Position numbers and translations under genes: made by a program. Positions 1 through 64,000 of a stretch of 64,000 bases of DNA are shown here, one piece after another (within the stretch, counting starts at the first letter, position 1; each line of letters begins with the position of its first letter). Below the pieces are notes generated by a model. That model did not search any database. It worked only from the letters and a program-made list of their open reading frames with translations, and was not told where the DNA came from. The DNA comes from Takakia lepidozioides (taxonomy: Eukaryota; Plantae; Bryophyta): NCBI GenBank assembly GCA_030704615.1, contig CM060734.1:40238001-40302000 (forward strand), read 5' to 3'.

Positions 1-979
1 TTATATCCACACTGCTTGGGATAGTGGCAGTGGACATGACTAGAGGCAGCTAACAAGACATGGGAGGCCAAGCTCATAGGAGTCAATACACGAGATCCCA
101 GGCTCAAGTTCACAGGTTGCAAGACGACGACTAACGATGGGGCAACTCTTGCACCCGGCCTCTTGATCTATCGAGTTTGAGTGTAGTAGGGACAGTGGTG
201 GAGGACTTAGTGAGGCTATGGTAACTATCACATCTTGTGGCTACCTGAACTTAGAGGGACCTAAGCACCAGCTAGGGGGGCGATTGTGTGGACTAGTGAC
301 TGCCATAGTGGGCAGCATAGTGGCAGCCTAGTGACTGACTAGTTGTAGCCTAGTGGTTGGACTAGTGGCTGGACTAGTGGTGGACTAGTGATATACTAGT
401 GTGTGGTGTGCACATGTGTTGTGTGGTTTTGGACAGCGATGTAGTTGTGTAGCGATATGTATGCGCACGACAGCTGTCAAGTTATTTTATCACCAGTGTG
501 AAACTAGCTAGAAAATAGCTAGCTTTTACATATTGACATTTGGGATTGGCCTAAGTGTCAATCCAGGGGTCAAGGCAGATTTAGGCCCTGGAGTGGTTAT
601 CTTCACGGCAAGCGTGGGAGGCTCATCTTTCTTGAGTTGAGCCTCACCGCGCCTAGCTATGGCGCCGTAGTGTGGATTCCCCATGGCATGGGGTGCACTT
701 GGCTTGACTTGTATTTGAGTGATGAGGTTATATATGCATGAGTTTATGCTTCAGCTTTGTGAGCTCGCATGAGCTTGTGCTTGTATTCTTCCTCTTTATC
801 ATTGTGTGGACTAGTGACTGCCATAGTGGGCAGCATAGTGGCAGCCTAGTGACTGACTAGTTGTAGCCTAGTGGTTGGACTAGTGGTTGGACTAGTGGTA
901 TACTAGTGTGTGGTGTGCATATGTGTTGTGTGGTTTTGGACGGCGATGTTGTTGTGTAGCGATATGTATGCGCACGACA
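1..979 (+). mobile_element. 3' end of DNMT-carrying Ty3/gypsy-like retroelement (copy 1): PHD tail, PPT, B1-gc-A2-B2 terminal structure
   Basis: 1-472 aligns with ~54635-55096 of the complete copy; 475-801 repeats the complete copy's left end (47414-47740); 803-979 repeats 285-472. Followed by CTTG (980-983), the reverse complement of the CAAG flanking the left end at 22927. Confidence 0.9.
285..801 (+). repeat. Full LTR unit (B 285-472 + GC + A 475-801), TG...CA
   Basis: Starts TGTGTGG immediately after the purine tract AGGGGGGCGA; ends TTTATCA, the point followed by the putative PBS in the complete copy; internal palindrome GACAGCTGTC at 469-478. Confidence 0.75.
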
Positions 980-3790
980 CTTGATTGTTCTACATTAGGT
1001 TTGACAAGACCAATTGTCTCATCATATTCATACTCCGTTTCTTCATGTTCCTTTGAACATTCAGAGGTAGTATCTATGGGTATCTTGGGGGATTGAGTAG
1101 CGGTAGGAGTTATATCTCCCCCTTCAGCACGAACCAATGATTTTTCATCAAAGATGATATCACGGCTTAAAAACATCTTTTTGGTTTCTTTATCATAGAC
1201 TTTATAAGCTGTTTACCCTTCTTGTTCTCTATATCCAATTAGTATGCATGGAAAACTTTTGTAATCCCACTTCTTTCTCAATTCATCCGGGACATGAATA
1301 TGAGCTGGACACCCAAAAACCCTAAGATTGCTTAAATCGGGTTTCTACCATGCCACACCTCAAATGGGGTAGCATTTGATACTGAGGATGTGAGAGACCG
1401 ATTTTGGAGATAACAGGCAGTAGCCACTGCCTCTGCCCAAAAAGTCTTTGGCAGTTTTGCTAACTTGAGCATACACCGTACACTTTTAACTAGGGTTCTT
1501 TTTTCTTTCTGAAACCCCATTTTGTTGTGGAGTATAGGCAGTAATGAATTGATGCACAATCCCATTGTGTTCACAGAATTGATTAAACTCATTCGATGCA
1601 TATTCACCACCGCCGTCTGATCGAAAAACTTTGATGTTCTTTCCTGTTTGTTTTTCAGCATATGTTTTATAGATCTTGAACTTATCAAACACTTCATTCT
1701 TATGTTTTAGAAAGTAAATTACTGTGAAGCGTGATTTGTCATCTATAAATGTAGCAAAATACCTTGCTTGAGTTTGTATGGGACCGCATATGTATGAATG
1801 AATAATTTCGAGCATATCAATTGCACGAGTTCCTCCACCTTGTGGAAATGCTTGGCGATGCTGCTTCCCTGCCATACAACTCTGGCATATAGACAATTCT
1901 CTTAGTTGTCCACTTAAACCGATAACCATTTCTTTACTTTGCATGTCTTTTATGGTTTTCAAATTTAAGTGACCCAATCTTTGATGCCATAGTCGAGCCT
2001 GATCTTCTTCTTTTGTTAGTACGGATAGACCACACTCTGATGCAGGAACACCAACACCAACTGGGTATAGTGCACGCTGCAATGAACAAGTGATGGCAGT
2101 CGGATTTCCTGCCCTTCTTATGGTACACTTATCTAGTGTAAACTCGAAACTTGTTCCAGCTTGAGTCGATTTACCAACGGACAACAAATTCTTTTTCAGC
2201 CCTGGTACATAAAACACGTCTTGTACTTCGGTTCTCAATCCTGATGTATTACTGACTGTTACCATGCCCTGTCCTACAGCTTGTTGAGTGCTATCATCTC
2301 CCAGACATATTGGTATGGGAGAATCAAAAAGTTTATAGGAACTGAACCACTCTCTGTAAGGAGACATATGCTCGGACGCACCAGAGTCCAGATACCATGT
2401 ATCTTTAGAAATGGTGCCAACAGACAAATAAGCAGTAAACAATTGAATACCAATTGAATCACTAGAATTTGCCGTATTTGCTTGGGACTTAAATATCCCG
2501 TTGGCTCTATCTGCTGCTTTAATTCTGCATTCAACAACGATGTGCCTCTTCTTACGACAATAGAAACAAGTTCATTTCTTTCTTTTGGAGTCATTTCGAA
2601 CATCAAAGGAGTTTCCACTTCCGTCTTGATTTCTCTTGTTGGATTTTTGACCGAATCCATTTTGACTCTGAAAGTTGCATTTGTTCCACCTTTTGTCTTT
2701 ATTGCCTGGATGGCTTGTGTAAAATGTTGAAGATGACGCGTTCCTTTTTCTCGAGGAACTATTATTCATGGCTTCTTCCTGTTGTAGTCTTCCACATAAC
2801 GTTGGATAAGATAGTTCAGGGTTGTTGCCCACGGTTGTTACAAACGACCGCCATGAAAGAGGCAAACTGGATAGGAGTTGTATTACAGCCTCATCATCTA
2901 AGATCTCCAAACCGGCTGCAACCATGTGGTTTAACATGCCTTGGAATGATTCCAAGAATGCTGTAACAGGTTCTCCTTCCTTCATTTCCATTCCCATGAA
3001 TTTCTTCTTAAGCATTAATTGCGTGGTTCTATCAGTATGTTCATAGAGCCTCGTGAAGTATTCCCAAACTTCACTGGCCGTATCAAGATTTCTGACCATC
3101 GCTAACTGACTATCTCTGCAGTTCAGAAGGATGTCACACTTGGCTCTAGTGTTCTGAAGTTGCTAGGCCTTCTGTTCGTCAGGATCATCTGACCCTGGGT
3201 CTTGATCAACACCTTTTACTACATTTAGTAAATCATTTCTTAGCAACAGAATTTCAATTTTCATTTTCCAAATTGTGAAATTTGTGCCATTTAGTTTTTC
3301 AATCATTATGGAACGATGCTAAGAAGGTACCGATGCCATGGTAGACTCTGATTGTTAGATCAGATTAGTACCACGGACCAGCAGTGCTTATGGTTGATGG
3401 TGTGCACTGATCGTTGGATCAAGCTAGTACCACAACCAAGTAGAACTGCTTACCCTTCTATTTTGATATCTTTTAATCCTCAATCATATTGATGAAGGAC
3501 TCGGAAAGATAAGAGAATGAACACATTCCACATGAGAATATTGTATCTATGTTTTCTTTGAATCTACTAGAGAATGAGCCCATCATCTTTCTTATTAGAA
3601 AGAGAATGCTCATCTCTATCTTTTCTTCTAATCTAGCTCCGATACCATGTAACAAATTACACAATATCTACTCTCATACATCATTGCATGTAATTAGAGA
3701 GAGTAATTAGAGAGAGTGAAGAAAAACATGGATCTAGATATTCTTCTGTAATTACACTTCTTCTATGTACGAAGACAAAGAATAGCTACA
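980..3790 (-). mobile_element. Ty1/copia retrotransposon, 5' half (LTR, PBS, gag, protease, integrase), degenerate
   Basis: Gag-like ORF 2572-3099; WYLDSGASEHM protease, LWHQRLGH/CQSC and RSDGGGEY...TPQQNGVSER integrase motifs (1486-2442); FWAEAV; SRDIIFDE. PBS TGGTATCGGAGC at 3636-3647; putative short LTR 3648-3790. Stops and frameshifts present. Confidence 0.93.
3636..3647 (-). promoter_or_regulatory. Copia primer-binding site (initiator tRNA-Met type)
   Basis: TGGTATCGGAGC directly after a CA LTR end; one mismatch to the canonical TGGTATCAGAGC. Confidence 0.85.
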
Positions 3791-5140
3791 AGTGTTCAAA
3801 GTGGGGAGGATGAAGGGGTTCTGTAACTGATAGATTCCAGGAGAGAGACACATGCATAGGACAGGGAATTCCTCTGGATTTACAGGTCAAAATGTGCACC
3901 ATAAGCAGATGTGGTTAGCATGCCCAAATTTGTCCTTACCGTCTGTGTAGGCAATTCGAAAGTTGGAAGGGAAAAAGCCTTCTCTTGGAGACAGCAGGTG
4001 CCTCTAGTGGAGCAGATTTTATTTTCTGTTGGCAGGATCTAATATTTGATTTCACTTGACGAAGGTATGGCTACGGGAGAGAGTGTTGAAAGTAGCAATC
4101 CTCAATTGTGGGAGCGGGGAGGCTTTCACTCGCATGAGGCGCTTGATAAATGTAACCCAAGGGGTTACGGAAGCTCAGGCAGTCCAATTTTGGTATGGGA
4201 TATTGGACAAGGAGTTGAGGAGAAGGGTGCGGGATGCAACTCTCCTACAAGCGGCCCAACCCACCTTAACAAATGTGTTTTTGCTGGCAGAGCAGATAGA
4301 GCTCAACATGGTGGAGGAATGAGTGGTCATGGTGGGATTTGCTAAGGAGACACCACGGGGTAGTGGTGCTCCTAGCCAACCACTACCTCAATGTGCTCAA
4401 GGCAACAAGGGGGCTCAGATGAAGCTCAGGGAAGGGCAGAGAGGACCTCAGATGCATGGGTCTCTCCCTTCATTTGCAGGCCAACAACGGGCGGATGTGG
4501 TGTGTTGGACATGTGGAGGACCCCACGTCAAGAAGCAACGACGCAATGGCGTGAGCGTTGCACGTGAGCGCGCGAGCGTACGCTCACGCCAGCTGACGTG
4601 GCGTGAGCCTGCACACATGCTGACGTGGCGTGAGCGTCATGTCAGCATGCTGATGTGGCGGTAAATGATGACGTGGCACTGTCCGTCAACTGCCACGTCA
4701 GCATTAACATGCGCCGCCTATAACCGTGGATGGTCCTATGACCGTGGAATTAATGCAGGGAATCTTGCCTAAATAGAATCAAGACGAGCGTTGAGGCCTA
4801 CAATTGCAGCATCCAACATTGTGCAATTTCACTTTTACAATTACGAAGACGACAAAATATCCTCACAAAGTGTGCGCCATAAAGGCTGCCACGAGAAGAC
4901 TTCCTCCCTCCTCAAATAACAATGAGAGTTATGATCATCTTCAAAAGATGATTGTAGTGCATAGCGACAGCAAGACATGTAGACTTCGAACGGTGCAATG
5001 ACAAATGTGCACTACCTAAAAGTTGTCACTCAGACCTCACTCCGTATAGTTGGAGGCCATATCATTGCACAGCCGACGAATTGATGTGAATTACACATTT
5101 CAAATCATGGTCATCCACATACCACATTACATAGTTCATG

Positions 5141-8100
5141 CTACCCATGTGTTGTATCCCGCTGCAAAAGAGTATCGACCTCGTTGAAACTCATAGTGGC
5201 CTGGTGAATGAAGTTGTCACGTTTGGGATCGCAAACCATCCTCCTCAAAAATATGAAATACAAATGTTTGCAGGGTATGAATTTACCTCTCTTGCCCAAA
5301 CTGGTTGATAGCATATTCACAAAATCAGGACATGTGCAATTGGGGAAATTGGAAACCGTGATGTCGTAGGTCCTGTCATGAACAGCAGATGTGGAAGTGA
5401 TGATTGTGAATACCCGACCATATCCTGGATCGGGTACTTCCGTGGTGCTTCCGACACGAGCTTGGAGCATTCTTGCGGACTCCACTTTGCCAAAGTGTTC
5501 AGCGGTTGGAGGGAAACGCCGAACGAGCTTTCCATCTCGTTTGGTTGGCCACAAGTCAGGATTTGCCGGGGGGACCCGGGAGGACGCAGGAGTAGTAGCA
5601 CATGCATGGAGTTGGGGTTGTCTCGCAAGGGAAAAACCTGCCTCCTCCAGCATTTCAATCTCCTGAAAGCTGAGATGTGTTCCCACCTTCACGGGCCAAA
5701 CGGTTGGAGGAGATGGCTTCATCACTACGGAAGGACGCACAGTTCCATGCACACATCTGGCACAATCATCTGCGCAGAACCAGAACTTGTGGTTCTTGGC
5801 TTCTGGTTGACCGTATGGACGCATCAAGCCCGTGAAAGTCGGAGCAGGAGTTCGGGCACCACCTCTGGATATAGATGAAGTGCACTTCTCGAAATTAGTT
5901 GCCCTGATCGCTGTACATTTCACACGAGACCCGACACTTGTGCGTTCTATGTGCCAAACGTGGTCGGGGCATGCGGACTCAAGCACATCAAGGGGGTTGT
6001 TTCTCTCCTGCACCATTTCAGTGGCACGGTTTGATGCTGGAGCTTGCCGTCGTGTTGGAGGTTCCTCCACAATGGAGGTTCCGGACACGGAGCTGTCATG
6101 CAGGGGAACACGAGGCTTCGAGAAGTTATCACGGTCTGCCCTGTGGGAATCTGAATCCGAACCAGGTGGAGTGTTCAATTTCCTCTTCGAATCTCTCCTC
6201 CCCTTCAAGATGTGGAACTCTAGAAACAAGTGGCGTTCCCTGGGCATACATGCTCACCGCCCGTGCTATCTTGATTGGATCCCCAGATCTGTTTGCAGCA
6301 CGCAACATCAACTCCGATTTGTCCGGACCCTTGCCACCAACCCCACCTCGTAAGAAATCACGGTATCGGGTTTGTTGTTGCAAGGCACGTATCAAATCAT
6401 CTGTTGTTGCCACATACAAATCCCGACCTCGTTTCCCAGACTGCTGCAACCATGCATTGTGCACAGTTTCTGCCAAATTGCAAGATGGCATGTCTGCCAT
6501 TTCCTCAATGGACATGTTCTGCAAAGAGGATAACCACACTTCAGAATAGTGCACAGGAAACAACATAAAGAAAGCAATGAGTCAAAAATATGGAAAGCAA
6601 ATGTATGAATAAAGCATGAAATAGAAGCCTCGTACCATTGTCATGGCTGCTCCCCACTGTCTATACCGGAAGTGCCAAAACGCCAGCCAATCTTCCAATG
6701 CTCTCATACTCTCAAGTGATGCAGCTCCAGAAGAGAACCACCAGGCACGAATTGTCTGGAACAAAGTGTCCGCCTCCTTCATTGTTCTAGCATCTTTGTA
6801 CTCTTTGCACAATTTACGGTGCTGAGTCTGCATCTCTGGTTTGATGTCCGACTTTGTATGTTTTTCCAGAGATTGTGTCCAATGGAATAGACATGTACGC
6901 TCTCTTCCTGGCATAGGCACTTTTGGGTCGCCCGATCCGAAGACAATACGAATAGCATTGAAATTTGCTTGAGCACTATCCGCCATGAAACCTGCGAAAT
7001 TTGGAGATGGCAGCCCATGGCAGCCCATGACACGTATCAGGGAATTCCACATGAGCTTCTGGGATTCCGTATCCTCGGATTGCATGTCACAAACTGCAAT
7101 TGTCATAACTCGTTGGTACACTGGATCGTAGACATGACAAGCCATTGTCGTCCAATCCTTCACTCGTTTCACATGATCAAACATAAGAAAACAGTTCTGC
7201 AAGTCCCCAGTCTTCTGCATCCGCTTCACGAGGCTAACCCCACTGCCCTCCCCAACAGTCGACATTTTGAAAAGAAAAACTTTGATGGCACCTTGACCTG
7301 GGAATACATTGTCCTGGATGTAATCGTACTTGCTCAGTCGTTTCAATTCCAAAATATTGTCTATGTAGCCTCTGATCCCAGAGCCCATTCTCAATGCATT
7401 GATCTGATGCCGAATGTTAGGTGAACTTAAAGTGGAGAAATGATCCATGACCAGGTCCAATGCTGCACCGTCAAGTTTAGTCCCCACAGAATCTCCTTCA
7501 CTCAAAATATGGCTTTCCAAGAAGGACTTGCTTGCGCCAAGAGCAATTGCAGATGTTGTTGCGGATGGGTTTCTCCCGAACTCCTGTTTGATCAACCTCG
7601 ATACTGTCTCAACACTCTCCCTGTAATCCCCCTTCGAGACAGGATGGTTATGGAATCCAAAATGCACACAAGCTCTCGTCATTGTATTCAAACGGTGGAC
7701 AACATAGTACATTCTTGCTCCGCAGAGCGCCAAGCAGGATGGCACAAGTTTGCAGAATTTGCAGACGAAAGTGTTTGCCGGTGGAGGGGCAGTCCCAGGC
7801 TGAAATGGATTCTCCGCCAGACCCTCCCATTCGCTTTGATTATGAACTCCAGACTGAAGAAAGTGTCTGCAATTCAAATTATCACACCTAAGGTGTCCAT
7901 TGCAAACTGTCCTCCTGAAAACAAGCTTGTCATCATTCTGAATATTGGATGTTTTTGTTCTGCACCACGGGTGCCCGTCGTGTTTCTTGTCCATTCCATG
8001 CATCATGATTGTTACACCTCCAACTCGCGGAGGAGGAGGCAGCTCGAATAGGATATCGCCATCAAAAGTCTCCGGCAAGAACTTCACAGGCACCTGCTTC

Positions 8101-8648
8101 AAAGATTCCCAATCAATTCCCCGCAACTCACTTTTGAATCCAGCCATTCCTCCCATCGCCCGCAATTTTGGAATGACACTACAAATCTCTTCTTCATCAG
8201 CTTCTGCAACCACAGTAGGAAGGACTGGATTTGGAATTTCACTTATGTCATCATCGGAAGAATCCGAAAGCTCAACGATTGGAGTGGAGGAAGTCTGTTC
8301 TTTTTTCACCACCACCTCCCTCTTGTCTTCAACGACCGAAGCAGCAGTCCCGGGCGTCACATATGACCCAAGGGACTTTCGCCGAGGCTCTCCAAGTACT
8401 CTGTATCGACCAGGACGCACTCTCCACTGGCTGATATGAGCCGTCTCATCACGGTTTTGGAAAGAATATTTCACCAACTTCCCTTTCAGATCGTAAACCT
8501 CTTTCTCCAAAAAGATGGAGCCATTCTGCAGCTGAAAACGGGTAGCCAAGACATGTTCCAGAACAATTGCAAATCCATTGTCAAGGACTTCCTGGGAGAA
8601 CGGCACTGGTTTGTCGTCTGAGAAGAACTCCGCTTCAGAGGAAGCCAT
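5141..8648 (-). CDS. MULE transposase: GCM/WRKY-like Cys/His domain, DDE core, C-terminal SWIM finger; apparent frameshift near 6190
   Basis: LMFDHVKR / FMADSAQA / CLFHW / NLAETVHN catalytic pattern; SWIM CTCPDF...PCKH; phase-0 GT-AG intron 6519-6635; frame change between ORFs 6129-6566 and 5141-6247. Confidence 0.88.
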
Positions 8649-9503
8649 CTTCCTTCCTCGAGTATGTTTGTACCTTGCTATCGCAGATCTAGTGTAAATC
8701 GGTTTACTGCTGTCTCCAGAACACAGTTGAAGAATGAGCAGAGCATATGGCGGAGGAAGCTCAGATAACGACTGTGCATATTCTGTTATTCATTCCAGAT
8801 ATGCAGCCGTCCATTTTAATTACTTTTCTTGTGGGCCCAGTGGTCAGAGAATCCATAGGGGCAGTGTCGGCAACTGTTAAACCGTTAATCAGAACCTCAT
8901 CAATAAACCCAATAACAAAGCCGACTTCCTGGAAGCATGCCACAGGATCCGAGAATGGGATTGCAGATTAAGTAAATGTATCTATATACTACTACCAATG
9001 ATCATGCGCACCTGGAAAGTTCCAAATGTGCAACGAATGTGGGGTTTGGATAACAAGGATGACCGTGTATGATATTCCAAAATTTGTCATCAAACTCTCG
9101 TTCATTTATATTTATTTGTTTAAGACTGCGCATCAATTTCTGGGATTCGCTGTTCTTTTTAAATATTGAACCAGTTATAATTTAGAACACGCCGTTTTGT
9201 TTTGGGCGGCACACGTCAGACATCCATAACTGAATACGAACAGCTGTACACCAATTGCTGGCATGTGCACTAATAACGAAACGACTATGTGTAACGGTCA
9301 CGCGGGAGGGAATCCGATGCTTCTAGAGACACGCAAGAACACAGGCAATCCCGCAAGAAATCGGGAGTCACTGCGTTTTTCTACTTTTCGCGCTTAGAGG
9401 GAGAGTGGTAGTCAAGCTGGAGAGGGTTCCTTCTAGAATACGAAAGAGAAGAAAGTCTCTTTATTTTACTTCCCTTAGAGAGAGACGCAGAGCAAGAGAG
9501 AAA

Positions 9504-12500
9504 ATGACGAGGCGTCGTTTGTTGGAGAACACAGGGCCAAGGCAGCAGGTGAACGCGGAGACTGATTCACAAGAGCAGACGGAGACTGAGGCAGCGGCTG
9601 CGACACAGCCGGCGATAAGAGTGCGCCAGCCTGTGGAGGCAGAGATGAATCGCAGGGACACTGAAGAAGGTGGAAGCACGCGGAACGCCGAACCTGAAGA
9701 AGGTCAAGAAACCCTTGCGCAGACAGAAACTCCAGCAGATGTGAGAGGGAAGAGGAAAGCTGCAGAAGGGGATCAAAGTTCAAAACCTAAGAAGGTGCCA
9801 GTAAGTTTTATCATATAGTCTATGTGATTGCCTTTCAAGGAGTCCTTCCTCTTCCATTCTTTAGCAGGAACTACTGAATCGCGAGCGTCGTTAACGCCAT
9901 TCGATTCTGCTCATGAGATTTATGTACCTATGTGTTTGAAGAGAGAGTCTGCACTTACTATTCTCCCTAAACTACACTGAATGTCGTTGCCGCCAATCAG
10001 TTGCACATATATGTCATTACACAACACCGATCCGGCAGGTTGTTATCTTTTGTGATTGTCGTTAACGCCGTTCGCTATCGCTCTCACTTTTGTTTTGAAT
10101 ACGGCAGTCTCGGCTTTGCATGTGTAGATTGTGCTGAATTCTTTCACACCATTCATGGTGAGTTTCCTTGATACAGAGTGATTGTCGTTACCGCCATTCA
10201 CTATTTGCAAATCACTTAGTCAGAACTGAATGGCATCGTGCAGAAAACTGTGAGGTCGAAGCCTACAGGATCAGAGGGGAAAGGATCTGGAGATGGGGAC
10301 GAGTCCGCAAAAAGCTCAGAGAATACAGATGAAGCAGATGAATCCGAAGTGCACTACCTTGACAAGGTGAAAGAACTCATGTCATTCCAGAAGGTAAACT
10401 CTCAGGAGGTTATAAGGGACATGCTCGTATCTGGAGGGCGTCTGGACATACCTCTGTGCCGGATGATATCAATGCCTGTTGTGCGTCCACCTCTTTCCCA
10501 TGACATAACAAAATTGGAGAGTGATTTTGTGCATGGATATAGACTTGGTGCACAAGTTTTTTATGTGTCACTGACGGATATAAATGGGAAAAGCACATTA
10601 GTTTCTCCAGAGATCAGTGATAACTGGGATGAGTGCTGGAAAGATGCCAATGAGGAGTTCGAGCTGGGCCTCATGATGGGAAAGAACACCCAGCAATTTT
10701 GCAACCACATGTTCTACGTCTGGGACGGCAACCACCGATTGCTGGCATGGATGGGATACATTCAGAAACACCATTCGAAAGACAAAGACAAGCATGTTGC
10801 TGTGGAGGCAATGGTTTTGGATCCAGGAAACGACATCGCTAGGCTTCTTACAGCTATGCACGACGTGAACAAGTAAGTCATCCAGGAGATTTGATTCCCT
10901 CTGTAGTGTCTTGTTGATCCTCAAAAAACAGTGTTAAGGAATGCAATGTTTTCAATGTTTTTGCAGATCGACAGAGAAATCGCATGTGACAACAAGCTTG
11001 GTTCACACACTATTCCGAATTCAGAGGATTGGTCTGATGAAGCTGGATGATTTTCGGACAGTACTACCACCCAATATCATCAAGAAGTGCGAAACAGGAA
11101 GAGCTGCAGGCACTTGGTATTCTTTGACACGAGAGGCGTTTCTGGAGTACATGTATGCGGTAAGCCCGAGTCTGTAATCTGTTTACTTTTCGAATACATG
11201 TTTAGAGTCCCTTCGGAGCTAATCACTACTTGAATGAATGCAGCAAGAACTGGCAGAGGCAGCTGAGAAGGGAAAATCCGAATATTACCGCACTACACCA
11301 GAGGAACTAAGGACATCAAAGGGTGTGGAAGCTGCAATAAAGAAGGAGTTTGAGATGCGAAGAACCAAATTGATGTCAGCCTTCGGAAAGCAGCTTAGAA
11401 TAGTAGATCCTGGACTTGGTCCTGAGTTCCTTCAGCAGATCAAAACACACTATGACAAGCATGTGCATCCGGAGATGCAGCAGGAGAAATTGCACCGGCT
11501 GGCCATATCGATGGTCGACCCACAAACAAAAATAAGGTGGCTGGAGATATGGAACTCAGATCAAACAGTAAAGGACTTGAATCAGTTCCCAAAGAGCACC
11601 ATACAGCCTGGCACAAAGGTGGAAGGAATCAGTGATTTGGTGTTTGATAACTGGCTCCACAAGGCTACATTTTGGAGTCAGGTGTGTATTCGAACATGCT
11701 GTTTCTTCTCTTCAAGTATGTGATGTGTTTCTTTTTTGCAATTCTGACAAATATACTATTTGCAGCTCGAAAAGCGCGCCGTCATTGTGCTGGATCAGAC
11801 TTTGAAGGACCTGAACATTGCGATTGTTTCCCCTCCCCAAATGTCATTGGAGGCATACATAAGGAAGTGGAGAGGTCTCACCTGGAGATACTGTTTTTTC
11901 CGGGAGTTCTCCAAAGATGGTAACATTTTACGGTCCAACGACTTTGACAGTCAGGTTGGAGGAGAGTGGGCCATGATGCGAGTTGTGTACAGGTGAAATG
12001 TCATACTTGAAACTCTACTGTTTTTTTGGGAAAAATTGTGGCTTCATATGGATTGCAATCTTAGATCCAGATTGAATGTCGTTGACGACATTCACTTCTT
12101 TGTCTGAGTCATTCTTAAGCGAGTATATGAATTCACCTGGTTAGGATCTAAGGGTGCAATTATATTGTCCCTGATTAGAATTGATAATGTCCTTGAATGG
12201 CGTTGACGACATTCACATACGGAGTTGTTGTGTGGTCCTCAAGGTTATTTAAATTTTTGTAATGTCCATAGAGGTTACAATGAGGGTTGATCACTTCATT
12301 TTGCTGAATGTCAATGCAGACATTCAGTTGTTCTGCATTGTTTTTTCCTCTTGCGATGAATATGGAGGCTTCATAAGCTCTGTTTTAAGAAATCCAAAGT
12401 GAATGTCGTTGACGACATTCACAGCTGTGTCTGTATTATTAAAAAACGACAAATTCAATTTTCATGGATTGGGGAGCTAAGTAATTGGTTTCTTTTTTGT

Positions 12501-15141
12501 ATTTTTGTGAATGGCGTTGACGCCATTCACATACAGTGATGTTGTGAGGTCCTCAGTGATAGGTTCGTTATGAATGTGCATTGAGTTTTCCTGGATGGTT
12601 CCTTACTCAATTTTTTTATTTCCATCCTGTGATTTTGCTTCATTTCAGTAATAATTTGGCTTCATTCTTGAATGTCGTTGACGACATTCACTTCTATGTC
12701 TGTGTCATTTCTAATCGCTTATTTGCATTCACCTGGATTAGGATGTATTTACAGTGTCATGGAATGGAATGTTCTGAATGGCGTTGACGACATTCATATC
12801 TGGAGCAGTAGTGTGGTCCTGAAAGGTCCTTGGAGCAGTTGTCAGAGCCATTTCAATCCATGTTTTATTCTTTCTGTTCTACTTGCATCTTACTCACTGA
12901 GCGCTTTTGTGGGTTGGGATTCATCTCCTTTTTTCAGGTACACGAAATATGTGCTTATGGAAGGAAATCACCTGAGCGGAATTCCCGACTATCTTGACAT
13001 GTGGTCGGACCCTGCAAACGATCCAACCATGTATACTGCAGGGATATTGAAGGACTGGAGTCCTTCTCACTTCAGAGACTGTGGGTGGTACCTTGACTGC
13101 CCACCTGAGCACACGACCTTTCAAGAACAGCATATGAAATACTTGAACAATAACGCTGAGATGCTGGCGCCTTTGACTGACGAAGAGTATCAACGAAACA
13201 TAGCAACCTTGGCTGCCAAGGAGCCTGATGCTCAGGGAACGCCGCAGAAGGGAAAGAAGGCGGGCCGCAAACCAAAAGACAAGGCTGTTGATGTCATAGC
13301 CATCTCACCAGCAAAGCCAAAGGACAAAGACAAGTCCAAAGAGAAGGAAAAGGACAAGGGGAAGGAGAATGAAAAGGAGATGGAGAGTGGGCAGGACTTT
13401 AGTGCTGGAAGATATACCCGCACTCTTCAGTGCGTGTTCGATGCCAAGCCACACCCTTCCCGTTCTGATTCAGCAGGAGAGATGAAAATTGTTAATGAGG
13501 GTTGGCTTTCGATGATGCAGAGTCGAAAGAGAGGATACACTGGGGTGCCATCCCCTACCTGGGACAATATAATCTCATTCCTCAATCTGGTGAGAATTCC
13601 ATTTTCTTTCCTTTTTCTCTGAATGTTTCGTTGGCAGTATTTCAGTCTCGTTCTTTGAAAACATTCTTGCCATCGTTCTTATAAAAAACATGTCTGTTGC
13701 AGGTGAGCACAGGTCCCACCTTCGTGTGCGGTGTGCAGAAAACTTATGCGGCCGACATTGTCATTCTCGACATCCCGGATGGCCAGGCTGTGCCAGAAGT
13801 TCTTCCAAAGGGCAAGACGCCAGGGTGGAACAAATTCGAGGACAACTACTGGAGTTGGGTATTCGGGTTCTGTAACAATTTCCTCTCTGATGCAGGGACA
13901 CTTCTGCTTTTTCAGTCATGTGACAATGATAGTCGTCGGGCATTGGCATCATACCTCAAGTCTTCAGGGTTTGAAGTTTTGCGCACATGGAATTGTGTGA
14001 ACAGCCTCTACCTTGTGAAAGGGGGTTTCCCTGGTCAGCTGGTATGCCGTCTGCCTTCTGCTTATGCTTTGATCATGAGTTTCAATTTTCTCTGCAGCTC
14101 CACTCTAGTAGAATGTTTTATGATCGACACCGATCATCAACGATTCATGGTTTTTTGGTGTCAGAGTTCTGAATAGCCGATGTACACACTTCCACTTTAG
14201 ATTGTGTTTACCACACTAACCTGCTATCTTTGGCAGACGAGGATGTTCGAGGCGATCTGCCTGCGGAGGATTCGCACATCAAAGACACCATCCTCCATCC
14301 GCAGCTTTGAGATTTCTGACCAGGGTTGTTTCGTCAACCCCCCCTATGAGCCCCATGTCGATGACATTTTGTACAACTTCATGCAGTCCAGTCAGACTCT
14401 GAAGAGACCAGATGGCACTCCCTGGAGAGGTGCAAAGGAAAAGTCACCAGCATTCATGCAAATACTGCTGGAGTCATGCAGCCACCGCTCTGCACGGGTG
14501 GTCGATCTTTCTGTGTCCACAGGTTCGTTTTCTCCCTTCCGAATTGGTTTCCTTTCAACAGTTTCATCTGCTTAAATCCCCTCCTCCAAACTGTTTATGT
14601 TCTCCTGTCTGGTGCAGGAGCAACTTACCACGCATGCAAGGCAGGCGGAAGAAGCCTTTTTGGTATGGAGGGTGATTCTGACCTCTACAACACAGTGCTC
14701 CTCCCCCTTTTGTCTGGCTCCACTTCAGGCACACAGACTGATCGGATTCATATTCGAAATGATGACGATCCCGAAGATAAGCAGGTCGACAACGACTTTT
14801 CATGTGAGTAAGTGCTAAACCCTCTTTGGGAGTCATACTCAATTTCTCGATAACATCAAAGTTACAGTAATAACTTTTTCAGGCTGTCTTTCAGGAAAGC
14901 CAGCGGTGGATCTTCAGGAGATACAGTCATTTCTGGCGAGTCTGTTTTCGACAGCCCCCTTTCCAATTTTCTGCTCCCTGTTTATGCCGAAGCAATGGCA
15001 CTTCACGCGTCCGAGTCCCTATCCCCTGACTTTTTAGTGGCCAGCCGTAGGTGTATCCAGCGTGGATCCGGTGTTCTAAAATACTTAGACTTAGATGCAG
15101 AGGAAGAGGGGATACATTGTACTGACTCTGAGTCAGACTGA
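9504..15141 (+). CDS. MULE accessory gene, ~1165 aa, 10 exons: ParB/Srx-like domain plus C-terminal beta-class (N6A/N4C) DNA methyltransferase-like domain
   Basis: Exons 9504-9800, 10244-10872, 10967-11159, 11244-11681, 11766-11992, 12938-13589, 13703-14041, 14237-14522, 14618-14807, 14895-15141, all GT-AG and phase-compatible (last exon least certain). Motifs: FYVWDGNHRLLAW; ADIVILDIPDG; FLSDAGTLLLF; EKSPAFMQILLESCS...VVDLSVSTGATYHACKAGGRSLFGME. Confidence 0.78.
9882..10200. repeat. Degenerate array of 22-bp palindromes in intron 1 of the accessory gene
   Basis: Copies starting at 9882, 9978, 10053, 10135 (weak) and 10179, related to TGAATGTCGTnnACGACATTCA. Confidence 0.8.
12073..12796. repeat. 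Array of seven 22-bp palindromes in intron 5 of the accessory gene
   Basis: TGAATG(T/G)CGTTGACG(A/C)CATTCA at 12073, 12194, 12305 (variant), 12400, 12508, 12669, 12775; set in a diverged ~270-330-bp higher-order repeat. Confidence 0.92.
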
Positions 15142-15260
15142 ACTGTATTCTTTTAATATTCATTTTCATATTATCTGGAAAACGTTGAATCCCCTTACTC
15201 TACCGTAGTTGTTCCTTTAGAACAAATAATAATCACAGAATCAACTTTCGTTTAAATTGC

Positions 15261-15630
15261 TATATGTATGAATCCATCTCACAAACCTTCCTGACTCTTC
15301 TCATATCCATTGTGCATTCATCTACACTGTATTCATGCGTGCTCCATTCATGAAAGCTTCCTTTGTACAACATCCATTGTACATTCATCCTCTGTACTCT
15401 TTAATCCACCCCACAAACCTTCCACACTCATTTCATATACTTTGTGCATTCGTCAAAAGATTTGGTCATGCATCTTCCTGTCATGAATTTTTGTCATTGC
15501 TCAACATCCATTATACATTCATCCATTTTACTCTTATCCATCCGTCATTCATCCATCTACATAGATTTTTCAAACTCATCCATCTGTTTATCATCCAACT
15601 GTACATTCATCCATCATTTATTCAATGCCT
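15261..15630. repeat. Subterminal low-complexity (TAC)ATTCATCC repeats of the MULE
   Basis: Multiple CATTCATCC/CATCCAT units just inside the right TIR. Confidence 0.65.
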
Positions 15631-17376
15631 TTTATTATGTCGTCCAGCTTGTTTCCGCGGTAAAGGGTGCCAATCCGCGGGAATACACTCCACTTCTTTC
15701 TGGGTGCGTGGTGACTCGGCCTCCACGTGTGATGACGTGGACTGAGCCCCGTGACGTGGCATTTGCGCAAGGTGACGTGGCGTGAGCGCAGTCGCGCTCA
15801 CGCGCTCACGCGCTCACGTGACCAGGCTCACGCCGAGGCATCCCTGCGTCAAGAAGGATTGTCCAGAGGGAGGCAAAGAGCCGGCACATGCACAGCCTGC
15901 ACAGTTGCAGTGTGGGCATTGTGGCAAGCACGGGCATGGAGAGGCCCAGTGTTATGGTTTGCATCCCGAGTTGCGCCCAGGCCAGTTCCAAGGGAACAAT
16001 GGTGGTCGGGGGCGAGGGGGAGCAGCCCAAAGAGGACGAGGTGGCCAGGCACGGGGTGTAGGCCAAGGGCAAGCTCAACAAGGCCAAAGACGCGGAGGTC
16101 AGGGTGTTGACCAAGGCATGGCCAACCGGCTTTAGCAGCTAGAGCAGAGGCTTGCTGCCATGGCTACAGCTCAGGTGGTACCGGCTCCAAGGCCGGATGG
16201 TCCACCTCCTGCTCCTAAGGGAGGAGATATGGGAGGTATGGAATTCATGTGCGGGGCAGCACTACCACTAGTGCATGTAGAGTCTGCTGCAGCCGTGACT
16301 CGAGGAGCAGCACGAGTTCCTGAGCCACGAGGTGCAAAGGTGGAGTTGGATCCACAGCGTGGGGAGGCAAGCCGTCAGGCTAGGCTTCCTCAGTCATTCA
16401 CATTGGCGGAGACAGTGTCGACGCCATCCATGGCACCTAGTTCTCGCCCGACTGTTACCGAGGCGGAGGTTACTATGCCATTAGGGAAAGCTACACGGGT
16501 AGCACCACTATCTAGTGTTGCCAAGGCTACGGCAGCTAGTGTGCTGCTGGAGGCGGCCACAGCTGTGTGCCAGGCTCCATTGTTCTCGGCTACCATGATT
16601 GTGACGTCGGGGGTAAGACCAGCTGAGGTGTTCAGGCTGGTAGCTACACTCTGTGAGAGTGGGGAGGTTACTTCATCTTCTATGGAGATAGTGGGAGGTG
16701 TAGTGCCGGAGGGATCCTTGGATTTGAGGGTCAAGACTGCCACGGCGGCGCCATGGCAAGCTGCAGCTGCCAGGTTGATGGAGCTGCCAGCTAGACCAGC
16801 CATTGAGCGCGCCATGGTGACACCTGGAGTTGTCATGTTAGACAACCAGGATGGCATTTTCTGTTTGAGTGGACCAGCACGCAAGAGGTACCGGCCACTG
16901 CGGGTCTTGTTGGACTCGGGCTCAGCCATTGATGCTGGGCGGAGCTACTATTGTAGGCTTGGGCCTCACGGAGGTGGATATGGAGCCTTGTCCTTTCTAG
17001 ATACAGACGTCTCTGGGAGGATCGGAGCAGGCTCGGGGCATGACACGGCGTGAGTTGGCTATCAGACTACAGCCGGATCATCCTACAGATGGCTCAGTGA
17101 TGAGAGCCAAGGCCATTGTGACAGACGCGGTCTCGTACGATGTCCTTGTTGGTGGGATGGTGTTGTACCCCATGGGCTTCACCCTGGATTTTTGGGAGGA
17201 GTCAGCTTCCTATAGGCCTAGATGGCAGTCAGGGGAGGGCCGGCATGTGTAGCTCCCTGTGACGTTCATAGGAGGAGTTGCGGTTGCCCAGCGAGGCAAG
17301 ATGCCAACACTGGTAGCATTCACAGTTGCAGTAAGTGGGCCTGGAGAGTTGCTAGAGGGCAACGCTCATTCAGAGG

Positions 17377-18666
17377 ATGTGTCCTCCGGGAGAGCAGAAT
17401 GACATGTATGGTATGGCGGAGTTTCCTGCCATGGTTGCTCACACTCCATTGTGGGGTTCGAGCAAGGATTTGCAGCGGGTTGCTGATTGTCATGTGCAAC
17501 AAGCCTGGGTAGAGGCTTTTGTACCGTCAGGAGAGGAGGACAGTGTGGGGATTGCACCAGGACCACCTCAATTGTCACCATTGGACACCACACCGATTGT
17601 GTGGCCGTGTCCGGATGAATGCATTTGCCTTCTGGACTTGTTTGGCGGGATCAGCACCGGATCGGTTGTTGTTCTACAGGCAGGTGTACGAGTACGACAT
17701 TACTTGTATGTGGAGAAGGATGAGACTACACGACGCGTCTCACTCTGTCATATTGCTCAGTTGGTGCAGCAGTACCCTGAGTTGTTGCCGGTTTCTGCGG
17801 TTCATGGATATCAGCAGGCCTTGCCAACAGACATTTCGTTGCTGGGGGCGCAGGATTTGGAGCAGGTTGGCTCCATTGATCTGGTAGTGGCAGGTTGGCC
17901 CTGCCAAGGGCATTCATCAGCCGGGCATGGCAATGGATTGCGAGACTCGAGGTCGGGTCTGTTTTGGGAGATGGTGCGGGTTTTGCGCCACTTGCAACTT
18001 CATCAAGCTGTATCTCCAGCATACATATTGGAGAATGTGCCACTGATGGGCGATTCTCGGGGCAAGGTGATGGCCAGTGTGCATCAAGTCCGGTTGTGGC
18101 TTGGGTCAGCAGTGTTGCTGGATACAGCTACAGTGGGGTCACGGGCTCATCATCCATGGCTATGGTGGACTAACTTGATGCCACCCGCACTGCTCAAGCG
18201 TGCATTTGATGGGGTGCAGCGGCTAGCACACCTCATAGTGGATAGCATTTTGGACACAGGGAGGCAGTCTCAGCGTGTGAGACACGATGATCGTTTGCCT
18301 TTGGCAGTGGTCAACATGGTGGGTCAACCACGAGCAGCATTACCTACACTGCTCAACTTCCCAGGATCGCATGCTTTCCGGGATAGTGGACCTAGCCTCC
18401 TGTGGGATGCTCAGTTGCAGCAGTTAGTGGAACCTAATGCTGAAGAGCGTGAGCAGGCGATGGGTTTTACCACTGGTACCACGGCGGTGTCGTCTCTTTC
18501 TGAGGCATCACGTCGTCAGGTGTTGGGGCAAGCAATGGATCTCAATTGCTTGACCTGGATTATCAGCTTGGCTATGGCTGAGCAACGCAGAGTAGGGAGT
18601 ACACTTCCCTCGATGGTCTCTCTGCCTACCGAGACGGTACAGGCAGTGAGTAGGGGCGGCATGTAA
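17377..18666 (+). CDS. DNMT3-like C5 cytosine methyltransferase domain of the retroelement polyprotein (copy 2)
   Basis: Motifs I LDLFGG, II VEKD, IV AGWPCQGHS, V SGLFWEMVR, VI ILENV, VIII (AHHPWLWWTNL here, AHRPRLWWTNL in copy 4), IX EQAMGF, X RRQVLGQA; uninterrupted ORF. Confidence 0.92.
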   Translation: MCPPGEQNDMYGMAEFPAMVAHTPLWGSSKDLQRVADCHVQQAWVEAFVPSGEEDSVGIAPGPPQLSPLDTTPIVWPCPDECICLLDLFGGISTGSVVVLQAGVRVRHYLYVEKDETTRRVSLCHIAQLVQQYPELLPVSAVHGYQQALPTDISLLGAQDLEQVGSIDLVVAGWPCQGHSSAGHGNGLRDSRSGLFWEMVRVLRHLQLHQAVSPAYILENVPLMGDSRGKVMASVHQVRLWLGSAVLLDTATVGSRAHHPWLWWTNLMPPALLKRAFDGVQRLAHLIVDSILDTGRQSQRVRHDDRLPLAVVNMVGQPRAALPTLLNFPGSHAFRDSGPSLLWDAQLQQLVEPNAEEREQAMGFTTGTTAVSSLSEASRRQVLGQAMDLNCLTWIISLAMAEQRRVGSTLPSMVSLPTETVQAVSRGGM

Positions 18667-18846
18667 GGACCACGGGGTGCAGGCATCCATGGCACACGTA
18701 GGAGGTGCTCGAGGTTCAAAGGGAGTTGGCAGCCAAGGTGGCGTGATGGATGAGGTTGGGGATTTTTCTCAGGTTGAGGAAGTCCTCGAGGATGAGATGA
18801 TGAGGCAAGATGAGGCCTTGTCATTGACTGAGCAGGTAGGGCCCTG

Positions 18847-19188
18847 GATGTCACTGCAGGGCGTGTTATTCTGAGGGTTCGAGAGCTGTTGCCCTCAGGA
18901 GTCCTGATCTTGGAGGGTCGGGATGGCATGACTTGGAAAGACCATGTGCGTAATTGTGCGCCATGTCACCTTCCCAATGTCGATGGCAGAGTTGACCCAA
19001 ACTTGGCAGTGGTACCTGCAGGTTTGAGGTGCATGCTTTGTGGGTCTGCTAAAGGGGCAGCCACCATGCTGATGTGTGATCGATGCTCAAGGGGTTGGCA
19101 TATGGGATGCTTGACACCACCTCTTGAGAAGGTTCCTGACGGAGATTGGTTGTGTCCACACTGCTTGGGATGGTGGCAGTGGACATGA
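18847..19188 (+). CDS. Integrase C-terminal-like segment plus PHD finger (copy 2)
   Basis: ILRVRELLPSGVLILEG...DHVRNCAPC followed by CMLC...MLMCDRCSRGWHMGCLTPPL...WLCPHC (C4HC3). Confidence 0.85.
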   Translation, partial: DVTAGRVILRVRELLPSGVLILEGRDGMTWKDHVRNCAPCHLPNVDGRVDPNLAVVPAGLRCMLCGSAKGAATMLMCDRCSRGWHMGCLTPPLEKVPDGDWLCPHCLGWWQWT

Positions 19189-19442
19189 CTGGAGGCAGCT
19201 AACAAGACATGGGAGGTCAAGCTCATAGGAGTCAATACATGAGATCCCAAGCTCAAGTTCATAGGTTGCAAGATGGGAACTAACGATGGGGCAACTCCTG
19301 CACCACTTAAAGCATATTCGCAAAGATTTGTGAAGATTAACATGCAATACACCAAATCAATGTTTCACAAAGGTAACAATATTTGTCAACAATTGAGTTT
19401 CACTTATTTCTTGCATCATTATCTCCCTTGTTTGAGCACTTA

Positions 19443-20542
19443 CAGGTAAAGCTGTTCACTTATTGTCTCAGGAGTCTCGTCCCTGCTGAGTGGCATTGTA
19501 CCGTTTCCCACTTGAAGCCACCACCTTGCCAAGCAGGCACTCCAGAACCTGACCAACAGTCTGACGGCTAGGCAGTGCATGTGGATTGATGATGATATCG
19601 GGCACAATCCCCTACTGAGAGAAATGAAGTCACGATTGCCGTCGAATGTGTTACAAGCCCCTAAGTCCAGGTCGGACCAAACGCGTTGCACAATTTGTTT
19701 GGGGGACATTGCAGATGGGCAGTCTATTATATGACTGCCAATTTGCCTCTTTGCTAAAGATCCCTCCCACCACACCCTTCTGACCGTGCATACTGGAGAA
19801 TTTGTCACCAGCTTGTGGGGCACGAGCAAAACGAAGGCGCACCCTCGCAATGCAGTGCCCATCCTCCTCCCTGGTTAGCATGACCTGGTCTACATGGCCC
19901 TTTTGATGGGTTTTCAAGCGTAAGCTGGAGTCCATAAGCCTTGGGTTCCCCTCCACAGTGGTTAACTAACCAATCACTATATCCCCCTTGGTCAGTGTAG
20001 CTCCAATATAAGGAAACCCATCTTCATGTACTTACAATTGTAAAAAGCTTGCTCATCTGATATACTTGGCTTGCCAAAGTGCTCCTCCACATTGAGCCTC
20101 TCCTCACCTCGATGCACTTTAAAGTGTAAGGACCTGGGTCAGTAATGGTTGAATTAACAATGCCGACCACTGCAAATGCCTATCGGCCTAGTTTAAATGT
20201 AGGTGAAACATGAGAGTACACAGTGCATGCAACAAGATGCTTCCCTGGCAATCTGTCAACCGATCTAAGCACAGAACTTGTGATTAACTCAACCTATCCA
20301 CAAACCTGAATAGGCCTCGATCAATGGAGGCCTGGTTCATAACAATGGAGTCCTCCTGGTTGTAGGCATAGCATTGTATTGCTACAATCGCAACTTGACC
20401 ATTTGTAAGCTCTGGCTTTTGCAGTAACGTTGCAGCACGTGTGGTGACAAGAGGCTTCTGTGGATAAAATAGCTCATGAGCTGAGGAGTCTGATCGCGAC
20501 CACATATTGGTTGAGTAGAAGCTGGCCTGTTTGCAATGCTTA
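19443..20542 (-). pseudogene. NRPD2: RNA polymerase IV/V second-largest subunit, C-terminal-half fragment
   Basis: [22 protein letters not shown]...YNQEDS...[46 protein letters not shown] and KHCxQ match NRPD2/E2 rather than RPB2. Introns retained; frameshifts, an insertion and truncation on both sides. Confidence 0.85.
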
Positions 20543-22926
20543 TGCCCCTAGTGATGGAGACATAGTCGGGTGACCAGTACATCCTCCACTCCTCGATCTC
20601 AACCTCATGCCCCCACCTGAACTCATGGTAATCATCCATAGGCGGCCCCTCAAGGTGCTGAAACAGCCCCTTCCATGCCATGAAAGGCGTAAATAGTTGT
20701 GGATTGCGCATTTGCTGCAAATCACACCAACTATCAAACTCTTGGATAAAATCATCCAACTCGATGGTGCCCACCGCCCCAGAGTACCTTCGTGGCCCCT
20801 TGGTAGCTCCATACATCTCCTCCATTGTGTCCCACAACAATGGCAAGGAAACAACTTGCACCGCCGGTATGAGTCCTCCTGATTCACAATCCGAATCAGA
20901 ACCTTCCGTAGAAGACACAGGAGGTGAAGGTGGCCTAAACCGCATACCTCGTCTCGTGTACCCACTAGTATCGCTAGTGCTCGAACTGGCATTGTCCCCA
21001 ACAACTAGTGGCACCTCCGTGTTGACACTCAACCGATCATGAACATGTCCCTAACCCCCTCTCCACAAGGTAACCGGGTAGAGAACCTGTTGCGGCTTAT
21101 GGTTTGGAATACTAAGTTCCTAACATAGCCTACACCTGTACCTGCATCCACCGCAAGCACTCCTATGGTTGGCTGGTCATCGCCTCCAACCTCACCACAG
21201 GAGAAACAATGATGGTCTGGCTGGTCATCACCCCAGCCTCACCATCGACAGCATGCTCTAGGACTGGCCGGTGATCAAATCCGGACCAATCACCTATAAA
21301 AACAAGCGCCCACACAAAACTAGCATGACGCACAGTCAAGCATGCAGGTATGGAGGGGATCCAAACACAAGAAATCAGAACGACAACTCCCCCACACCAA
21401 AAACAACTCCACGGTGTTGCTCCTGCAAGGACACCCCAGCCCAAACCTAGACTGACTCTTGCCTCCACCTACGGAAAGGTCTTGGCCTAATGAGAGGGTG
21501 GAAACTACGAGGAAGAGAAGCTAAAGCAATGCCTAACCCCAACATGCCCTCATGCCAACACTCTTCCTCTCCTCTCTTCCCTCACTTGCATGACCATGGG
21601 AATATCATGAAGATACTCCTCAAACCGCCCTCCACGAGCTTCAAAATTCGGCCTTCAAGACCACATGCCAGTCCTTAGGCAGTCCACCAGTGCCTCTACG
21701 AGTCAGCACAGGTCGTCCACAGGTCAACACGGGCCACCACAGACCAGCACAGGCCCACACAGATCACTGGTCACAGCCGTCATAGCCCCACACAGGCCAC
21801 AGCCCATCACAACCCCACGGCCACATGTCACAGCCTGTCACAACCCATCACAACCCCAAAGGCCACAGGCACAGCCTGTCACAGCCCTACAAAGGTCACC
21901 GTGTCACAGCCCCAAAGGCCACAACCTATCACAGCTCCTCACAGCCCGTCACAGCCCCACAGGCCACAGGGCACAGCCTGTCACAGCCCGTCACAGCCCG
22001 TCACAGCCCCACAGGCCACATGACACAGCCTGTCACAGCCCTACACAGGTCACAGGGGTCACTGCCCCAAAGGCCACAGCCCCTCACAGCCCGTCACAGC
22101 CCCACAGGCCACAGGGCACAACCTGTCACGGCCCCTCACAGCCCGTCACAGCCCCACGGGCCACATGGCACAGCCTGTCACAGCCCTACACAGGTCACAG
22201 GGCACATCCTGTCACAGCCCGTCACAGCCCCAAAGGCCACTCACTCCAAGGGGTTTAGCCACGCCAAGCTAGGGTTTGTGTCTCTTGGACTCTAGGCTTC
22301 TTTGCACCGAGCTATGGCGGCTGTGAAGAAATCAGCAATGTATTCTTGCTCTTTCGGCTCCCACACACCACCAATAATAGCCCTAAGCCATGAGGAAGAT
22401 GGTTGCCACAAACCAAGCCTTCTTTCTCACTTAGACTCCCCAAACACGCCACTAAACTCAATGGCAAACAACCAAGCCTTGTTGGTTTCCAGCCCTTGTG
22501 AGCACTCATTCAAGCGTTTTCCTTGGCCATAGCATTTGTTTTAGAGCCTATTCCATCCCCCTACATCTGCCACTTCAAGAGCCATGCTCTATCTAGGCTT
22601 GAGGTTGGAACCCCAACTAAGGACACGCTCTACAAGTGTCGGACTGTCACATAAGAGCAGATCAGCCCCTTACATTCTCTTCTAGTTCTCTAAAGCTTGA
22701 AAACAAAAGCCCAATGGACTGAAAGCATGCTCCATACATGCCCCACTAGCGCGGTGAGGCTCAACTCGAGAAAGATGAGCCTCCCGCGCTTGCCGTGAAG
22801 ATAACCACTCCAGGGCCTAAATCTGCCTTGACCCCTGGATTGACACTTGGGCCAATCCCAAATGTCAATATGTAAAAGCTAGCTATTTCCTAGCTAATTT
22901 CACACTAGTGGTAAAATAACTTGACA
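20543..22926 (-). mobile_element. DNMT-carrying retroelement, left part (copy 3): A end, minisatellite, gag N-terminus
   Basis: Reverse complement of 47414-~50750 with internal deletions; terminus TTGACA at 22921-22926 flanked by CAAG. Confidence 0.92.
21770..22235. repeat. CACAGCC/GTCACAGCCC minisatellite within the retroelement leader
   Basis: Short-period tandem units; shorter than the equivalent array at 48924-49525. Confidence 0.9.
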
Positions 22927-24420
22927 CAAGGCTGGCACAACAAGGTTCAGCACCTCAAGGCCAGAACCTAGAAGTTCAGTCAACTGAAGGTGGTTATCCT
23001 CCTACGTCAAGTACAGAGGAGAGTATTGGTATGTTGTTACCACATGATCCATTTAGACATGAGACAACAAGGTCCACGATAGAGAAAGAGAAAGCGAATC
23101 AACATTACAAGTTGATCAACAAAATTTACGTAGGTCTACTCGGACAAGGACACCGTCCTTAAAATTAAAAGAGTCTCTCAGCAACGCTTATGCTTTTTTT
23201 ACCCAGACTGATGAGCCTTCCACAATAGCAGAGGCTTTGTCTGGACCTAATGCAGATAAGTGGCAAGATGCTCTTGATTCTGAGTACGACTCTCTTATAA
23301 AGAATAGAACGTGGACTTTGGTAGATCCTCCAGTAAACAGATCTATTGTCAGCTGTAAGTGGGATAAGAATGACCTCTTTACGAACAATCTTCTCTTTAG
23401 CTGCTAACCTAGATCTGGAAATACACCAGATGGATGTTAAGACCGCGTTCTTAAATGGTTATCTAAAGGAGGAGATTTATATGAAACAGCCTGAAAGCTA
23501 TGTCAAAGCGGGAAAAGAAACTAAGGTTTTTATGCTACTAACAACACTTTATGGCCTCAAACAATCCCCAAGGGCATGGTATGAGCGAATAGATTCTTAT
23601 CTATTGAAATCTGGTTTTGCTAAAACTCCAGCAGATTCAAATGTCTATGTTAAGCGCCATCAAGCTTTTTTGTATTGTTAGGGTTGTATGTTGATGTGTG
23701 CATCATTGTTGGAAACGATTTGAAGTTTCTGAAAGCAACAAAATCGGAGTTGTCAAGTGAGTTTGAGATAACAGATAATGGTCCTATTGAGTATTGTCTC
23801 GGCATACAAGTATCTAGAGATAGAAGAAAAAGAATAATTCATTTATCTCAAGAAAAATATATACGAGATACACTTAAGAAATTCAATATGGAATTATATA
23901 AAGCTATCTCTACACCAATGGAACCAGGAAGTAAGCTTTCCAAGGAAATGACTCCTGAAAGTAAATCTGAGCAAGAGGAGATGGTAGATATTCCTTATTC
24001 AAGTGTTGTGGGCAACCTGATGTACATTATGGTGTGTACACGACCCGATCTTGCTTTCCCTGTAAGTCAAGTTTCACAATTTATGGCAAATCCTAGAAAA
24101 CAACATTGGCTTGCTATAAAGCGGCTTTTCAAGTATCTTCAAGCCACTATAACTTTTGGACTTAGATACGGGATTCAAGTTGAGACTTCACCAGCAAACA
24201 CTATTCAAGGATGGTGTGACGCTGATTGGGTAGCAGATGTAGACAATTGGCGTTCTGTCACAGGTTATATATTTTGCATGAATGGAGGAGCGACATCGTG
24301 GCAAAGCAAGAAACAAGCTACTATAACTCTTTCGAGTACCGAGGCAGAGTATATGGCTGCTGCACATGCAATATAGCTTAGGCAGTTAATTAGTGGACTT
24401 GGATTCCCAAGCTCACCCAT
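22927..24420 (+). mobile_element. Ty1/copia retrotransposon, 3' half (RT and start of RNaseH), degenerate
   Basis: LRRSTR, EPSTIAEAL...W, QMDVKTAFLNG, LYGLKQSPRAW, LYVDV, CDADW, SSTEAEY; internal deletion near 23363; no 3' LTR seen. Confidence 0.92.
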
Positions 24421-24605
24421 TAGCTATTGAAGTTGCAGAGTGGCAACCTGGGATTGTGGTTGGTCCTAAGGGAAGAGATCTTCTTCTATCTATTCAATCA
24501 CTTGAAAGCGGGCATCTTGTGGTCAGAAAGGCTATGCTGACTAGCTAGCTAGCTAGCTAGCTAAACATCTCTTCACCAGACAAGAGGAAAAGACACGGGT
24601 CCAAC

Positions 24606-24740
24606 CTTTTCAGATCCCTTGATGATGAAGTAACCTCCCATATCGAAGTAGCAGTCACCCTTTCGAGCCAATTCGGCGTCTAACAAGCCACGTAGATGGC
24701 AGAATTGGGATTTAACCATGATAGGAATTTTGCCAATACA
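24606..24740 (-). pseudogene. NRPD2: NRPD2/NRPE2 N-terminal exon remnant
   Basis: Translates IGKIPIMVKSQFCHLRGLLDAELARKGDCYFDMGGYFIIKGSEK, followed by a GT donor; same strand as and colinear with 19443-20542. Confidence 0.8.
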
Positions 24741-25303
24741 TGTATACATACTTGAACACTCAGTTTATTCCAAAGTTCTAGAGTACTCTGCAATCAATTT
24801 CCAATTATCGCCACCAACTGATCTTTTGTAGAATTCAAACAATCATGTATGCAACTTTGCCAAGTATCTTTCCATCTTCTATAGAACATACGATGTGAAT
24901 GTTTGTATTCTATTTTAATTTCCCAATCTTCGCCTTAGACTTTGCTCTTCTTTTCGAACCAACAATGCAAAACTACTATTAAGGGGCCTGATTTGTGAGC
25001 TGACGCTCCTAGGTGTTTCTCTTTTGAAAAGAAAAAAAACCTAAAAACCTAAAAACCTAAAAACCTATCATCCTTATGCTCTTCTTTGTGATTCATTATG
25101 GTTCTTGTGTGTTCAACTTCTATATATCGCCTGATTTGATGTTGACTTAGCTCACATTTCAAAAATGTAGGCTCCAACATAATCATCACAACAACATCTA
25201 CGAGCATATGAATAGCATTTATCTGAAGTGTATGGCTTTAAGGTTATTTTTCCAAGCATGAGGTAATACGTGAAGTGCAATATGAAGTGTATTATTATAA
25301 TGG

Positions 25304-25453
25304 TGTAGATGCATACAACCTCGCATCATACCATTATTATCGCAGTTTAATTTCAAAGTTTGAAGGAAGCTAGAGTGATGTAGATGCATACAACCTCACA
25401 TCACACCATTATTATTGCAGTTTAATTTCAAAGTTTGAAGGAAGCTAGAGTGA
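25304..25453. repeat. Tandem duplication, 2 x 75 bp
   Basis: TGTAGATGCATACAACC...GCTAGAGTGA occurs twice with few mismatches. Confidence 0.9.
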
Positions 25454-26900
25454 ATCAGAGCAGCCGACTAGGATTTTTGTGCACGTCTTGCAATCTCATA
25501 CTATAGTTTCTGGCTGCCAACATGACTATATGTGCAATTTCCATCTAAAGGATAGTACAATTGAGTAAGTTAGGGTTAAGGATTCACCTTCATAAAGGCT
25601 CAACATATACGTATGTACAAAGTCCTTTGGCCATTTGAGCTATTCATAGATGTCAATTCATCTTTCTATCTTTGCATGGTGTTTTATATACCAATCAACA
25701 ACTTCATAAGAGTCTTGTCATCTAACAAATCTCGATTCTGCAAAATAGATGATGGTTGATCTACCTCAATCTATCTTAAGATTCCTCCTATGGATATCTC
25801 AAACAGACATCAAAACACGGAGAATCAGTTTGAGATGACGCCCAAAAGTCTGAAGAAGCTATGTAGGGATCTCAATGTAGGCCTCTTACTGCCCCTTCCA
25901 TGATCTCTCTTTGCAAAGTTGTTCATTGATTAACCTAATGGATGACGCGACCCGAAATGCAGTGTTGCGTCCAAATCTTTCCACAATGTAGAATCGTTGG
26001 ATGAAATTGGGCTTTGAGATTTTGGGCCAACATGCTTAAGGTGCCACATGATTAGAATCTAAGTGGCCTATACCAATGGAAAATTGGTTGGTAGGCCCAA
26101 TGCTGGGTATTTTTTCACTAAAAGATTGGAGTACACTCGACATTTGGGGCTTGGATTTTTGTTATAATCTTCCTAATGTGGTCAAATCATCTGAAATTCT
26201 TACAACAGATGGATGAAGTAGGTGTGTTGACTTTCATACGGGTCGTCCCTGTGGATGTTTGTCAAATAAGTGGATCAAGCTAAACAAATCGAAGCTAAAA
26301 ATGGTACCAAGCTGGGCCTGGAGAATGGCCCCCAATGCCCATACATGTATCTGGAATTTGGTGAAGAGTTGGAGCGCTAGCAATGCTTTAACTCTTTGCT
26401 CTCATGATATAAATATTGTTGCTTTTGCCTGAAGTTGGATAAACTGATCTCCATAGTGTTAATAGACACACATCACATGAACTTTGTCAGACACATTAAC
26501 TAAGAGAACACGGCCTTCCCTGAGGCAGATAAGACTCCATGCATCAGATGTAATATAGAGTCATCGCAAGATGTGTGTAGAAAGCGACAAAACAATTTCA
26601 ACTTGTGAAGTGCTAGCTCGCAAATGTGATGGGTGGGATGATCTCACTAGAGCTATGGAGAGCCAGTGACAGATAATACACATGCCTGAAGATAACCACA
26701 TTGGGTTTGCTAAAAGCTTGTCTGAGTGAGGCTTACACATGGAGGCTAAGAAATCTCTCCATAAGAAAATTACCCAGCCAAGTCCCAACGGTGTAAGAGT
26801 CTAAGTTTCTACCCATTATTATGTGACCAAGCAACTGCTACCATCTTCTCATGTACCCATTGGGAGAGAAGACGAATTGATCGTTTAGTGAAAGTAGAGG

Positions 26901-29007
26901 TCAGTGCTTGATACCCCCTAGGAACGTCTTTGGGTTGGGACAAGAGCCTGTAAACTGTGCTTGCGAGAAATCAAAGCCCGGGTGCTGCAAAAGATACCCA
27001 CTGTCAGTTAGAATTTGGTACAGAAAAAGTTATTCCTCAGATTGAATCGGGCTTGCCCATATATATAGCCTTCTGGATGGGATGGGGGGACGAAAAAGAG
27101 GAGAAATATTCTCATAGCTTCAACTAGCATGGCAGCTGAGATTGCCTTTGCCCAGTCTCAGCAGAGCAGAAAATTGGGAAGGGGGAAGGAGAGAGATGAC
27201 TAGACTTCACTTGCTGTCAGAGCACATAATTGAGGAGAAGGACAGAAGGAGAGAAACCACAGTAGTAGAAGGCTTGCTGCACTAATGGAACTTACCTTTA
27301 AAACTGCAGTTAATTGTGGCTTAGACAGGAAGTCAGACACATTGATTGACATAAAAAGTGCAGCATGAATCAAAGCCCAAATGTCTGTTCATTGTGGACA
27401 ATCGAACCTCTTCTTGGAAGCGCTCCAGCATGAGGCGCTGCTGCTCTTGGTCAGCAGTGTAAGAATCAAGGTCACCATGACCGGCTATGGCTGAGGGCCA
27501 AGGCTGCCCTTTCTCTCTCTTCTGTAGTGTTATGTGCAGTACCTGATCCTCTGCAAACATTTTGGACGGTGTTGGCTTGTTGGTTCCCCGAACCTGTTTC
27601 CTAGAAATAAAGTCGGAAATTGAAACGTTGCAGAACCTCTCACATCACAAAAATGCCAAAGACCAGAAAATGGCAGCACGTGGAATGAAAGCATCTCAAG
27701 GGGCCAGAGGAAGAGAAGACCCACCCACAGTCCAGAACGATGCATCAAGCTTGACAGGCCCTCCCAAATCATGCTGCACATCCATGCCCAAGTCAGAGTC
27801 TTGCCAGTAATCTCTTGTATTATCACCAAGCCACAATTGCCAGATTGTGTTTAGACCGCAAACTTACAGCTTGGTGGTTGAAAAGCCCAAGTACACAAGC
27901 AAGTTCAGACAGCATGGCACAATCTGAAAGGTACCAGGTTCACTTGTTTTGTCGACACTTGTACCTATGAGTTCAAAGTAACTAGGGGAAAGAGAAGGAG
28001 ATGGCAATCACATGACTTTCAACTACCAACTGAAAGTCAGCGTAAGGTGTCGTCCCAGCCTGACCATCACCTCCACAATCTCTTCAAGGGTTTACATTGG
28101 TTGGGTACTACCATGTTAAAGCTAAGAGACTTCATGGCCCATGTATTTCCCAGAAAACAAATTGATCTGACAACATTGGCGAGCAACCACTAACCTGAAC
28201 CCAAATCAGTGTGAAGGTTTTATTGCAAACCTCTTATGGCAACCATCCAATATAGAGCCAGCAAATAAAAGTCCAGAAAAAGATTCGCTCCATGGGCAAT
28301 GGCAATGTAGTGTGAAAGTAAGGCTTCCATCTCACAAAGCACCAATGCCTAGAGCTGAAAGTAGAGGATAACCCCAGAGATTTCTAACTGTGTATCAAAG
28401 TCTACTCAAACATATAGGATCACTTGCAAAAGATTTTCAAAATCATGCCACTGTTGTTCACATCAGTGGTTGGGATGCCCACATTAAGGTAGGGAGGGTT
28501 GCCTTTGATGCCAAGCTCCAAATGCTGTGGTTTTATCGTGCAATACAACAATCTTGACGGCAGATTGTCTGGCAATGGAACATAGAGATTGACCTCATCC
28601 AGTGTTTGGTCCCACTCATACACTGTTTGTCCTGCATACCAGCCACTGCAGATCATTACCACAACAGGTGCGTTTCATTGGCTTGATAACGTGCTCTGGT
28701 TCTTGGTCGATGAAATGGAATGAGAGACCAAAAGAGAGAAATGAAATGAAATGATACTTAATAACGTCCGCAGAAAGCTCAAAGAGCTTCTGGGACAAAA
28801 TGGAAGAGAGGGAACAAAACCAGAGCCAAAAAACAGCCCAAAAGCAACTACAGCAACAAGAGAGAAAGAAGCCTCCTTAATGTGAGGATTTCCATTATAC
28901 AGATCCATGGCCTTACAGCGGTTGAACTTATGGCAGGAGGTAGCCCAAGCCTACTAACCATCATGCTCAAAACGGTGTCGCTTCTCTGGAGCTAGTTTCT
29001 CTGTCAT
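26901..29007 (-). CDS. NudC/CS-domain (HSP20-like co-chaperone, NudCD2-like) protein, 5 exons
   Basis: Spliced MTEKLAPEKRHRFEHDG|QTVYEWDQTLDEV...GNPPYLN|HDLGGPVKLDASFWTV|EDQVLHITLQKR...RFQEE|HPGFDFSQAQFTGSCPNPKTFLGGIKH*. Confidence 0.92.
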
Positions 29008-30350
29008 CCTCACTGGCTACAGATCCAAGGCCTGCACAGATGAAAACTGTGAGTCTGCGCATATGAGCATAGAAGGCTCCCCATCCCCATCCCTTCCCTT
29101 TCAATTTCTAGCCATTATGAAAGCTAAAGAGAACCAGGAACATCCCCTGTCAACCCTCCATAACTGATTGTTGCAAGAGGATCGATAAATTAATATTACA
29201 AAGGTCTGTTGTTCACATCAGCTAAAACTGTTGGAAGAAAGGATGGAAAAGATCATAGAGGGTATAGAGCTCGGGTAGGGTTTTGAAAGGCTGTGAAAAA
29301 CTCCTTCCTGAGACAGCTGATCAGGGTCGGATCTCCTGGCAATTCTCTGCCCACACTTCACCGTAAGACTTTCACAAGGACGACTCAAGGTTACGGTTCT
29401 TAAGAAACAGTTCATAGCTACCACCACATATATGGCAGACTAGGCCTCCCTTCCGACAGTCAGTGCGTATGTGAGATACTTGAAGTGACAGTGATTGAGA
29501 CGGTTCTTAAATCCACAAAGATTTGTAACTGCGTTCAAATAAACTAGCAATTTATGCTAGTCCCCTGGATAAGACTAGCAAGTTTCACATTTGCGCCTGT
29601 CCATGACTGCTGAAAAATTATGTGGAGAAATCAAACCAGAACGACGCAGGATCTGGACATTGCCATTCAAGCTCTTCAATTTTCATATTGTCGAGAGACT
29701 GCATCAAACAAGGCCTCAAAGACACGAGTTATTTAGATTACCTAAAACCAAAATGCAAGAGTTCCAGGCTCAATCAAACCCACCGTGGAAACCTTCCGAA
29801 ATTGAAGCGGGAGCTCAGTTGAAGAGGAAATCAGCACCGATGATGCTGTCTTAAGCCCAGAAATGCGTTTCTGCAGCCTTGTGCTAGCGAAGGTTTCACT
29901 CCTCCGATGACAGGCACCACTGTAATAAAGGTGGGAGTAAGGAATCCCTTTTTGACTTTATGTGTCACAGCGCCAATCCCGTGTGCCGTACGAAGCCTTC
30001 CTTTGGCCTTTCAAGCTTCTACAGCGCCCAAGTCCACCTCCACGGACTAGGGCGATTTTCTTACTCGCGGCCGGGGAGACCGATTTGAAGGCATCGAGTT
30101 ACAAGTTGCATGGGTGCGAAAAAGATGGATTCTACGATTCTACCATTTCCAAGTTCTAATGGATGATACCGTCCATTCTTAGATTTGCAGCGAGCGACAA
30201 ATCCACCGAAGCATCTGTCTCTCTGGAGGATGGTGGATTTCAAGAGAAAATTCTCCGATGGCTGGTACCATCGCAATGATCCATCTCAAGACCCAAAACA
30301 ACTCATGACGGCACAACCTCATGAAATTCTTCCGTTGCAGGTGAAGTGGA

Positions 30351-33300
30351 ATGGGCTTACAAAGACGAATCTGGAGAGTTGGGTATGTTCTACCTCCATC
30401 TCTGTGTCCACAGTTAAACCGAGAAAAGCCAGGAGAGAAGTGATTGAAGTAGGCATAGATTTAGGGGTTGATCTTTGTGTTTGCCATGCAGGGAGGCGGG
30501 ATCGCAAAGCTGGAATCGGACTCAGGGGTTTATTCGCCATCAGACCCGGGACGAGGGCTTTCCCCTCGGCCCTTCCAATATCGTGGCTGATTCTAATGTA
30601 GCACAAAGACAAAGACCAAAGAGGACGGGAGGCAACAGGGAGACTTGTTGGGGTACTAGTATGAATTTGCACACAGTGTGCGAGGAGGGATTGAATGAGG
30701 CATTGCACATGTTGGATCTGAGCAAGCAACGTGGATTTGGATCATATTCCGATGCGTGTGCTTATCTCTTGCAGGGTTGTGTTAAGAGAAAAGCCCTGGA
30801 AGATGGCAAAGGGATCCATGCCCACATTATGAAAAGTGGATTCTTGCCAAACGTCTTCCTAGAAACCTCCCTTGTCAGCATGTATGTGAAGTGCGGGAGT
30901 GTTAGCGATGCCCTCCAAGTGTTTGACAAAATGCCAGTACGGAATGTGATATCTTGGAATGCAATGATCACAGGTTTAGTTCAGCGAGGGAATCATGTAC
31001 AGGCAATGAAACTCTTTCAGCAAATGCAAGCAGAAGGAATGGAGCCAAACAAGATCACCTTCCTGACCATCGTCAACGCATGTGCCAGCCCAATAGCTCT
31101 GGAGCAGAGCATGCGGATCCATGCCGGCATCATCAAAGCTGGACTGGAGTCAGATGTCCGCTTGGGGACTGCCCTTGTCAGCATGTATTGCAATTACGGG
31201 AGGGTGGAGGATGCTCGCCAAGTATTTGACAGAATGCCCAAGCGAGATGTGGTGTCATGGACAGCGATGATCACAGGATTTGCTCACCACGGGTATGGTG
31301 TTAAGGCTTTGGAATTCTTTCGTCAAATGCAAAGAGAAGGTATGAAGCCGAACAAGGTCACTTTCATTAGCATCCTCAATGCATGTGCCAACCCAGCAGC
31401 ACTGGAACAAGGCAAGCGGCTCCATCAGGAACTCATCAACGATAGATTTGAGTCAGACTATAGAGTTGGGACTGCTCTTGTCAGCATGTATTGCAGGTGC
31501 GGGAGTGTTGTGGATGCGCGCCTAGTGTTTGACTTAATGCCTAAGAAAGATGTGGTCTCATGGAATGCGATAATCGCAGGGTCTGCTCAGCATGGCCATG
31601 GTGAGGAGGCTTTGGTACTCTTTTGGCACATGCGAAGAGAAGGCATGAAGCCCAATTGGATAACTTTCATTAGCATCCTCAGTGCATGTACCATCCCAGC
31701 AGCTCTGGAACAGGGCAAGCAGGTCCATGCAGACATCAACCAAGCTGGACTTGAGTCAGATGTCCGAGTGGGGACTGCCCTTGTAAGCATGTACTGCAGG
31801 TGCGGAAGTGTGGAGGATGCACTCCAAGTGTTTGAGAAAATTCCGAAGGAAGATGTTGTCACATGGAATGCAATAATTACAGGACTTGCTCTGCATGGTC
31901 ATGGTGAGGAGGCGTTGGAATTTTTTCAGCAAATGCAAAGAGAAGGCGTGAAGCCTAACAATGTCACTTTCATTAGCCTCCTCAATGTGTGTGCTACCCC
32001 AGCAGCCTTGGAACAGGGCCAGGAGTTCCATTCAGGCATTATTAAAGCTGGGTTTGAGTCAGATGTCCGATTGGGGACTGCCCTTGTCAGCATGTACTGC
32101 AAATGTGGGAGTGTGGTGGATGCACGCCAAGCATTTGATAGACTAATTAAGCATGATGCAGCCCCGAGGACTGGGGTGATTGCAGGATCTGCTCAGCCTG
32201 GTCATGGAGAGGACTGCAGTAGTGGTGAGAATGCACGCACCATGCAGCCTGCACAAAATGTGACTTTCTGGAATGCAATGATTGCAGGATATGCTCAGCA
32301 AGGGCATAGTGAAGAGGCACTTGAACTTTTTCGGCGAATGCATAAAGAAGGCATAAAGTTCGATGAGGTTACTTGCATATCCCTCCTTGCCACATGTGCA
32401 AGCCCAGAAGCTCTGGAAGAGGGCAAGTGTGTCCATGCCAACATCATCGACGCTGGATACGAGTCAGATGTCCGCGTAGGGAATGCCCTTGTCAGTATGT
32501 ATTGCAAGTGCGGGAGTGTGGTGGATGCACGCCGAGTGTTTGATGAAATGCCTAACCGAGATGTAGTCTCGTGGACTGTAATAATTGCAGGATCTGCTCA
32601 GCAAGGACATGGAGTAGAGGCACTTGAACTCTTTCGACAGATGCAAGAAGTAGGGGTGAAGCCAAACAGGTTCACCTTCTTGAGCATCCTCGGGGCTTGT
32701 GTCAGCCTAGCATCACTGGAAGAGGGCAAGTGGGTCCATGCCCACATTATTAATTCTGGAGGATATGAAGCAGATCTACTTGTGGCGAATGCCCTCATTG
32801 ACATGTATGCAAAGTGTGGGAGTGTTGGTGATGCACGGCAAGTATTTGACAAAATTAGCGACAGAGATGTGTTCTCATGGACTGCGATGATCACTGGATA
32901 TGCTCAGCATGGGCATGGCAAGGACGCCCTTGAACTCTTTGAACAGATGGAAAGGGAAGGGGTGAAGCCAAATGAGGTCACATTTATTGGTGTTCTCTCT
33001 GCCTGCAGCCATGTTGGCCTAGTGGATGAAGGCCATTATTACTTCCTTTCCATGAGTCGAGATCATGGCATCACACCATCAGAAAAGCACTGTGGCTGCA
33101 TGGTTGACCTTCTTGGCCGTGCAGGATGCCTGGATGAGGCAGAGGATTTTATCAAAGAAATGTCCTTTGAACCAGGCACGTCAGTGTGGGGGGCCTTGCT
33201 TGGTGCCTGCAGAATTCATGGCAATGTGGACCTAGCAGAACGGGCCGCACACTGTATTGTCAAGTTGGAACCGCAGAATGATACAGTATATGAAGTGCTT

Positions 33301-33375
33301 TCAAACATCTATTGTGTGGCTGGCAGGTGGGATGATGTGGAGAACGTGAGGAAAGTAATGGAGGGTAGAAGGTGA
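30351..33375 (+). CDS. PLS-class pentatricopeptide repeat protein with E domain (organellar RNA-editing factor type)
   Basis: Long P-L-S array (VVSWNAMI / PNKVTFISIL / GTALVSMY), E domain VWGALLGACRIHG. Start inferred at 30351 with intron 30383-30490; main ORF 30475-33375; stops before the KEPxCSW box, no DYW. Confidence 0.92.
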
Positions 33376-33391
33376 AGGAGCCAGAGTGCAG

Positions 33392-34300
33392 CTAATTGCC
33401 ACCTTGAATTCTTTGCGGCGGAGAGCATGCAACCTGGACAGTATTCTGTTCCGCCCTAGAAAGTTTATGCCACACTTTGCCTTGAATCCATGACACTGAG
33501 ACTAAAAAGTGGTCAACCCCAAGGGTCCACTGCGAGTAAGGGTAGTCCTCTCTCAGCTTTTTCACATAACTTCTCAAAGAAACTCCAACCTTTGATGGCC
33601 CAATTCCCGGAGCCCTCCATAAGGCTTCTATTGAAACTGGCACCAAGAAAAAGCTTGCTTCTTCAGGTACTCAGAGGTGAATTTGCTCCAAAAATGGCTT
33701 TTCACAAAAATGGCTTCTGTGCAATTGACCTTCTCAGCTTGTTCACTCCCATCAAACAAGCTGTATTCCTAAGTGCTCTCATTCTGAGAAGGATATATAT
33801 AGATCTTAAACTTCCTGAACATCTCATTGTAATTCAATGAGAAAACCTTTGATGAATGGGATGGTCCTGCCAATGTTTCATGATTGGTGGCATCTGATAA
33901 GTCGATCGGTGAGAGATTTGCTGAGACAAATCTTCTGAGACAAATCTTCTTCCCTGGCAAAACCGTTATTGCCTGTGGACCTCTCTTCCACCTGATTGAT
34001 CTCTTTGACACTTTTGACATCCACTGATAGTCAGGAACAGAGGAACTCTCGGCAACAGAGGAGATGGAAGGACTGTGTGAACTATGGGTTCACTGTGAGA
34101 AAAGCTGAAAGCATTGGAGAGAACTTTTGACTGAGAGACTCTGTATACCAGCACCCGAGTACCAGTGCGAGCACCAGTGCCGTTATCATAAAAAACACTA
34201 TTTCCACTCTATTTATGCTCTGCTTTCGCACGGATGCCTCAATTACACCTCCTTTACTGGCATCTTCACTTCTACCTCTGCCCAAGTCAACCTTGTACAT
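33392..34300 (-). pseudogene. Exostosin/GT47 glycosyltransferase remnant
   Basis: N-terminal TM segment, FSLNYNEMFRKFKIYIYP, PEEASFFLVP, YPY...TLGVDHFLVS; multiple stops and frameshifts; truncated at ~33390. Confidence 0.75.
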
Positions 34301-35823
34301 CTCTTGATGTTGCTTCAAAGATGACAACACACAAACTACAAATCAATTCATCAAGGTTGCGAACACAATTTGGAGGATAGGTTCAGGCAGAGAGACATTG
34401 GCTGTGAACATACTGAGGTGGATTTGGGAGAGTTTAAACTCCATACACTTCACTCTCGGAAAGGGAAATGCTATGAGAGATAGGCGTGTAGACAGACGTT
34501 GGAATCCAGGACGGTCTTCTGCACGACTATGAGTCTCAAAGAAGGAACCCTAGCCTAGTATGAACCAAAAGGTGCATAAGACCTGAAATGAGAACATGGG
34601 AATAACTAAACTAAAATTTCCACCACCCATGCAAATGAATCGAAGATAGGCAGCGACACGGGTGATGGAGTATTGTGCTCTCTCTCTCTTTCTCTCTCTC
34701 TCAACACCACGCTCTAGGATCCATTGGACAGTGCTTGATGATCTGCCCCTTCCCTTAGTGGCTGGGATTACCTCTGCTGATCCCCCCTTCTCCTTTAAAT
34801 CTTCGCAGGGGGAGTCATTTCGTCCAAATAACCGGTGTGGGCCGTAAGAGCCCACATCCTCTGGAATACTTGGAAGTCCAGATGAGAGTTTGTCTTTGAG
34901 AACACACGGCCCAGCATCACAATGATTCTTTACAAAGTTCATTCAGAACTGATGATTGAGGGGACGAAGGCCTGCATTTCCTTGCTGGCAACTGTTTGCA
35001 CTGTTTGCAGCAGATGCACTGACCGACAAAAGGCACAGCTTTATGCAAAAATTTAACAACTCTTGGTTGCAAGCATGGCCTTACCTGCACCCGTTTGTCA
35101 GCCTCGCGCATCTACTAGCATGATTCCATCTCCTGAAGAGTAGGCTCTCTCCTACTGAGGGCGAGGAGCTGGAGGTTTCGGAATTCCAATATCAAAACTG
35201 AAACCTCCGGATTGCAGGGATGTCTGGCAGTCTCAACTCTCCTCCGCCACCTGCCTTTCCAACGACGCGTGGCATGCTCCAGTTCTACCTATTGGATGAA
35301 TTACACCCCATCCACTTGTCTTGCCGTGTCCCCTCACACGTGTTCAGGCTTCTAACAGTGGAGGAAGTACCTGTTTTCATCCATCCAAATCTCCAACTCC
35401 GCAGTTTGGTAGAGGATATCAGAGTATATTTCTCTAGATGCCCAATAGACTGCGTCCGTCAAGGGTCGAGGACATCCGAGTGGTGGAGACGAGAAGAGGG
35501 AGAGACTTTTCCATGGCCTCGTCGAAAATAATGTCAAGATCGATGTCGTTTCCACTTAGCAGGGACACCAGAGGATGAATGGGTTGGGGAATTCTGAAGA
35601 GAAAGAGAACAGTTGTTGATCATATTGGAGCTGAAGAAAATTTGTAAAGAGACAATGGAATCCTCTTGTAAATGCTAAAAGGAGTGGGGGATGGATTAGC
35701 AAGAGGACCACGGTAAAGGCAGGAAGTGAGGGGAGAGTACCTGAATAAGCTTGGGAATTTGAGAGAGAGAGAGAGAGAAGCTATAGAGTTCTTGGAAGGA
35801 CAGAGACAGAGACTGGGAAAGAG

Positions 35824-38800
35824 ATGCAGAATGTGAACTCAATTGCAAGCAAGAGCTGGGGCTGCTTCTCCTGCCGTCGGTTTCACCCTCGGCTGTTTTC
35901 TACCTCACTCTTTCCGTCCAGCCGATTCGCCTTGTCCACTCACCCTTCCCTTCTGGCACGTCACGTAGCATGTTTGCCATACCAGTGTGCTCAACCAAGG
36001 TTCTTGCGGAAGTTCAGCACAGCTTACTGTGGTGGACAATTTGGTCAAGAGAGAGGTCCTCAATGGAGAGGGAGATGGATTCGAGTGCGGCTGTTTGCGA
36101 GTCTTCAAAGTGCAGATGACAGACAGACATTTGAAAGAGAAGCTGGTGATGGAGTTGGGAAGACAGAGAAGGACTCCGTCTTGCCTACAGCTGATGAAGG
36201 GCTCGGGCCTGCCAAGCCTGAGATATGCACGGCCGATGAGTTGCATTACGTGCCTATCCCAGGCACGGATTGGAGGCTTGCTCTCTGGCGGTATCTCCCT
36301 GCCGAAAATGTAATTCCTCTCCTGTCCCCTGCTGTGGTGCTTGCGGTAAGACTCTCTTGCGTAGTATTCGTGTACTGTGGTGGCTGTGAGGAGCAGCTCT
36401 GGGATTTCAGTACACCAGTTTGGGCACATACCATTGGTAGAGTTATCTGAGACTAAAATTTCCGAGAAATTAGCTCAATGCATAACTATCATATTTTGTG
36501 ATGGCAAATCTTAGGATTATAATAACGATGTGAAATCATCATCTTAAGAATGTTAGCATCAGGGGAAATCATCTCGAGACAATCAGAATATGTTGTACGC
36601 TTGAACAAAAACAATTCCTCTTTGTTCACAATATGCATGGTTTCAGGTAAGTGGCAGGGTGCTGTATCATGATAGTCCTGTCATTCTTCTTAACTAAGCT
36701 CATATGTCAGGGTACAGTTCTGCCTGCCTCTGTTGGTTGCAAAGGTTTTTTCTGTAGGCCACGGTATCTTGATGAGACTTTAAAAGTAAAACAAGCCACT
36801 TAGTAGCAAAGGCACCAATGGGAGGTACAGTTCTTTTATGACCAACCTGGCAGTTTGTGTGTCCACTGTGGGACTATAACATTGTACTCCCAATAGAGTG
36901 GCAGTAATCACTGCAGTTCCTCTTGCTTTATTTGCAGCCTGGGTTGAGGTTGGCAATGTCATTCTGGGTGTACTCAGATGGTGACTTCAATTTTGGAATC
37001 AACAGTGAGCAAAGTTCCTTTTGGTATGCAGTCAATGCTTTGAAGGTTGGTGTTAAATGTTGGACTTAAGTACAGGGCTTTGGATCTAGCTGATGGAAAG
37101 GGGGGTGGGGGGGGCTGGTGCAGGCTCCAAAAAGAAATCATCCCCTGTTGATGCTCTCTGGTATTGGAACAAATGCCTTTTGTTTCGACCTAGACCCCGA
37201 TGTAAGTTCCATCAGCTCAGTTACTACAACAAATGGTATTGTTGGTGGTTGACATTAGCAGCAGAGTTAAGCATATGGGGATGGATCGTGTGCACAGGGA
37301 GGAGGGGAGACAAAAGAAATAGATGCAGCTGGAGAGGGACGGCACAAAGGTTTTTTGTTGTAGTTAAGTTCATCTAAGCAGTTATCAGAAATGAGATTTA
37401 GAGGTTCTGCGGGTGGGGGGACAGGTGTCTTTGGCGCGCTACATGTCAGGAGCAGGGTTTGACACCTGGATTTTAGAGGTCCGGGGTGTAGGGTTAAGTA
37501 AACGAGAGGGCGAGCCAACTGCTAGTGAGCTTGGTGGCAGTAATGCACCTCTGGCCGGGGCAGCGCAATTGGCTGGAGCAACAGTTAAGTCCGCCACTGA
37601 TGCAACACCATACATGGAAAAGTTCTGTGCATTGGAGGAAGGGAATGGGGCAACTTCGGAAAAGCAGTCGGTGGTGATTGATAAAGCAAATGAAGAATCA
37701 ACAGGACATGAAATGAAAGCATCCTGGCTATCCAAATCGGTAGTGCAGTTGTCAGAGAGATTGTGGGCTCTGGTTAGTCAAGGCCACTCAAGGATCCTTT
37801 CTGCTCGATTGATTGAAAAGGTGAGTTACGTGTATTCAACTTGTAGTAGGTAGACAATCTCTCTTATATTTTCCCTAAAATGGTGAACCAGTCCAGGGGG
37901 GTCTTTGCAGTTCACCTCATGCAGGTGTCAGTGGTACTCCTATAGATTGCAACTGATATCATGATATTGATCAAATTGGCAATGTCCAGAGATACTTTGG
38001 AGTTTCAAAGCTCTCTTCCTCACCCAAGCAATGTCTTTTGAGCTGCAGTGCTGTGCATGAGGGCCCTTGAGCAGAAATTGATCACAAAAACCCACTGTTA
38101 CGTACTTAAAAATTAAGGAGTGAAGTTCAAGTTTACTGTAATCATAGATCTCCGTAGTACATGCTGTTGAGTACCTGAAAGGCTGTAAATATGCAGATTT
38201 CGTCTCTTGTAGAACGTGGCCATTTGTCCCAGCGTATTGGAGAGCTAAAGGAAAGATTGAACAGCCTTCTCAAGGGGTGGCAAAGCAATTCCACACAAGT
38301 GTCATATGTGACGAAGAGGATGGCCCAGTTGCAACGCACAGTGTCACCAAGTATTTTCAACTTACAGGCATGGTGTCTCTTCCCCCACGGTGTTTGTACA
38401 CTATGGTAGGGACATAAAGACTGTCCACTTTCTGCTTTTGGGTAAAAATGGGAGCGTGACACCAGCTGACATGCACCCCAAAATAACATCAGAATTGTGA
38501 AAACAATCCTCTTACAAATTTGAGAGACTGGGTCTGAACCCCTATCAAAACCCTCTTTACCACTGACGCTGATAGAAGGGGATACCAACCAGTTGAGGAT
38601 CCAGAGGAATGTGAATGAAGGTCAAAAGTGTAGAAACCATCACCCAGAACACCAGAATATCATCAAAGCATGGATCTCACATACATTGGCTACTGATGAT
38701 AAAAAAAGTCCTGTTGCGATTGTTGTGGGTCAGATGGTGAGCCCCTTTGCACTGATGCTGTAGTCAAGTGTGAAGAAACAGTGTCAAGGGTCAGTTAGGT

Positions 38801-41800
38801 ACTATCCTAATGGAACTGTGTTTTGCAGGAAAGGTTGAACACAGCAGTTGGCGATTTTCAGGAGATCCTGGAGCTAAATGCCAAGTATGACTGGGACTTC
38901 GACAGTTATCTTGAAGAGGATGTTCCAACAGCGGTAGAGTTTGTACCTTCTGCCATATCAAAACTCGTATTTTTCTGGGGCCAGCTTCTTATGTTCAGGA
39001 TAACATGATACCCAACCCGTTTTAGCAAGTACCATAAGCCTAGAATTGTGAAGCATTCCAACAGGATTTTCTGTTTCTGTGGCCCCACCTTTGGTTCTGT
39101 GTTGGGGTTCTGCCATCAAGTAGCGGATTAGCAGTTCACTATACACTGTAATTTTGAAAGTACCATTTTCACAGTAGGTCATATTTTGGAGCACAGACCG
39201 GGCCAACCTGGTCTGAGATCCAGCTCAAGTCTATCAATGATCAGAGGCACCATTGCTTATTCCCCTTCCCAAAATCAAAGATTTATCCACACAGTGAAGT
39301 ACAACCCCTCAGTTTCCATGAGGAAAGTATCATGGTTACCGATTCATGGTGGAGCTGGTGTGGCAATGGCATGCAGATGGAGTTTGTAAGGAACCATACT
39401 GCAAGCACAGATGGCAAACTTCTGGGCCTTGGCCACTCTTTGGGCGGCATCATCCTGTACGCTCTGCTGGCCACTCGTGGTAGGTGCGCCCACTTATCTT
39501 GACATTGCCCATTTCTATTGATGACAAATTGGGGACTTTTGAGATGTATGTTGCTCATTGAAGTCCCTACATGATCAATATACATTGCTCTACTGGCTGG
39601 TCTACTTTAGCCGATGCCTTGTGTCAGAATTAGGAAACCTGAAAATTAGAACAACTTTAGTACCAACCACTTGACTCTTGATTTAAGTCGAGTCAGTGGC
39701 ACTCCTTACTTCCAGCCACTTGACTCCAAGAAGTTGAATTAGTGGTAATGTTCTATGAGCTGCTAATATGCACTATATGAACAAGCGAAGTATGACAGAA
39801 ATAGTACTTCTGTCACAATCTTTTGATCAAGAGAGGCCTCTGGAATTTCTTCTTGGCTTTATCATTCTGTGGTACCAGTGGCATTGGCCTAGCTTTTCTG
39901 AAGATATCGTAGCCCCTTCCTACTAAAATGCTTCAGGTGGTGGCGGCTAAGTGATTCTACTCCTATGACTCCCTTGCATGTTGTATCCAAGTGGGGTTTA
40001 TGCTCTGATATTGGACACTATACTTACTGATTCATTTTGGAAAGTTATAGCACACAAGAGGGCCTGCTAGTCACCTCGCACATCCTCACTAAACCACATC
40101 ATATGCTTGAGAGGACTTGAGGAAAGAATATCAGCAGGTTGTACTCTCCAGGAATCTAACCTATACTGTGAGATTTTCCCCTCTCTGCTTGGTTAGTGAT
40201 TGTCACGATATATCACTGTGAGGCATGTTATTTTATCATGAGCTCATTTCCAGAACCTAAGTTGTCAAGTTCTGAGCTCTTTGATGAAGTTTCCTGCAAA
40301 CCATATGCGTGGTTTTGCAATGACTTGATAGAGGTGTTGTTTGAAAACAAAATGCAATACGATGATGCTTGATATAGCAGCTATGCGCATTACACAGCCT
40401 AGCTATCTCCTCTATTATGGAGCACTATAACAGTTCATGAAAAGCCATGAACCATTCTGCCTATCTCTGTGGCAAATCTAACATGGGAGAGAAGCCTGCA
40501 TTTGATCATATGCAAGTCCACCACCACCCACCCCTGATATGGAGTCAATGTGGAGTCGGGATCAAGAGGAAATGTGATGGTACCTTCTTTGAAGGCTGTA
40601 TTGTCTATAAATTTTTGGTCTAGTCTGGAATATACAGATCCTTTCTTGTCAAGACAAGACAAGCCCTAACTCCCTCTCTCTCGACAAGTCCGGGGTATTC
40701 TCATTAGAGTGACCCTCTCGAGGACCATCAAGAATATAGGCGTCCCTGCAATTCCGTTCAACAGCTTTCAAAATCTCTAAAACCCTGGCTCTGTTGGGGT
40801 CTAATTGCTGGGCAGCTCAGACACAGCAAATAATGCTTGTGTGAAGGGATTTCCAGAGGAATTCTGGAAAGCCTGAACCAATTGTTTATACCAAGGTAAG
40901 TCCCACTGGTAGTGCCTGTTCCCTCTGGTTCCGCCCAAACTGGGCTTGGGGTCTATGGGCACAAGGGCTACCGCAAACAATGTCTCATGGGGACATTCTC
41001 TCTCTCTCCCCCTGTGGAGATAAGGCAGGCCTCAGGATAATCAATAGCTGATTTATCACACCGCACACCACATGGCCATGCTAATGGATGTTGTCGGTAT
41101 GTCAACAGAGCAATCAGGGCTAGCAGGAGTCGTGACAATCGCATCAGCTTTGGAGTACCGGACGTCTAATTCCTCCCTCAAACTCCTCCTCCCTTTTGTG
41201 AGTAGCTGCATTTCACGCGTGGGAGTTCGAGATATTTGGTTGAACCAGAACTTTTATTATCAGTCCTCCCAAAACCCCCTTCATTTGAAGTCTTTTAGAC
41301 CTACATCAGATTCTAATGTACCCTCATGGAAGAGGAAGAAGGATAGTGGCCCAAGCTAGTGTAACGGAGTGCCTCCTCCTTCACTCGATGCTACTGCCTC
41401 CTCTGGATAGGTGGGCACTTTCTAACTGTCATTTATAGTACCAGGGCATACTGGTGGATGAATGTTTCCTTGGAGACTTGGAAGCCTTCGGTACCCGAGT
41501 GGACATGGCAATGCAATGCCCTTATTCACGAAACGGATCACAAATGTCACCTCTACTATGAACCTTTGTGGATTTGAACAGAGGATCACTACTCGGTGTC
41601 CGCAGTGCTGACCACTCATTAGAAACTGTATGCTTACACAAATAACAATTTGTACTGTTCATTTCAATCCATATTTCCCCATGCAGGCTTGGCATTCATG
41701 ACACATTTACATCCTCACTAGCATTAATTTATGTGTGTTTGGGTGGAAACCTGATGGTTGTGGAGTGATGTGAGAGAATTGCAGGCGAACCCAGCACATT

Positions 41801-43085
41801 TGTTGCATGTGCCTGTAGTTCCCTTGGGGCTATTGATGACTGCCGTTCAGCATTTGGTGTCAGAGCCACCCTATGCACTTGCCTGGCTGGGATACCATGT
41901 GTCTGCTCGCAAACAGATGGACCCTTCTCTATTTAAAAAGCTTGTGCTTAGTAATTTTTGTGAGTGCCCCATCCTCTGTTGACCATATTGCTTGATTCAA
42001 AATGAGGGGCTCAGTCAGGACATCTCATATGATTCTGGTTGGTTGTCCATGAAATCATTCAGTGGCAAATTTTTCAGATGAAAGAGTTGAAAACAATGGA
42101 AGTATCCATAGTTGTGGGTACACACTGGACATCTGCTTGCAGTGTCGCTGTACTGCAGAAATGTATTATTGTTGGCAAGTTGTTGTTTTATCTTTTGTTG
42201 GGAATGAAGAGGTTCTGCTGTATGATTTTAGATTCGAAACTCAACAAGTAACTCTAATTCCCTATGCTTGTCACCTTGTTTCACGTTTATTCTATTGCCA
42301 CGTTAAAAAATGACTGTACCTTCTAACTTGAGTTTATACAATGGTTGTTATCATAGGTAACATTCCTATGAAGTTGTTGCTGCAATTAGCCACAGTTTTT
42401 CAGCCTGGAGGCTTAAGAAACCGTGATGGGACAGTGGTATACAAAGAAAGGATTCGAAACTCGACAGTGCCAGTGCTTGCTATTGCTGGCGACCATGATA
42501 TGATATGCCCTCCTCCAGCGGTTGTTGGTAAGGTTCTTAAGCTGTTAGACCAGAGTTTTGTCTTACAACTGGACTGTTTGCAGCTGCATGTCATTCTTGG
42601 TCAGGATTGTGATAGGTTCGATCCAAGTAACATAGCTTGTTGAGTAGCTAAAGCTTGTGTGCAGATCCTGACGATTCCTGATATGGTTGCTCTATTTTGT
42701 GGTGCTGTCCTCAGATACAGTGAAGGACTTCCCTGAGGGTGTTGCTACCTTTAAAGTGTTTGGAGGTCAAGATGGTCATCATTACAGCCACTATGACCTT
42801 CTTTGTGGTCGTTGGGTATGAGACTTATCACCTAACAGTTTGTCTTCATGGTTGTGGACAAAGGAAAAGTGTGGTAAAGCTTGTGTAGGTAAACCTTGAA
42901 ATTTTCCAAAAGGGTGAACCCAAATTGGTGGCATTCAATAATGTCTTTAAGATCCTATGAAGTTACAGGACATCTGTATTTAAGCAAATCTTTTCTTTTC
43001 TGTGCAGGCAAAGCAAGAAGTGTTTCCAGCTATCCTCAATTTTCTTGAGAAGTGTGATGGCCCCAATTCTAAATCCGATGAGTAA
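35824..43085 (+). CDS. Multi-exon alpha/beta hydrolase with N-terminal transit-peptide-like region
   Basis: Exon peptides CTADELHYV...WRLALWRY, HPLLMLSGIGTN, GFDTWILEVRG, YDWDFDSYLEEDVP, LGLGHSLGG (nucleophile elbow), VLAIAGDHD, HYSHYDL; stop 43083-43085. Confidence 0.9.
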
Positions 43086-44150
43086 GTCGCATCATTTTCA
43101 AGAAACCAGTGACATCTGATCTTTCTCCCTTATAGGCGATGTATTGGGACCCTGGAACCGACTTTCCTAGACCGTGAATCCCTTTATTGACCACTACATG
43201 AAGTTATTCTCCATCAAGGTGGACATGCCTTGGATGAAGACTACTAGTAATTGAGGAGTATGTAACTTGGAGCAGTACACCAAAGATATGTTGTTAGCCT
43301 GAAAGCTGTCTGTTCACAACCTACAATAGTTTGCACTTCGTACATGTGCTCATTCCAGTTGCTCTTGTGAGAATTTTGTTGGACTCTGCTTCGCTCCGGA
43401 ATTTCCTCTGAACTAAACCCTCGGCCTTTAACATAGTATACTTGAATATTGAAAGAAGCTGTCAAGGTTGAGTCATTGAGCTAGCAATATGTTGAAATCG
43501 TACTAAATTAAACTTGTGCACAATGTTCTAGATACAATTGGTGTATTGAATCAATGTGCTGGATCTACAGTCTACTGCGTGTGTCCAATAAGTTGATGGT
43601 CAAAATCACTACATGCTCACTTCGAGGTGAGCACAATTGCCATATTACAATGCCTTTCAAGTTGAACAGCTATCATATCGAAATCGAGAGCTGCATGGCG
43701 CAGCCCATCCTGGGGCCAGCTGAGCTCAATGATGCCAGCAAAAACAGAGGCAGGAAGTAAAAAGCGCGAGAGGATGGCAAGGAAGGAAGTGGTGCGGAGG
43801 CAGGAAACCAACTAAGTTTCCCCGCGGTTGGTGCGAAAGACTGACTTAAACATCAGTCATGACTACTATACTGTTATCCGCGACTTGAGAATCCAGTATC
43901 GCTCTTGGTAAACATGAACCCAAACCTCTGAGAAACCCGGAAAACCTGGAGGAGTGCCAGTCAAATGCAACCTTGGAAACCAGCTGATGCATATACTGAA
44001 GTGGAGTTTTCATATGAAAACAGTGTAGGGGAGTTTAGCAATGACAGAGGTTCGAGCTCCTGATTTTATACATGTATGCCGGCATATCTGTACATGACAG
44101 CTCAACCGAGACGTTGATTCCGGTTGGAATATCAGTGATGGTGAAAGGCC

Positions 44151-45896
44151 CTAGTAAGACTTAGCAAAAATAGCAACATCCATGGCCTGCTGCCCAGTCA
44201 TGAAACAAAGGTTGGAGTGGGGAGGTTGCTCAAATGGGAAGCAACGGATGGTGGCCCCAGTCTCCTCCTTCACTCTTGCCTCATCAGCATCGCTGCCAGC
44301 CCATGGACCCCGACCCCACTTCCCCTCTGCAATGGCTCCCTTCAGCTCCTCGTAAGACCCCACATCCACAATGTTGCTATCCAGAAACACTCTGGCTCTT
44401 TCCAACAAACTCTCTTGGATTTCTTCCAACCGTTTCTTCACATACTCGGGCAAACTCGCAGCTTCCATGGGCACTCCCAGATCCTTCCCCTCCTTGCCGG
44501 GCATGTCTCTCCTGGCAACAACGACAACATTCTTGGCTACGTCTCTAGGACCAATCTCGATTCTGAGTGGTACACCCTTCATCTCCCAGAAGTTGAACTT
44601 CCACCCTGGTGTCTTTTGTTCCGAAGCATCCAGCTTCACTCGCAATCCCGCTGCTGCAAGCATCTTCTGAACTAGTGATGACGCTGCCAGTACCCCGTCT
44701 CTCTCTTCCGCTTTCTTCCAAATCGGAACGATGACGACCTGGATGGGAGCAACTCTTGGAGGAAGCATGAGTCCAGTGTCGTCGCCATGAGTCATAATAA
44801 TGCCTCCTACCATGCGTGTGCTCATGCCCCAAGATGTCTGCCACACATACTGCAGCTCTCCTTTCTCGTCGGTGTATTGGGTACCGAATGCACGAGCAAA
44901 ATTCTGACCAAGATTATGACTGGTGCCTGCCTGGAGAGCCCGGCGGTCTCCCATCATCGCCTCAATTGTGTAAGTGCAAGCAGCGCCTGCAAACGTCTCT
45001 GTCCTCGACTTGCGGCCTACTACAACAGGAATGGCTGCTTCCTCAACTGCAAATGTTCGATACACCTCTATCATTTGAAGGGCCTCCTCTTCAGCCTCCT
45101 CTGGTGTTGTATGAGCTGTGTGACCTTCTTGCCAAAGGAACTCCAGAGTCCTAATAAACGGCCGTGTACGCATTTCCCATCTGTGCACATTTGCCCACTG
45201 GTTTACTAGTATAGGAAGATCTCTGTGGCTCTGCACCCACTGAGAAAACATGTGGTTTACAATGGTCTCACTCGTTGGCCGCACCACTAGCCTCTCTTCA
45301 AGCTCTTTCCCGCCCCCAATGGTTACCAGCGCAAGCTCTGGACTGAAACCCTCTACATGACTCGCCTCCTTCTCGATGAAAGAGTAAGGAATGAGCTGGG
45401 GGAAGTACATGTTGGAGTGGCCAGTCTCCTTGAACTTGGCATCCAACCATCCCTGAATAAATTCCCAGATTGCATAACCGTAAGGACGGATCACCATGGT
45501 GCCCCTAACAGGCCCATAATCAGCAAGCTCAGCTGCATCAATCACATCCAAGTACCATCTACTGAAATCCTGACCACGCGGGGTTACTCCTAAATTCTTT
45601 TCCTTCCTCTGTTTCGGAATCTCCTTTGCAGCCTCCGCAGAAGCCTTTGTAAACTCCACCGCAGGCCCATCTTCCCGCTCCTGAGTCTGCGTGACTGCGC
45701 TCCTGATGAGAAGACCCCTATGCTTCACAAAACCTGCATTCTCACTCAAAAAACAACATGAATTCGCTACACTTTTCCCTTTCGATTTCCCGGCAGAAGA
45801 AGGAATGGAGAGAGTCCGAAGGATGGTAGCACGCGATGCGGCAACGACAGAGGACACGCCCACCATGCCCGGCAGCCTCACTGCAGCTTGGCCCAT
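44151..45896 (-). CDS. OVA6: Organellar prolyl-tRNA synthetase (OVA6/PRORS1-like), single coding exon
   Basis: 581-aa ORF with VRGTMVIRPYGYAIWE, RPTSET, WANVHRWE, ALQAGTSH, SWGMSTR, C-terminal FAKSY; transit-peptide-like N-terminus. Confidence 0.95.
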   Translation of the reverse strand: MGQAAVRLPGMVGVSSVVAASRATILRTLSIPSSAGKSKGKSVANSCCFLSENAGFVKHRGLLIRSAVTQTQEREDGPAVEFTKASAEAAKEIPKQRKEKNLGVTPRGQDFSRWYLDVIDAAELADYGPVRGTMVIRPYGYAIWEFIQGWLDAKFKETGHSNMYFPQLIPYSFIEKEASHVEGFSPELALVTIGGGKELEERLVVRPTSETIVNHMFSQWVQSHRDLPILVNQWANVHRWEMRTRPFIRTLEFLWQEGHTAHTTPEEAEEEALQMIEVYRTFAVEEAAIPVVVGRKSRTETFAGAACTYTIEAMMGDRRALQAGTSHNLGQNFARAFGTQYTDEKGELQYVWQTSWGMSTRMVGGIIMTHGDDTGLMLPPRVAPIQVVIVPIWKKAEERDGVLAASSLVQKMLAAAGLRVKLDASEQKTPGWKFNFWEMKGVPLRIEIGPRDVAKNVVVVARRDMPGKEGKDLGVPMEAASLPEYVKKRLEEIQESLLERARVFLDSNIVDVGSYEELKGAIAEGKWGRGPWAGSDADEARVKEETGATIRCFPFEQPPHSNLCFMTGQQAMDVAIFAKSY

Positions 45897-45988
45897 CGCA
45901 GCCTCTTGGCCGCTAGAGCTGGATGACGATGACCTCCTATCGCCGGTGGCTGACTACCTTCCTCCCTTCGAGACCAGTGCCCTGATAG

Positions 45989-46790
45989 CCAGGTACATGA
46001 TACGTGACTCTACACACATCCAACATGGAGCCAGTTACATGATACGTGACTCTACACACATCCAACATGGAGCCAGTTACATGATACGTGGTTTTATAAA
46101 CTACATTCAACATGAAGCCAGGTACATGATACGTGACTCTACACACATCCAACATGGAACCAGATACATGATACGTGGTTTTATAAACTACATGACATGA
46201 AACCAAGTACATGATACGTGACTCTACACACATCCAACATGGAGCCAGATACATGATACGTGGTTTTATAAACTACATTCAACATGAATCCAGGTACATG
46301 ATACGTCACTCTACACACATCCAACATGGAGCCAGATACATGATACGTGGTTTTATAAACTACATAACATGAAGCCAGGTACATGATACATGACTCTACA
46401 CACATCCAACATGGAGCCAGATACATGATACGTGGTTTTATAAACTACATTCAACATGAAGCCATGTACATGATACATGACTCTACACACATCCAACATG
46501 GAGCCAGATACATGAAACGTGGTTTTATAAACTACATAACATGAAGCCAAGTACATGATACATGACTCTACACACATCCAATAGGGAGCCAGTTACATGA
46601 TACGTGACTCTAGAAACATCCAACATGGAGCCAGATACATGATACATGGTTTTATAAACTACAATCAACATGAAGCCAGGTACATGATACGTGATTGTAC
46701 ACACATCCAATATGGAGCCAGTTACATGATATATGACACTACAGCACACATCCAACACGAGACAAACCAAATACACATAACATACATGAA
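45989..46790. repeat. Tandem satellite, alternating ~42/44-bp monomers (~86-bp higher-order unit)
   Basis: TACATGATACGTGACTCTACACACATCCAACATGGAGCCAG alternating with TACATGATACGTGGTTTTATAAACTACATTCAACATGAAGCCAG. Confidence 0.95.
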
Positions 46791-47739
46791 ATTAGGGCGA
46801 TACCACGGCAAGAGGGGAAACGGCACTCAATTGGCCGCTCTGCCCACCACAGTAGCGGCTGCTGCCGGCGGAGAGGTGTTGACATAGGTCCGACTTGCAC
46901 CAACATGTCACATTACTGTGAATTAGGATTTCCAGGCGGTGTCCCTTGGAAATCCACAATTTTAGGAAGACATTTTGTCATGACGCGATGATTCTCCCAC
47001 CATCGCCAAGCTGGTCTCTCCGACCCGTCGTGCAATGGTCTCTCCTACCAATTCTTTTGACGTTATGTCAATCAAGCCGTTGAGCTTAAATACATTGAAG
47101 TCAGGTCGTCGCTCTTGCGCTTATGCTATAGTGTGGTAGCAAATTCATTGCCACTTGGTGACATGGACCTATATCATCCAACAATCCCTAGCCTACACTG
47201 TCCACGTCAGTGCCGTTGGTGTGCCGCTACTGTGGTATCGCCCTTAGACATACATATCTAATATTATCGGCTGATTCCTCTTCTTCTTTGTATCTAACAT
47301 TAAACATGGTAGGTACACAACACATGAAATAGTTACATGCATGCTATCAACTATCAACCAACCAAAAGGTGGGCAATTATGTCAGGTTATCACTATCAGA
47401 ACTCGAAAGCATTTGTCAAGTTATTTTACCACTAGTGTGAAACTAGCTAGGAAATAGCTAGCTTTTACATATTGACATTTGGGATTGGCCCAAGTGTCAA
47501 TCCAAGGGTCAAGGCAGATTTAGGCCCTGGAGTGGTTATCTTCACGGCAAACGCGAGAGGCTCATCTTTCTCGAGTTGAGCCTCATCGCGTCTAGCTATG
47601 GCACCGTAGTGTGGATTCCCCATGGCGTGGGATGCACTTGGCTTGACTTGTATTTGAGTGATGAGGTTATATATGCATGAGTTTATGTTTCACCTTTGTG
47701 AGCTCGCATGAGCTTGTGCTTGTATTCTTCTTCTTTATC

Positions 47740-47756
47740 ACTCGAGAAAGATGAGC
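47740..47756 (+). promoter_or_regulatory. Putative self-priming primer-binding site
   Basis: ACTCGAGAAAGATGAGC, at the end of A, is the exact reverse complement of 47560-47576 inside A. Confidence 0.65.
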
Positions 47757-48923
47757 TCGTATCTGTGAGTGCCAGATACGAGTTAGTTGTAGCACTTATG
47801 GTTTTTGCTTAAGAATGAAAGAAACCAGGTTGTTATGCAAGGAGCACCGTGGAGCTCTTGGTTGTTAGAAGTGGAGGCGATGTGGGTTACGAGGTGGTAG
47901 ACCTTGGCATTCGATCTTTAGCTTCAGAGATGAAAGCACCATGCTGTAGGTAATTCGAGAGCACCTTGATGGTTTCAGATTGTGTACATGCATGAGCAAG
48001 CACGATTGGGAAGAGGACCAGTCAAGAGCAGGTTATAGTGGCTTTGGTGGCAAAGCTGAGAATTGGACTTGGGAATGCGAGCTTTTATTGTGTGAAGGAT
48101 TGCAAGACCAAGCGAAAAGGCTGATTTGGCTTGGGGCAAATCAGTGCACTTTGTGGAGTATGTTGAGATTGGGTTTCAATCTCGAGCTTCAGCATTGAGA
48201 AGGCTTTTGTCATGGCAAAAGCAGGGCTGGAACAGGAGCTAAGAGGTGCGGCAAGGCCATGGAATGTGCACCTAGGGTTTCAGAGCTTGGAAGAAGAGCT
48301 CTTGCACCACAAGAGGAGTGTCTTGTGGCTGGAAATGTAAGCCTTAGGGTTTCAGGAGCTTGGCAAGGGCTGTGGAGTGCTTAGTCTTGTCTTAGAGAGC
48401 ATCAAGGAGCTAAGGAGCCAAGATAGGGGGCTGATACCTCTTATGTGAAGAGGTTGCATGTGTGGAGCATGTATTCAGCTCATTGTAAGGGGCTGATTTG
48501 CTCTTATGTGACAGTCCGACACTTGTAGAGCGTGTTCTGAGTTGGGGTTTCAACCTCAAGCCTAGATAGAGCATGGTTCTTGAAGTGGCAGATGTAGGGG
48601 GCTGGAATAGGCTCTAAGACAGATGTTATGGCCAAGGGAAACGCTTGAATGAGTGCTCAGGGCTGGAAACCAGCAAGGCTTGGTTGTTTGCCATTGAGTT
48701 TAGTGGCGTGTTTGGGGAGTCTAAGTGAGAAAGAAGGCTTGGTTTGTGGCAACCATCTTCCTCATGGCTTAGGGCTACTATTGGTGGTGTGTGGGAGCCG
48801 AAAGAGCAAGAATACCTTGCTGATTTCTTCACAGCCGCCATAGCTCGGTGCAAAGAAGCCTAGAGTCCAAGAGACACAAACCCTAGCTTGGCGTGGCTAA
48901 ACCCCTTGGAGTGAGTGGCCTCT

Positions 48924-49525
48924 GGGGCTGTGACGGGCTGTGACAGGATGTGCCCTGTGACCTGTGTAGGGTTGTGACAGGCTGTGCCATGTGGCCTGTG
49001 GGGCTGTGACGGGCTGTGAGGGGCTCTGACAGGTTGTGCCCTGTGGCCTGTGGGGCTGTGACGGGCTGTGAGGGGCTCTGACAGGCTGTGGCGGGCTGTG
49101 ACATGTTGTGCGGCCTGTGGGGCTGTGACGGGCTGTGAGGGGCTATGGCCTTTGGGGCTGTGACCCCTGTGACCTGTGTAGGGCTGTGACAGGCTGTGGC
49201 GGGCTGGGACAGGCTGTGCCCTGTGGCCTGTGGGGCTGTGACGGGCTGTGAGGAGCTGTGACGGGCTGTGGCCTTTGGGGCTGTGACACTGTGACCTTTG
49301 TAGGGCTGTGACGGGCTGTGAGGAGCTGTGACGGGCTGTGGCCTTTGGGGCTGTGACACTGTGACCTTTGTAGGGCTGTGACAGGCTGTGCCTGTGGCCT
49401 TTGGGGTTGTGATGGGCTGTGACAGGCTGTGACCTGTGGCCGTGGGGGCTGTGACAGGCTGTGACATGTGGCCGTGGGGTTGTGATGGGTTGTGGCCTGT
49501 GTGGGGCTGTGACGGCTGTGACAAG
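48924..49525. repeat. GGCTGTG(A) minisatellite in the retroelement leader
   Basis: Tandem GGGCTGTGAC-type units; produces the antisense low-complexity ORFs. Confidence 0.9.
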
Positions 49526-50260
49526 TGATCTGTGTGGGCCTGTGCTGGTCTGTGGTGGCCCGTGTTGACCTGTGGACGACCTGTGCTGACTCGTAGAGGC
49601 ACTGGTGGACTGCCTAAGGACAGGCATGTGGTCTTGAAGGCCGAATTTTGAAGCTCGTGGACGGCGGTTTGAGGAGTATCTTCATGATATTCCCATGGTC
49701 ATGCAAGTGAGGGAAGAGAGGAGAGGAAGAGTGTTTGGCATGAGGGCATGTTGGGGTTAGGCATTGCTTTAGCTTCTCTTCCTCGTAGTTTCCACCCTCT
49801 CATTAGGCCAAGACCTTTCCGTAGGTGGAGGCAAGAGTCAGTCTGGGTTTGGGCTGGGGTGTCCTTGCACGAGCAACACCGTGGAGTTGTTTTTGGTGTG
49901 GGGGAGTTGTCGTTCTGATTTCTTGTGTTTGGATCCCCTCCATACCTGCATGCTTGACTGTGCGTCATGCTAGTTTTGTGTGGGCGCTTGTTTTTATAGG
50001 TGATTGGTCCGGATTTGATCACCGGCCAGTCCTAGAGCATGCTGTCGATGGTGAGGCTAGGGTGATGACCAGCCAGACCATCATTGTTTCTCCTGTGGTG
50101 AGATTGGAGGCGATGACCAGCCAACCATAGGAGTGCTTGCGGTGGATGCAGGTACAGGTGTAGGCTATGTTAGGAACTTAGTATTCCAAACCATAAGCCG
50201 CAACAGGTTCTCTACCCGGTTACCTTGTGGAGAGGGGGTTAGGGACATGTTCATGATCGG

Positions 50261-53200
50261 TTGAGTGTCAACACGGAGGTGCCACTAGTTGCTGGGGACA
50301 GTGCCAGTTCGAGCACTAGCAATACTAATGGGTACACGAGACAAGGTGTGCGGTTTAGGCCACCTTCACCTCCTGTGTTTTTAACGGAAGGTTCTGATTC
50401 GGATTGTGAATCAGGAGGACTCATACCGGCGGTGTAAGTTGTTTCCTTGCCATTGCTGTGGGACACAATGGAGGAGATGTATGGAGCTACCAAGGGGCCA
50501 CGAAGGTACTCTAGGGCGGTGGGCACCATCGAGTTGGATGATTTTATCCAAGAGTTTGATAGTTGGTGTGATTTGCAGCAAATGCGCAATCCACAACTAT
50601 TTACGCCTTTCATGGCATGGAAGGGGCTGTTTCAGCACCTTGAGGGGCCGCCTATGGATGATTACCATGAGTTCAGGCGGGGGCATGAGGTTGAGATCGA
50701 GGAGTGGAGGATGTACTGGTCACCCGACTATGTCTCCATCACTAGGGGCACTAGAGTCACGAGGGCAGTGGCTACACCTGCCGCTGCACCGGCAGCTTCA
50801 GCAAACAGCAGTGGTACTAGTAGGACTGGTGGTACTGTAGTTACGATGTCCATCCAAGCCACTACCGCACCAGCACCAGTACTCGTGCCTGCCTTCAACC
50901 CTGTTGTGGAGTTCTTCGAAGAGTTGAGAGGGAACTACCAAGGGGTGAGGACAGAGAAGTTGCGGAGCTTGCAAGAGTTTCAACGGAAGCCTACTGAGAG
51001 CTTGAGGGAGGCTTTCACTCGCATGAGGCGCTTGATAAATGTAACCCAAGGGGTTACGGAAGCTCAGGCAATCCAATTTTGGTATGGGATATTGGACAAG
51101 GAGTTGAGGAGAAGGGTGCGGGATGCAACTCTCCTACAAGCGGCCCAACCCACCTTAACAAATGTGTTTTTGCTGGCAGAGCAGATAGAGCTCAACATGG
51201 TGGAGGAACGAGTGGTCATGGTGGGATTTGCTAAGGAGACACCACTGGGTAGTGGTGCTCATAGCCAACCACTACCTCAATGTGCTCAAGGCAACAAGGG
51301 GGCTCAGATGAAGCTCAGGGAAGGGCAGAGAGGACCTCAGATGCATGGGTCTCTCCCTTCATTTGCAGGCCAACAACGGGCGGATGTGGTGTGTTGGACA
51401 TGTGGAGGACCCCACGTCAAGAAGGATTGTCCAGAGGGAGGCAAAGGGCCGGCACATGCACAGCCTGCACAGTTGCAGTGTGGGCATTGTGGTAAGCACG
51501 GGCATGGAGAGGCCCAATGTTATGGTTTGCATCCCGAGTTGCGCCCAGGCCAGTTCCAAGGGAACAATGGTGGCCGGGGGCGAGGGGGAGCAGCCCAAAG
51601 AGAACGAGGTGGCCAGGCACGGGGGGTAGGCCAAGGGCAAGCTCAATAAGGCCAAAGACACGGAGGTCAGGGTGTTGACCAAGGCATGGCCAACCGGCTT
51701 CAACAGCTAGAGCAGAGGCTCGCTGCCATGGCTACAGCTCAGGTGGTACCGGCTCCAAGGCCGGATGGTCCACCTCCTGCTCCTGAGGGAGGAGATATGG
51801 GAGGCATGGGATTCATGTGCAGGGCAGCACTACCACTAGTGCAGGTAGAGTCTGCTGCAGCCGTGACTCAAGGAGCAGCACGAGTTCCTGAGCCGCGAGG
51901 TGCAGAGGTGGAGTTGGATCCACAGCGTGGGGAGGCAAGCCGTCAGGCTAGGCTTCCTCAGTCATTCACATTGGCGGAGACAGTGTCGACGCCATCCATG
52001 GCACCTAGTTCTCGCTCGACTGTTACCGAGGCGGAGATTACTATGCCATTGGGGAGAGCTACACGGGTAGCACCACTATCTAGTGTAGCCAAGGCTACGG
52101 CAGCTAGTGTGCTGCTGGGGGCGGCCACAGCTGTGTGCCAGGCTCCATTGTTCTCGGCTACCATGATTGCGACGTCGGGGGTAAGACCAGCTGAGGTGTT
52201 CAGGCTGGTAGGGTCAAGACTGCCACGGCGGCGCCATGGCAAGCTGCAGCTGTCAGGTTGATGGAGCTGCCAGCTAGGCCAGCCATTGAGCGCGCCATGG
52301 TGACACCTGGAGTTGTCATGTTAGACAACTAGGATGGCATTTTCTGTTTGAGTGGACCGGCACGCAAGAGGTACCGGCCATTGCGGGTCTTGTTGGACTC
52401 GGGCTCAGCCATTGATGCTGGGCAGAGCTACTATTGTAGGCTTGGGCCTCACGGAGACGGATATGGAGCCTTGTCATTTCCAAATACAGACGTCTCTGGG
52501 AGGATCGGAGCAGGCTCGGGGCATGACACGGCGTGAGTTGGCTATCAGACTACAGCCGGATCATCCTACAGATGGCTCAGTGATAAGAGCCAAGACCATT
52601 GTGACAGACGCGGTCTCGTACGATGTCTTTGTTGGTGGGATGGTGTTGTACCCCATGGGCTTCACCCTGGATTTTTGGGAGGAGTCAGCTTCCTATAGGC
52701 CTGGATGGCAGTCAGGGGAGGGCCGGCATGTGCAGCTCCCTGTGACGTTCATAGGAGGAGTTGCGGTTGCCCAGCGAGGCAAGATGCCAACACTGGCAAC
52801 ATTCACAGCTGCAGTGAGTGGGCCTGGAGAGTTGCTAGAGGGCAACGCTCATTCAGAGGATGTGTCACCTCCGGGAGAGCAGAATGACATGTATGGTATG
52901 GCGGAGTTGCCTGCCATGGTTGCTCACACTCCATTGTGTGGTTCGAGCAAGGATTTGCAGCGGGTTGCTGATTGTCATGTGCAACAAGCCTGGGTAGAGG
53001 CTTTTGTACCGTCAGGAGAGGAGGACAGTGCGGGGATTGCACCAGGACCACCTCAGTTGTCACCATTGGACACCACACCGATTGTGTGGCCGTGTCCGGA
53101 TGAATGCATTTGCCTTCTGGACTTGTTTGGCGGGATCAGCACCGGATTGGTTGTTGTTCTACAGGCAGGTGTATGAGTACGACGTTACTTGTATGTGGAG

Positions 53201-54659
53201 AAGGATGAGACTACACGACGCGTCTCACTCCGTCATATTGCTCAGTTGGTGCAGCAGTACCCTGAGTTGTTGCCGGACTCTGCGGTTCATGGATATCAGC
53301 AGGCCTTGCCAGCAGACATTTCGTTGCTGGGGGCGCAGGATTTGGAGCAGGTTGGCTCCATTGATCTGGTAGTGGCAAGTTGGCCCTGCCAAGGGCATTC
53401 ATCAGCCGGGCATGACAATGGATTGCGAGATTCGAGGTCGGGTCTGTTTTGGGAGATGGTGCGGGTTTTGCGCCACTTGCAGCTTCATCAAGCTGTATCT
53501 CCAGCATACATATTGGAGAATGTGCCACTGATGGGCGATTCTCGGGCTAGGGTGATGGCCAGTGTGCATCAAGTCCGGTCGTGGCTTGGGTCAGCAGTAT
53601 TGCTGGATGCAGCTACAGTGGGGTCACGGGCTCATCGTCCACGGCTATGGTGGACTAACTTGATGCCACCCGCACTGCTCAAGCGTGCATTTGATGGGGT
53701 GCAGCGGCCAGCACACCTCATAGTGGATAGCATTTTGGACACATGGAGGCAGTCTCAGCGTGTGAGACACGATGACCGTTTGCCTTTGGTAGTGGTCAAC
53801 AGGGTGGGTCAACCACGAGCAGCATTACCTACACTGCTCAACTTCCCAGGATCGCATGCTTTCCGGGATAGTGGACCTAGCCTCCTGTGGGATGCTCAGT
53901 TGCAGCAGTTAGTGGAACCTAATGCTGACGAGCGTGAGCGGGCGATGGGTTTTACCACTGGTACCACGGCGGTGTCGTCTCTTTCTGAGGCATCACGTCG
54001 TCAGGTGTTGGGGCAAGCAATGGATCTCAATTGCTTGACCTGGATTATCAGCTTGGCTATGGCTGAGCAACGCAGAGTGCGGAGTACACTTCCCTCGATG
54101 GTCTCTCTGCCTACCGAGACGGTACAGGCAGTGAGTAGGGGCGGCATGTAAGGACCACGAGGTGCAGGCATCCATGGCACACGTAGGAGGTGCTCGAGGT
54201 TCAAAGGGAGTTGGCAGCCAAGGTGGCGGTGATGGATGAGGTTGGGGATTTTTCTCAGGTTGAGGAAGTCCTCGAGGATGAGATGATGGGGCAAGATGAG
54301 GCCTTGTCATTGACTGAGCAGGTAGGGCCCTGGATGTCACTGCAGGGCGTGTTATTCAGAGGGTTCGAGAGGTGTTGCCCTCAGGAGTCCTGATCTTGGA
54401 AGGTCGGGATGGCATGACTTGGAAAGACCATGTGCGTAATTGTGCGCCATGTCACATTCCCAATGTCGATGGCAGAGTTGACCCAAACTTGGCAGTGGTA
54501 CCTGCAAGTTTGAGGTGCATGCTCTGTGGGTCTGCTAAAGGGGCAGCCACCATGCTAATGTGTGATCGATGCTCAAGGGGTTGGCATATGGGATGCTTGA
54601 CACCACCTCTTGAGAAGGTTCCTGACGGAGATTGGTTGTGTCCACACTGCTTGGGATAG
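50261..54659 (+). pseudogene. Disrupted gag-protease-DNMT-(delta RT/RH/IN)-PHD polyprotein of copy 4
   Basis: Gag ELDDFIQEFDSW...QRKPTESLREAF, CWTCGGPHVKKDC, CGHCGKHGHGEAQC, VLLDSG, DNMT ~53106-54151 (stop at 53174-53176), PHD ~54515-54650; several stops and frameshifts. Confidence 0.88.
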
Positions 54660-57339
54660 TGGCAGTGGACATGACTGGAGGCAGCTAATAAGACATGGGA
54701 GGTCAAGCTCATAGGAGTCAATACATGAGATGCCAAACTCAAGTTCATAGGTTGCAAGATGGGAACTAGCGATGGGGCAACTCTTGCACCCGGCCTCTTG
54801 ATCTATCGAGTTTTAGTGTAGTAGGAATAGTGGTGGAGGACTTAGTGAGGCTATGGTCACTATCACATCTTGTGGCTACCTGGACTTAGAGGGACCTAAG
54901 CACCAGCTAGGGGGACGATTGTGTGGACTAGTGACTGCCATAGTGGGCAGCATAGTGGCAGCCTAGTGACTGACTAATTGTAGCCTAGTGGTTGGACTAG
55001 TGGCTGGACTAGTGATATACTAGTGTGTGGCGTGCACATGTGTTGTGTGGTTTTGGACAGCGATGTAGTTGTGTAGCGATATGTATGCGCACGACACATT
55101 TCTTCTTCTTCCTTTTTCTTGTTTTTTGTGTTTTTTGCAAGAACAGGGGACAGTGGCCGTGGAAATATATTAAACGGGAGGCGCTAGAAAAAACCAACCA
55201 AGGCGAGGAACCATGAGGAAACATCATTTTGATCTGGTGACACCCAGACCAAACCCCTAGGGTTGAAGCTATGACAAAGGGCCAAGGAAAATGATGACGA
55301 GCTAGCTAGATCCTAGATGTTTTTCAGATTGAGGGATAAGAAACTTATAAATCAGGAAAGTCGGAGCTCTCCACCTTCATAGTAGTCGAAAACCAAATTC
55401 CTAGCTAGAAAAAACCAAGTGGGCGAGATAACAACCTTCCACCAACCTAAGCATGTAAGGAGAAAATGAAGCTAAGTGGGAGGACCTGCAGATTGGACAC
55501 ACAAGAATGGCATGGACAGTGACATCGAATTAGTTATATGTCCCATGCTACCTGAGCACTCAGAATAAAAGTGGATACATATTGCGTGCCCTGTTCACAA
55601 TGAGAAACCTATTCAACACAAATTCATACATAATCAAAAGATCAAGTGCAGTATTAGCATACACTTTCAAGTTATAATTGAAAGATCTAAGATAAGATAA
55701 ATTTTATTTACTGTCCAGTTACAGTGTCTACTACCACATGGTGAAGGATTGAACCCAAGATCACCCAAGTTATGCACATGCAAGGCAAAAAATACCCAAC
55801 CATAGGGCTACTTGCTATAAGGTAATTACAAAAATAATCTTACTTATAATACATCACATAATGTAGGATTTGTATCCCTCATAGAAGTCTATGTCACTAC
55901 ATCATCCAATAGGTTTAGATATCCACAAACTGACATAACAAGCTTCAAGATTTATCTGAATCAATGCTCAGCCCCAACATCAAGGCAACAATTACCTGAA
56001 TTGACGAATTTGCAAGTCCAATCTTATCTCCTCAATCTCTTGTTAGAGCGTAGGGGTGTCCAGAGTAATTTTTGGCTGCCTTCCTTGTTGACACTGCTTT
56101 CCTGAGAAAAATTAGAAAATTACTAGAAAAAACATGATCAAAACATTACATTTGAAATACGAAGAACATGATTTCAATTTCAAATATGGAGTTTCCAATG
56201 CAAAATTAGAAAAAAGAGGCAACCTTACATTTGGCTTCCATTCCTTCTGGGCTTGCTTCCTTAGGACCTCTGTCTCCTTTCCTTTTCTCTCTGTAGTCAT
56301 TTCCTTTCGGGGTGATCTTGTAAAACCAAATGGATTTGGCTCCAAACCTCTCTTGAGATTGTTGTTGTCATGCACATTCTGCATCATGATTAAACAAATG
56401 TATAATGAATGATGTCAGTGTCTTCCTCTCGTACAATTGTATCATTTCAACACTTAAGTTGGTTGTGTAGGTTACTTTTCTTGTTGCAACTCAATTCCTA
56501 TACCGTATTGGGTCTCTTATACTTCAATAGTACATATCTCCACAACAATATATTGATATCAAAACATAGTAAGGAACATTGATTCCAAACATACAAAGAA
56601 AGTAATAGTGCATTATTAGAGATAATAATAATAATATTTGAATTTGAATTTGAATTTTTATATTAGAAAAAACATATTTAATAGTATTTTCTTAATTCTA
56701 GCGACGACCAAAGATCAAGAGCTAGTATAGCGTAGAGCAGATATAGGGTGCCATAATGCCACATCATCGTCACCATGTTTCGTCGCCATGTTTCGTACGT
56801 CGTCAAGTTTTTTATATCTGCCCGGACTTCCCAAAAATAACCGTGAGAGGTTGCAGCGCGGGGAAGAGACGATGATGGCTTGAGCGCGGATGGGTTTCAC
56901 ACACCAAAATGAGGTGACATGCTCATGTCATGGATTCTCTTTTCTTTGTTCATGTTCATTGTTCTCATTTTCAACTTGACCTTTGTCTTCCGCACAAACT
57001 GTAATGAAGAGCACCAACATTCTTTTGATTGACTGGTGCAATACTCCAAATCTGCGCTCGCTGTTGTCTCCTTCTTGTGCTTGTCGTACACTATCCGCAC
57101 ATATGGGCTTTGTGAAACTCTTCTTCTCGACATAATCATCAAGGAGTCGAGGAAAATACAACAAAGATTTGAAAAGAGCTAGATGTGAGTCTCACCCCCT
57201 CCTTCTCGTTCCCCCTCTCTTTCCTTCTTTCTTTAGACTATGTACATAGGTTTAGCCATTCGGTTGTTCGGTAGACAATTTTTATACAAGCGCATATCTG
57301 AAAATGGTTTTATAGTCAGTTCAAAAACTAAATTATTCT

Positions 57340-58210
57340 ATGTCAGTAACCTCAACTTCTCATTGCCAATATGACCCATTCGTTTGTGTCAGATCCATAT
57401 TATTTGATATGGTATTTATAGTTGACACTGATAAGAGATTATTCTGCGTATTAATTTGTGTATGTTCTTGAACTCCCACTGAAGTTCCAAGAGAGTACAA
57501 GTTGCCTTTTCGTAACCCTATGGTAATATTATTCTTACCATTTATCTGTTTCTTCGTTATAAAAGACTCTTTTATAAACTCGAGACAATATTCAGCGTCA
57601 ACAGCTTTGCTGACTGTTATTAAGATTTTTCCTTAAAACGAGGTACCAATAGTACATCTGGAATTTGTCATATATCATTCTCAAGTTTGATTACAATAGT
57701 GCTTTGTCCAGATATTGAATGACATGAATTATCCCCTAAATATATCTCCTCTTTCGTTGAAAGTTTTTGATAGGAGATAAACCAATTTAAATTTAGGGTC
57801 ATATGTTGTGTAGCACCATGATTAAGATACTAAGAATTATAATTGGTGACTTCAACAGTAAGTGTTGCTACAAAGAGTTTGCTACAAAGAGTTGAAGTTC
57901 CTTTGAGACAATGTTTGCCAGAGAGAACTTCTTATCTTTTTATTCAGCAACAATTTTTTTCTGGTAGTCTTTAAGAAAATGACCAGGCTTCTTACAAAAG
58001 AAACATTAAATCCCTCCAAGTACATTCTCTTTCAAATGTAAAGTACTTCCTATATCATTCCCTTTGTTCGGATGATACTCATTAGTCTTCATTTTATTTC
58101 CCCAATAATAGTTGTTTCCTGCGAACAACACTTCGTCTTTTGTAGACCCTATGACTTGTCATTTCCTTCTCATTTCCTCCTTGAGAAATAAGCCTCAACT
58201 GTAAGATTTG
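57340..58210 (-). mobile_element. Highly decayed Copia gag/protease remnant
   Basis: Minus strand gives an xYLxxGATQHMT protease-like motif, VLLVPRFKENL-like text and zinc-knuckle remnants; many stops. Confidence 0.65.
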
Positions 58211-59249
58211 TTTGTCCCTTCCATCCCTTATCTTTTATGTTATTTCATTGTCAGAATGAGGTCCATACTGATGTTTCATTTTTTGGTCTGTCCAATATAG
58301 ACACTTAATATTAAAGGTTGGGGAGGTGGAGAAGGACTGAAAGGTGGAGTAGGCCTGAATTTTGTGTTTCAGAAAGAACAACATGGAGGGGAAGAGGCTA
58401 GCCTCCAAACAGTTCGAGAACTTGCATCTGCCACAAAAGGTTACTTAAAACATTCGGATGGAAAAATCAATTGTCCATACAATGAAAATTATATGGTATA
58501 TATTTTTTCTGGGAGTACCGACTTTTTTTCCTTACAATGTGGTTTCCGCCTATTTTTTAGAGAAACCAGTGAACCACACAAAGAAGTGTTAAGGTATGTT
58601 TTTTTTTTTGAGTAATATCTTTCTTTTCCCCACTAATTGCGTCAGCAATGCCTCAATAACACTACCAGCTAGGCCCATTACAATTGTGAGGTATGCCCCT
58701 TTTGGTATTGGTGTTCGTAGATGAATTATGGGGGAGATGTACACTTTCGATGAAAAATCTGGTTGATTACATTCAGAATGTTATACATGACTACGACAAT
58801 TTCAAGGCATGTTGGCAGACAAATCCATTTGGTTTTGTAAGACCCGGGGAGCAAGTGATTATAGAGAGAGTATCAAATGAGACAAAGGTCCTAAGGAAGC
58901 AAGTCCAGAAGGTTATGAAAGCCAAATAAGGCTGCCCCTACTTCTCTTCCATTCTGGAAACTCTATTTGAATTGAATTGAAAATTGTATTTGAAATCTGT
59001 ATGTATCTGCATTTGTATTTGACATTTGAAATGTATTTGAAGTCCTTTTGTTTATCTATATCTAAATCTGGAATTCCAAAGATGAATGTGTCTCAACCTT
59101 CAAATCTTAGTGTGTCGGTTGTTAGATGTTGTGATGATGGATGTCTATACATTTGGATCTTGAATGAACTTTGGATTGTGCGTCATGGCAATAACACTCT
59201 GGTTATCACAATTGATAATAGTTGGTCTGATTTGCTTATAATATCTCAC

Positions 59250-61625
59250 ATTGCATAAACATATTTCACCTCAGTGCAATGGGTGTCTGTCTCTTACTCA
59301 TCCAACTCACTACTCCTGAGTATAATAAGAAGCAATATCCGGATGTTGACTTACGACTATCAAGATTACACTCGTCCAATTGCATTTGTGTAATCCAACT
59401 TTGGAGCTTGAGTTGTATCTTTATACAACAATCCATGATTAATTAGAAGCTCTTTTCAAATACCTAAAAATACGCTTTACAACAATCTAGTGTTGTAGTC
59501 CAGGGTTTGACATATGTTGAGATACCATCCCAACTGCAAAAGCGATTTCAGGTTATGTACACACCATACCGTAGATTAAGCTGTCTACTGCAATTTGAGA
59601 AGGAAACATCTTATGTTCTTCAATCGTTAAAGGTGCTTGTTCTCTAGAAAGTTTACTTCCTCCTTCAACAGGATTGCTGACAAATTTATATGACTCCATA
59701 TTAAACTTCTTTAACACATTTTTTATATTTATTTTGGTTTCAGAATATGGTTTTCAGTTTCCTATTTCTTTGAACTTGAATACCAACACCATATTGTATA
59801 GATCCCATGTCTGTCAGTTCAAACTCATCCTTTAATCATTCTTGGTCTGTAATAGTATTTGGGTCGTTGCTGACAATAAAAGTATCATCCACATATAGAG
59901 CAAGAATTAAGAATACATCACTTTGTCGTTTTATGTAGATATTTGAATCTGCCTCATTCTTTTCAAAATGAATTGAAATTAGAAAAATATCAATCCTTTG
60001 GTACGAGGCCCTTGGTGACTACTTTAACCCTAAAGGGTCTTATTGAGTTAGCACATCATGTTAGTTTTCTTTTGATTCACATAACCCTCCAATTGTTGCA
60101 TATATAATTCTTCTTCTATGTTACCATTCAAAAATGTTGTCTTTACGTCCATCTGATGGGTATCATAGTCTTTACCTGCAAACTAATGCAAGAAGAACTC
60201 TAAGTGAAGTTATTTTCACTACTGGAGAAAATGTATCATGGTAGTCTACTCCCTCAGTGTGGGAATAACATTTAGCTACAAGCCTTGCTTTATATAGTCA
60301 ATTGTACCATCTGACTTCAATTTAATTTTGAATATCCGTGACTTACATCCAATAGTTTTTCTATTCTATACGGTAAGTTCATAAGTGACGAAGTATTACT
60401 TTCATAAGTGACTTATATTTCTCACTCACTGCATGCTTCCACTTCTTTGAATTGATCAATCGTTGCTAGTGCTTCCTTTATAGTCGTAGGCCCAGACATT
60501 TTACTTTCTATTAAATATGCTTTAGCAAAACTCAATGAATATTCCAGCAATCGTTTTGTTGGTCTTCTTTCTCCTTCAGATCTTTGTAAACTCATTGGCA
60601 TTTCTTCTTCTTCAAGGTTAAGATCAGGTACCTCAGCTGTAACTTTGGTTGTTGTTCTAGTTGATGCTCCTATTTAGGTTCTTCAATCGTATCATAATGA
60701 GAATCAATCATTAGCACTGAATAATATTTAAGTTATTTGGATCTCCCACTACTTCTTTATGTTCCCTCTGTCATTGATTCTCTTCAAATACCACATCTCT
60801 ACTTATGATTACTGATTTAGATTCCATATCATATAGCTTATAGCCCTTAGTGCTTTCACTATAACCAATAAACAAATATTTGTGGCTCTTAGAAACTTAT
60901 TTCTTTTGCTTCTCCTTAAGAAATATGTGAGGATATCCAGAGGCGACGTGAGTAGTAAAGGAGGTGGTAGTTAATTATTTCAAGAGGAAAGACATGATGA
61001 GGCTGCAAAGTTATGTCCGGCATGAATACTTGGGATTTGTTACTTTTTAGCATAATATGGAGAGGCCCAAGAAATTTAAATGACTTATACTTGGTTATAA
61101 TCCCAGTCCAAGCTTCTTCATGTGTTTTCTCAATAACTTAGTAGCAGTGTGTGCCATATTGTGCGGATATGTTGCGGTAGCTATTGCCTCTACACAAAAT
61201 ACATTTGACAACCTTGCGTGTTTTAACATACATCTTGCACCTTTTTCAAGTGTTATGTTCTTTTGTTCTGACACCCCATTTTGCTGAGGTGTGTAGGAAA
61301 CTGTTAGTTATCTTTTGAGTCCTTGCTCAATACAAAATTGATTAAATGAACCGACAATGTACTCCCCTCCAATATCACTCCTTAAGAACTTTAATTGCCT
61401 GTTTGGGTTTCAGCCATAGCTTTATAGCCTTTAAATTTCTCCAAGACTTTATTTTTTCTTTTAAGAAAATACACACACGTCTTTCTTGAAAAAGCATCTA
61501 TGAAAGTAATAAAATACTTTGGCCCGCTAAGAAACACAGTTTGCATATGACACAAATATCAAAAGGGACTAATTTCAATAAATTTGTTGCCGGTTTTCCA
61601 CCACCCATTGGAAATTGTTTTCTTT
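59250..61625 (-). mobile_element. Highly decayed Copia integrase-RT remnant
   Basis: Minus strand SDIGGEY, YTPQQNGVSE, SRDVVFEE, KARLVAK, QMDVKT, ALYVDD, CTRPDIA motifs with many stops. Confidence 0.85.
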
Positions 61626-61964
61626 GTTGTTTACCACCCAAGCCCAACCACTCATCACCAAACGCGGAGCCCCACTGAGTCACATCCAAGAGATCAGCCC
61701 ATAATTTATTTTATGTTTTTCTTAAAATTAAGAGGGGACGGGCCCTCAAAATTTTATTGATAAAGAGGGGAAAAATAAAGCTTTTACTGGCTTCCTCCCC
61801 TTTAAAAATAAAATAAAAAGGGGAGAAAAGAAAACCCAGAGGCCGATATGGCAAGAACACTCCCCCACAGTGGGCCGGGGATGAATACCATCCACATAGA
61901 TGGCGACAACAACACTACCTATTTCATTTTCCTTATTGTTTGTAGTCTGGTTGGGTTTTGGAAG

Positions 61965-63615
61965 TTAGGGCATTAGATGACACTGGACACTTGGGTCAAT
62001 GACACATGCTACCCTAGTCAATATATGAAGCGAGACGTTTGTTTTGTTTTGTAGCGTCCTTGAGATCTCCCAAACCGGGGCAGCCCCTGTGCTTGGTGCC
62101 ATTGGAAAGCCCTCCGTGAGGAGGCTTGGTCTCATAATTGTTGGACCTGCGATGTGGGCGATGTGGGAGATGTGGAATTCCAAGTACTTTTGGTCGCTGG
62201 AAATTCGCAAAAAATAGCAAAGTAGGTTTTCATGGAGCAATGATTGGCCCTTAACATGGGAGATTTGGAATTTCAAGTACTTTCGATCGCTGGAAATTCG
62301 TGAAAAATAGCAAAGTGGATATATCAATATATGAAACGGGAGATTATACTTGATACGGGAGATTGCAAAAATAGCAAAGTGGGCTTTGGGATTGCACTTG
62401 GACTTAGGTGACATTGGACACTTGAGGTTGCACTTGGGCCTCTACGTAGGATGCAACAGTCCTGCTTTAATGTTAGGCCTCTAGAGTATGAAATTTCTAA
62501 CAGATAGCCAGGTATCACATATAACCTGACAGCAGGGAGAATTTTCATAAATTATCAGTTACAAGAGGCACAGTAAACCAGGTCATGCCAATGAAAGATA
62601 ACATTTAATCATTGAGTAGGTTGAAAATATGAAAGAATGTCGGTTTGTAAAATGTCGGTTATGCCTAGCTAAAATCACTTCCTTCTAGATTGCTAAACAC
62701 TTCACGAGACAAGCACTAGTATCGGTGTTTGGCTACGCAAGATAGAAATGTAAAATGTCAATGGCAGCTTGAACCTCATGAATGGATGAATGGATGGATG
62801 GATGGATGCTCAGCTTGAACCTCATAAATGGATGAATGGATGCTCTATTTCAGATGAGCATGAATGGATGGTCTATTTTGGGGACGTCTCTCTATGGAAT
62901 CTAACTACTATATGAGTTAACACTATGAAGAGTAGGATAAACTAACAATTAACCACTTAACACTCTTGACATGGTTTCTAGTGTATTTTTTTGCAGAATA
63001 TCAAAACCGTAACATTTAGAGTGAAATAACACATAAGCAGGTAACAATAAGGCAAGGTCGACTGTATGAGTTATGTAGCTAGAGAATATATTCTCTCGAA
63101 TAAGAGACTGGATCAAGTCAAAGAGCATATTGGAAAAGGGAGTTCGATGGAATTTTGAATATTCAGCTCTTATGCTTCAGCGGCAAACATCATGATTCAT
63201 GCCATGTTCAGCTGAATTTGCACATCGATACATAGGAGATTGCACTTGGGCTTAGATTTCAATTCTTTATACATGGGCCAATGGCACACGCGCTACCGTA
63301 GATCCCAAACAGTGGGGTCTCTGGATACATAGGGGATTGCACTTGGATAAACATGACACTTGACACTTGGGCAAACGGCACAGGCTACCCTAGTATTGTA
63401 CAATCATCATAAACCCAATTTGTTTTTTTCCATGAATTGCAAGAGACAAAAAAATACTTGAAATTCAATATCTCCCACATTGTAAGTCCAAAACTTATGA
63501 AACCACCGCGATGCACCCCTACTCATTGAGGGCTTTTCAATGGTATCATGATGGCAGAGGCCTTGCGATTTGGTAGATCACAATGACATTGCAAACAAAA
63601 CAAAACAAACTATTT
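61965..63615. repeat. Cluster of diverged dispersed-repeat fragments, partly inverted
   Basis: 62036-62170 resembles the reverse complement of ~63470-63610; GATTGCACTTGG...GACACTT units recur at ~62390, 63238 and 63335; GGAT repeats at 62780-62870. Confidence 0.55.
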
Positions 63616-64000
63616 TACTTAATAGATAAATAGCACAATTATTACTTCACATATTAATAGATATATTTTTTTAAATATTTTTTTAATAACCGTTCAGGTT
63701 GGTTGACAGATGAACTTATTTTAATCTTATATTTTTTTATGTTTTTGTTGTTTAGTGGTCTCAGTTATGTTTGCTATATGTCCAAATATTTACTTCTATT
63801 TTTATTATTTATTTGCACATGAAGTAAGAATTAATAGATGTATGTAGGATGATTGTGGCCCAAACACTCGAGAATGTGATTATTGGAATAATTGGCCACG
63901 TGGACAAAAAAAACACTTGAAAAGTTTGTGGTGGGTGTCAGCCAGTGTTGATATCAGCCGCTTACAGATGTTTAACTTCAACTTTGTGTTCACATCCTCC

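Follow-up and report, generated by a model that had tools for sequence, protein, structure and literature searches.

A self-priming Ty3/gypsy family with a DNA methyltransferase whose insertions end at a palindrome inside its long terminal repeat

Introduction

Under the prevailing rule for LTR retrotransposons and retroviruses, integration proceeds through the ends of a linear cDNA. The 64-kb stretch of DNA analysed here (the window) holds copies of an element for which the LTR as replicated is B-GC-A, bounded by a polypurine tract (PPT) before B and by a 17-nt self-priming site after A, and yet the inserted copies begin with A and finish with B. How does an element with such permuted ends integrate? 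A preliminary description of this DNA proposed that a gypsy-type DDE integrase inserts circular cDNA through a palindromic att site.

Organization of the element in the window

The functional LTR and the A-first, B-last inserted ends were confirmed base for base in the window, as was the perfect palindrome at the B/A joint, GACAGCTGTC, which occurs in the window only once (Table 1). The left end of the copy 1 cDNA would lie at position 283 (AT-TGTG...), and the A/B joint appears to represent ligation of the right cDNA end onto the left one. B1 and B2 of this copy differ by 4 substitutions and one 11-nt indel.

Table 1. Features of the element in the window (TSD, target-site duplication; PBS, primer-binding site).
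Feature	Positions	Strand	Remarks
PPT-like run AGGGGGGCG of copy 1	274..282	+	same run in all relatives compared
B1 of copy 1	285..472	+	first part of functional LTR, end CACGACA
Palindrome GACAGCTGTC	469..478	+	putative att site; central GC missing from inserted ends
GC dinucleotide	473-474	+	between B1 and A2
A2 of copy 1	475..801	+	second part of functional LTR, TGTC...TTTATCA; contains copy of self-primer
A/B joint CATTG	800..804	+	
Single T	802	+	between A2 and B2
B2 of copy 1	803..979	+	right end of the insertion
TSD copy CTTG	980..983	+	right of copy 1; partner 22927-22930, minus strand
Copy 2	4117..19304	+	internal fragment without termini, 4117-4535 + 15847-19304
Copy 3	20543..22926	-	left end A (part deleted), leader, gag start
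TSD copy CTTG (CAAG on +)	22927..22930	-	beside copy 3
TSD CATT	47410..47413	+	left of copy 4
A1 of copy 4	47414..47740	+	left end of the insertion
Self-primer of copy 4	47560..47576	+	predicted RNA 5' end, complementary to PBS
Self-priming PBS of copy 4	47740..47756	+	17-nt complement of 47560-47576
gag (zinc knuckles), protease, C5 DNA methyltransferase of copy 4	50468..54151	+	
Integrase C-terminal tail and PHD finger of copy 4	54318..54659	+	
Single B of copy 4	54920..55096	+	right end; A..B class
TSD CATT	55097..55100	+	right of copy 4

The duplications that had been assigned to copy 4 (A-internal-B, CATT) and to copies 3 and 1 taken together (CAAG) were both recovered. Copy 3, on the minus strand, opens CTTG/TGTCAAG at 22926 and would be the inverted left half of copy 1. 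The two copies lie in successive halves of a single copia pol gene, with the integrase core and SH3 on one side and the RT start on the other; the frame carrying on from the left half stays open over 77 codons, the other two frames over 14 and 19. Copies 1 and 3 thus behave as a single insertion that was split afterwards by an inversion.

In copy 4, the region encoding gag, protease and the DNA methyltransferase (DNMT) is 51% identical to residues 1-1231 of the Marchantia protein P0001 and is interrupted by stops and frameshifts. Upstream of the remaining integrase tail, a deletion has removed RT, RNase H and the integrase core; the identical deletion is present in copy 2, which is itself interrupted by an 11.3-kb insertion. 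Copies 2 and 4 seem to represent a non-autonomous deletion subfamily.

Coding capacity and self-priming

The window copies retain the C-terminal tail of the integrase alone, and the evidence on this enzyme comes from relatives. Complete relatives encode gag-protease-DNMT followed by RT, RNase H, a DDE integrase and a PHD finger, and the A..BAB copy L030 itself encodes RT, RNase H, rve and PHD. The RT-RNase H-integrase order is of the Ty3 type in both L030 and the intact relative L111. The L111 integrase has a D-D-34-E triad (D692, D752, E787), together with an H2C2 finger, a GPY/F-like motif and YIDD, and L111 finds its best PDB matches in Ty3 Gag-Pol (E 7e-100) and in foamy virus integrase (E 3e-19). 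No tyrosine recombinase was detected in 38 of the 40 L030 ORFs of at least 70 aa, nor in the 16 ORFs of at least 100 aa in L111 (3 main, 13 minor). In the relatives checked, the enzyme is of the gypsy DDE type postulated beforehand. The C5 DNMT (PF00145) lies inside the gypsy polyprotein, where it ends the gag-protease ORF ahead of RT; in L052 it sits between RNase H and integrase. A search for a chromodomain at the integrase C-terminus gave no match, and a PHD finger is found there instead.

As in Ty3/gypsy elements, a PBS follows and a PPT precedes an LTR unit, and, as in the Tcn1 and Tf1/sushi chromoviruses, the PBS is self-priming. The self-priming match spans 17 nt in copy 4, L030 and L039, and 12-16 nt in L111, L026 and L052. 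Across 12 decayed left ends, exact pairing extends over 17 nt in two, 10-11 nt in five and at most 7 nt in five, with two of the 10-nt matches located elsewhere in A. The Tf1/sushi and Tcn1 chromoviruses, which occur in non-seed plants, share with the window family a Ty3/gypsy RT and integrase and a PBS complementary to the 5' end of their own RNA (PMC6317226). The window family differs from them in its PHD finger in place of a chromodomain, its DNMT, its permuted ends and its 4-bp TSDs at an internal site.

Insertion ends in related elements

Insertion ends were tabulated in related metagenome loci. Weak DNMT matches (L064-L080, L081-L110 and L112-L115; E 2e-12 or worse) were removed before counting. 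Of 64 loci examined, 23 match A or B; these form the L030 family, whose DNMT is 63-69% identical to that of the window, and correspond to 18 insertions once duplicates are merged (L006 and L011 on identical B1 sequence, not on flanks). The counts exclude ends of L017, where the left end is missing, of L013, truncated ahead of the PPT, and of L002, whose contig stops inside A on the right.

All 12 left ends pass from flank into A, and all 11 closed right ends pass from B into flank, the latter comprising four BAB, four PPT-B and three broken cDNA plus B. A 4-bp TSD borders each of the five two-ended copies (AAGG, CATA, TACA, CACA and, with one mismatch, CTTA/CCTA), which take the forms A..BAB, A..B or broken; perfect TSDs flank A..B copies (copy 4 in the window, and L016). 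The predicted pattern of A starts, B ends and variable 4-bp TSDs hence holds in this family. Short variable TSDs and TG..CA ends, as expected of Ty3/gypsy elements, are seen in the relatives, copy 4 and copies 3+1, the combination that retroviral-type integrases generate (PMC11054761). Two complete direct LTRs, in turn, do not bound the copies, and canonical BA..BA was found at none of 14 left and 13 right ends in the window and L030 family. The family is gypsy by its proteins, but a non-canonical one.

It is scarcely credible that these copies are canonical elements altered by nested insertion, recombination or misassembly. The window region is indeed rearranged, with an inversion and fragments, and plants often carry LTRs in tandem structures (PMC11899658), but the lack of canonical ends extends over two families and different assemblies, and the TSDs border the permuted ends. 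A unique tandem insertion was rejected, the same arrangement recurring in relatives and in contigs from public runs, as was an assembly artefact, given permuted ends flanked by TSDs across different assemblies.

The A1..B1-A2-B2 arrangement is also that of the split direct repeats of PAT-like elements, Ngaro and VIPER (PMC6681497), as would be expected if a tyrosine recombinase acting in trans integrated a circle at the B/A joint. These elements encode a tyrosine recombinase, whereas the window family has a DDE integrase; the absence of a recombinase among the ORFs screened in L030 and L111, the complete DDE triad of the intact relative, the variable 4-mer TSDs, the loss of GC and the TG..CA ends make that origin very improbable.

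BAB joints are base-precise in all four L030-family cases and in the window. In L021, L024 and L035, broken internal DNA or a PBS remnant is fused exactly to AGT-TGTGG, the PPT-defined end, and this fusion of three broken copies to a cDNA end is a sign of end-joining. In public runs, 36 contigs of X1 and 31 of X3 leave the element after base 472 and continue in sequences that differ from one another (agreement 0.36 and 0.38, respectively), and varied joints of the A end to B are present in X1 and X3 contigs; X1-X3 are one single sample, possibly from the window's own organism. The loose-end results in X1, X3 and X5 rest on the 24 rows listed of 389, among which there was no loose end at 475; one X5 contig has 31 loose letters ahead of 475. 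We also asked whether B2 is re-copied from B1 in each cycle, and found 7-10 differences between B copies within elements versus 7-13 between elements. A subfamily variant common to both B copies was seen in L062 only.

Proposed route of integration

Together, these results are probably best explained by a self-priming Ty3/gypsy element whose integrase likely cuts the palindrome inside the LTR and whose natural cDNA ends are likely joined together. RNA would start in A1 and finish in A2, and its 5' end would prime on the PBS, LTR-type reverse transcription then yielding linear [B-GC-A]-internal-[B-GC-A]. End-joining of both cDNA ends would follow, most likely producing a 2-LTR circle ahead of integration. 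Integrase would then cut 3' of CA on both strands at the PBS-adjacent palindrome, in the left LTR, and the ends would be inserted with a 4-bp stagger and loss of GC. Because the A..BAB product would keep its promoter and R repeat as well as an undamaged palindrome, it could transpose again. The A..B class likely consists of dead ends whose B1 and B2 have merged, be it by way of a 1-LTR circle, through repair by annealing or by recombination at a later time.

The A..BAB layout implies that the two cDNA ends must have been joined, and the joints look like products of end-joining. To this extent the original proposal is supported; a free circle as the substrate and a 1-LTR-circle origin of A..B are conjectural. 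Since a 2-LTR circle contains two palindromes, unbiased cutting should yield ABA..B as often as A..BAB. None of the 14 left ends shows the ABA..B mirror product, whereas 5 of the 13 right ends have BAB (Fisher p = 0.016), a result that speaks against a simple circle model. We invoke a cutting bias toward the left-LTR palindrome, of hypothetical cause; the element's own methyltransferase may have a role in choosing which palindrome is cut.

The missing mirror product also bears on a strict version of the original proposal, in which 1-LTR and 2-LTR circles are both routine substrates and A..B is the direct product of the former. Unbiased use of 2-LTR circles predicts ABA..B. A..B copies with perfect TSDs and the proportion of this class among right ends in relatives (4/11) are in keeping with this version, as is the frequency of 1-LTR circles among retroviruses (PMC5314604), but recombination between B1 and B2 over about 450-520 bp yields the same structure and TSD, and so does cutting of linear cDNA at both inner att halves. 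We regard this version as doubtful.

A further tentative alternative differs from our preferred explanation solely in the order of steps. Here there would be no free circle: integrase would cut the left-LTR palindrome of linear cDNA and insert both halves, so that the chromosome is left broken between the natural cDNA ends; host end-joining would turn this break into A..BAB, and B1/B2 annealing would turn it into A..B. A single intermediate would account for both classes and for the broken joints. In LTR-type reverse transcription the left LTR is the earliest to form a stable duplex, and this could explain the missing ABA..B. Every insertion would, however, require a double-strand break, and the base-precise joints fit ligation of intact ends at least equally well.

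Comparison with known systems

In IS3/IS911 transposon circles, a DDE enzyme acts on abutted ends separated by a short spacer. These are DNA transposons, whose junction is built anew each cycle, whereas in the window family the junction is copied through RNA. As every insertion end seen lies at the internal palindrome, the DDE integrase of the window family likewise appears to act on abutted ends, and the element seems reliant on end-joining.

Tetrameric HIV-1 integrase is able to cleave the palindromic 2-LTR junction internally, cutting, as envisaged here, a palindrome of abutted CA/TG halves (PMC1905944). In retroviruses this palindrome is the joint of two cDNA ends and its use a side route (PMC1905944, PMC11054761), whereas in the window family it is inherited within the LTR, where 2 nt separate its halves, and it explains all of the insertion ends seen. 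The Panganiban-Temin model of a 2-LTR-circle precursor, proposed for retroviruses in 1984, was later rejected in favour of linear DNA (PMC11054761), which weighs against our preferred explanation, and the window family offers a natural, testable case of that abandoned model. It may also form a bridge to PAT and Ngaro with their split repeats; if the 2-LTR-circle reading is true, it has converged on the architecture of tyrosine-recombinase retroelements.

The closest published layout is that of KnitGypsy-Dnmt3 from Klebsormidium nitens, compared here by its published description alone; according to the Fig. 4c legend of de Mendoza 2018 (PMC5890265), it has gypsy domains along with repeats of the DIRS type. 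It shares with the window family the gypsy domains, a C5 DNMT and A-coding-B-A-B repeats, and differs in carrying its DNMT in the Pol ORF rather than at the end of the gag-protease ORF (PMC5890265). The novelty claimed for the window element thus does not extend to the A..BAB layout, which that legend already contains. For the att site, the TSD and the mechanism, our literature search returned no account in such a gypsy-DNMT3 element, and the sections of PMC5890265 consulted mention neither an att palindrome nor a TSD, self-priming, an A..B class or a mechanism. No named K. nitens sequence was present among 82 matches.

Distribution and distant relatives

The palindrome is present in four of five distant relatives, exactly in L111, L038 and L052 and with one mismatch in L026, all of them collapsed or truncated contigs without insertion ends; the chance expectation is 2-6e-4 per locus. 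The fifth, L058/L059, is one distant, decayed insertion with 40% DNMT identity in which B is repeated after 361 nt; the palindrome was not found there with one mismatch allowed, nor was the left end of L058. In favour of our preferred explanation, L052 has neither TG behind the PPT nor CA ahead of the PBS. TG..CA is still present at the outer LTR ends of the L030 family, L111, L026 and the window copies, which, like the L058/L059 insertion, counts against that explanation.

We give an even chance to a broader reading, in which the family is an old DNMT-bearing Ty3/gypsy clade whose att site moved into the LTR and whose integration obligatorily passes through an end-joined 2-LTR circle cut by a retroviral-type DDE integrase, with hosts from bryophytes to more distant, probably algal, ones. 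Software that recognizes LTR elements by a pair of full LTRs within a TSD is predicted to overlook or mislabel this family, which is abundant in bryophytes and would include methyltransferase "genes" annotated in Marchantia and Sphagnum. Viral contigs (30 loci) gave weak methylase matches and no match to the integrase-PHD alignment; a pattern search of these contigs returned three candidate matches.

Repeat layout and insertion ends in the window

The preliminary description had claimed a circularly permuted LTR retrotransposon at 269-983, with B-GC-A as the functional LTR, and the layout it gave was borne out, with a purine run, AT, the first B (B1), GC, A, T, the second B (B2) and CTTG following one another in sequence order. 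The 10-bp palindrome GACAGCTGTC lies across the B/A joint and has a single occurrence in the 64-kb window. Copy 4 carries CATT directly before A (47414) and directly after B (55096), and on the minus strand of copy 3 CTTG is followed by A from 22926; copy 2, the fourth piece, has no termini. A copia pol gene adjoins copy 1 with its integrase core and SH3 half and copy 3 with its linker and RT start. Read on in the frame of the first half, the second half stays open for 77 codons; the remaining two frames stay open for 14 and 19. We infer that copies 1 and 3 form one insertion with target site duplication (TSD) CTTG, later subjected to a single inversion. One breakpoint of this inversion would lie in gag, at approximately 20543.

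Features of the window and ends of related insertions
Feature	Position	Strand	Remarks
Purine run	274-282
B1	285-472		preceded by AT
A of copy 1	475-801		GC in front, T behind
B2	803-979		then CTTG
Copia pol, first half	980-3162	-	split by copy 1/3 insertion; halves now oppositely oriented
Copia pol, second half	22927-24376	+	split by copy 1/3 insertion
L030			A..BAB; TSD AAGG
L047			A..BAB; TSD CATA
L016			A..B; TSD TACA
L035			broken; TSD CACA
L024			broken; TSD CTTA/CCTA
Insertion inside copy 2	4536-15846		11.3 kb
RNA polymerase second-largest subunit gene fragment (PF00562)	19305-20542	-	decayed; between copies 2 and 3
PPR gene	30472-33375	+	303-bp repeats, E motif
Prolyl-tRNA synthetase	44151-45953	-	single 600-codon frame
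Satellite	45987-46830		42-45-bp units; adjoins prolyl-tRNA synthetase frame
Tandem array in leader	48912-49485		G+C-rich, ~10-bp units
Tandem array in leader	21800-22250		G+C-rich, ~10-bp units

Element anatomy and priming

Copy 4 encodes gag, protease and a C5 DNA methyltransferase (DNMT), followed by an integrase tail and PHD finger alone. Copies 2 and 4 have lost RT, RNase H and the integrase core through a shared deletion and therefore constitute a non-autonomous subfamily. Positions 47740-47756 are the exact 17-nt complement of 47560-47576 within A (chance for 16 nt ~1e-7). A tRNA primer site directly 3' of A was rejected, since the bases there complement the element's own A. In this self-priming signature the element resembles Tf1/sushi and Tcn1 elements, for which it is known (PMC6317226). 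Because the polypurine tract (PPT) precedes B and the primer binding site (PBS) follows A, the reverse-transcribed LTR is B-GC-A, as had been proposed.

Transcription is predicted to start inside A. Five related loci (L035, L039, L045, L111, L026) have TATA-like words ~25-30 nt ahead of the primer on its upstream side, and none is clear at that place in the window. The leader spans 2.7 kb in the window element and ~1.1 kb in the related locus L030. In L111, the gag-protease-DNMT and RT-integrase frames are in phase with one stop codon between them (3489-3492), which may be read through.

Related insertions share the same ends

Among 82 protein matches, the closest named ones come from Marchantia (70%), Calypogeia (68%) and also Sphagnum; the host of the window is probably a bryophyte. 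Scans of metagenome and genome contigs yielded 80 and 5 related loci, respectively, and 64 strong matches were examined. In one family, that of L030 (63-69% DNMT identity, best score against a Sphagnum fallax protein), A or B was present in 23 loci, corresponding to 18 insertions once duplicates were merged. All 12 intact left ends pass from flank into A (TGTCA in 11, TGACA in one), with B in front of A in none, and all 11 closed right ends pass from B into flank (CA in 10, TA in one), as BAB (4), PPT-B (4) or B fused to other element DNA (3). A 4-bp TSD was found in each of the five relatives with both ends. Canonical copies are hence not the norm, nor is the arrangement a unique insertion or assembly artefact. 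L030 itself encodes RT, RNase H, integrase (rve) and PHD; a scan of 38 of its 40 ORFs (two alternate-frame ORFs were left out) found no tyrosine recombinase. A D-D-34-E triad is present in L111, an intact relative whose best matches are Ty3 Gag-Pol and foamy virus integrase. On all three conditions that the preliminary description had named as refuting it, the outcome thus favoured the finding. Three Marchantia and Sphagnum proteins (P0001, P0002 and P0032), which bear the annotation of DNA methyltransferases or hypothetical genes, resemble ORF1 of the retrotransposon described here. The L111 contig and protein P0074 are eukaryote-type gypsy sequences filed under bacterial genome bins, probably through contamination.

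The normal A/B joint reads TTTATC-AT-TGTGTG in the window and TTTTC-AGT-TGTGG in relatives (one with G>A), so that in both cases the end on the PBS side meets the bases following the PPT. L024 and L021 carry the same AGT-TGTGG fused to DNA that breaks off within RT or where the PHD frame ends; in L035 it is fused to scrambled pieces, the last of which is A with 9 nt of PBS and 5 filler bases. Three of 11 right ends break at this one nucleotide, as would be expected if DNA had been ligated to a physical end of the cDNA, and such ligation implies that the cDNA's left LTR is the source of the terminal B.

Conservation of the palindrome

L111, L038 and L052 carry GACAGCTGTC unchanged between PPT and PBS, and L026 carries it with one mismatch (chance 2-6e-4 per locus). 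In the DNMT these loci are ~41-50% identical to the window; their contigs are collapsed or truncated, without insertion ends. The palindrome was not found in the decayed insertion L058/L059, where B is repeated at 361 nt, so that four of five distant relatives carry it. L052 has no TG after the PPT and no CA before the PBS. Judged from these comparisons, the palindrome is the conserved site of the element. DNMT lies between RNase H and integrase in L052, and this second architecture (L052; P0043-P0074) has the same palindrome and self-priming; the end structure may therefore predate the DNMT position. Where the palindrome is retained, at B1/A, its central GC is frequently altered (AC in L011 and L062, GT in L026, TC in L047), three of the four changes matching expectation for deamination of methylated C.

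Choice of palindrome and the circle question

A 2-LTR circle would carry two palindromes, and cutting at the PBS-side one would give A..BAB, at the PPT-side one ABA..B. The simple 2-LTR-circle model thus accounts for A..BAB but not for the missing mirror product: across relatives and window copies, none of 14 left ends shows ABA, and 5 of 13 right ends show BAB (Fisher p=0.016). Counting the broken fusions as well raises the latter figure to 8 of 13 (p=0.0006). These counts indicate that the left-LTR site is preferred, a bias that selection would favour because ABA..B could not transpose again. The bias might come about because the left LTR becomes a full duplex earlier, or through methylation by the DNMT that the element encodes. 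The cDNA ends could have been joined before integration, as a circle, or after it, by break repair, and the data fit either. The A..B class may stem from a 1-LTR circle, from linear cDNA whose two inner halves were both cut, from repair by annealing, or from recombination between B1 and B2 at a later stage. Differences between B copies number 7-10 within an element and 7-13 between elements, two overlapping ranges. We regard integration at the internal att, the inferred integrase site, with joined cDNA ends as quite probable, and a circle as its obligate substrate as an evenly balanced proposition.

Further copies, possibly from the window's own organism

Four public runs, of which X1-X3 represent one sample and X5 a plant metagenome, supplied contigs for comparison with 180-815, and thousands matched. 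Among the 24 of 389 loose-end rows listed, base 472 exits into unlike sequences in 36 X1 and 31 X3 contigs, the A end runs on into the PBS in 4 X2 and 2 X5 contigs, and the A end stands directly before B in 11 X1 contigs, with the joint differing by a few bases.

Relation to published elements

KnitGypsy-Dnmt3 (de Mendoza et al. 2018) has repeats ordered DIRS-like and gypsy domains, according to the Fig. 4c legend (PMC5890265), and 'target site' is absent from the main text of that paper. Streptophyte Gypsy-DNMT3 is mentioned in a 2026 preprint (10.64898/2026.05.21.726589), the accessible text of which contains none of the strings 'circular', 'target site' and 'palindrom'. The PHD-bearing Gypsy-7a_cRei, a possible relative, has a left LTR that stops 8 bp short of where the right LTR ends (PMC9940879). 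The accessible parts of further sources assign the A1..B1A2B2 layout to recombinase elements (PMC6681497), describe circle-junction cleavage and a rejected circle-precursor model (PMC1905944, PMC5314604, PMC11054761) and, in PMC11899658 and PMC12885004, hold no closer system. In a literature search without most subscription journals and Repbase reports, no paper was found that describes, for a gypsy element, a palindromic att lying internally together with TSDs. The phenomenon is real, family-wide and old; its layout has been mentioned once in passing, and the att site, TSDs, A..B class, end-joining marks and strand bias appear undescribed so far.

The insertion inside copy 2 duplicated a ~10-bp target (CGTCAAGAAG) and contains minus-strand ORFs, one with a weak SWIM finger match, making it a putative Mutator-like element.

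Follow-up and report, generated by a model that had tools for sequence, protein, structure and literature searches.

Retrotransposons that carry a cytosine methyltransferase have been reported from dinoflagellates and from one charophyte (PMC5890265; this and the other papers cited are used as far as their available text goes). In de Mendoza et al. 2018 (PMC5890265) the charophyte element, KnitGypsy-Dnmt3 of Klebsormidium nitens, is taken to have been acquired in the K. nitens lineage; its enzyme gave no methylation in yeast, an outcome that the authors deemed inconclusive (PMC5890265). According to PMC6673714 and PMC8557442, PHD fingers occur widely among retrotransposons.

Here we analyse a 64,000-nt stretch of the moss Takakia lepidozioides (the window). 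With somewhat better than even confidence, we read it as holding dead copies, lacking RT, of a Gypsy retrotransposon that is abundant in this moss and likely inserts in the form of a circularly permuted two-LTR cDNA of the usual kind. An earlier note on this DNA had proposed a Gypsy-type element in a land plant, present in multiple copies, and both points are borne out: an organellar ProRS groups with mosses (96/93), and read depth indicates that the moss genome likely holds thousands of copies (the sequencing-run data behind depth and loci are contigs throughout).

Two deletion copies and their lost core

The earlier note placed the element at 15847-19188. It does lie there, but that interval is too small, as 47414-55096, 4117-4535, 1-979 and 20543-22926 belong to it too. 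The parts of copy B are as follows.

47414..55096, + strand: copy B, a whole deletion copy of the form A-coding-B, with ends TGTC...GACA
47410-47413 and 55097-55100: 4-bp duplication CATT flanking copy B
47414..47740, + strand: repeat A, 327 bp, probably the 3' part of the replicative LTR; 94.8% to 475-801
47560..47575, + strand: predicted self-primer and putative RNA 5' end; exact reverse complement of 47741-47756
47741..47756, + strand: position of the primer-binding site, adjoining the end of A; pairs 16/16 with the self-primer, not tRNA-like
48915..49560, + strand: tandem array of short GC-rich repeats within the non-coding 5' part
50438..51649, + strand: Gag with two zinc-knuckle-like motifs and a stop at its end (PF03732 E 0.0012, below cut-off)
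52276..52750, + strand: aspartic protease region, frameshifted, DSG at 52396-52404; 50-56% to Marchantia P0007
53096..54085, + strand: DNMT3-like C5 methyltransferase domain, stop at 53174-53176
54327..54328, + strand: deletion junction, ~2.8 kb (RT, RNase H, integrase core) gone
54328..54656, + strand: integrase C-terminal tail and PHD finger (54510-54656)
54909..54917, + strand: G-rich purine tract adjoining repeat B
54918..55096, + strand: repeat B, 179 bp, probably the 5' part of the replicative LTR

The Gag of copy B is homologous to the N-termini of Marchantia and Sphagnum proteins. Copy A is ~97% identical to copy B, and both carry frameshifts. Copy A and the other pieces in the window are listed below.

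15847..19304, + strand: main piece of copy A (gag end, protease, DNMT, integrase tail, PHD), 3' end truncated
16913-16921, + strand: protease DSG motif of copy A
17611..18600, + strand: DNMT domain of copy A, in the open frame 17356-18666; both motif VIII arginines replaced
18841/18842, + strand: deletion junction of copy A, the same as copy B's
19024..19173, + strand: PHD finger of copy A, Cys4-His-Cys3 complete
4117..4535, + strand: 5' gag piece of copy A, 99% to 51006-51424
1..979, + strand: 3' end of a third copy, running from the end of the PHD through the purine tract to B1-GC-A2-B2; flank CTTG
283-472, 473-474, 475-801 and 801-979, + strand: B1, GC, A2 and B2 of the third copy
468..478: B1-GC-A2 junction with the palindrome GACAGCTGTC (469-478), candidate integrase cut site
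20543..22926, - strand: 5' part of a copy, from the start of A to the start of gag, flank CTTG
1486-3162 (-) and 23654-24376 (+): halves of a copia element

The gag piece at 4117-4535 is parted from the rest of copy A by 11.3 kb of inserted DNA, which has a 10-bp target duplication. The piece at 20543-22926 is likely the other end of the insertion that ends at 1-979; it would have landed in the copia element and been inverted afterwards. In the run contigs, loose ends behind 55096 also bear on the palindrome junction.

That the DNMT follows the protease and a PHD finger closes the integrase tail, in two copies, had been claimed before and is confirmed by DSG motifs and by Pfam matches to PF00145 (17356-18663, E 1e-12; 53177-54148, E 4e-13) and PF00628 (19024-19173, E 1.6e-11; 54510-54656, E 1.3e-11). 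Full-length relatives have the order Gag-PR-DNMT-RT-RH-INT-PHD: among the 80 family loci fetched for comparison, RT follows the DNMT in 57 of the 62 with room for it, and the PHD stands after the integrase core in 27/27. In these relatives ~3.2 kb of RT-RH-INT separates DNMT from PHD. RT, RNase H and integrase core are absent from both window copies, and the two domains lie close together there because the ~2.8 kb core has been deleted. The suggestion of a writer paired with a reader finds no support in that form, since in the relatives RT-RH-INT stands between DNMT and PHD, and the PHD belongs to the integrase. A DNMT-PHD fusion protein is ruled out by the different reading frames of the two domains in the window copies together with the intervening RT-INT of relatives. 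Depth is 364k in the bin at the junction versus 844k and 991k in the adjoining ones, with equal dips at window-specific variants too.

Compared with solved structures, the RT from one Marchantia member comes nearest to that of Ty3 (E 4e-48). A DDE integrase and the order PR-RT-RH-INT with a Ty3-like RT are found in relatives and have been lost from the window copies. No tyrosine recombinase was matched in the window ORFs or the 14 polyproteins scanned, and no chromodomain after the integrase in the scanned sequences, where the PHD takes that place.

A split terminal repeat and its possible origin

The element has the end layout A-coding-B-GC-A-B, with a shorter form A-coding-B. The A-coding-B-A-B arrangement is seen in the window (283-979 with 47414-47740) and at four loci (L043, L068, L075, L076), where identity is 90.6-94.5% for A1/A2 and 91.3-93.9% for B1/B2; these values are alike, so both repeat pairs have aged alike. 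Nowhere were two full direct LTRs found at the ends, which are A and B-GC-A-B, or A and B, and the mirror form A-B-GC-A-coding-B was met at none of 16 distinct 5' flanks (19 loci) and at neither of the two window starts. Target duplications of 4 bp flank window copy B and 7/7 loci that hold both ends (6 distinct sites). At the A2/B2 seam, five of eight distinct sites show a clean join with a one-base overlap, and three are ragged, with filler or lost bases, one of them keeping 9 primer-site bases.

Both window copies have a G-rich tract ahead of B1, as do 18/18 family loci examined. The predicted self-primer pairs at 16/16 positions in the window. Of 19 loci, 12 show pairing at 12-16 of the 16 positions in the corresponding place, six of them at 15-16 (the null reached a maximum of 12 and 13 in 400 draws each), with a self-primer that in these relatives differs from that of the window at 10/16 bases, and the leader fold has z = -8.0. 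The other seven loci pair poorly (8-11 of 16), four of them having a shortened A, and the compensatory evidence for a self-primer comes from two sequence types only. A tRNA primer was ruled out, as no TGG-type site follows A. Since the purine tract stands before B and a conserved primer site after A, the replicative LTR is likely B-GC-A, and the inserted copy would be circularly permuted, with its opening at the palindrome GACAGCTGTC. With a self-type primer site, a G-rich tract and 4-bp duplications, all marks of Ty3/Gypsy, the element works like Gypsy but is not a canonical LTR provirus.

Based on this anatomy we can outline a route. The RNA would start inside A, its first ~16 bases priming reverse transcription as in Tf1, for which self-priming is a precedent (PMC7175516). 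Plus-strand synthesis would start at the purine tract, which would yield a linear cDNA with the LTR B-GC-A at both ends. Joining of the cDNA ends into a circle would create the A2/B2 seam, and ragged seams are what end-joining would leave. Integrase would then open the primer-side LTR at its palindrome GACA-GC-TGTC, cutting with a 2-base stagger that gives CA-3' ends and a 4-bp duplication; foamy virus integrase is known to cut a palindromic circle junction (PMC1180852). Symmetric cutting of a two-LTR circle predicts the mirror form about half the time, and as none was seen a bias must be assumed. The short A-coding-B form may arise, at least sometimes, by later B-by-B recombination: one locus with a single B (L053) and one with B-A-B (L072) have their 3' flank in common (94-97%), and this shared site also rules out one-LTR circles as a needed source of A-coding-B.

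Two other routes to these ends were considered. The same self-priming LTR could give rise to them with no free circle if RT jumped from the end of A to the start of B and recopied B, after which integrase would cut the nascent palindrome. We regard this as unlikely, though it has real merits: it yields only A-coding-B-A-B, in keeping with the absent mirror form (0/18), and the end of A and the start of B overlap by one A at the clean seams; it sits poorly with the three seams that carry filler or lost bases, and the literature searched offered no direct precedent. The jump and the circle end in the same product. Ngaro and PAT are other elements of the DIRS order with split direct repeats. A DIRS- or Ngaro-like scheme, with strand transfers from an internal B-A junction forming the circle, a DDE integrase replacing the tyrosine recombinase, and the tract and self-primer merely incidental, is decidedly improbable. 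The repeat layout does equal that of SymbioDIRS-Dnmt3, and the Klebsormidium layout is called DIRS-like in PMC5890265, but a B-GC-A LTR demands a purine tract right against B and a primer site right against A, which is just what is found. Both features persist between subfamilies whose dS is saturated, and the Ty3-like RT, the target duplications and the lack of a recombinase match noted above also speak against it.

The methyltransferase and the PHD finger

The best PDB sequence match of the DNMT is DNMT3A (E 1.2e-7), and an AlphaFold model of the copy A domain (pLDDT 78.6, pTM 0.83) matched DNMT3A/B in Foldseek at E 7e-16 (target TM 0.78, ~19% identity), which supports the DNMT3-like fold proposed earlier; the motif order is unrearranged, unlike that of DRM. 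The series of C5-MTase motifs once read from both copies stands in part: each has the domain, but copy A is without the motif VIII arginines and copy B has its stop at 53174-53176, so that each window copy is damaged while motifs IV, VI and VIII are present across the family. The catalytic Cys is kept in 71/73 loci and the Glu in 71/77.

With at least 100 shared codons per pair, median DNMT dN/dS is 0.10 between window and loci (81/160 pairs usable, the other 79 dropped for saturation); over 422 deep locus pairs it is 0.25, with 367 locus-locus pairs dropped on the same ground. The DNMT has thus been under purifying selection between subfamilies, as these alignments show, and the value near 1 across the family that the earlier note would have counted against itself was not found. 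Shallow copy pairs give 0.56-0.72 and copies A and B ~1.07, as expected of dead copies and no proof of current function.

That earlier note had also named one-off capture as fatal to its claim. As far as a tree of 139 rows with near-full domains, including neither host DNMT3 nor DRM, can speak to this, the window DNMT keeps company with those of liverwort, moss and algal retroelements. Moss and K. nitens elements fall on one side of the tree (SH-aLRT 99; midpoint root, no outgroup). In the RT tree (79 rows, of which two have long branches and are unreliable; the window has no RT), the Klebsormidium RT groups with a chlorophyte-type set (96), apart from the bryophyte copies.

The PHD finger retains its zinc ligands (Cys4-His-Cys3), with Gly rather than Trp two before the His in 28/29 locus and 55/60 protein columns, and acidic residues of chlorophyte-type PHDs are mostly absent in streptophyte ones. 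Its top PDB matches are CHD4, PHF12, KDM5B/5A, ATXR5 and PHF21A. Such PHDs include readers of the unmethylated H3 tail, a class with Cys4-His-Cys3 and no aromatic cage for methyl-lysine. On the integrase, the finger would likely read the histone H3 tail and steer insertion; the protease-released DNMT would likely methylate new cDNA, which may hide it from the host or shield the second cut site.

A rival to the last step gives the DNMT a role other than catalysis (in binding nucleic acid or in particle structure), or has RNA or host DNA as its substrate and not the element's cDNA; we think this improbable, if far from negligible. The inactivity of the Klebsormidium enzyme in yeast would fit, as would the retention of the two motif VIII arginines in only 45/78 and 57/78 loci and the absence of any element-specific CpG loss. 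The CpG ratio is 0.50 in the element and 0.41-0.63 in host genes and other elements, a depletion within the host range that leaves no signature of self-methylation, and an element-specific signature is ruled out by this range and by the host-like transitions between copies A and B (18/266 CG, 26/407 CHG, 33/1217 CHH sites). Yet the catalytic Pro-Cys and Glu-Asn residues persist in >90% of copies, most of them dead; lost arginines have mostly become His, Cys, Gln or stop, the pattern expected from deamination of dead copies; and the related SymbioDIRS enzymes methylate CG de novo (PMC5890265). Capture of a host DNMT3 by a local element, once, with neutral decay since, is very hard to credit. 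It would agree with the neutral divergence of copies A and B and draws on the lack of host DNMT3 in the tree, but the domain is 57-69% identical over its whole length to retro-DNMTs of Marchantia and Calypogeia, 503 clusters (50% identity) reach E 1e-30 in a profile search, its polyprotein position is conserved, and dN/dS between subfamilies is low (0.10-0.25). The spread of the family contradicts such a capture, unless the moss's own DNMT3 nests inside the clade; no host DNMT3 or DRM was identified among the best 150 of 16,298 profile-search matches.

The family and its place among known elements

Marchantia, Calypogeia, Sphagnum, Closterium and Klebsormidium share this architecture, and chlorophytes have a re-ordered form of it; all that an Atlas search contributed was a single DNA methylase cluster rich in Streptophyta, besides two from phages. 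Marchantia polymorpha holds many annotated copies, and with the high copy number in the moss this makes the role of retro-DNMTs testable with existing genetics. Annotated bryophyte 'DNA methyltransferase' genes include copies of these elements. A published survey demanded paired LTRs (PMC6317226), and such surveys would likely miss the whole lineage. In articles other than subscription papers, and leaving aside theses, Repbase and the supplementary figures of PMC5890265, we found no description of DNMT retrotransposons in bryophytes, nor of split repeats or circle junctions in Gypsy elements.

If the favoured reading is true, a DDE-integrase element integrates at an internal site of permuted cDNA and not at linear LTR ends. 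More tentatively, and as a whole rather doubtful, the family may be a green-plant-wide DNMT3+PHD Gypsy clade, older than land plants and overlooked for want of paired LTRs, that transposes obligately via end-joined cDNA reopened by integrase at a palindrome inside one LTR, its own methyltransferase marking the cDNA and perhaps shielding the second palindrome. Such shielding would explain both the one-sided permutation and the repeated capture of methylases by split-repeat retroelements.

The closest known element remains KnitGypsy-Dnmt3, which shares an unrearranged DNMT3-like domain inside the Pol of a Gypsy element between PR and RT (PR-DNMT-RT-RH-INT in the Klebsormidium protein P0039), a DIRS-like repeat layout and purifying selection on the DNMT. 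Unlike it, the moss element belongs to a land plant, with likely thousands of copies, and its relatives span not a single lineage but liverworts, mosses, Closterium and, re-ordered, chlorophytes. The main text of PMC5890265 makes no mention of a PHD, and P0039 is partial at that end; a primer site, purine tract, target duplication or insertion route was not found in the text examined. What is new here is the end anatomy (split permuted repeats, 4-bp duplications, purine tract and self-primer), which offers a checkable account of a layout that the 2018 paper merely noted (PMC5890265).

Other elements share single features. SymbioDIRS-Dnmt3 has the A-coding-B-A-B layout and a captured methyltransferase (PMC5890265), whereas the moss family, unlike the DIRS order, has a DDE integrase, a Ty3-like RT, 4-bp duplications and a purine tract. 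The Tf1/sushi group and the plant Tcn1 chromoviruses (PMC7175516, PMC6317226) have in common with it predicted self-priming by the RNA 5' end and a chromatin-reader fold at the integrase C-terminus; the moss family differs from them in its PHD in place of a chromodomain, its DNMT, and LTRs that are split and permuted where theirs are two full direct repeats. Finally, the cutting of an internal circle palindrome to give processed ends, proposed here, is known for foamy virus integrase (PMC1180852), but in that virus the LTR-LTR seam itself forms the palindrome and cutting restores normal order, whereas here it would lie inside the LTR, and the order stays permuted.

Domains and state of the window copies

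Both copies in the window (copy A, 4117-4535 plus 15847-19304; copy B, 47414-55096; both on the forward strand) are dead, and the finding here is the family they represent and the anatomy of its ends. The DNMT and PHD domains claimed in the earlier note were borne out by Pfam (C5 methylase, E 1e-12 and 4e-13 in copies A and B; PHD finger, ~1e-11) and by sequence and fold matches, DNMT3A being the solved structure closest to the DNMT by sequence (E 1.2e-7) and the closest fold to its predicted model (pLDDT 78.6; Foldseek E 7e-16). The copies are ~97% identical, with a dN/dS of ~1.07, and both contain frameshifts; the DNMT of copy B is interrupted by a stop, and that of copy A has both motif VIII arginines substituted. 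Neither copy contains an RT, RNase H or integrase core.

Our domain-order counts are drawn from 80 metagenome loci. Of the 62 long enough to include an RT after the DNMT, 57 have one there, and the integrase core is followed by a PHD in 27/27, the complete order in relatives being Gag-PR-DNMT-RT-RH-INT-PHD. Since DNMT and PHD lie ~3.2 kb apart in full-length relatives, with RT-RH-INT between them, versus 425 bases in the window, the writer-reader pair that had been proposed is only apparent, an effect of deletion. A separate, independent deletion at L012:10001-11545 likewise brings the DNMT next to the integrase tail and PHD.

In DNA run X1, summed contig depth reaches 0.59-1.19 million over the element versus 58 at the flank; this is inflated by short overlapping contigs and is no copy number, so we conclude from it no more than that the host likely carries thousands of copies. 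Contigs of runs X1 (27 and 14), X5, X6, X7 and X12 end their match at 54325-54330 and continue into sequence without a window counterpart, and longer copies must therefore exist in the same organism; no listed piece from X6 or X7 bridges the deletion. Run X8, which carries a second organism label, holds long pieces ~94-96% similar.

Other features of the window
4536-15846: 11.3-kb insertion splitting gag of copy A; its inverted ends are imperfect, and the target duplication is 10 bp
5141-6250: weak SWIM match in this insertion
6582-8789 (-): 735-aa ORF in this insertion, no credible Pfam match
9327-14176: exon-like ORFs on the opposite strand of this insertion, no Pfam matches
981-4116 and 22927-24376: two halves of one copia element in opposite orientations, each adjoining a DNMT-element end that has an identical 4-base flank
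30472-33375 (+): long intronless PPR-like gene, 303-bp repeat units, PLS-class by eye
44151-45953 (-): organellar prolyl-tRNA synthetase (ProRS), single uninterrupted intronless ORF
45987-46757: tandem array of ~42/85-bp units, immediately upstream of the ProRS gene

The 11.3-kb insertion is presumably Mutator-like, judging by general traits; of its exon-like ORFs, 10220-10876 has a DGNHR motif and 13685-14176 a faint methyltransferase likeness by eye. Either an inversion that followed the insertion or a join made in assembly would explain the split copia halves. Among named proteins ProRS scores highest against the moss Ceratodon, and its tree places it among mosses, outside the Ceratodon pair (support 96/93), which sets the host itself among the mosses.

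Family spread and likely domain roles

Protein searches gave whole-domain DNMT matches of 57-69% identity in Marchantia polymorpha and Calypogeia fissa, and weaker or shorter ones in M. paleacea, Riccia, three Sphagnum species, Klebsormidium (44%) and Haematococcus (31%). In a DNMT profile search, 503 clusters (50% identity) reach E <= 1e-30, and a second order, RT-RH-DNMT-INT-PHD, is frequent among them (36 proteins with the entire string); Scenedesmus and Cymbomonas are named members with this order, and Closterium has the first. P0237, P0282, P0053 and the remaining second-order rows make up a large set of chlorophyte type, whose DNMT sits between RNase H and integrase. The two orders are split in outgroup-free trees of both DNMT (40 versus 89 labelled rows, SH-aLRT 99) and RT (8 versus 55 rows, support 96). 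Haematococcus clusters with the second-order set in the former, and the Klebsormidium RT is closer to that set than to the bryophyte copies in the latter. Sphagnum and Marchantia DNMTs group together (96) to the exclusion of the window moss in the same outgroup-free DNMT tree, at odds with the host tree, which points to old paralogues or horizontal transfer. Proteins P0027, P0001 and relatives from these two genera share short branches, and moss-liverwort transfer of the elements is possible from this grouping.

DNMT dN/dS is 0.10 between window and loci (81/160 pairs usable); deep locus pairs give 0.25 for DNMT, 0.17 for RT, 0.13 for INT and 0.39 for Gag, and in shallow pairs of dead copies the DNMT value rises to 0.56-0.72.

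Every zinc ligand of the PHD is conserved, and tryptophan is absent from what we take to be the methyl-lysine cage position; the best structural-database matches of the PHD include several proteins that we presume to be readers of the unmethylated H3 tail. Because it sits on the integrase, the PHD likely steers insertion, as chromodomains do. The element sequence bears no methylation signature (CpG o/e 0.50 versus 0.41-0.63 elsewhere). New cDNA is the likely target of the DNMT, as hypothesised in PMC5890265, which also reports no activity of the Klebsormidium enzyme in yeast. PHDs of elements have been suggested to direct insertion (accessible portions of PMC6673714 and PMC8557442).

End repeats and proposed route of insertion

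Copy B (repeat A, 327 bp; repeat B, 179 bp) starts with TGTC at 47414 and ends with GACA at 55096. It has CATT on both sides and no direct repeat, for which the layout B-GC-A-B at window 283-979 gives the reason. Sixty-six X1 contigs extend past 55096, their majority letters there being GC followed by the beginning of A (agreement 0.43), and loci L043, L068, L075 and L076 hold the complete A-coding-B-NN-A-B. A target duplication of 4 bp is present in all 7 loci that include both ends, which represent 6 distinct sites.

B-A junction: palindrome GACAGCTGTC

At its centre, 5 of 12 printed junctions have GC, 5 a transition product and the remaining 2 neither of these. In the two window copies with a B end (copy B and the one at 1-979) and in 18/18 printed family loci, a G-rich purine tract adjoins B rather than A, and the 16 bases past A in the window match the reverse complement of A positions 147-162 at every base. 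At the matching place 12-16 of 16 bases pair in 12/19 loci, with 10/16 bases unlike the window (random positions reach at most 12 and 13, 400 draws each); the other 7 pair poorly. The leader folds with z = -8.0. Read as an LTR element, the purine tract next to B and the self-complementary primer site after A would make B-GC-A the replicative LTR. Two more distant integrase-PHD elements (L067:14613-17198 and L070:9107-9565) likewise have B-A-B ends and a purine tract preceding B.

We propose that two-LTR cDNA would be joined end to end, creating an A2|B2 seam, and that the palindrome inside the primer-side LTR would be reopened to give the inserted form, a 2-base staggered cut there leaving CA-3' ends. 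Of 8 distinct sites, 5 have a clean seam and 3 a ragged one, which in one case retains 9 primer-site bases, and the repeat pairs have aged alike (A1/A2 identity 91-95%, B1/B2 91-94%). However, the mirror product appears at 0/16 distinct locus starts and 0/2 window starts, which speaks against a simple, symmetric form of this route. Either the cut would be biased, or RT would jump to make B2 with no free circle involved, which would account for the missing product. With joining and reopening, the DNMT might, speculatively, shield the second palindrome. Past B1, A continues in 8/22 loci and not in 14/22; as L053 and L072 are one insertion seen with a single B and with B-A-B, later recombination can produce the short form to which copy B belongs.

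Relation to known elements

The concept of a DNMT-bearing retrotransposon and the algal element are known already. The accessible text of PMC12344493 states just 'streptophytes and dinoflagellates', with the 2018 work (PMC5890265) as source, and the latter notes the A-coding-B-NN-A-B type of layout for KnitGypsy-Dnmt3 in a single legend line; the text supplements of both hold nothing further on the element. Our literature search, which covered openly accessible text, found no account of a land-plant placement or of how split-repeat Gypsy elements replicate. The plant LTR survey PMC6317226, in its accessible text, required paired LTRs and so likely overlooked this lineage. For the predicted self-priming, Tf1 provides a parallel with which the window primer-site pairing agrees (accessible text of PMC7175516), and for the proposed cutting, foamy virus integrase, which cuts a palindromic circle junction, is a precedent (accessible text of PMC1180852).
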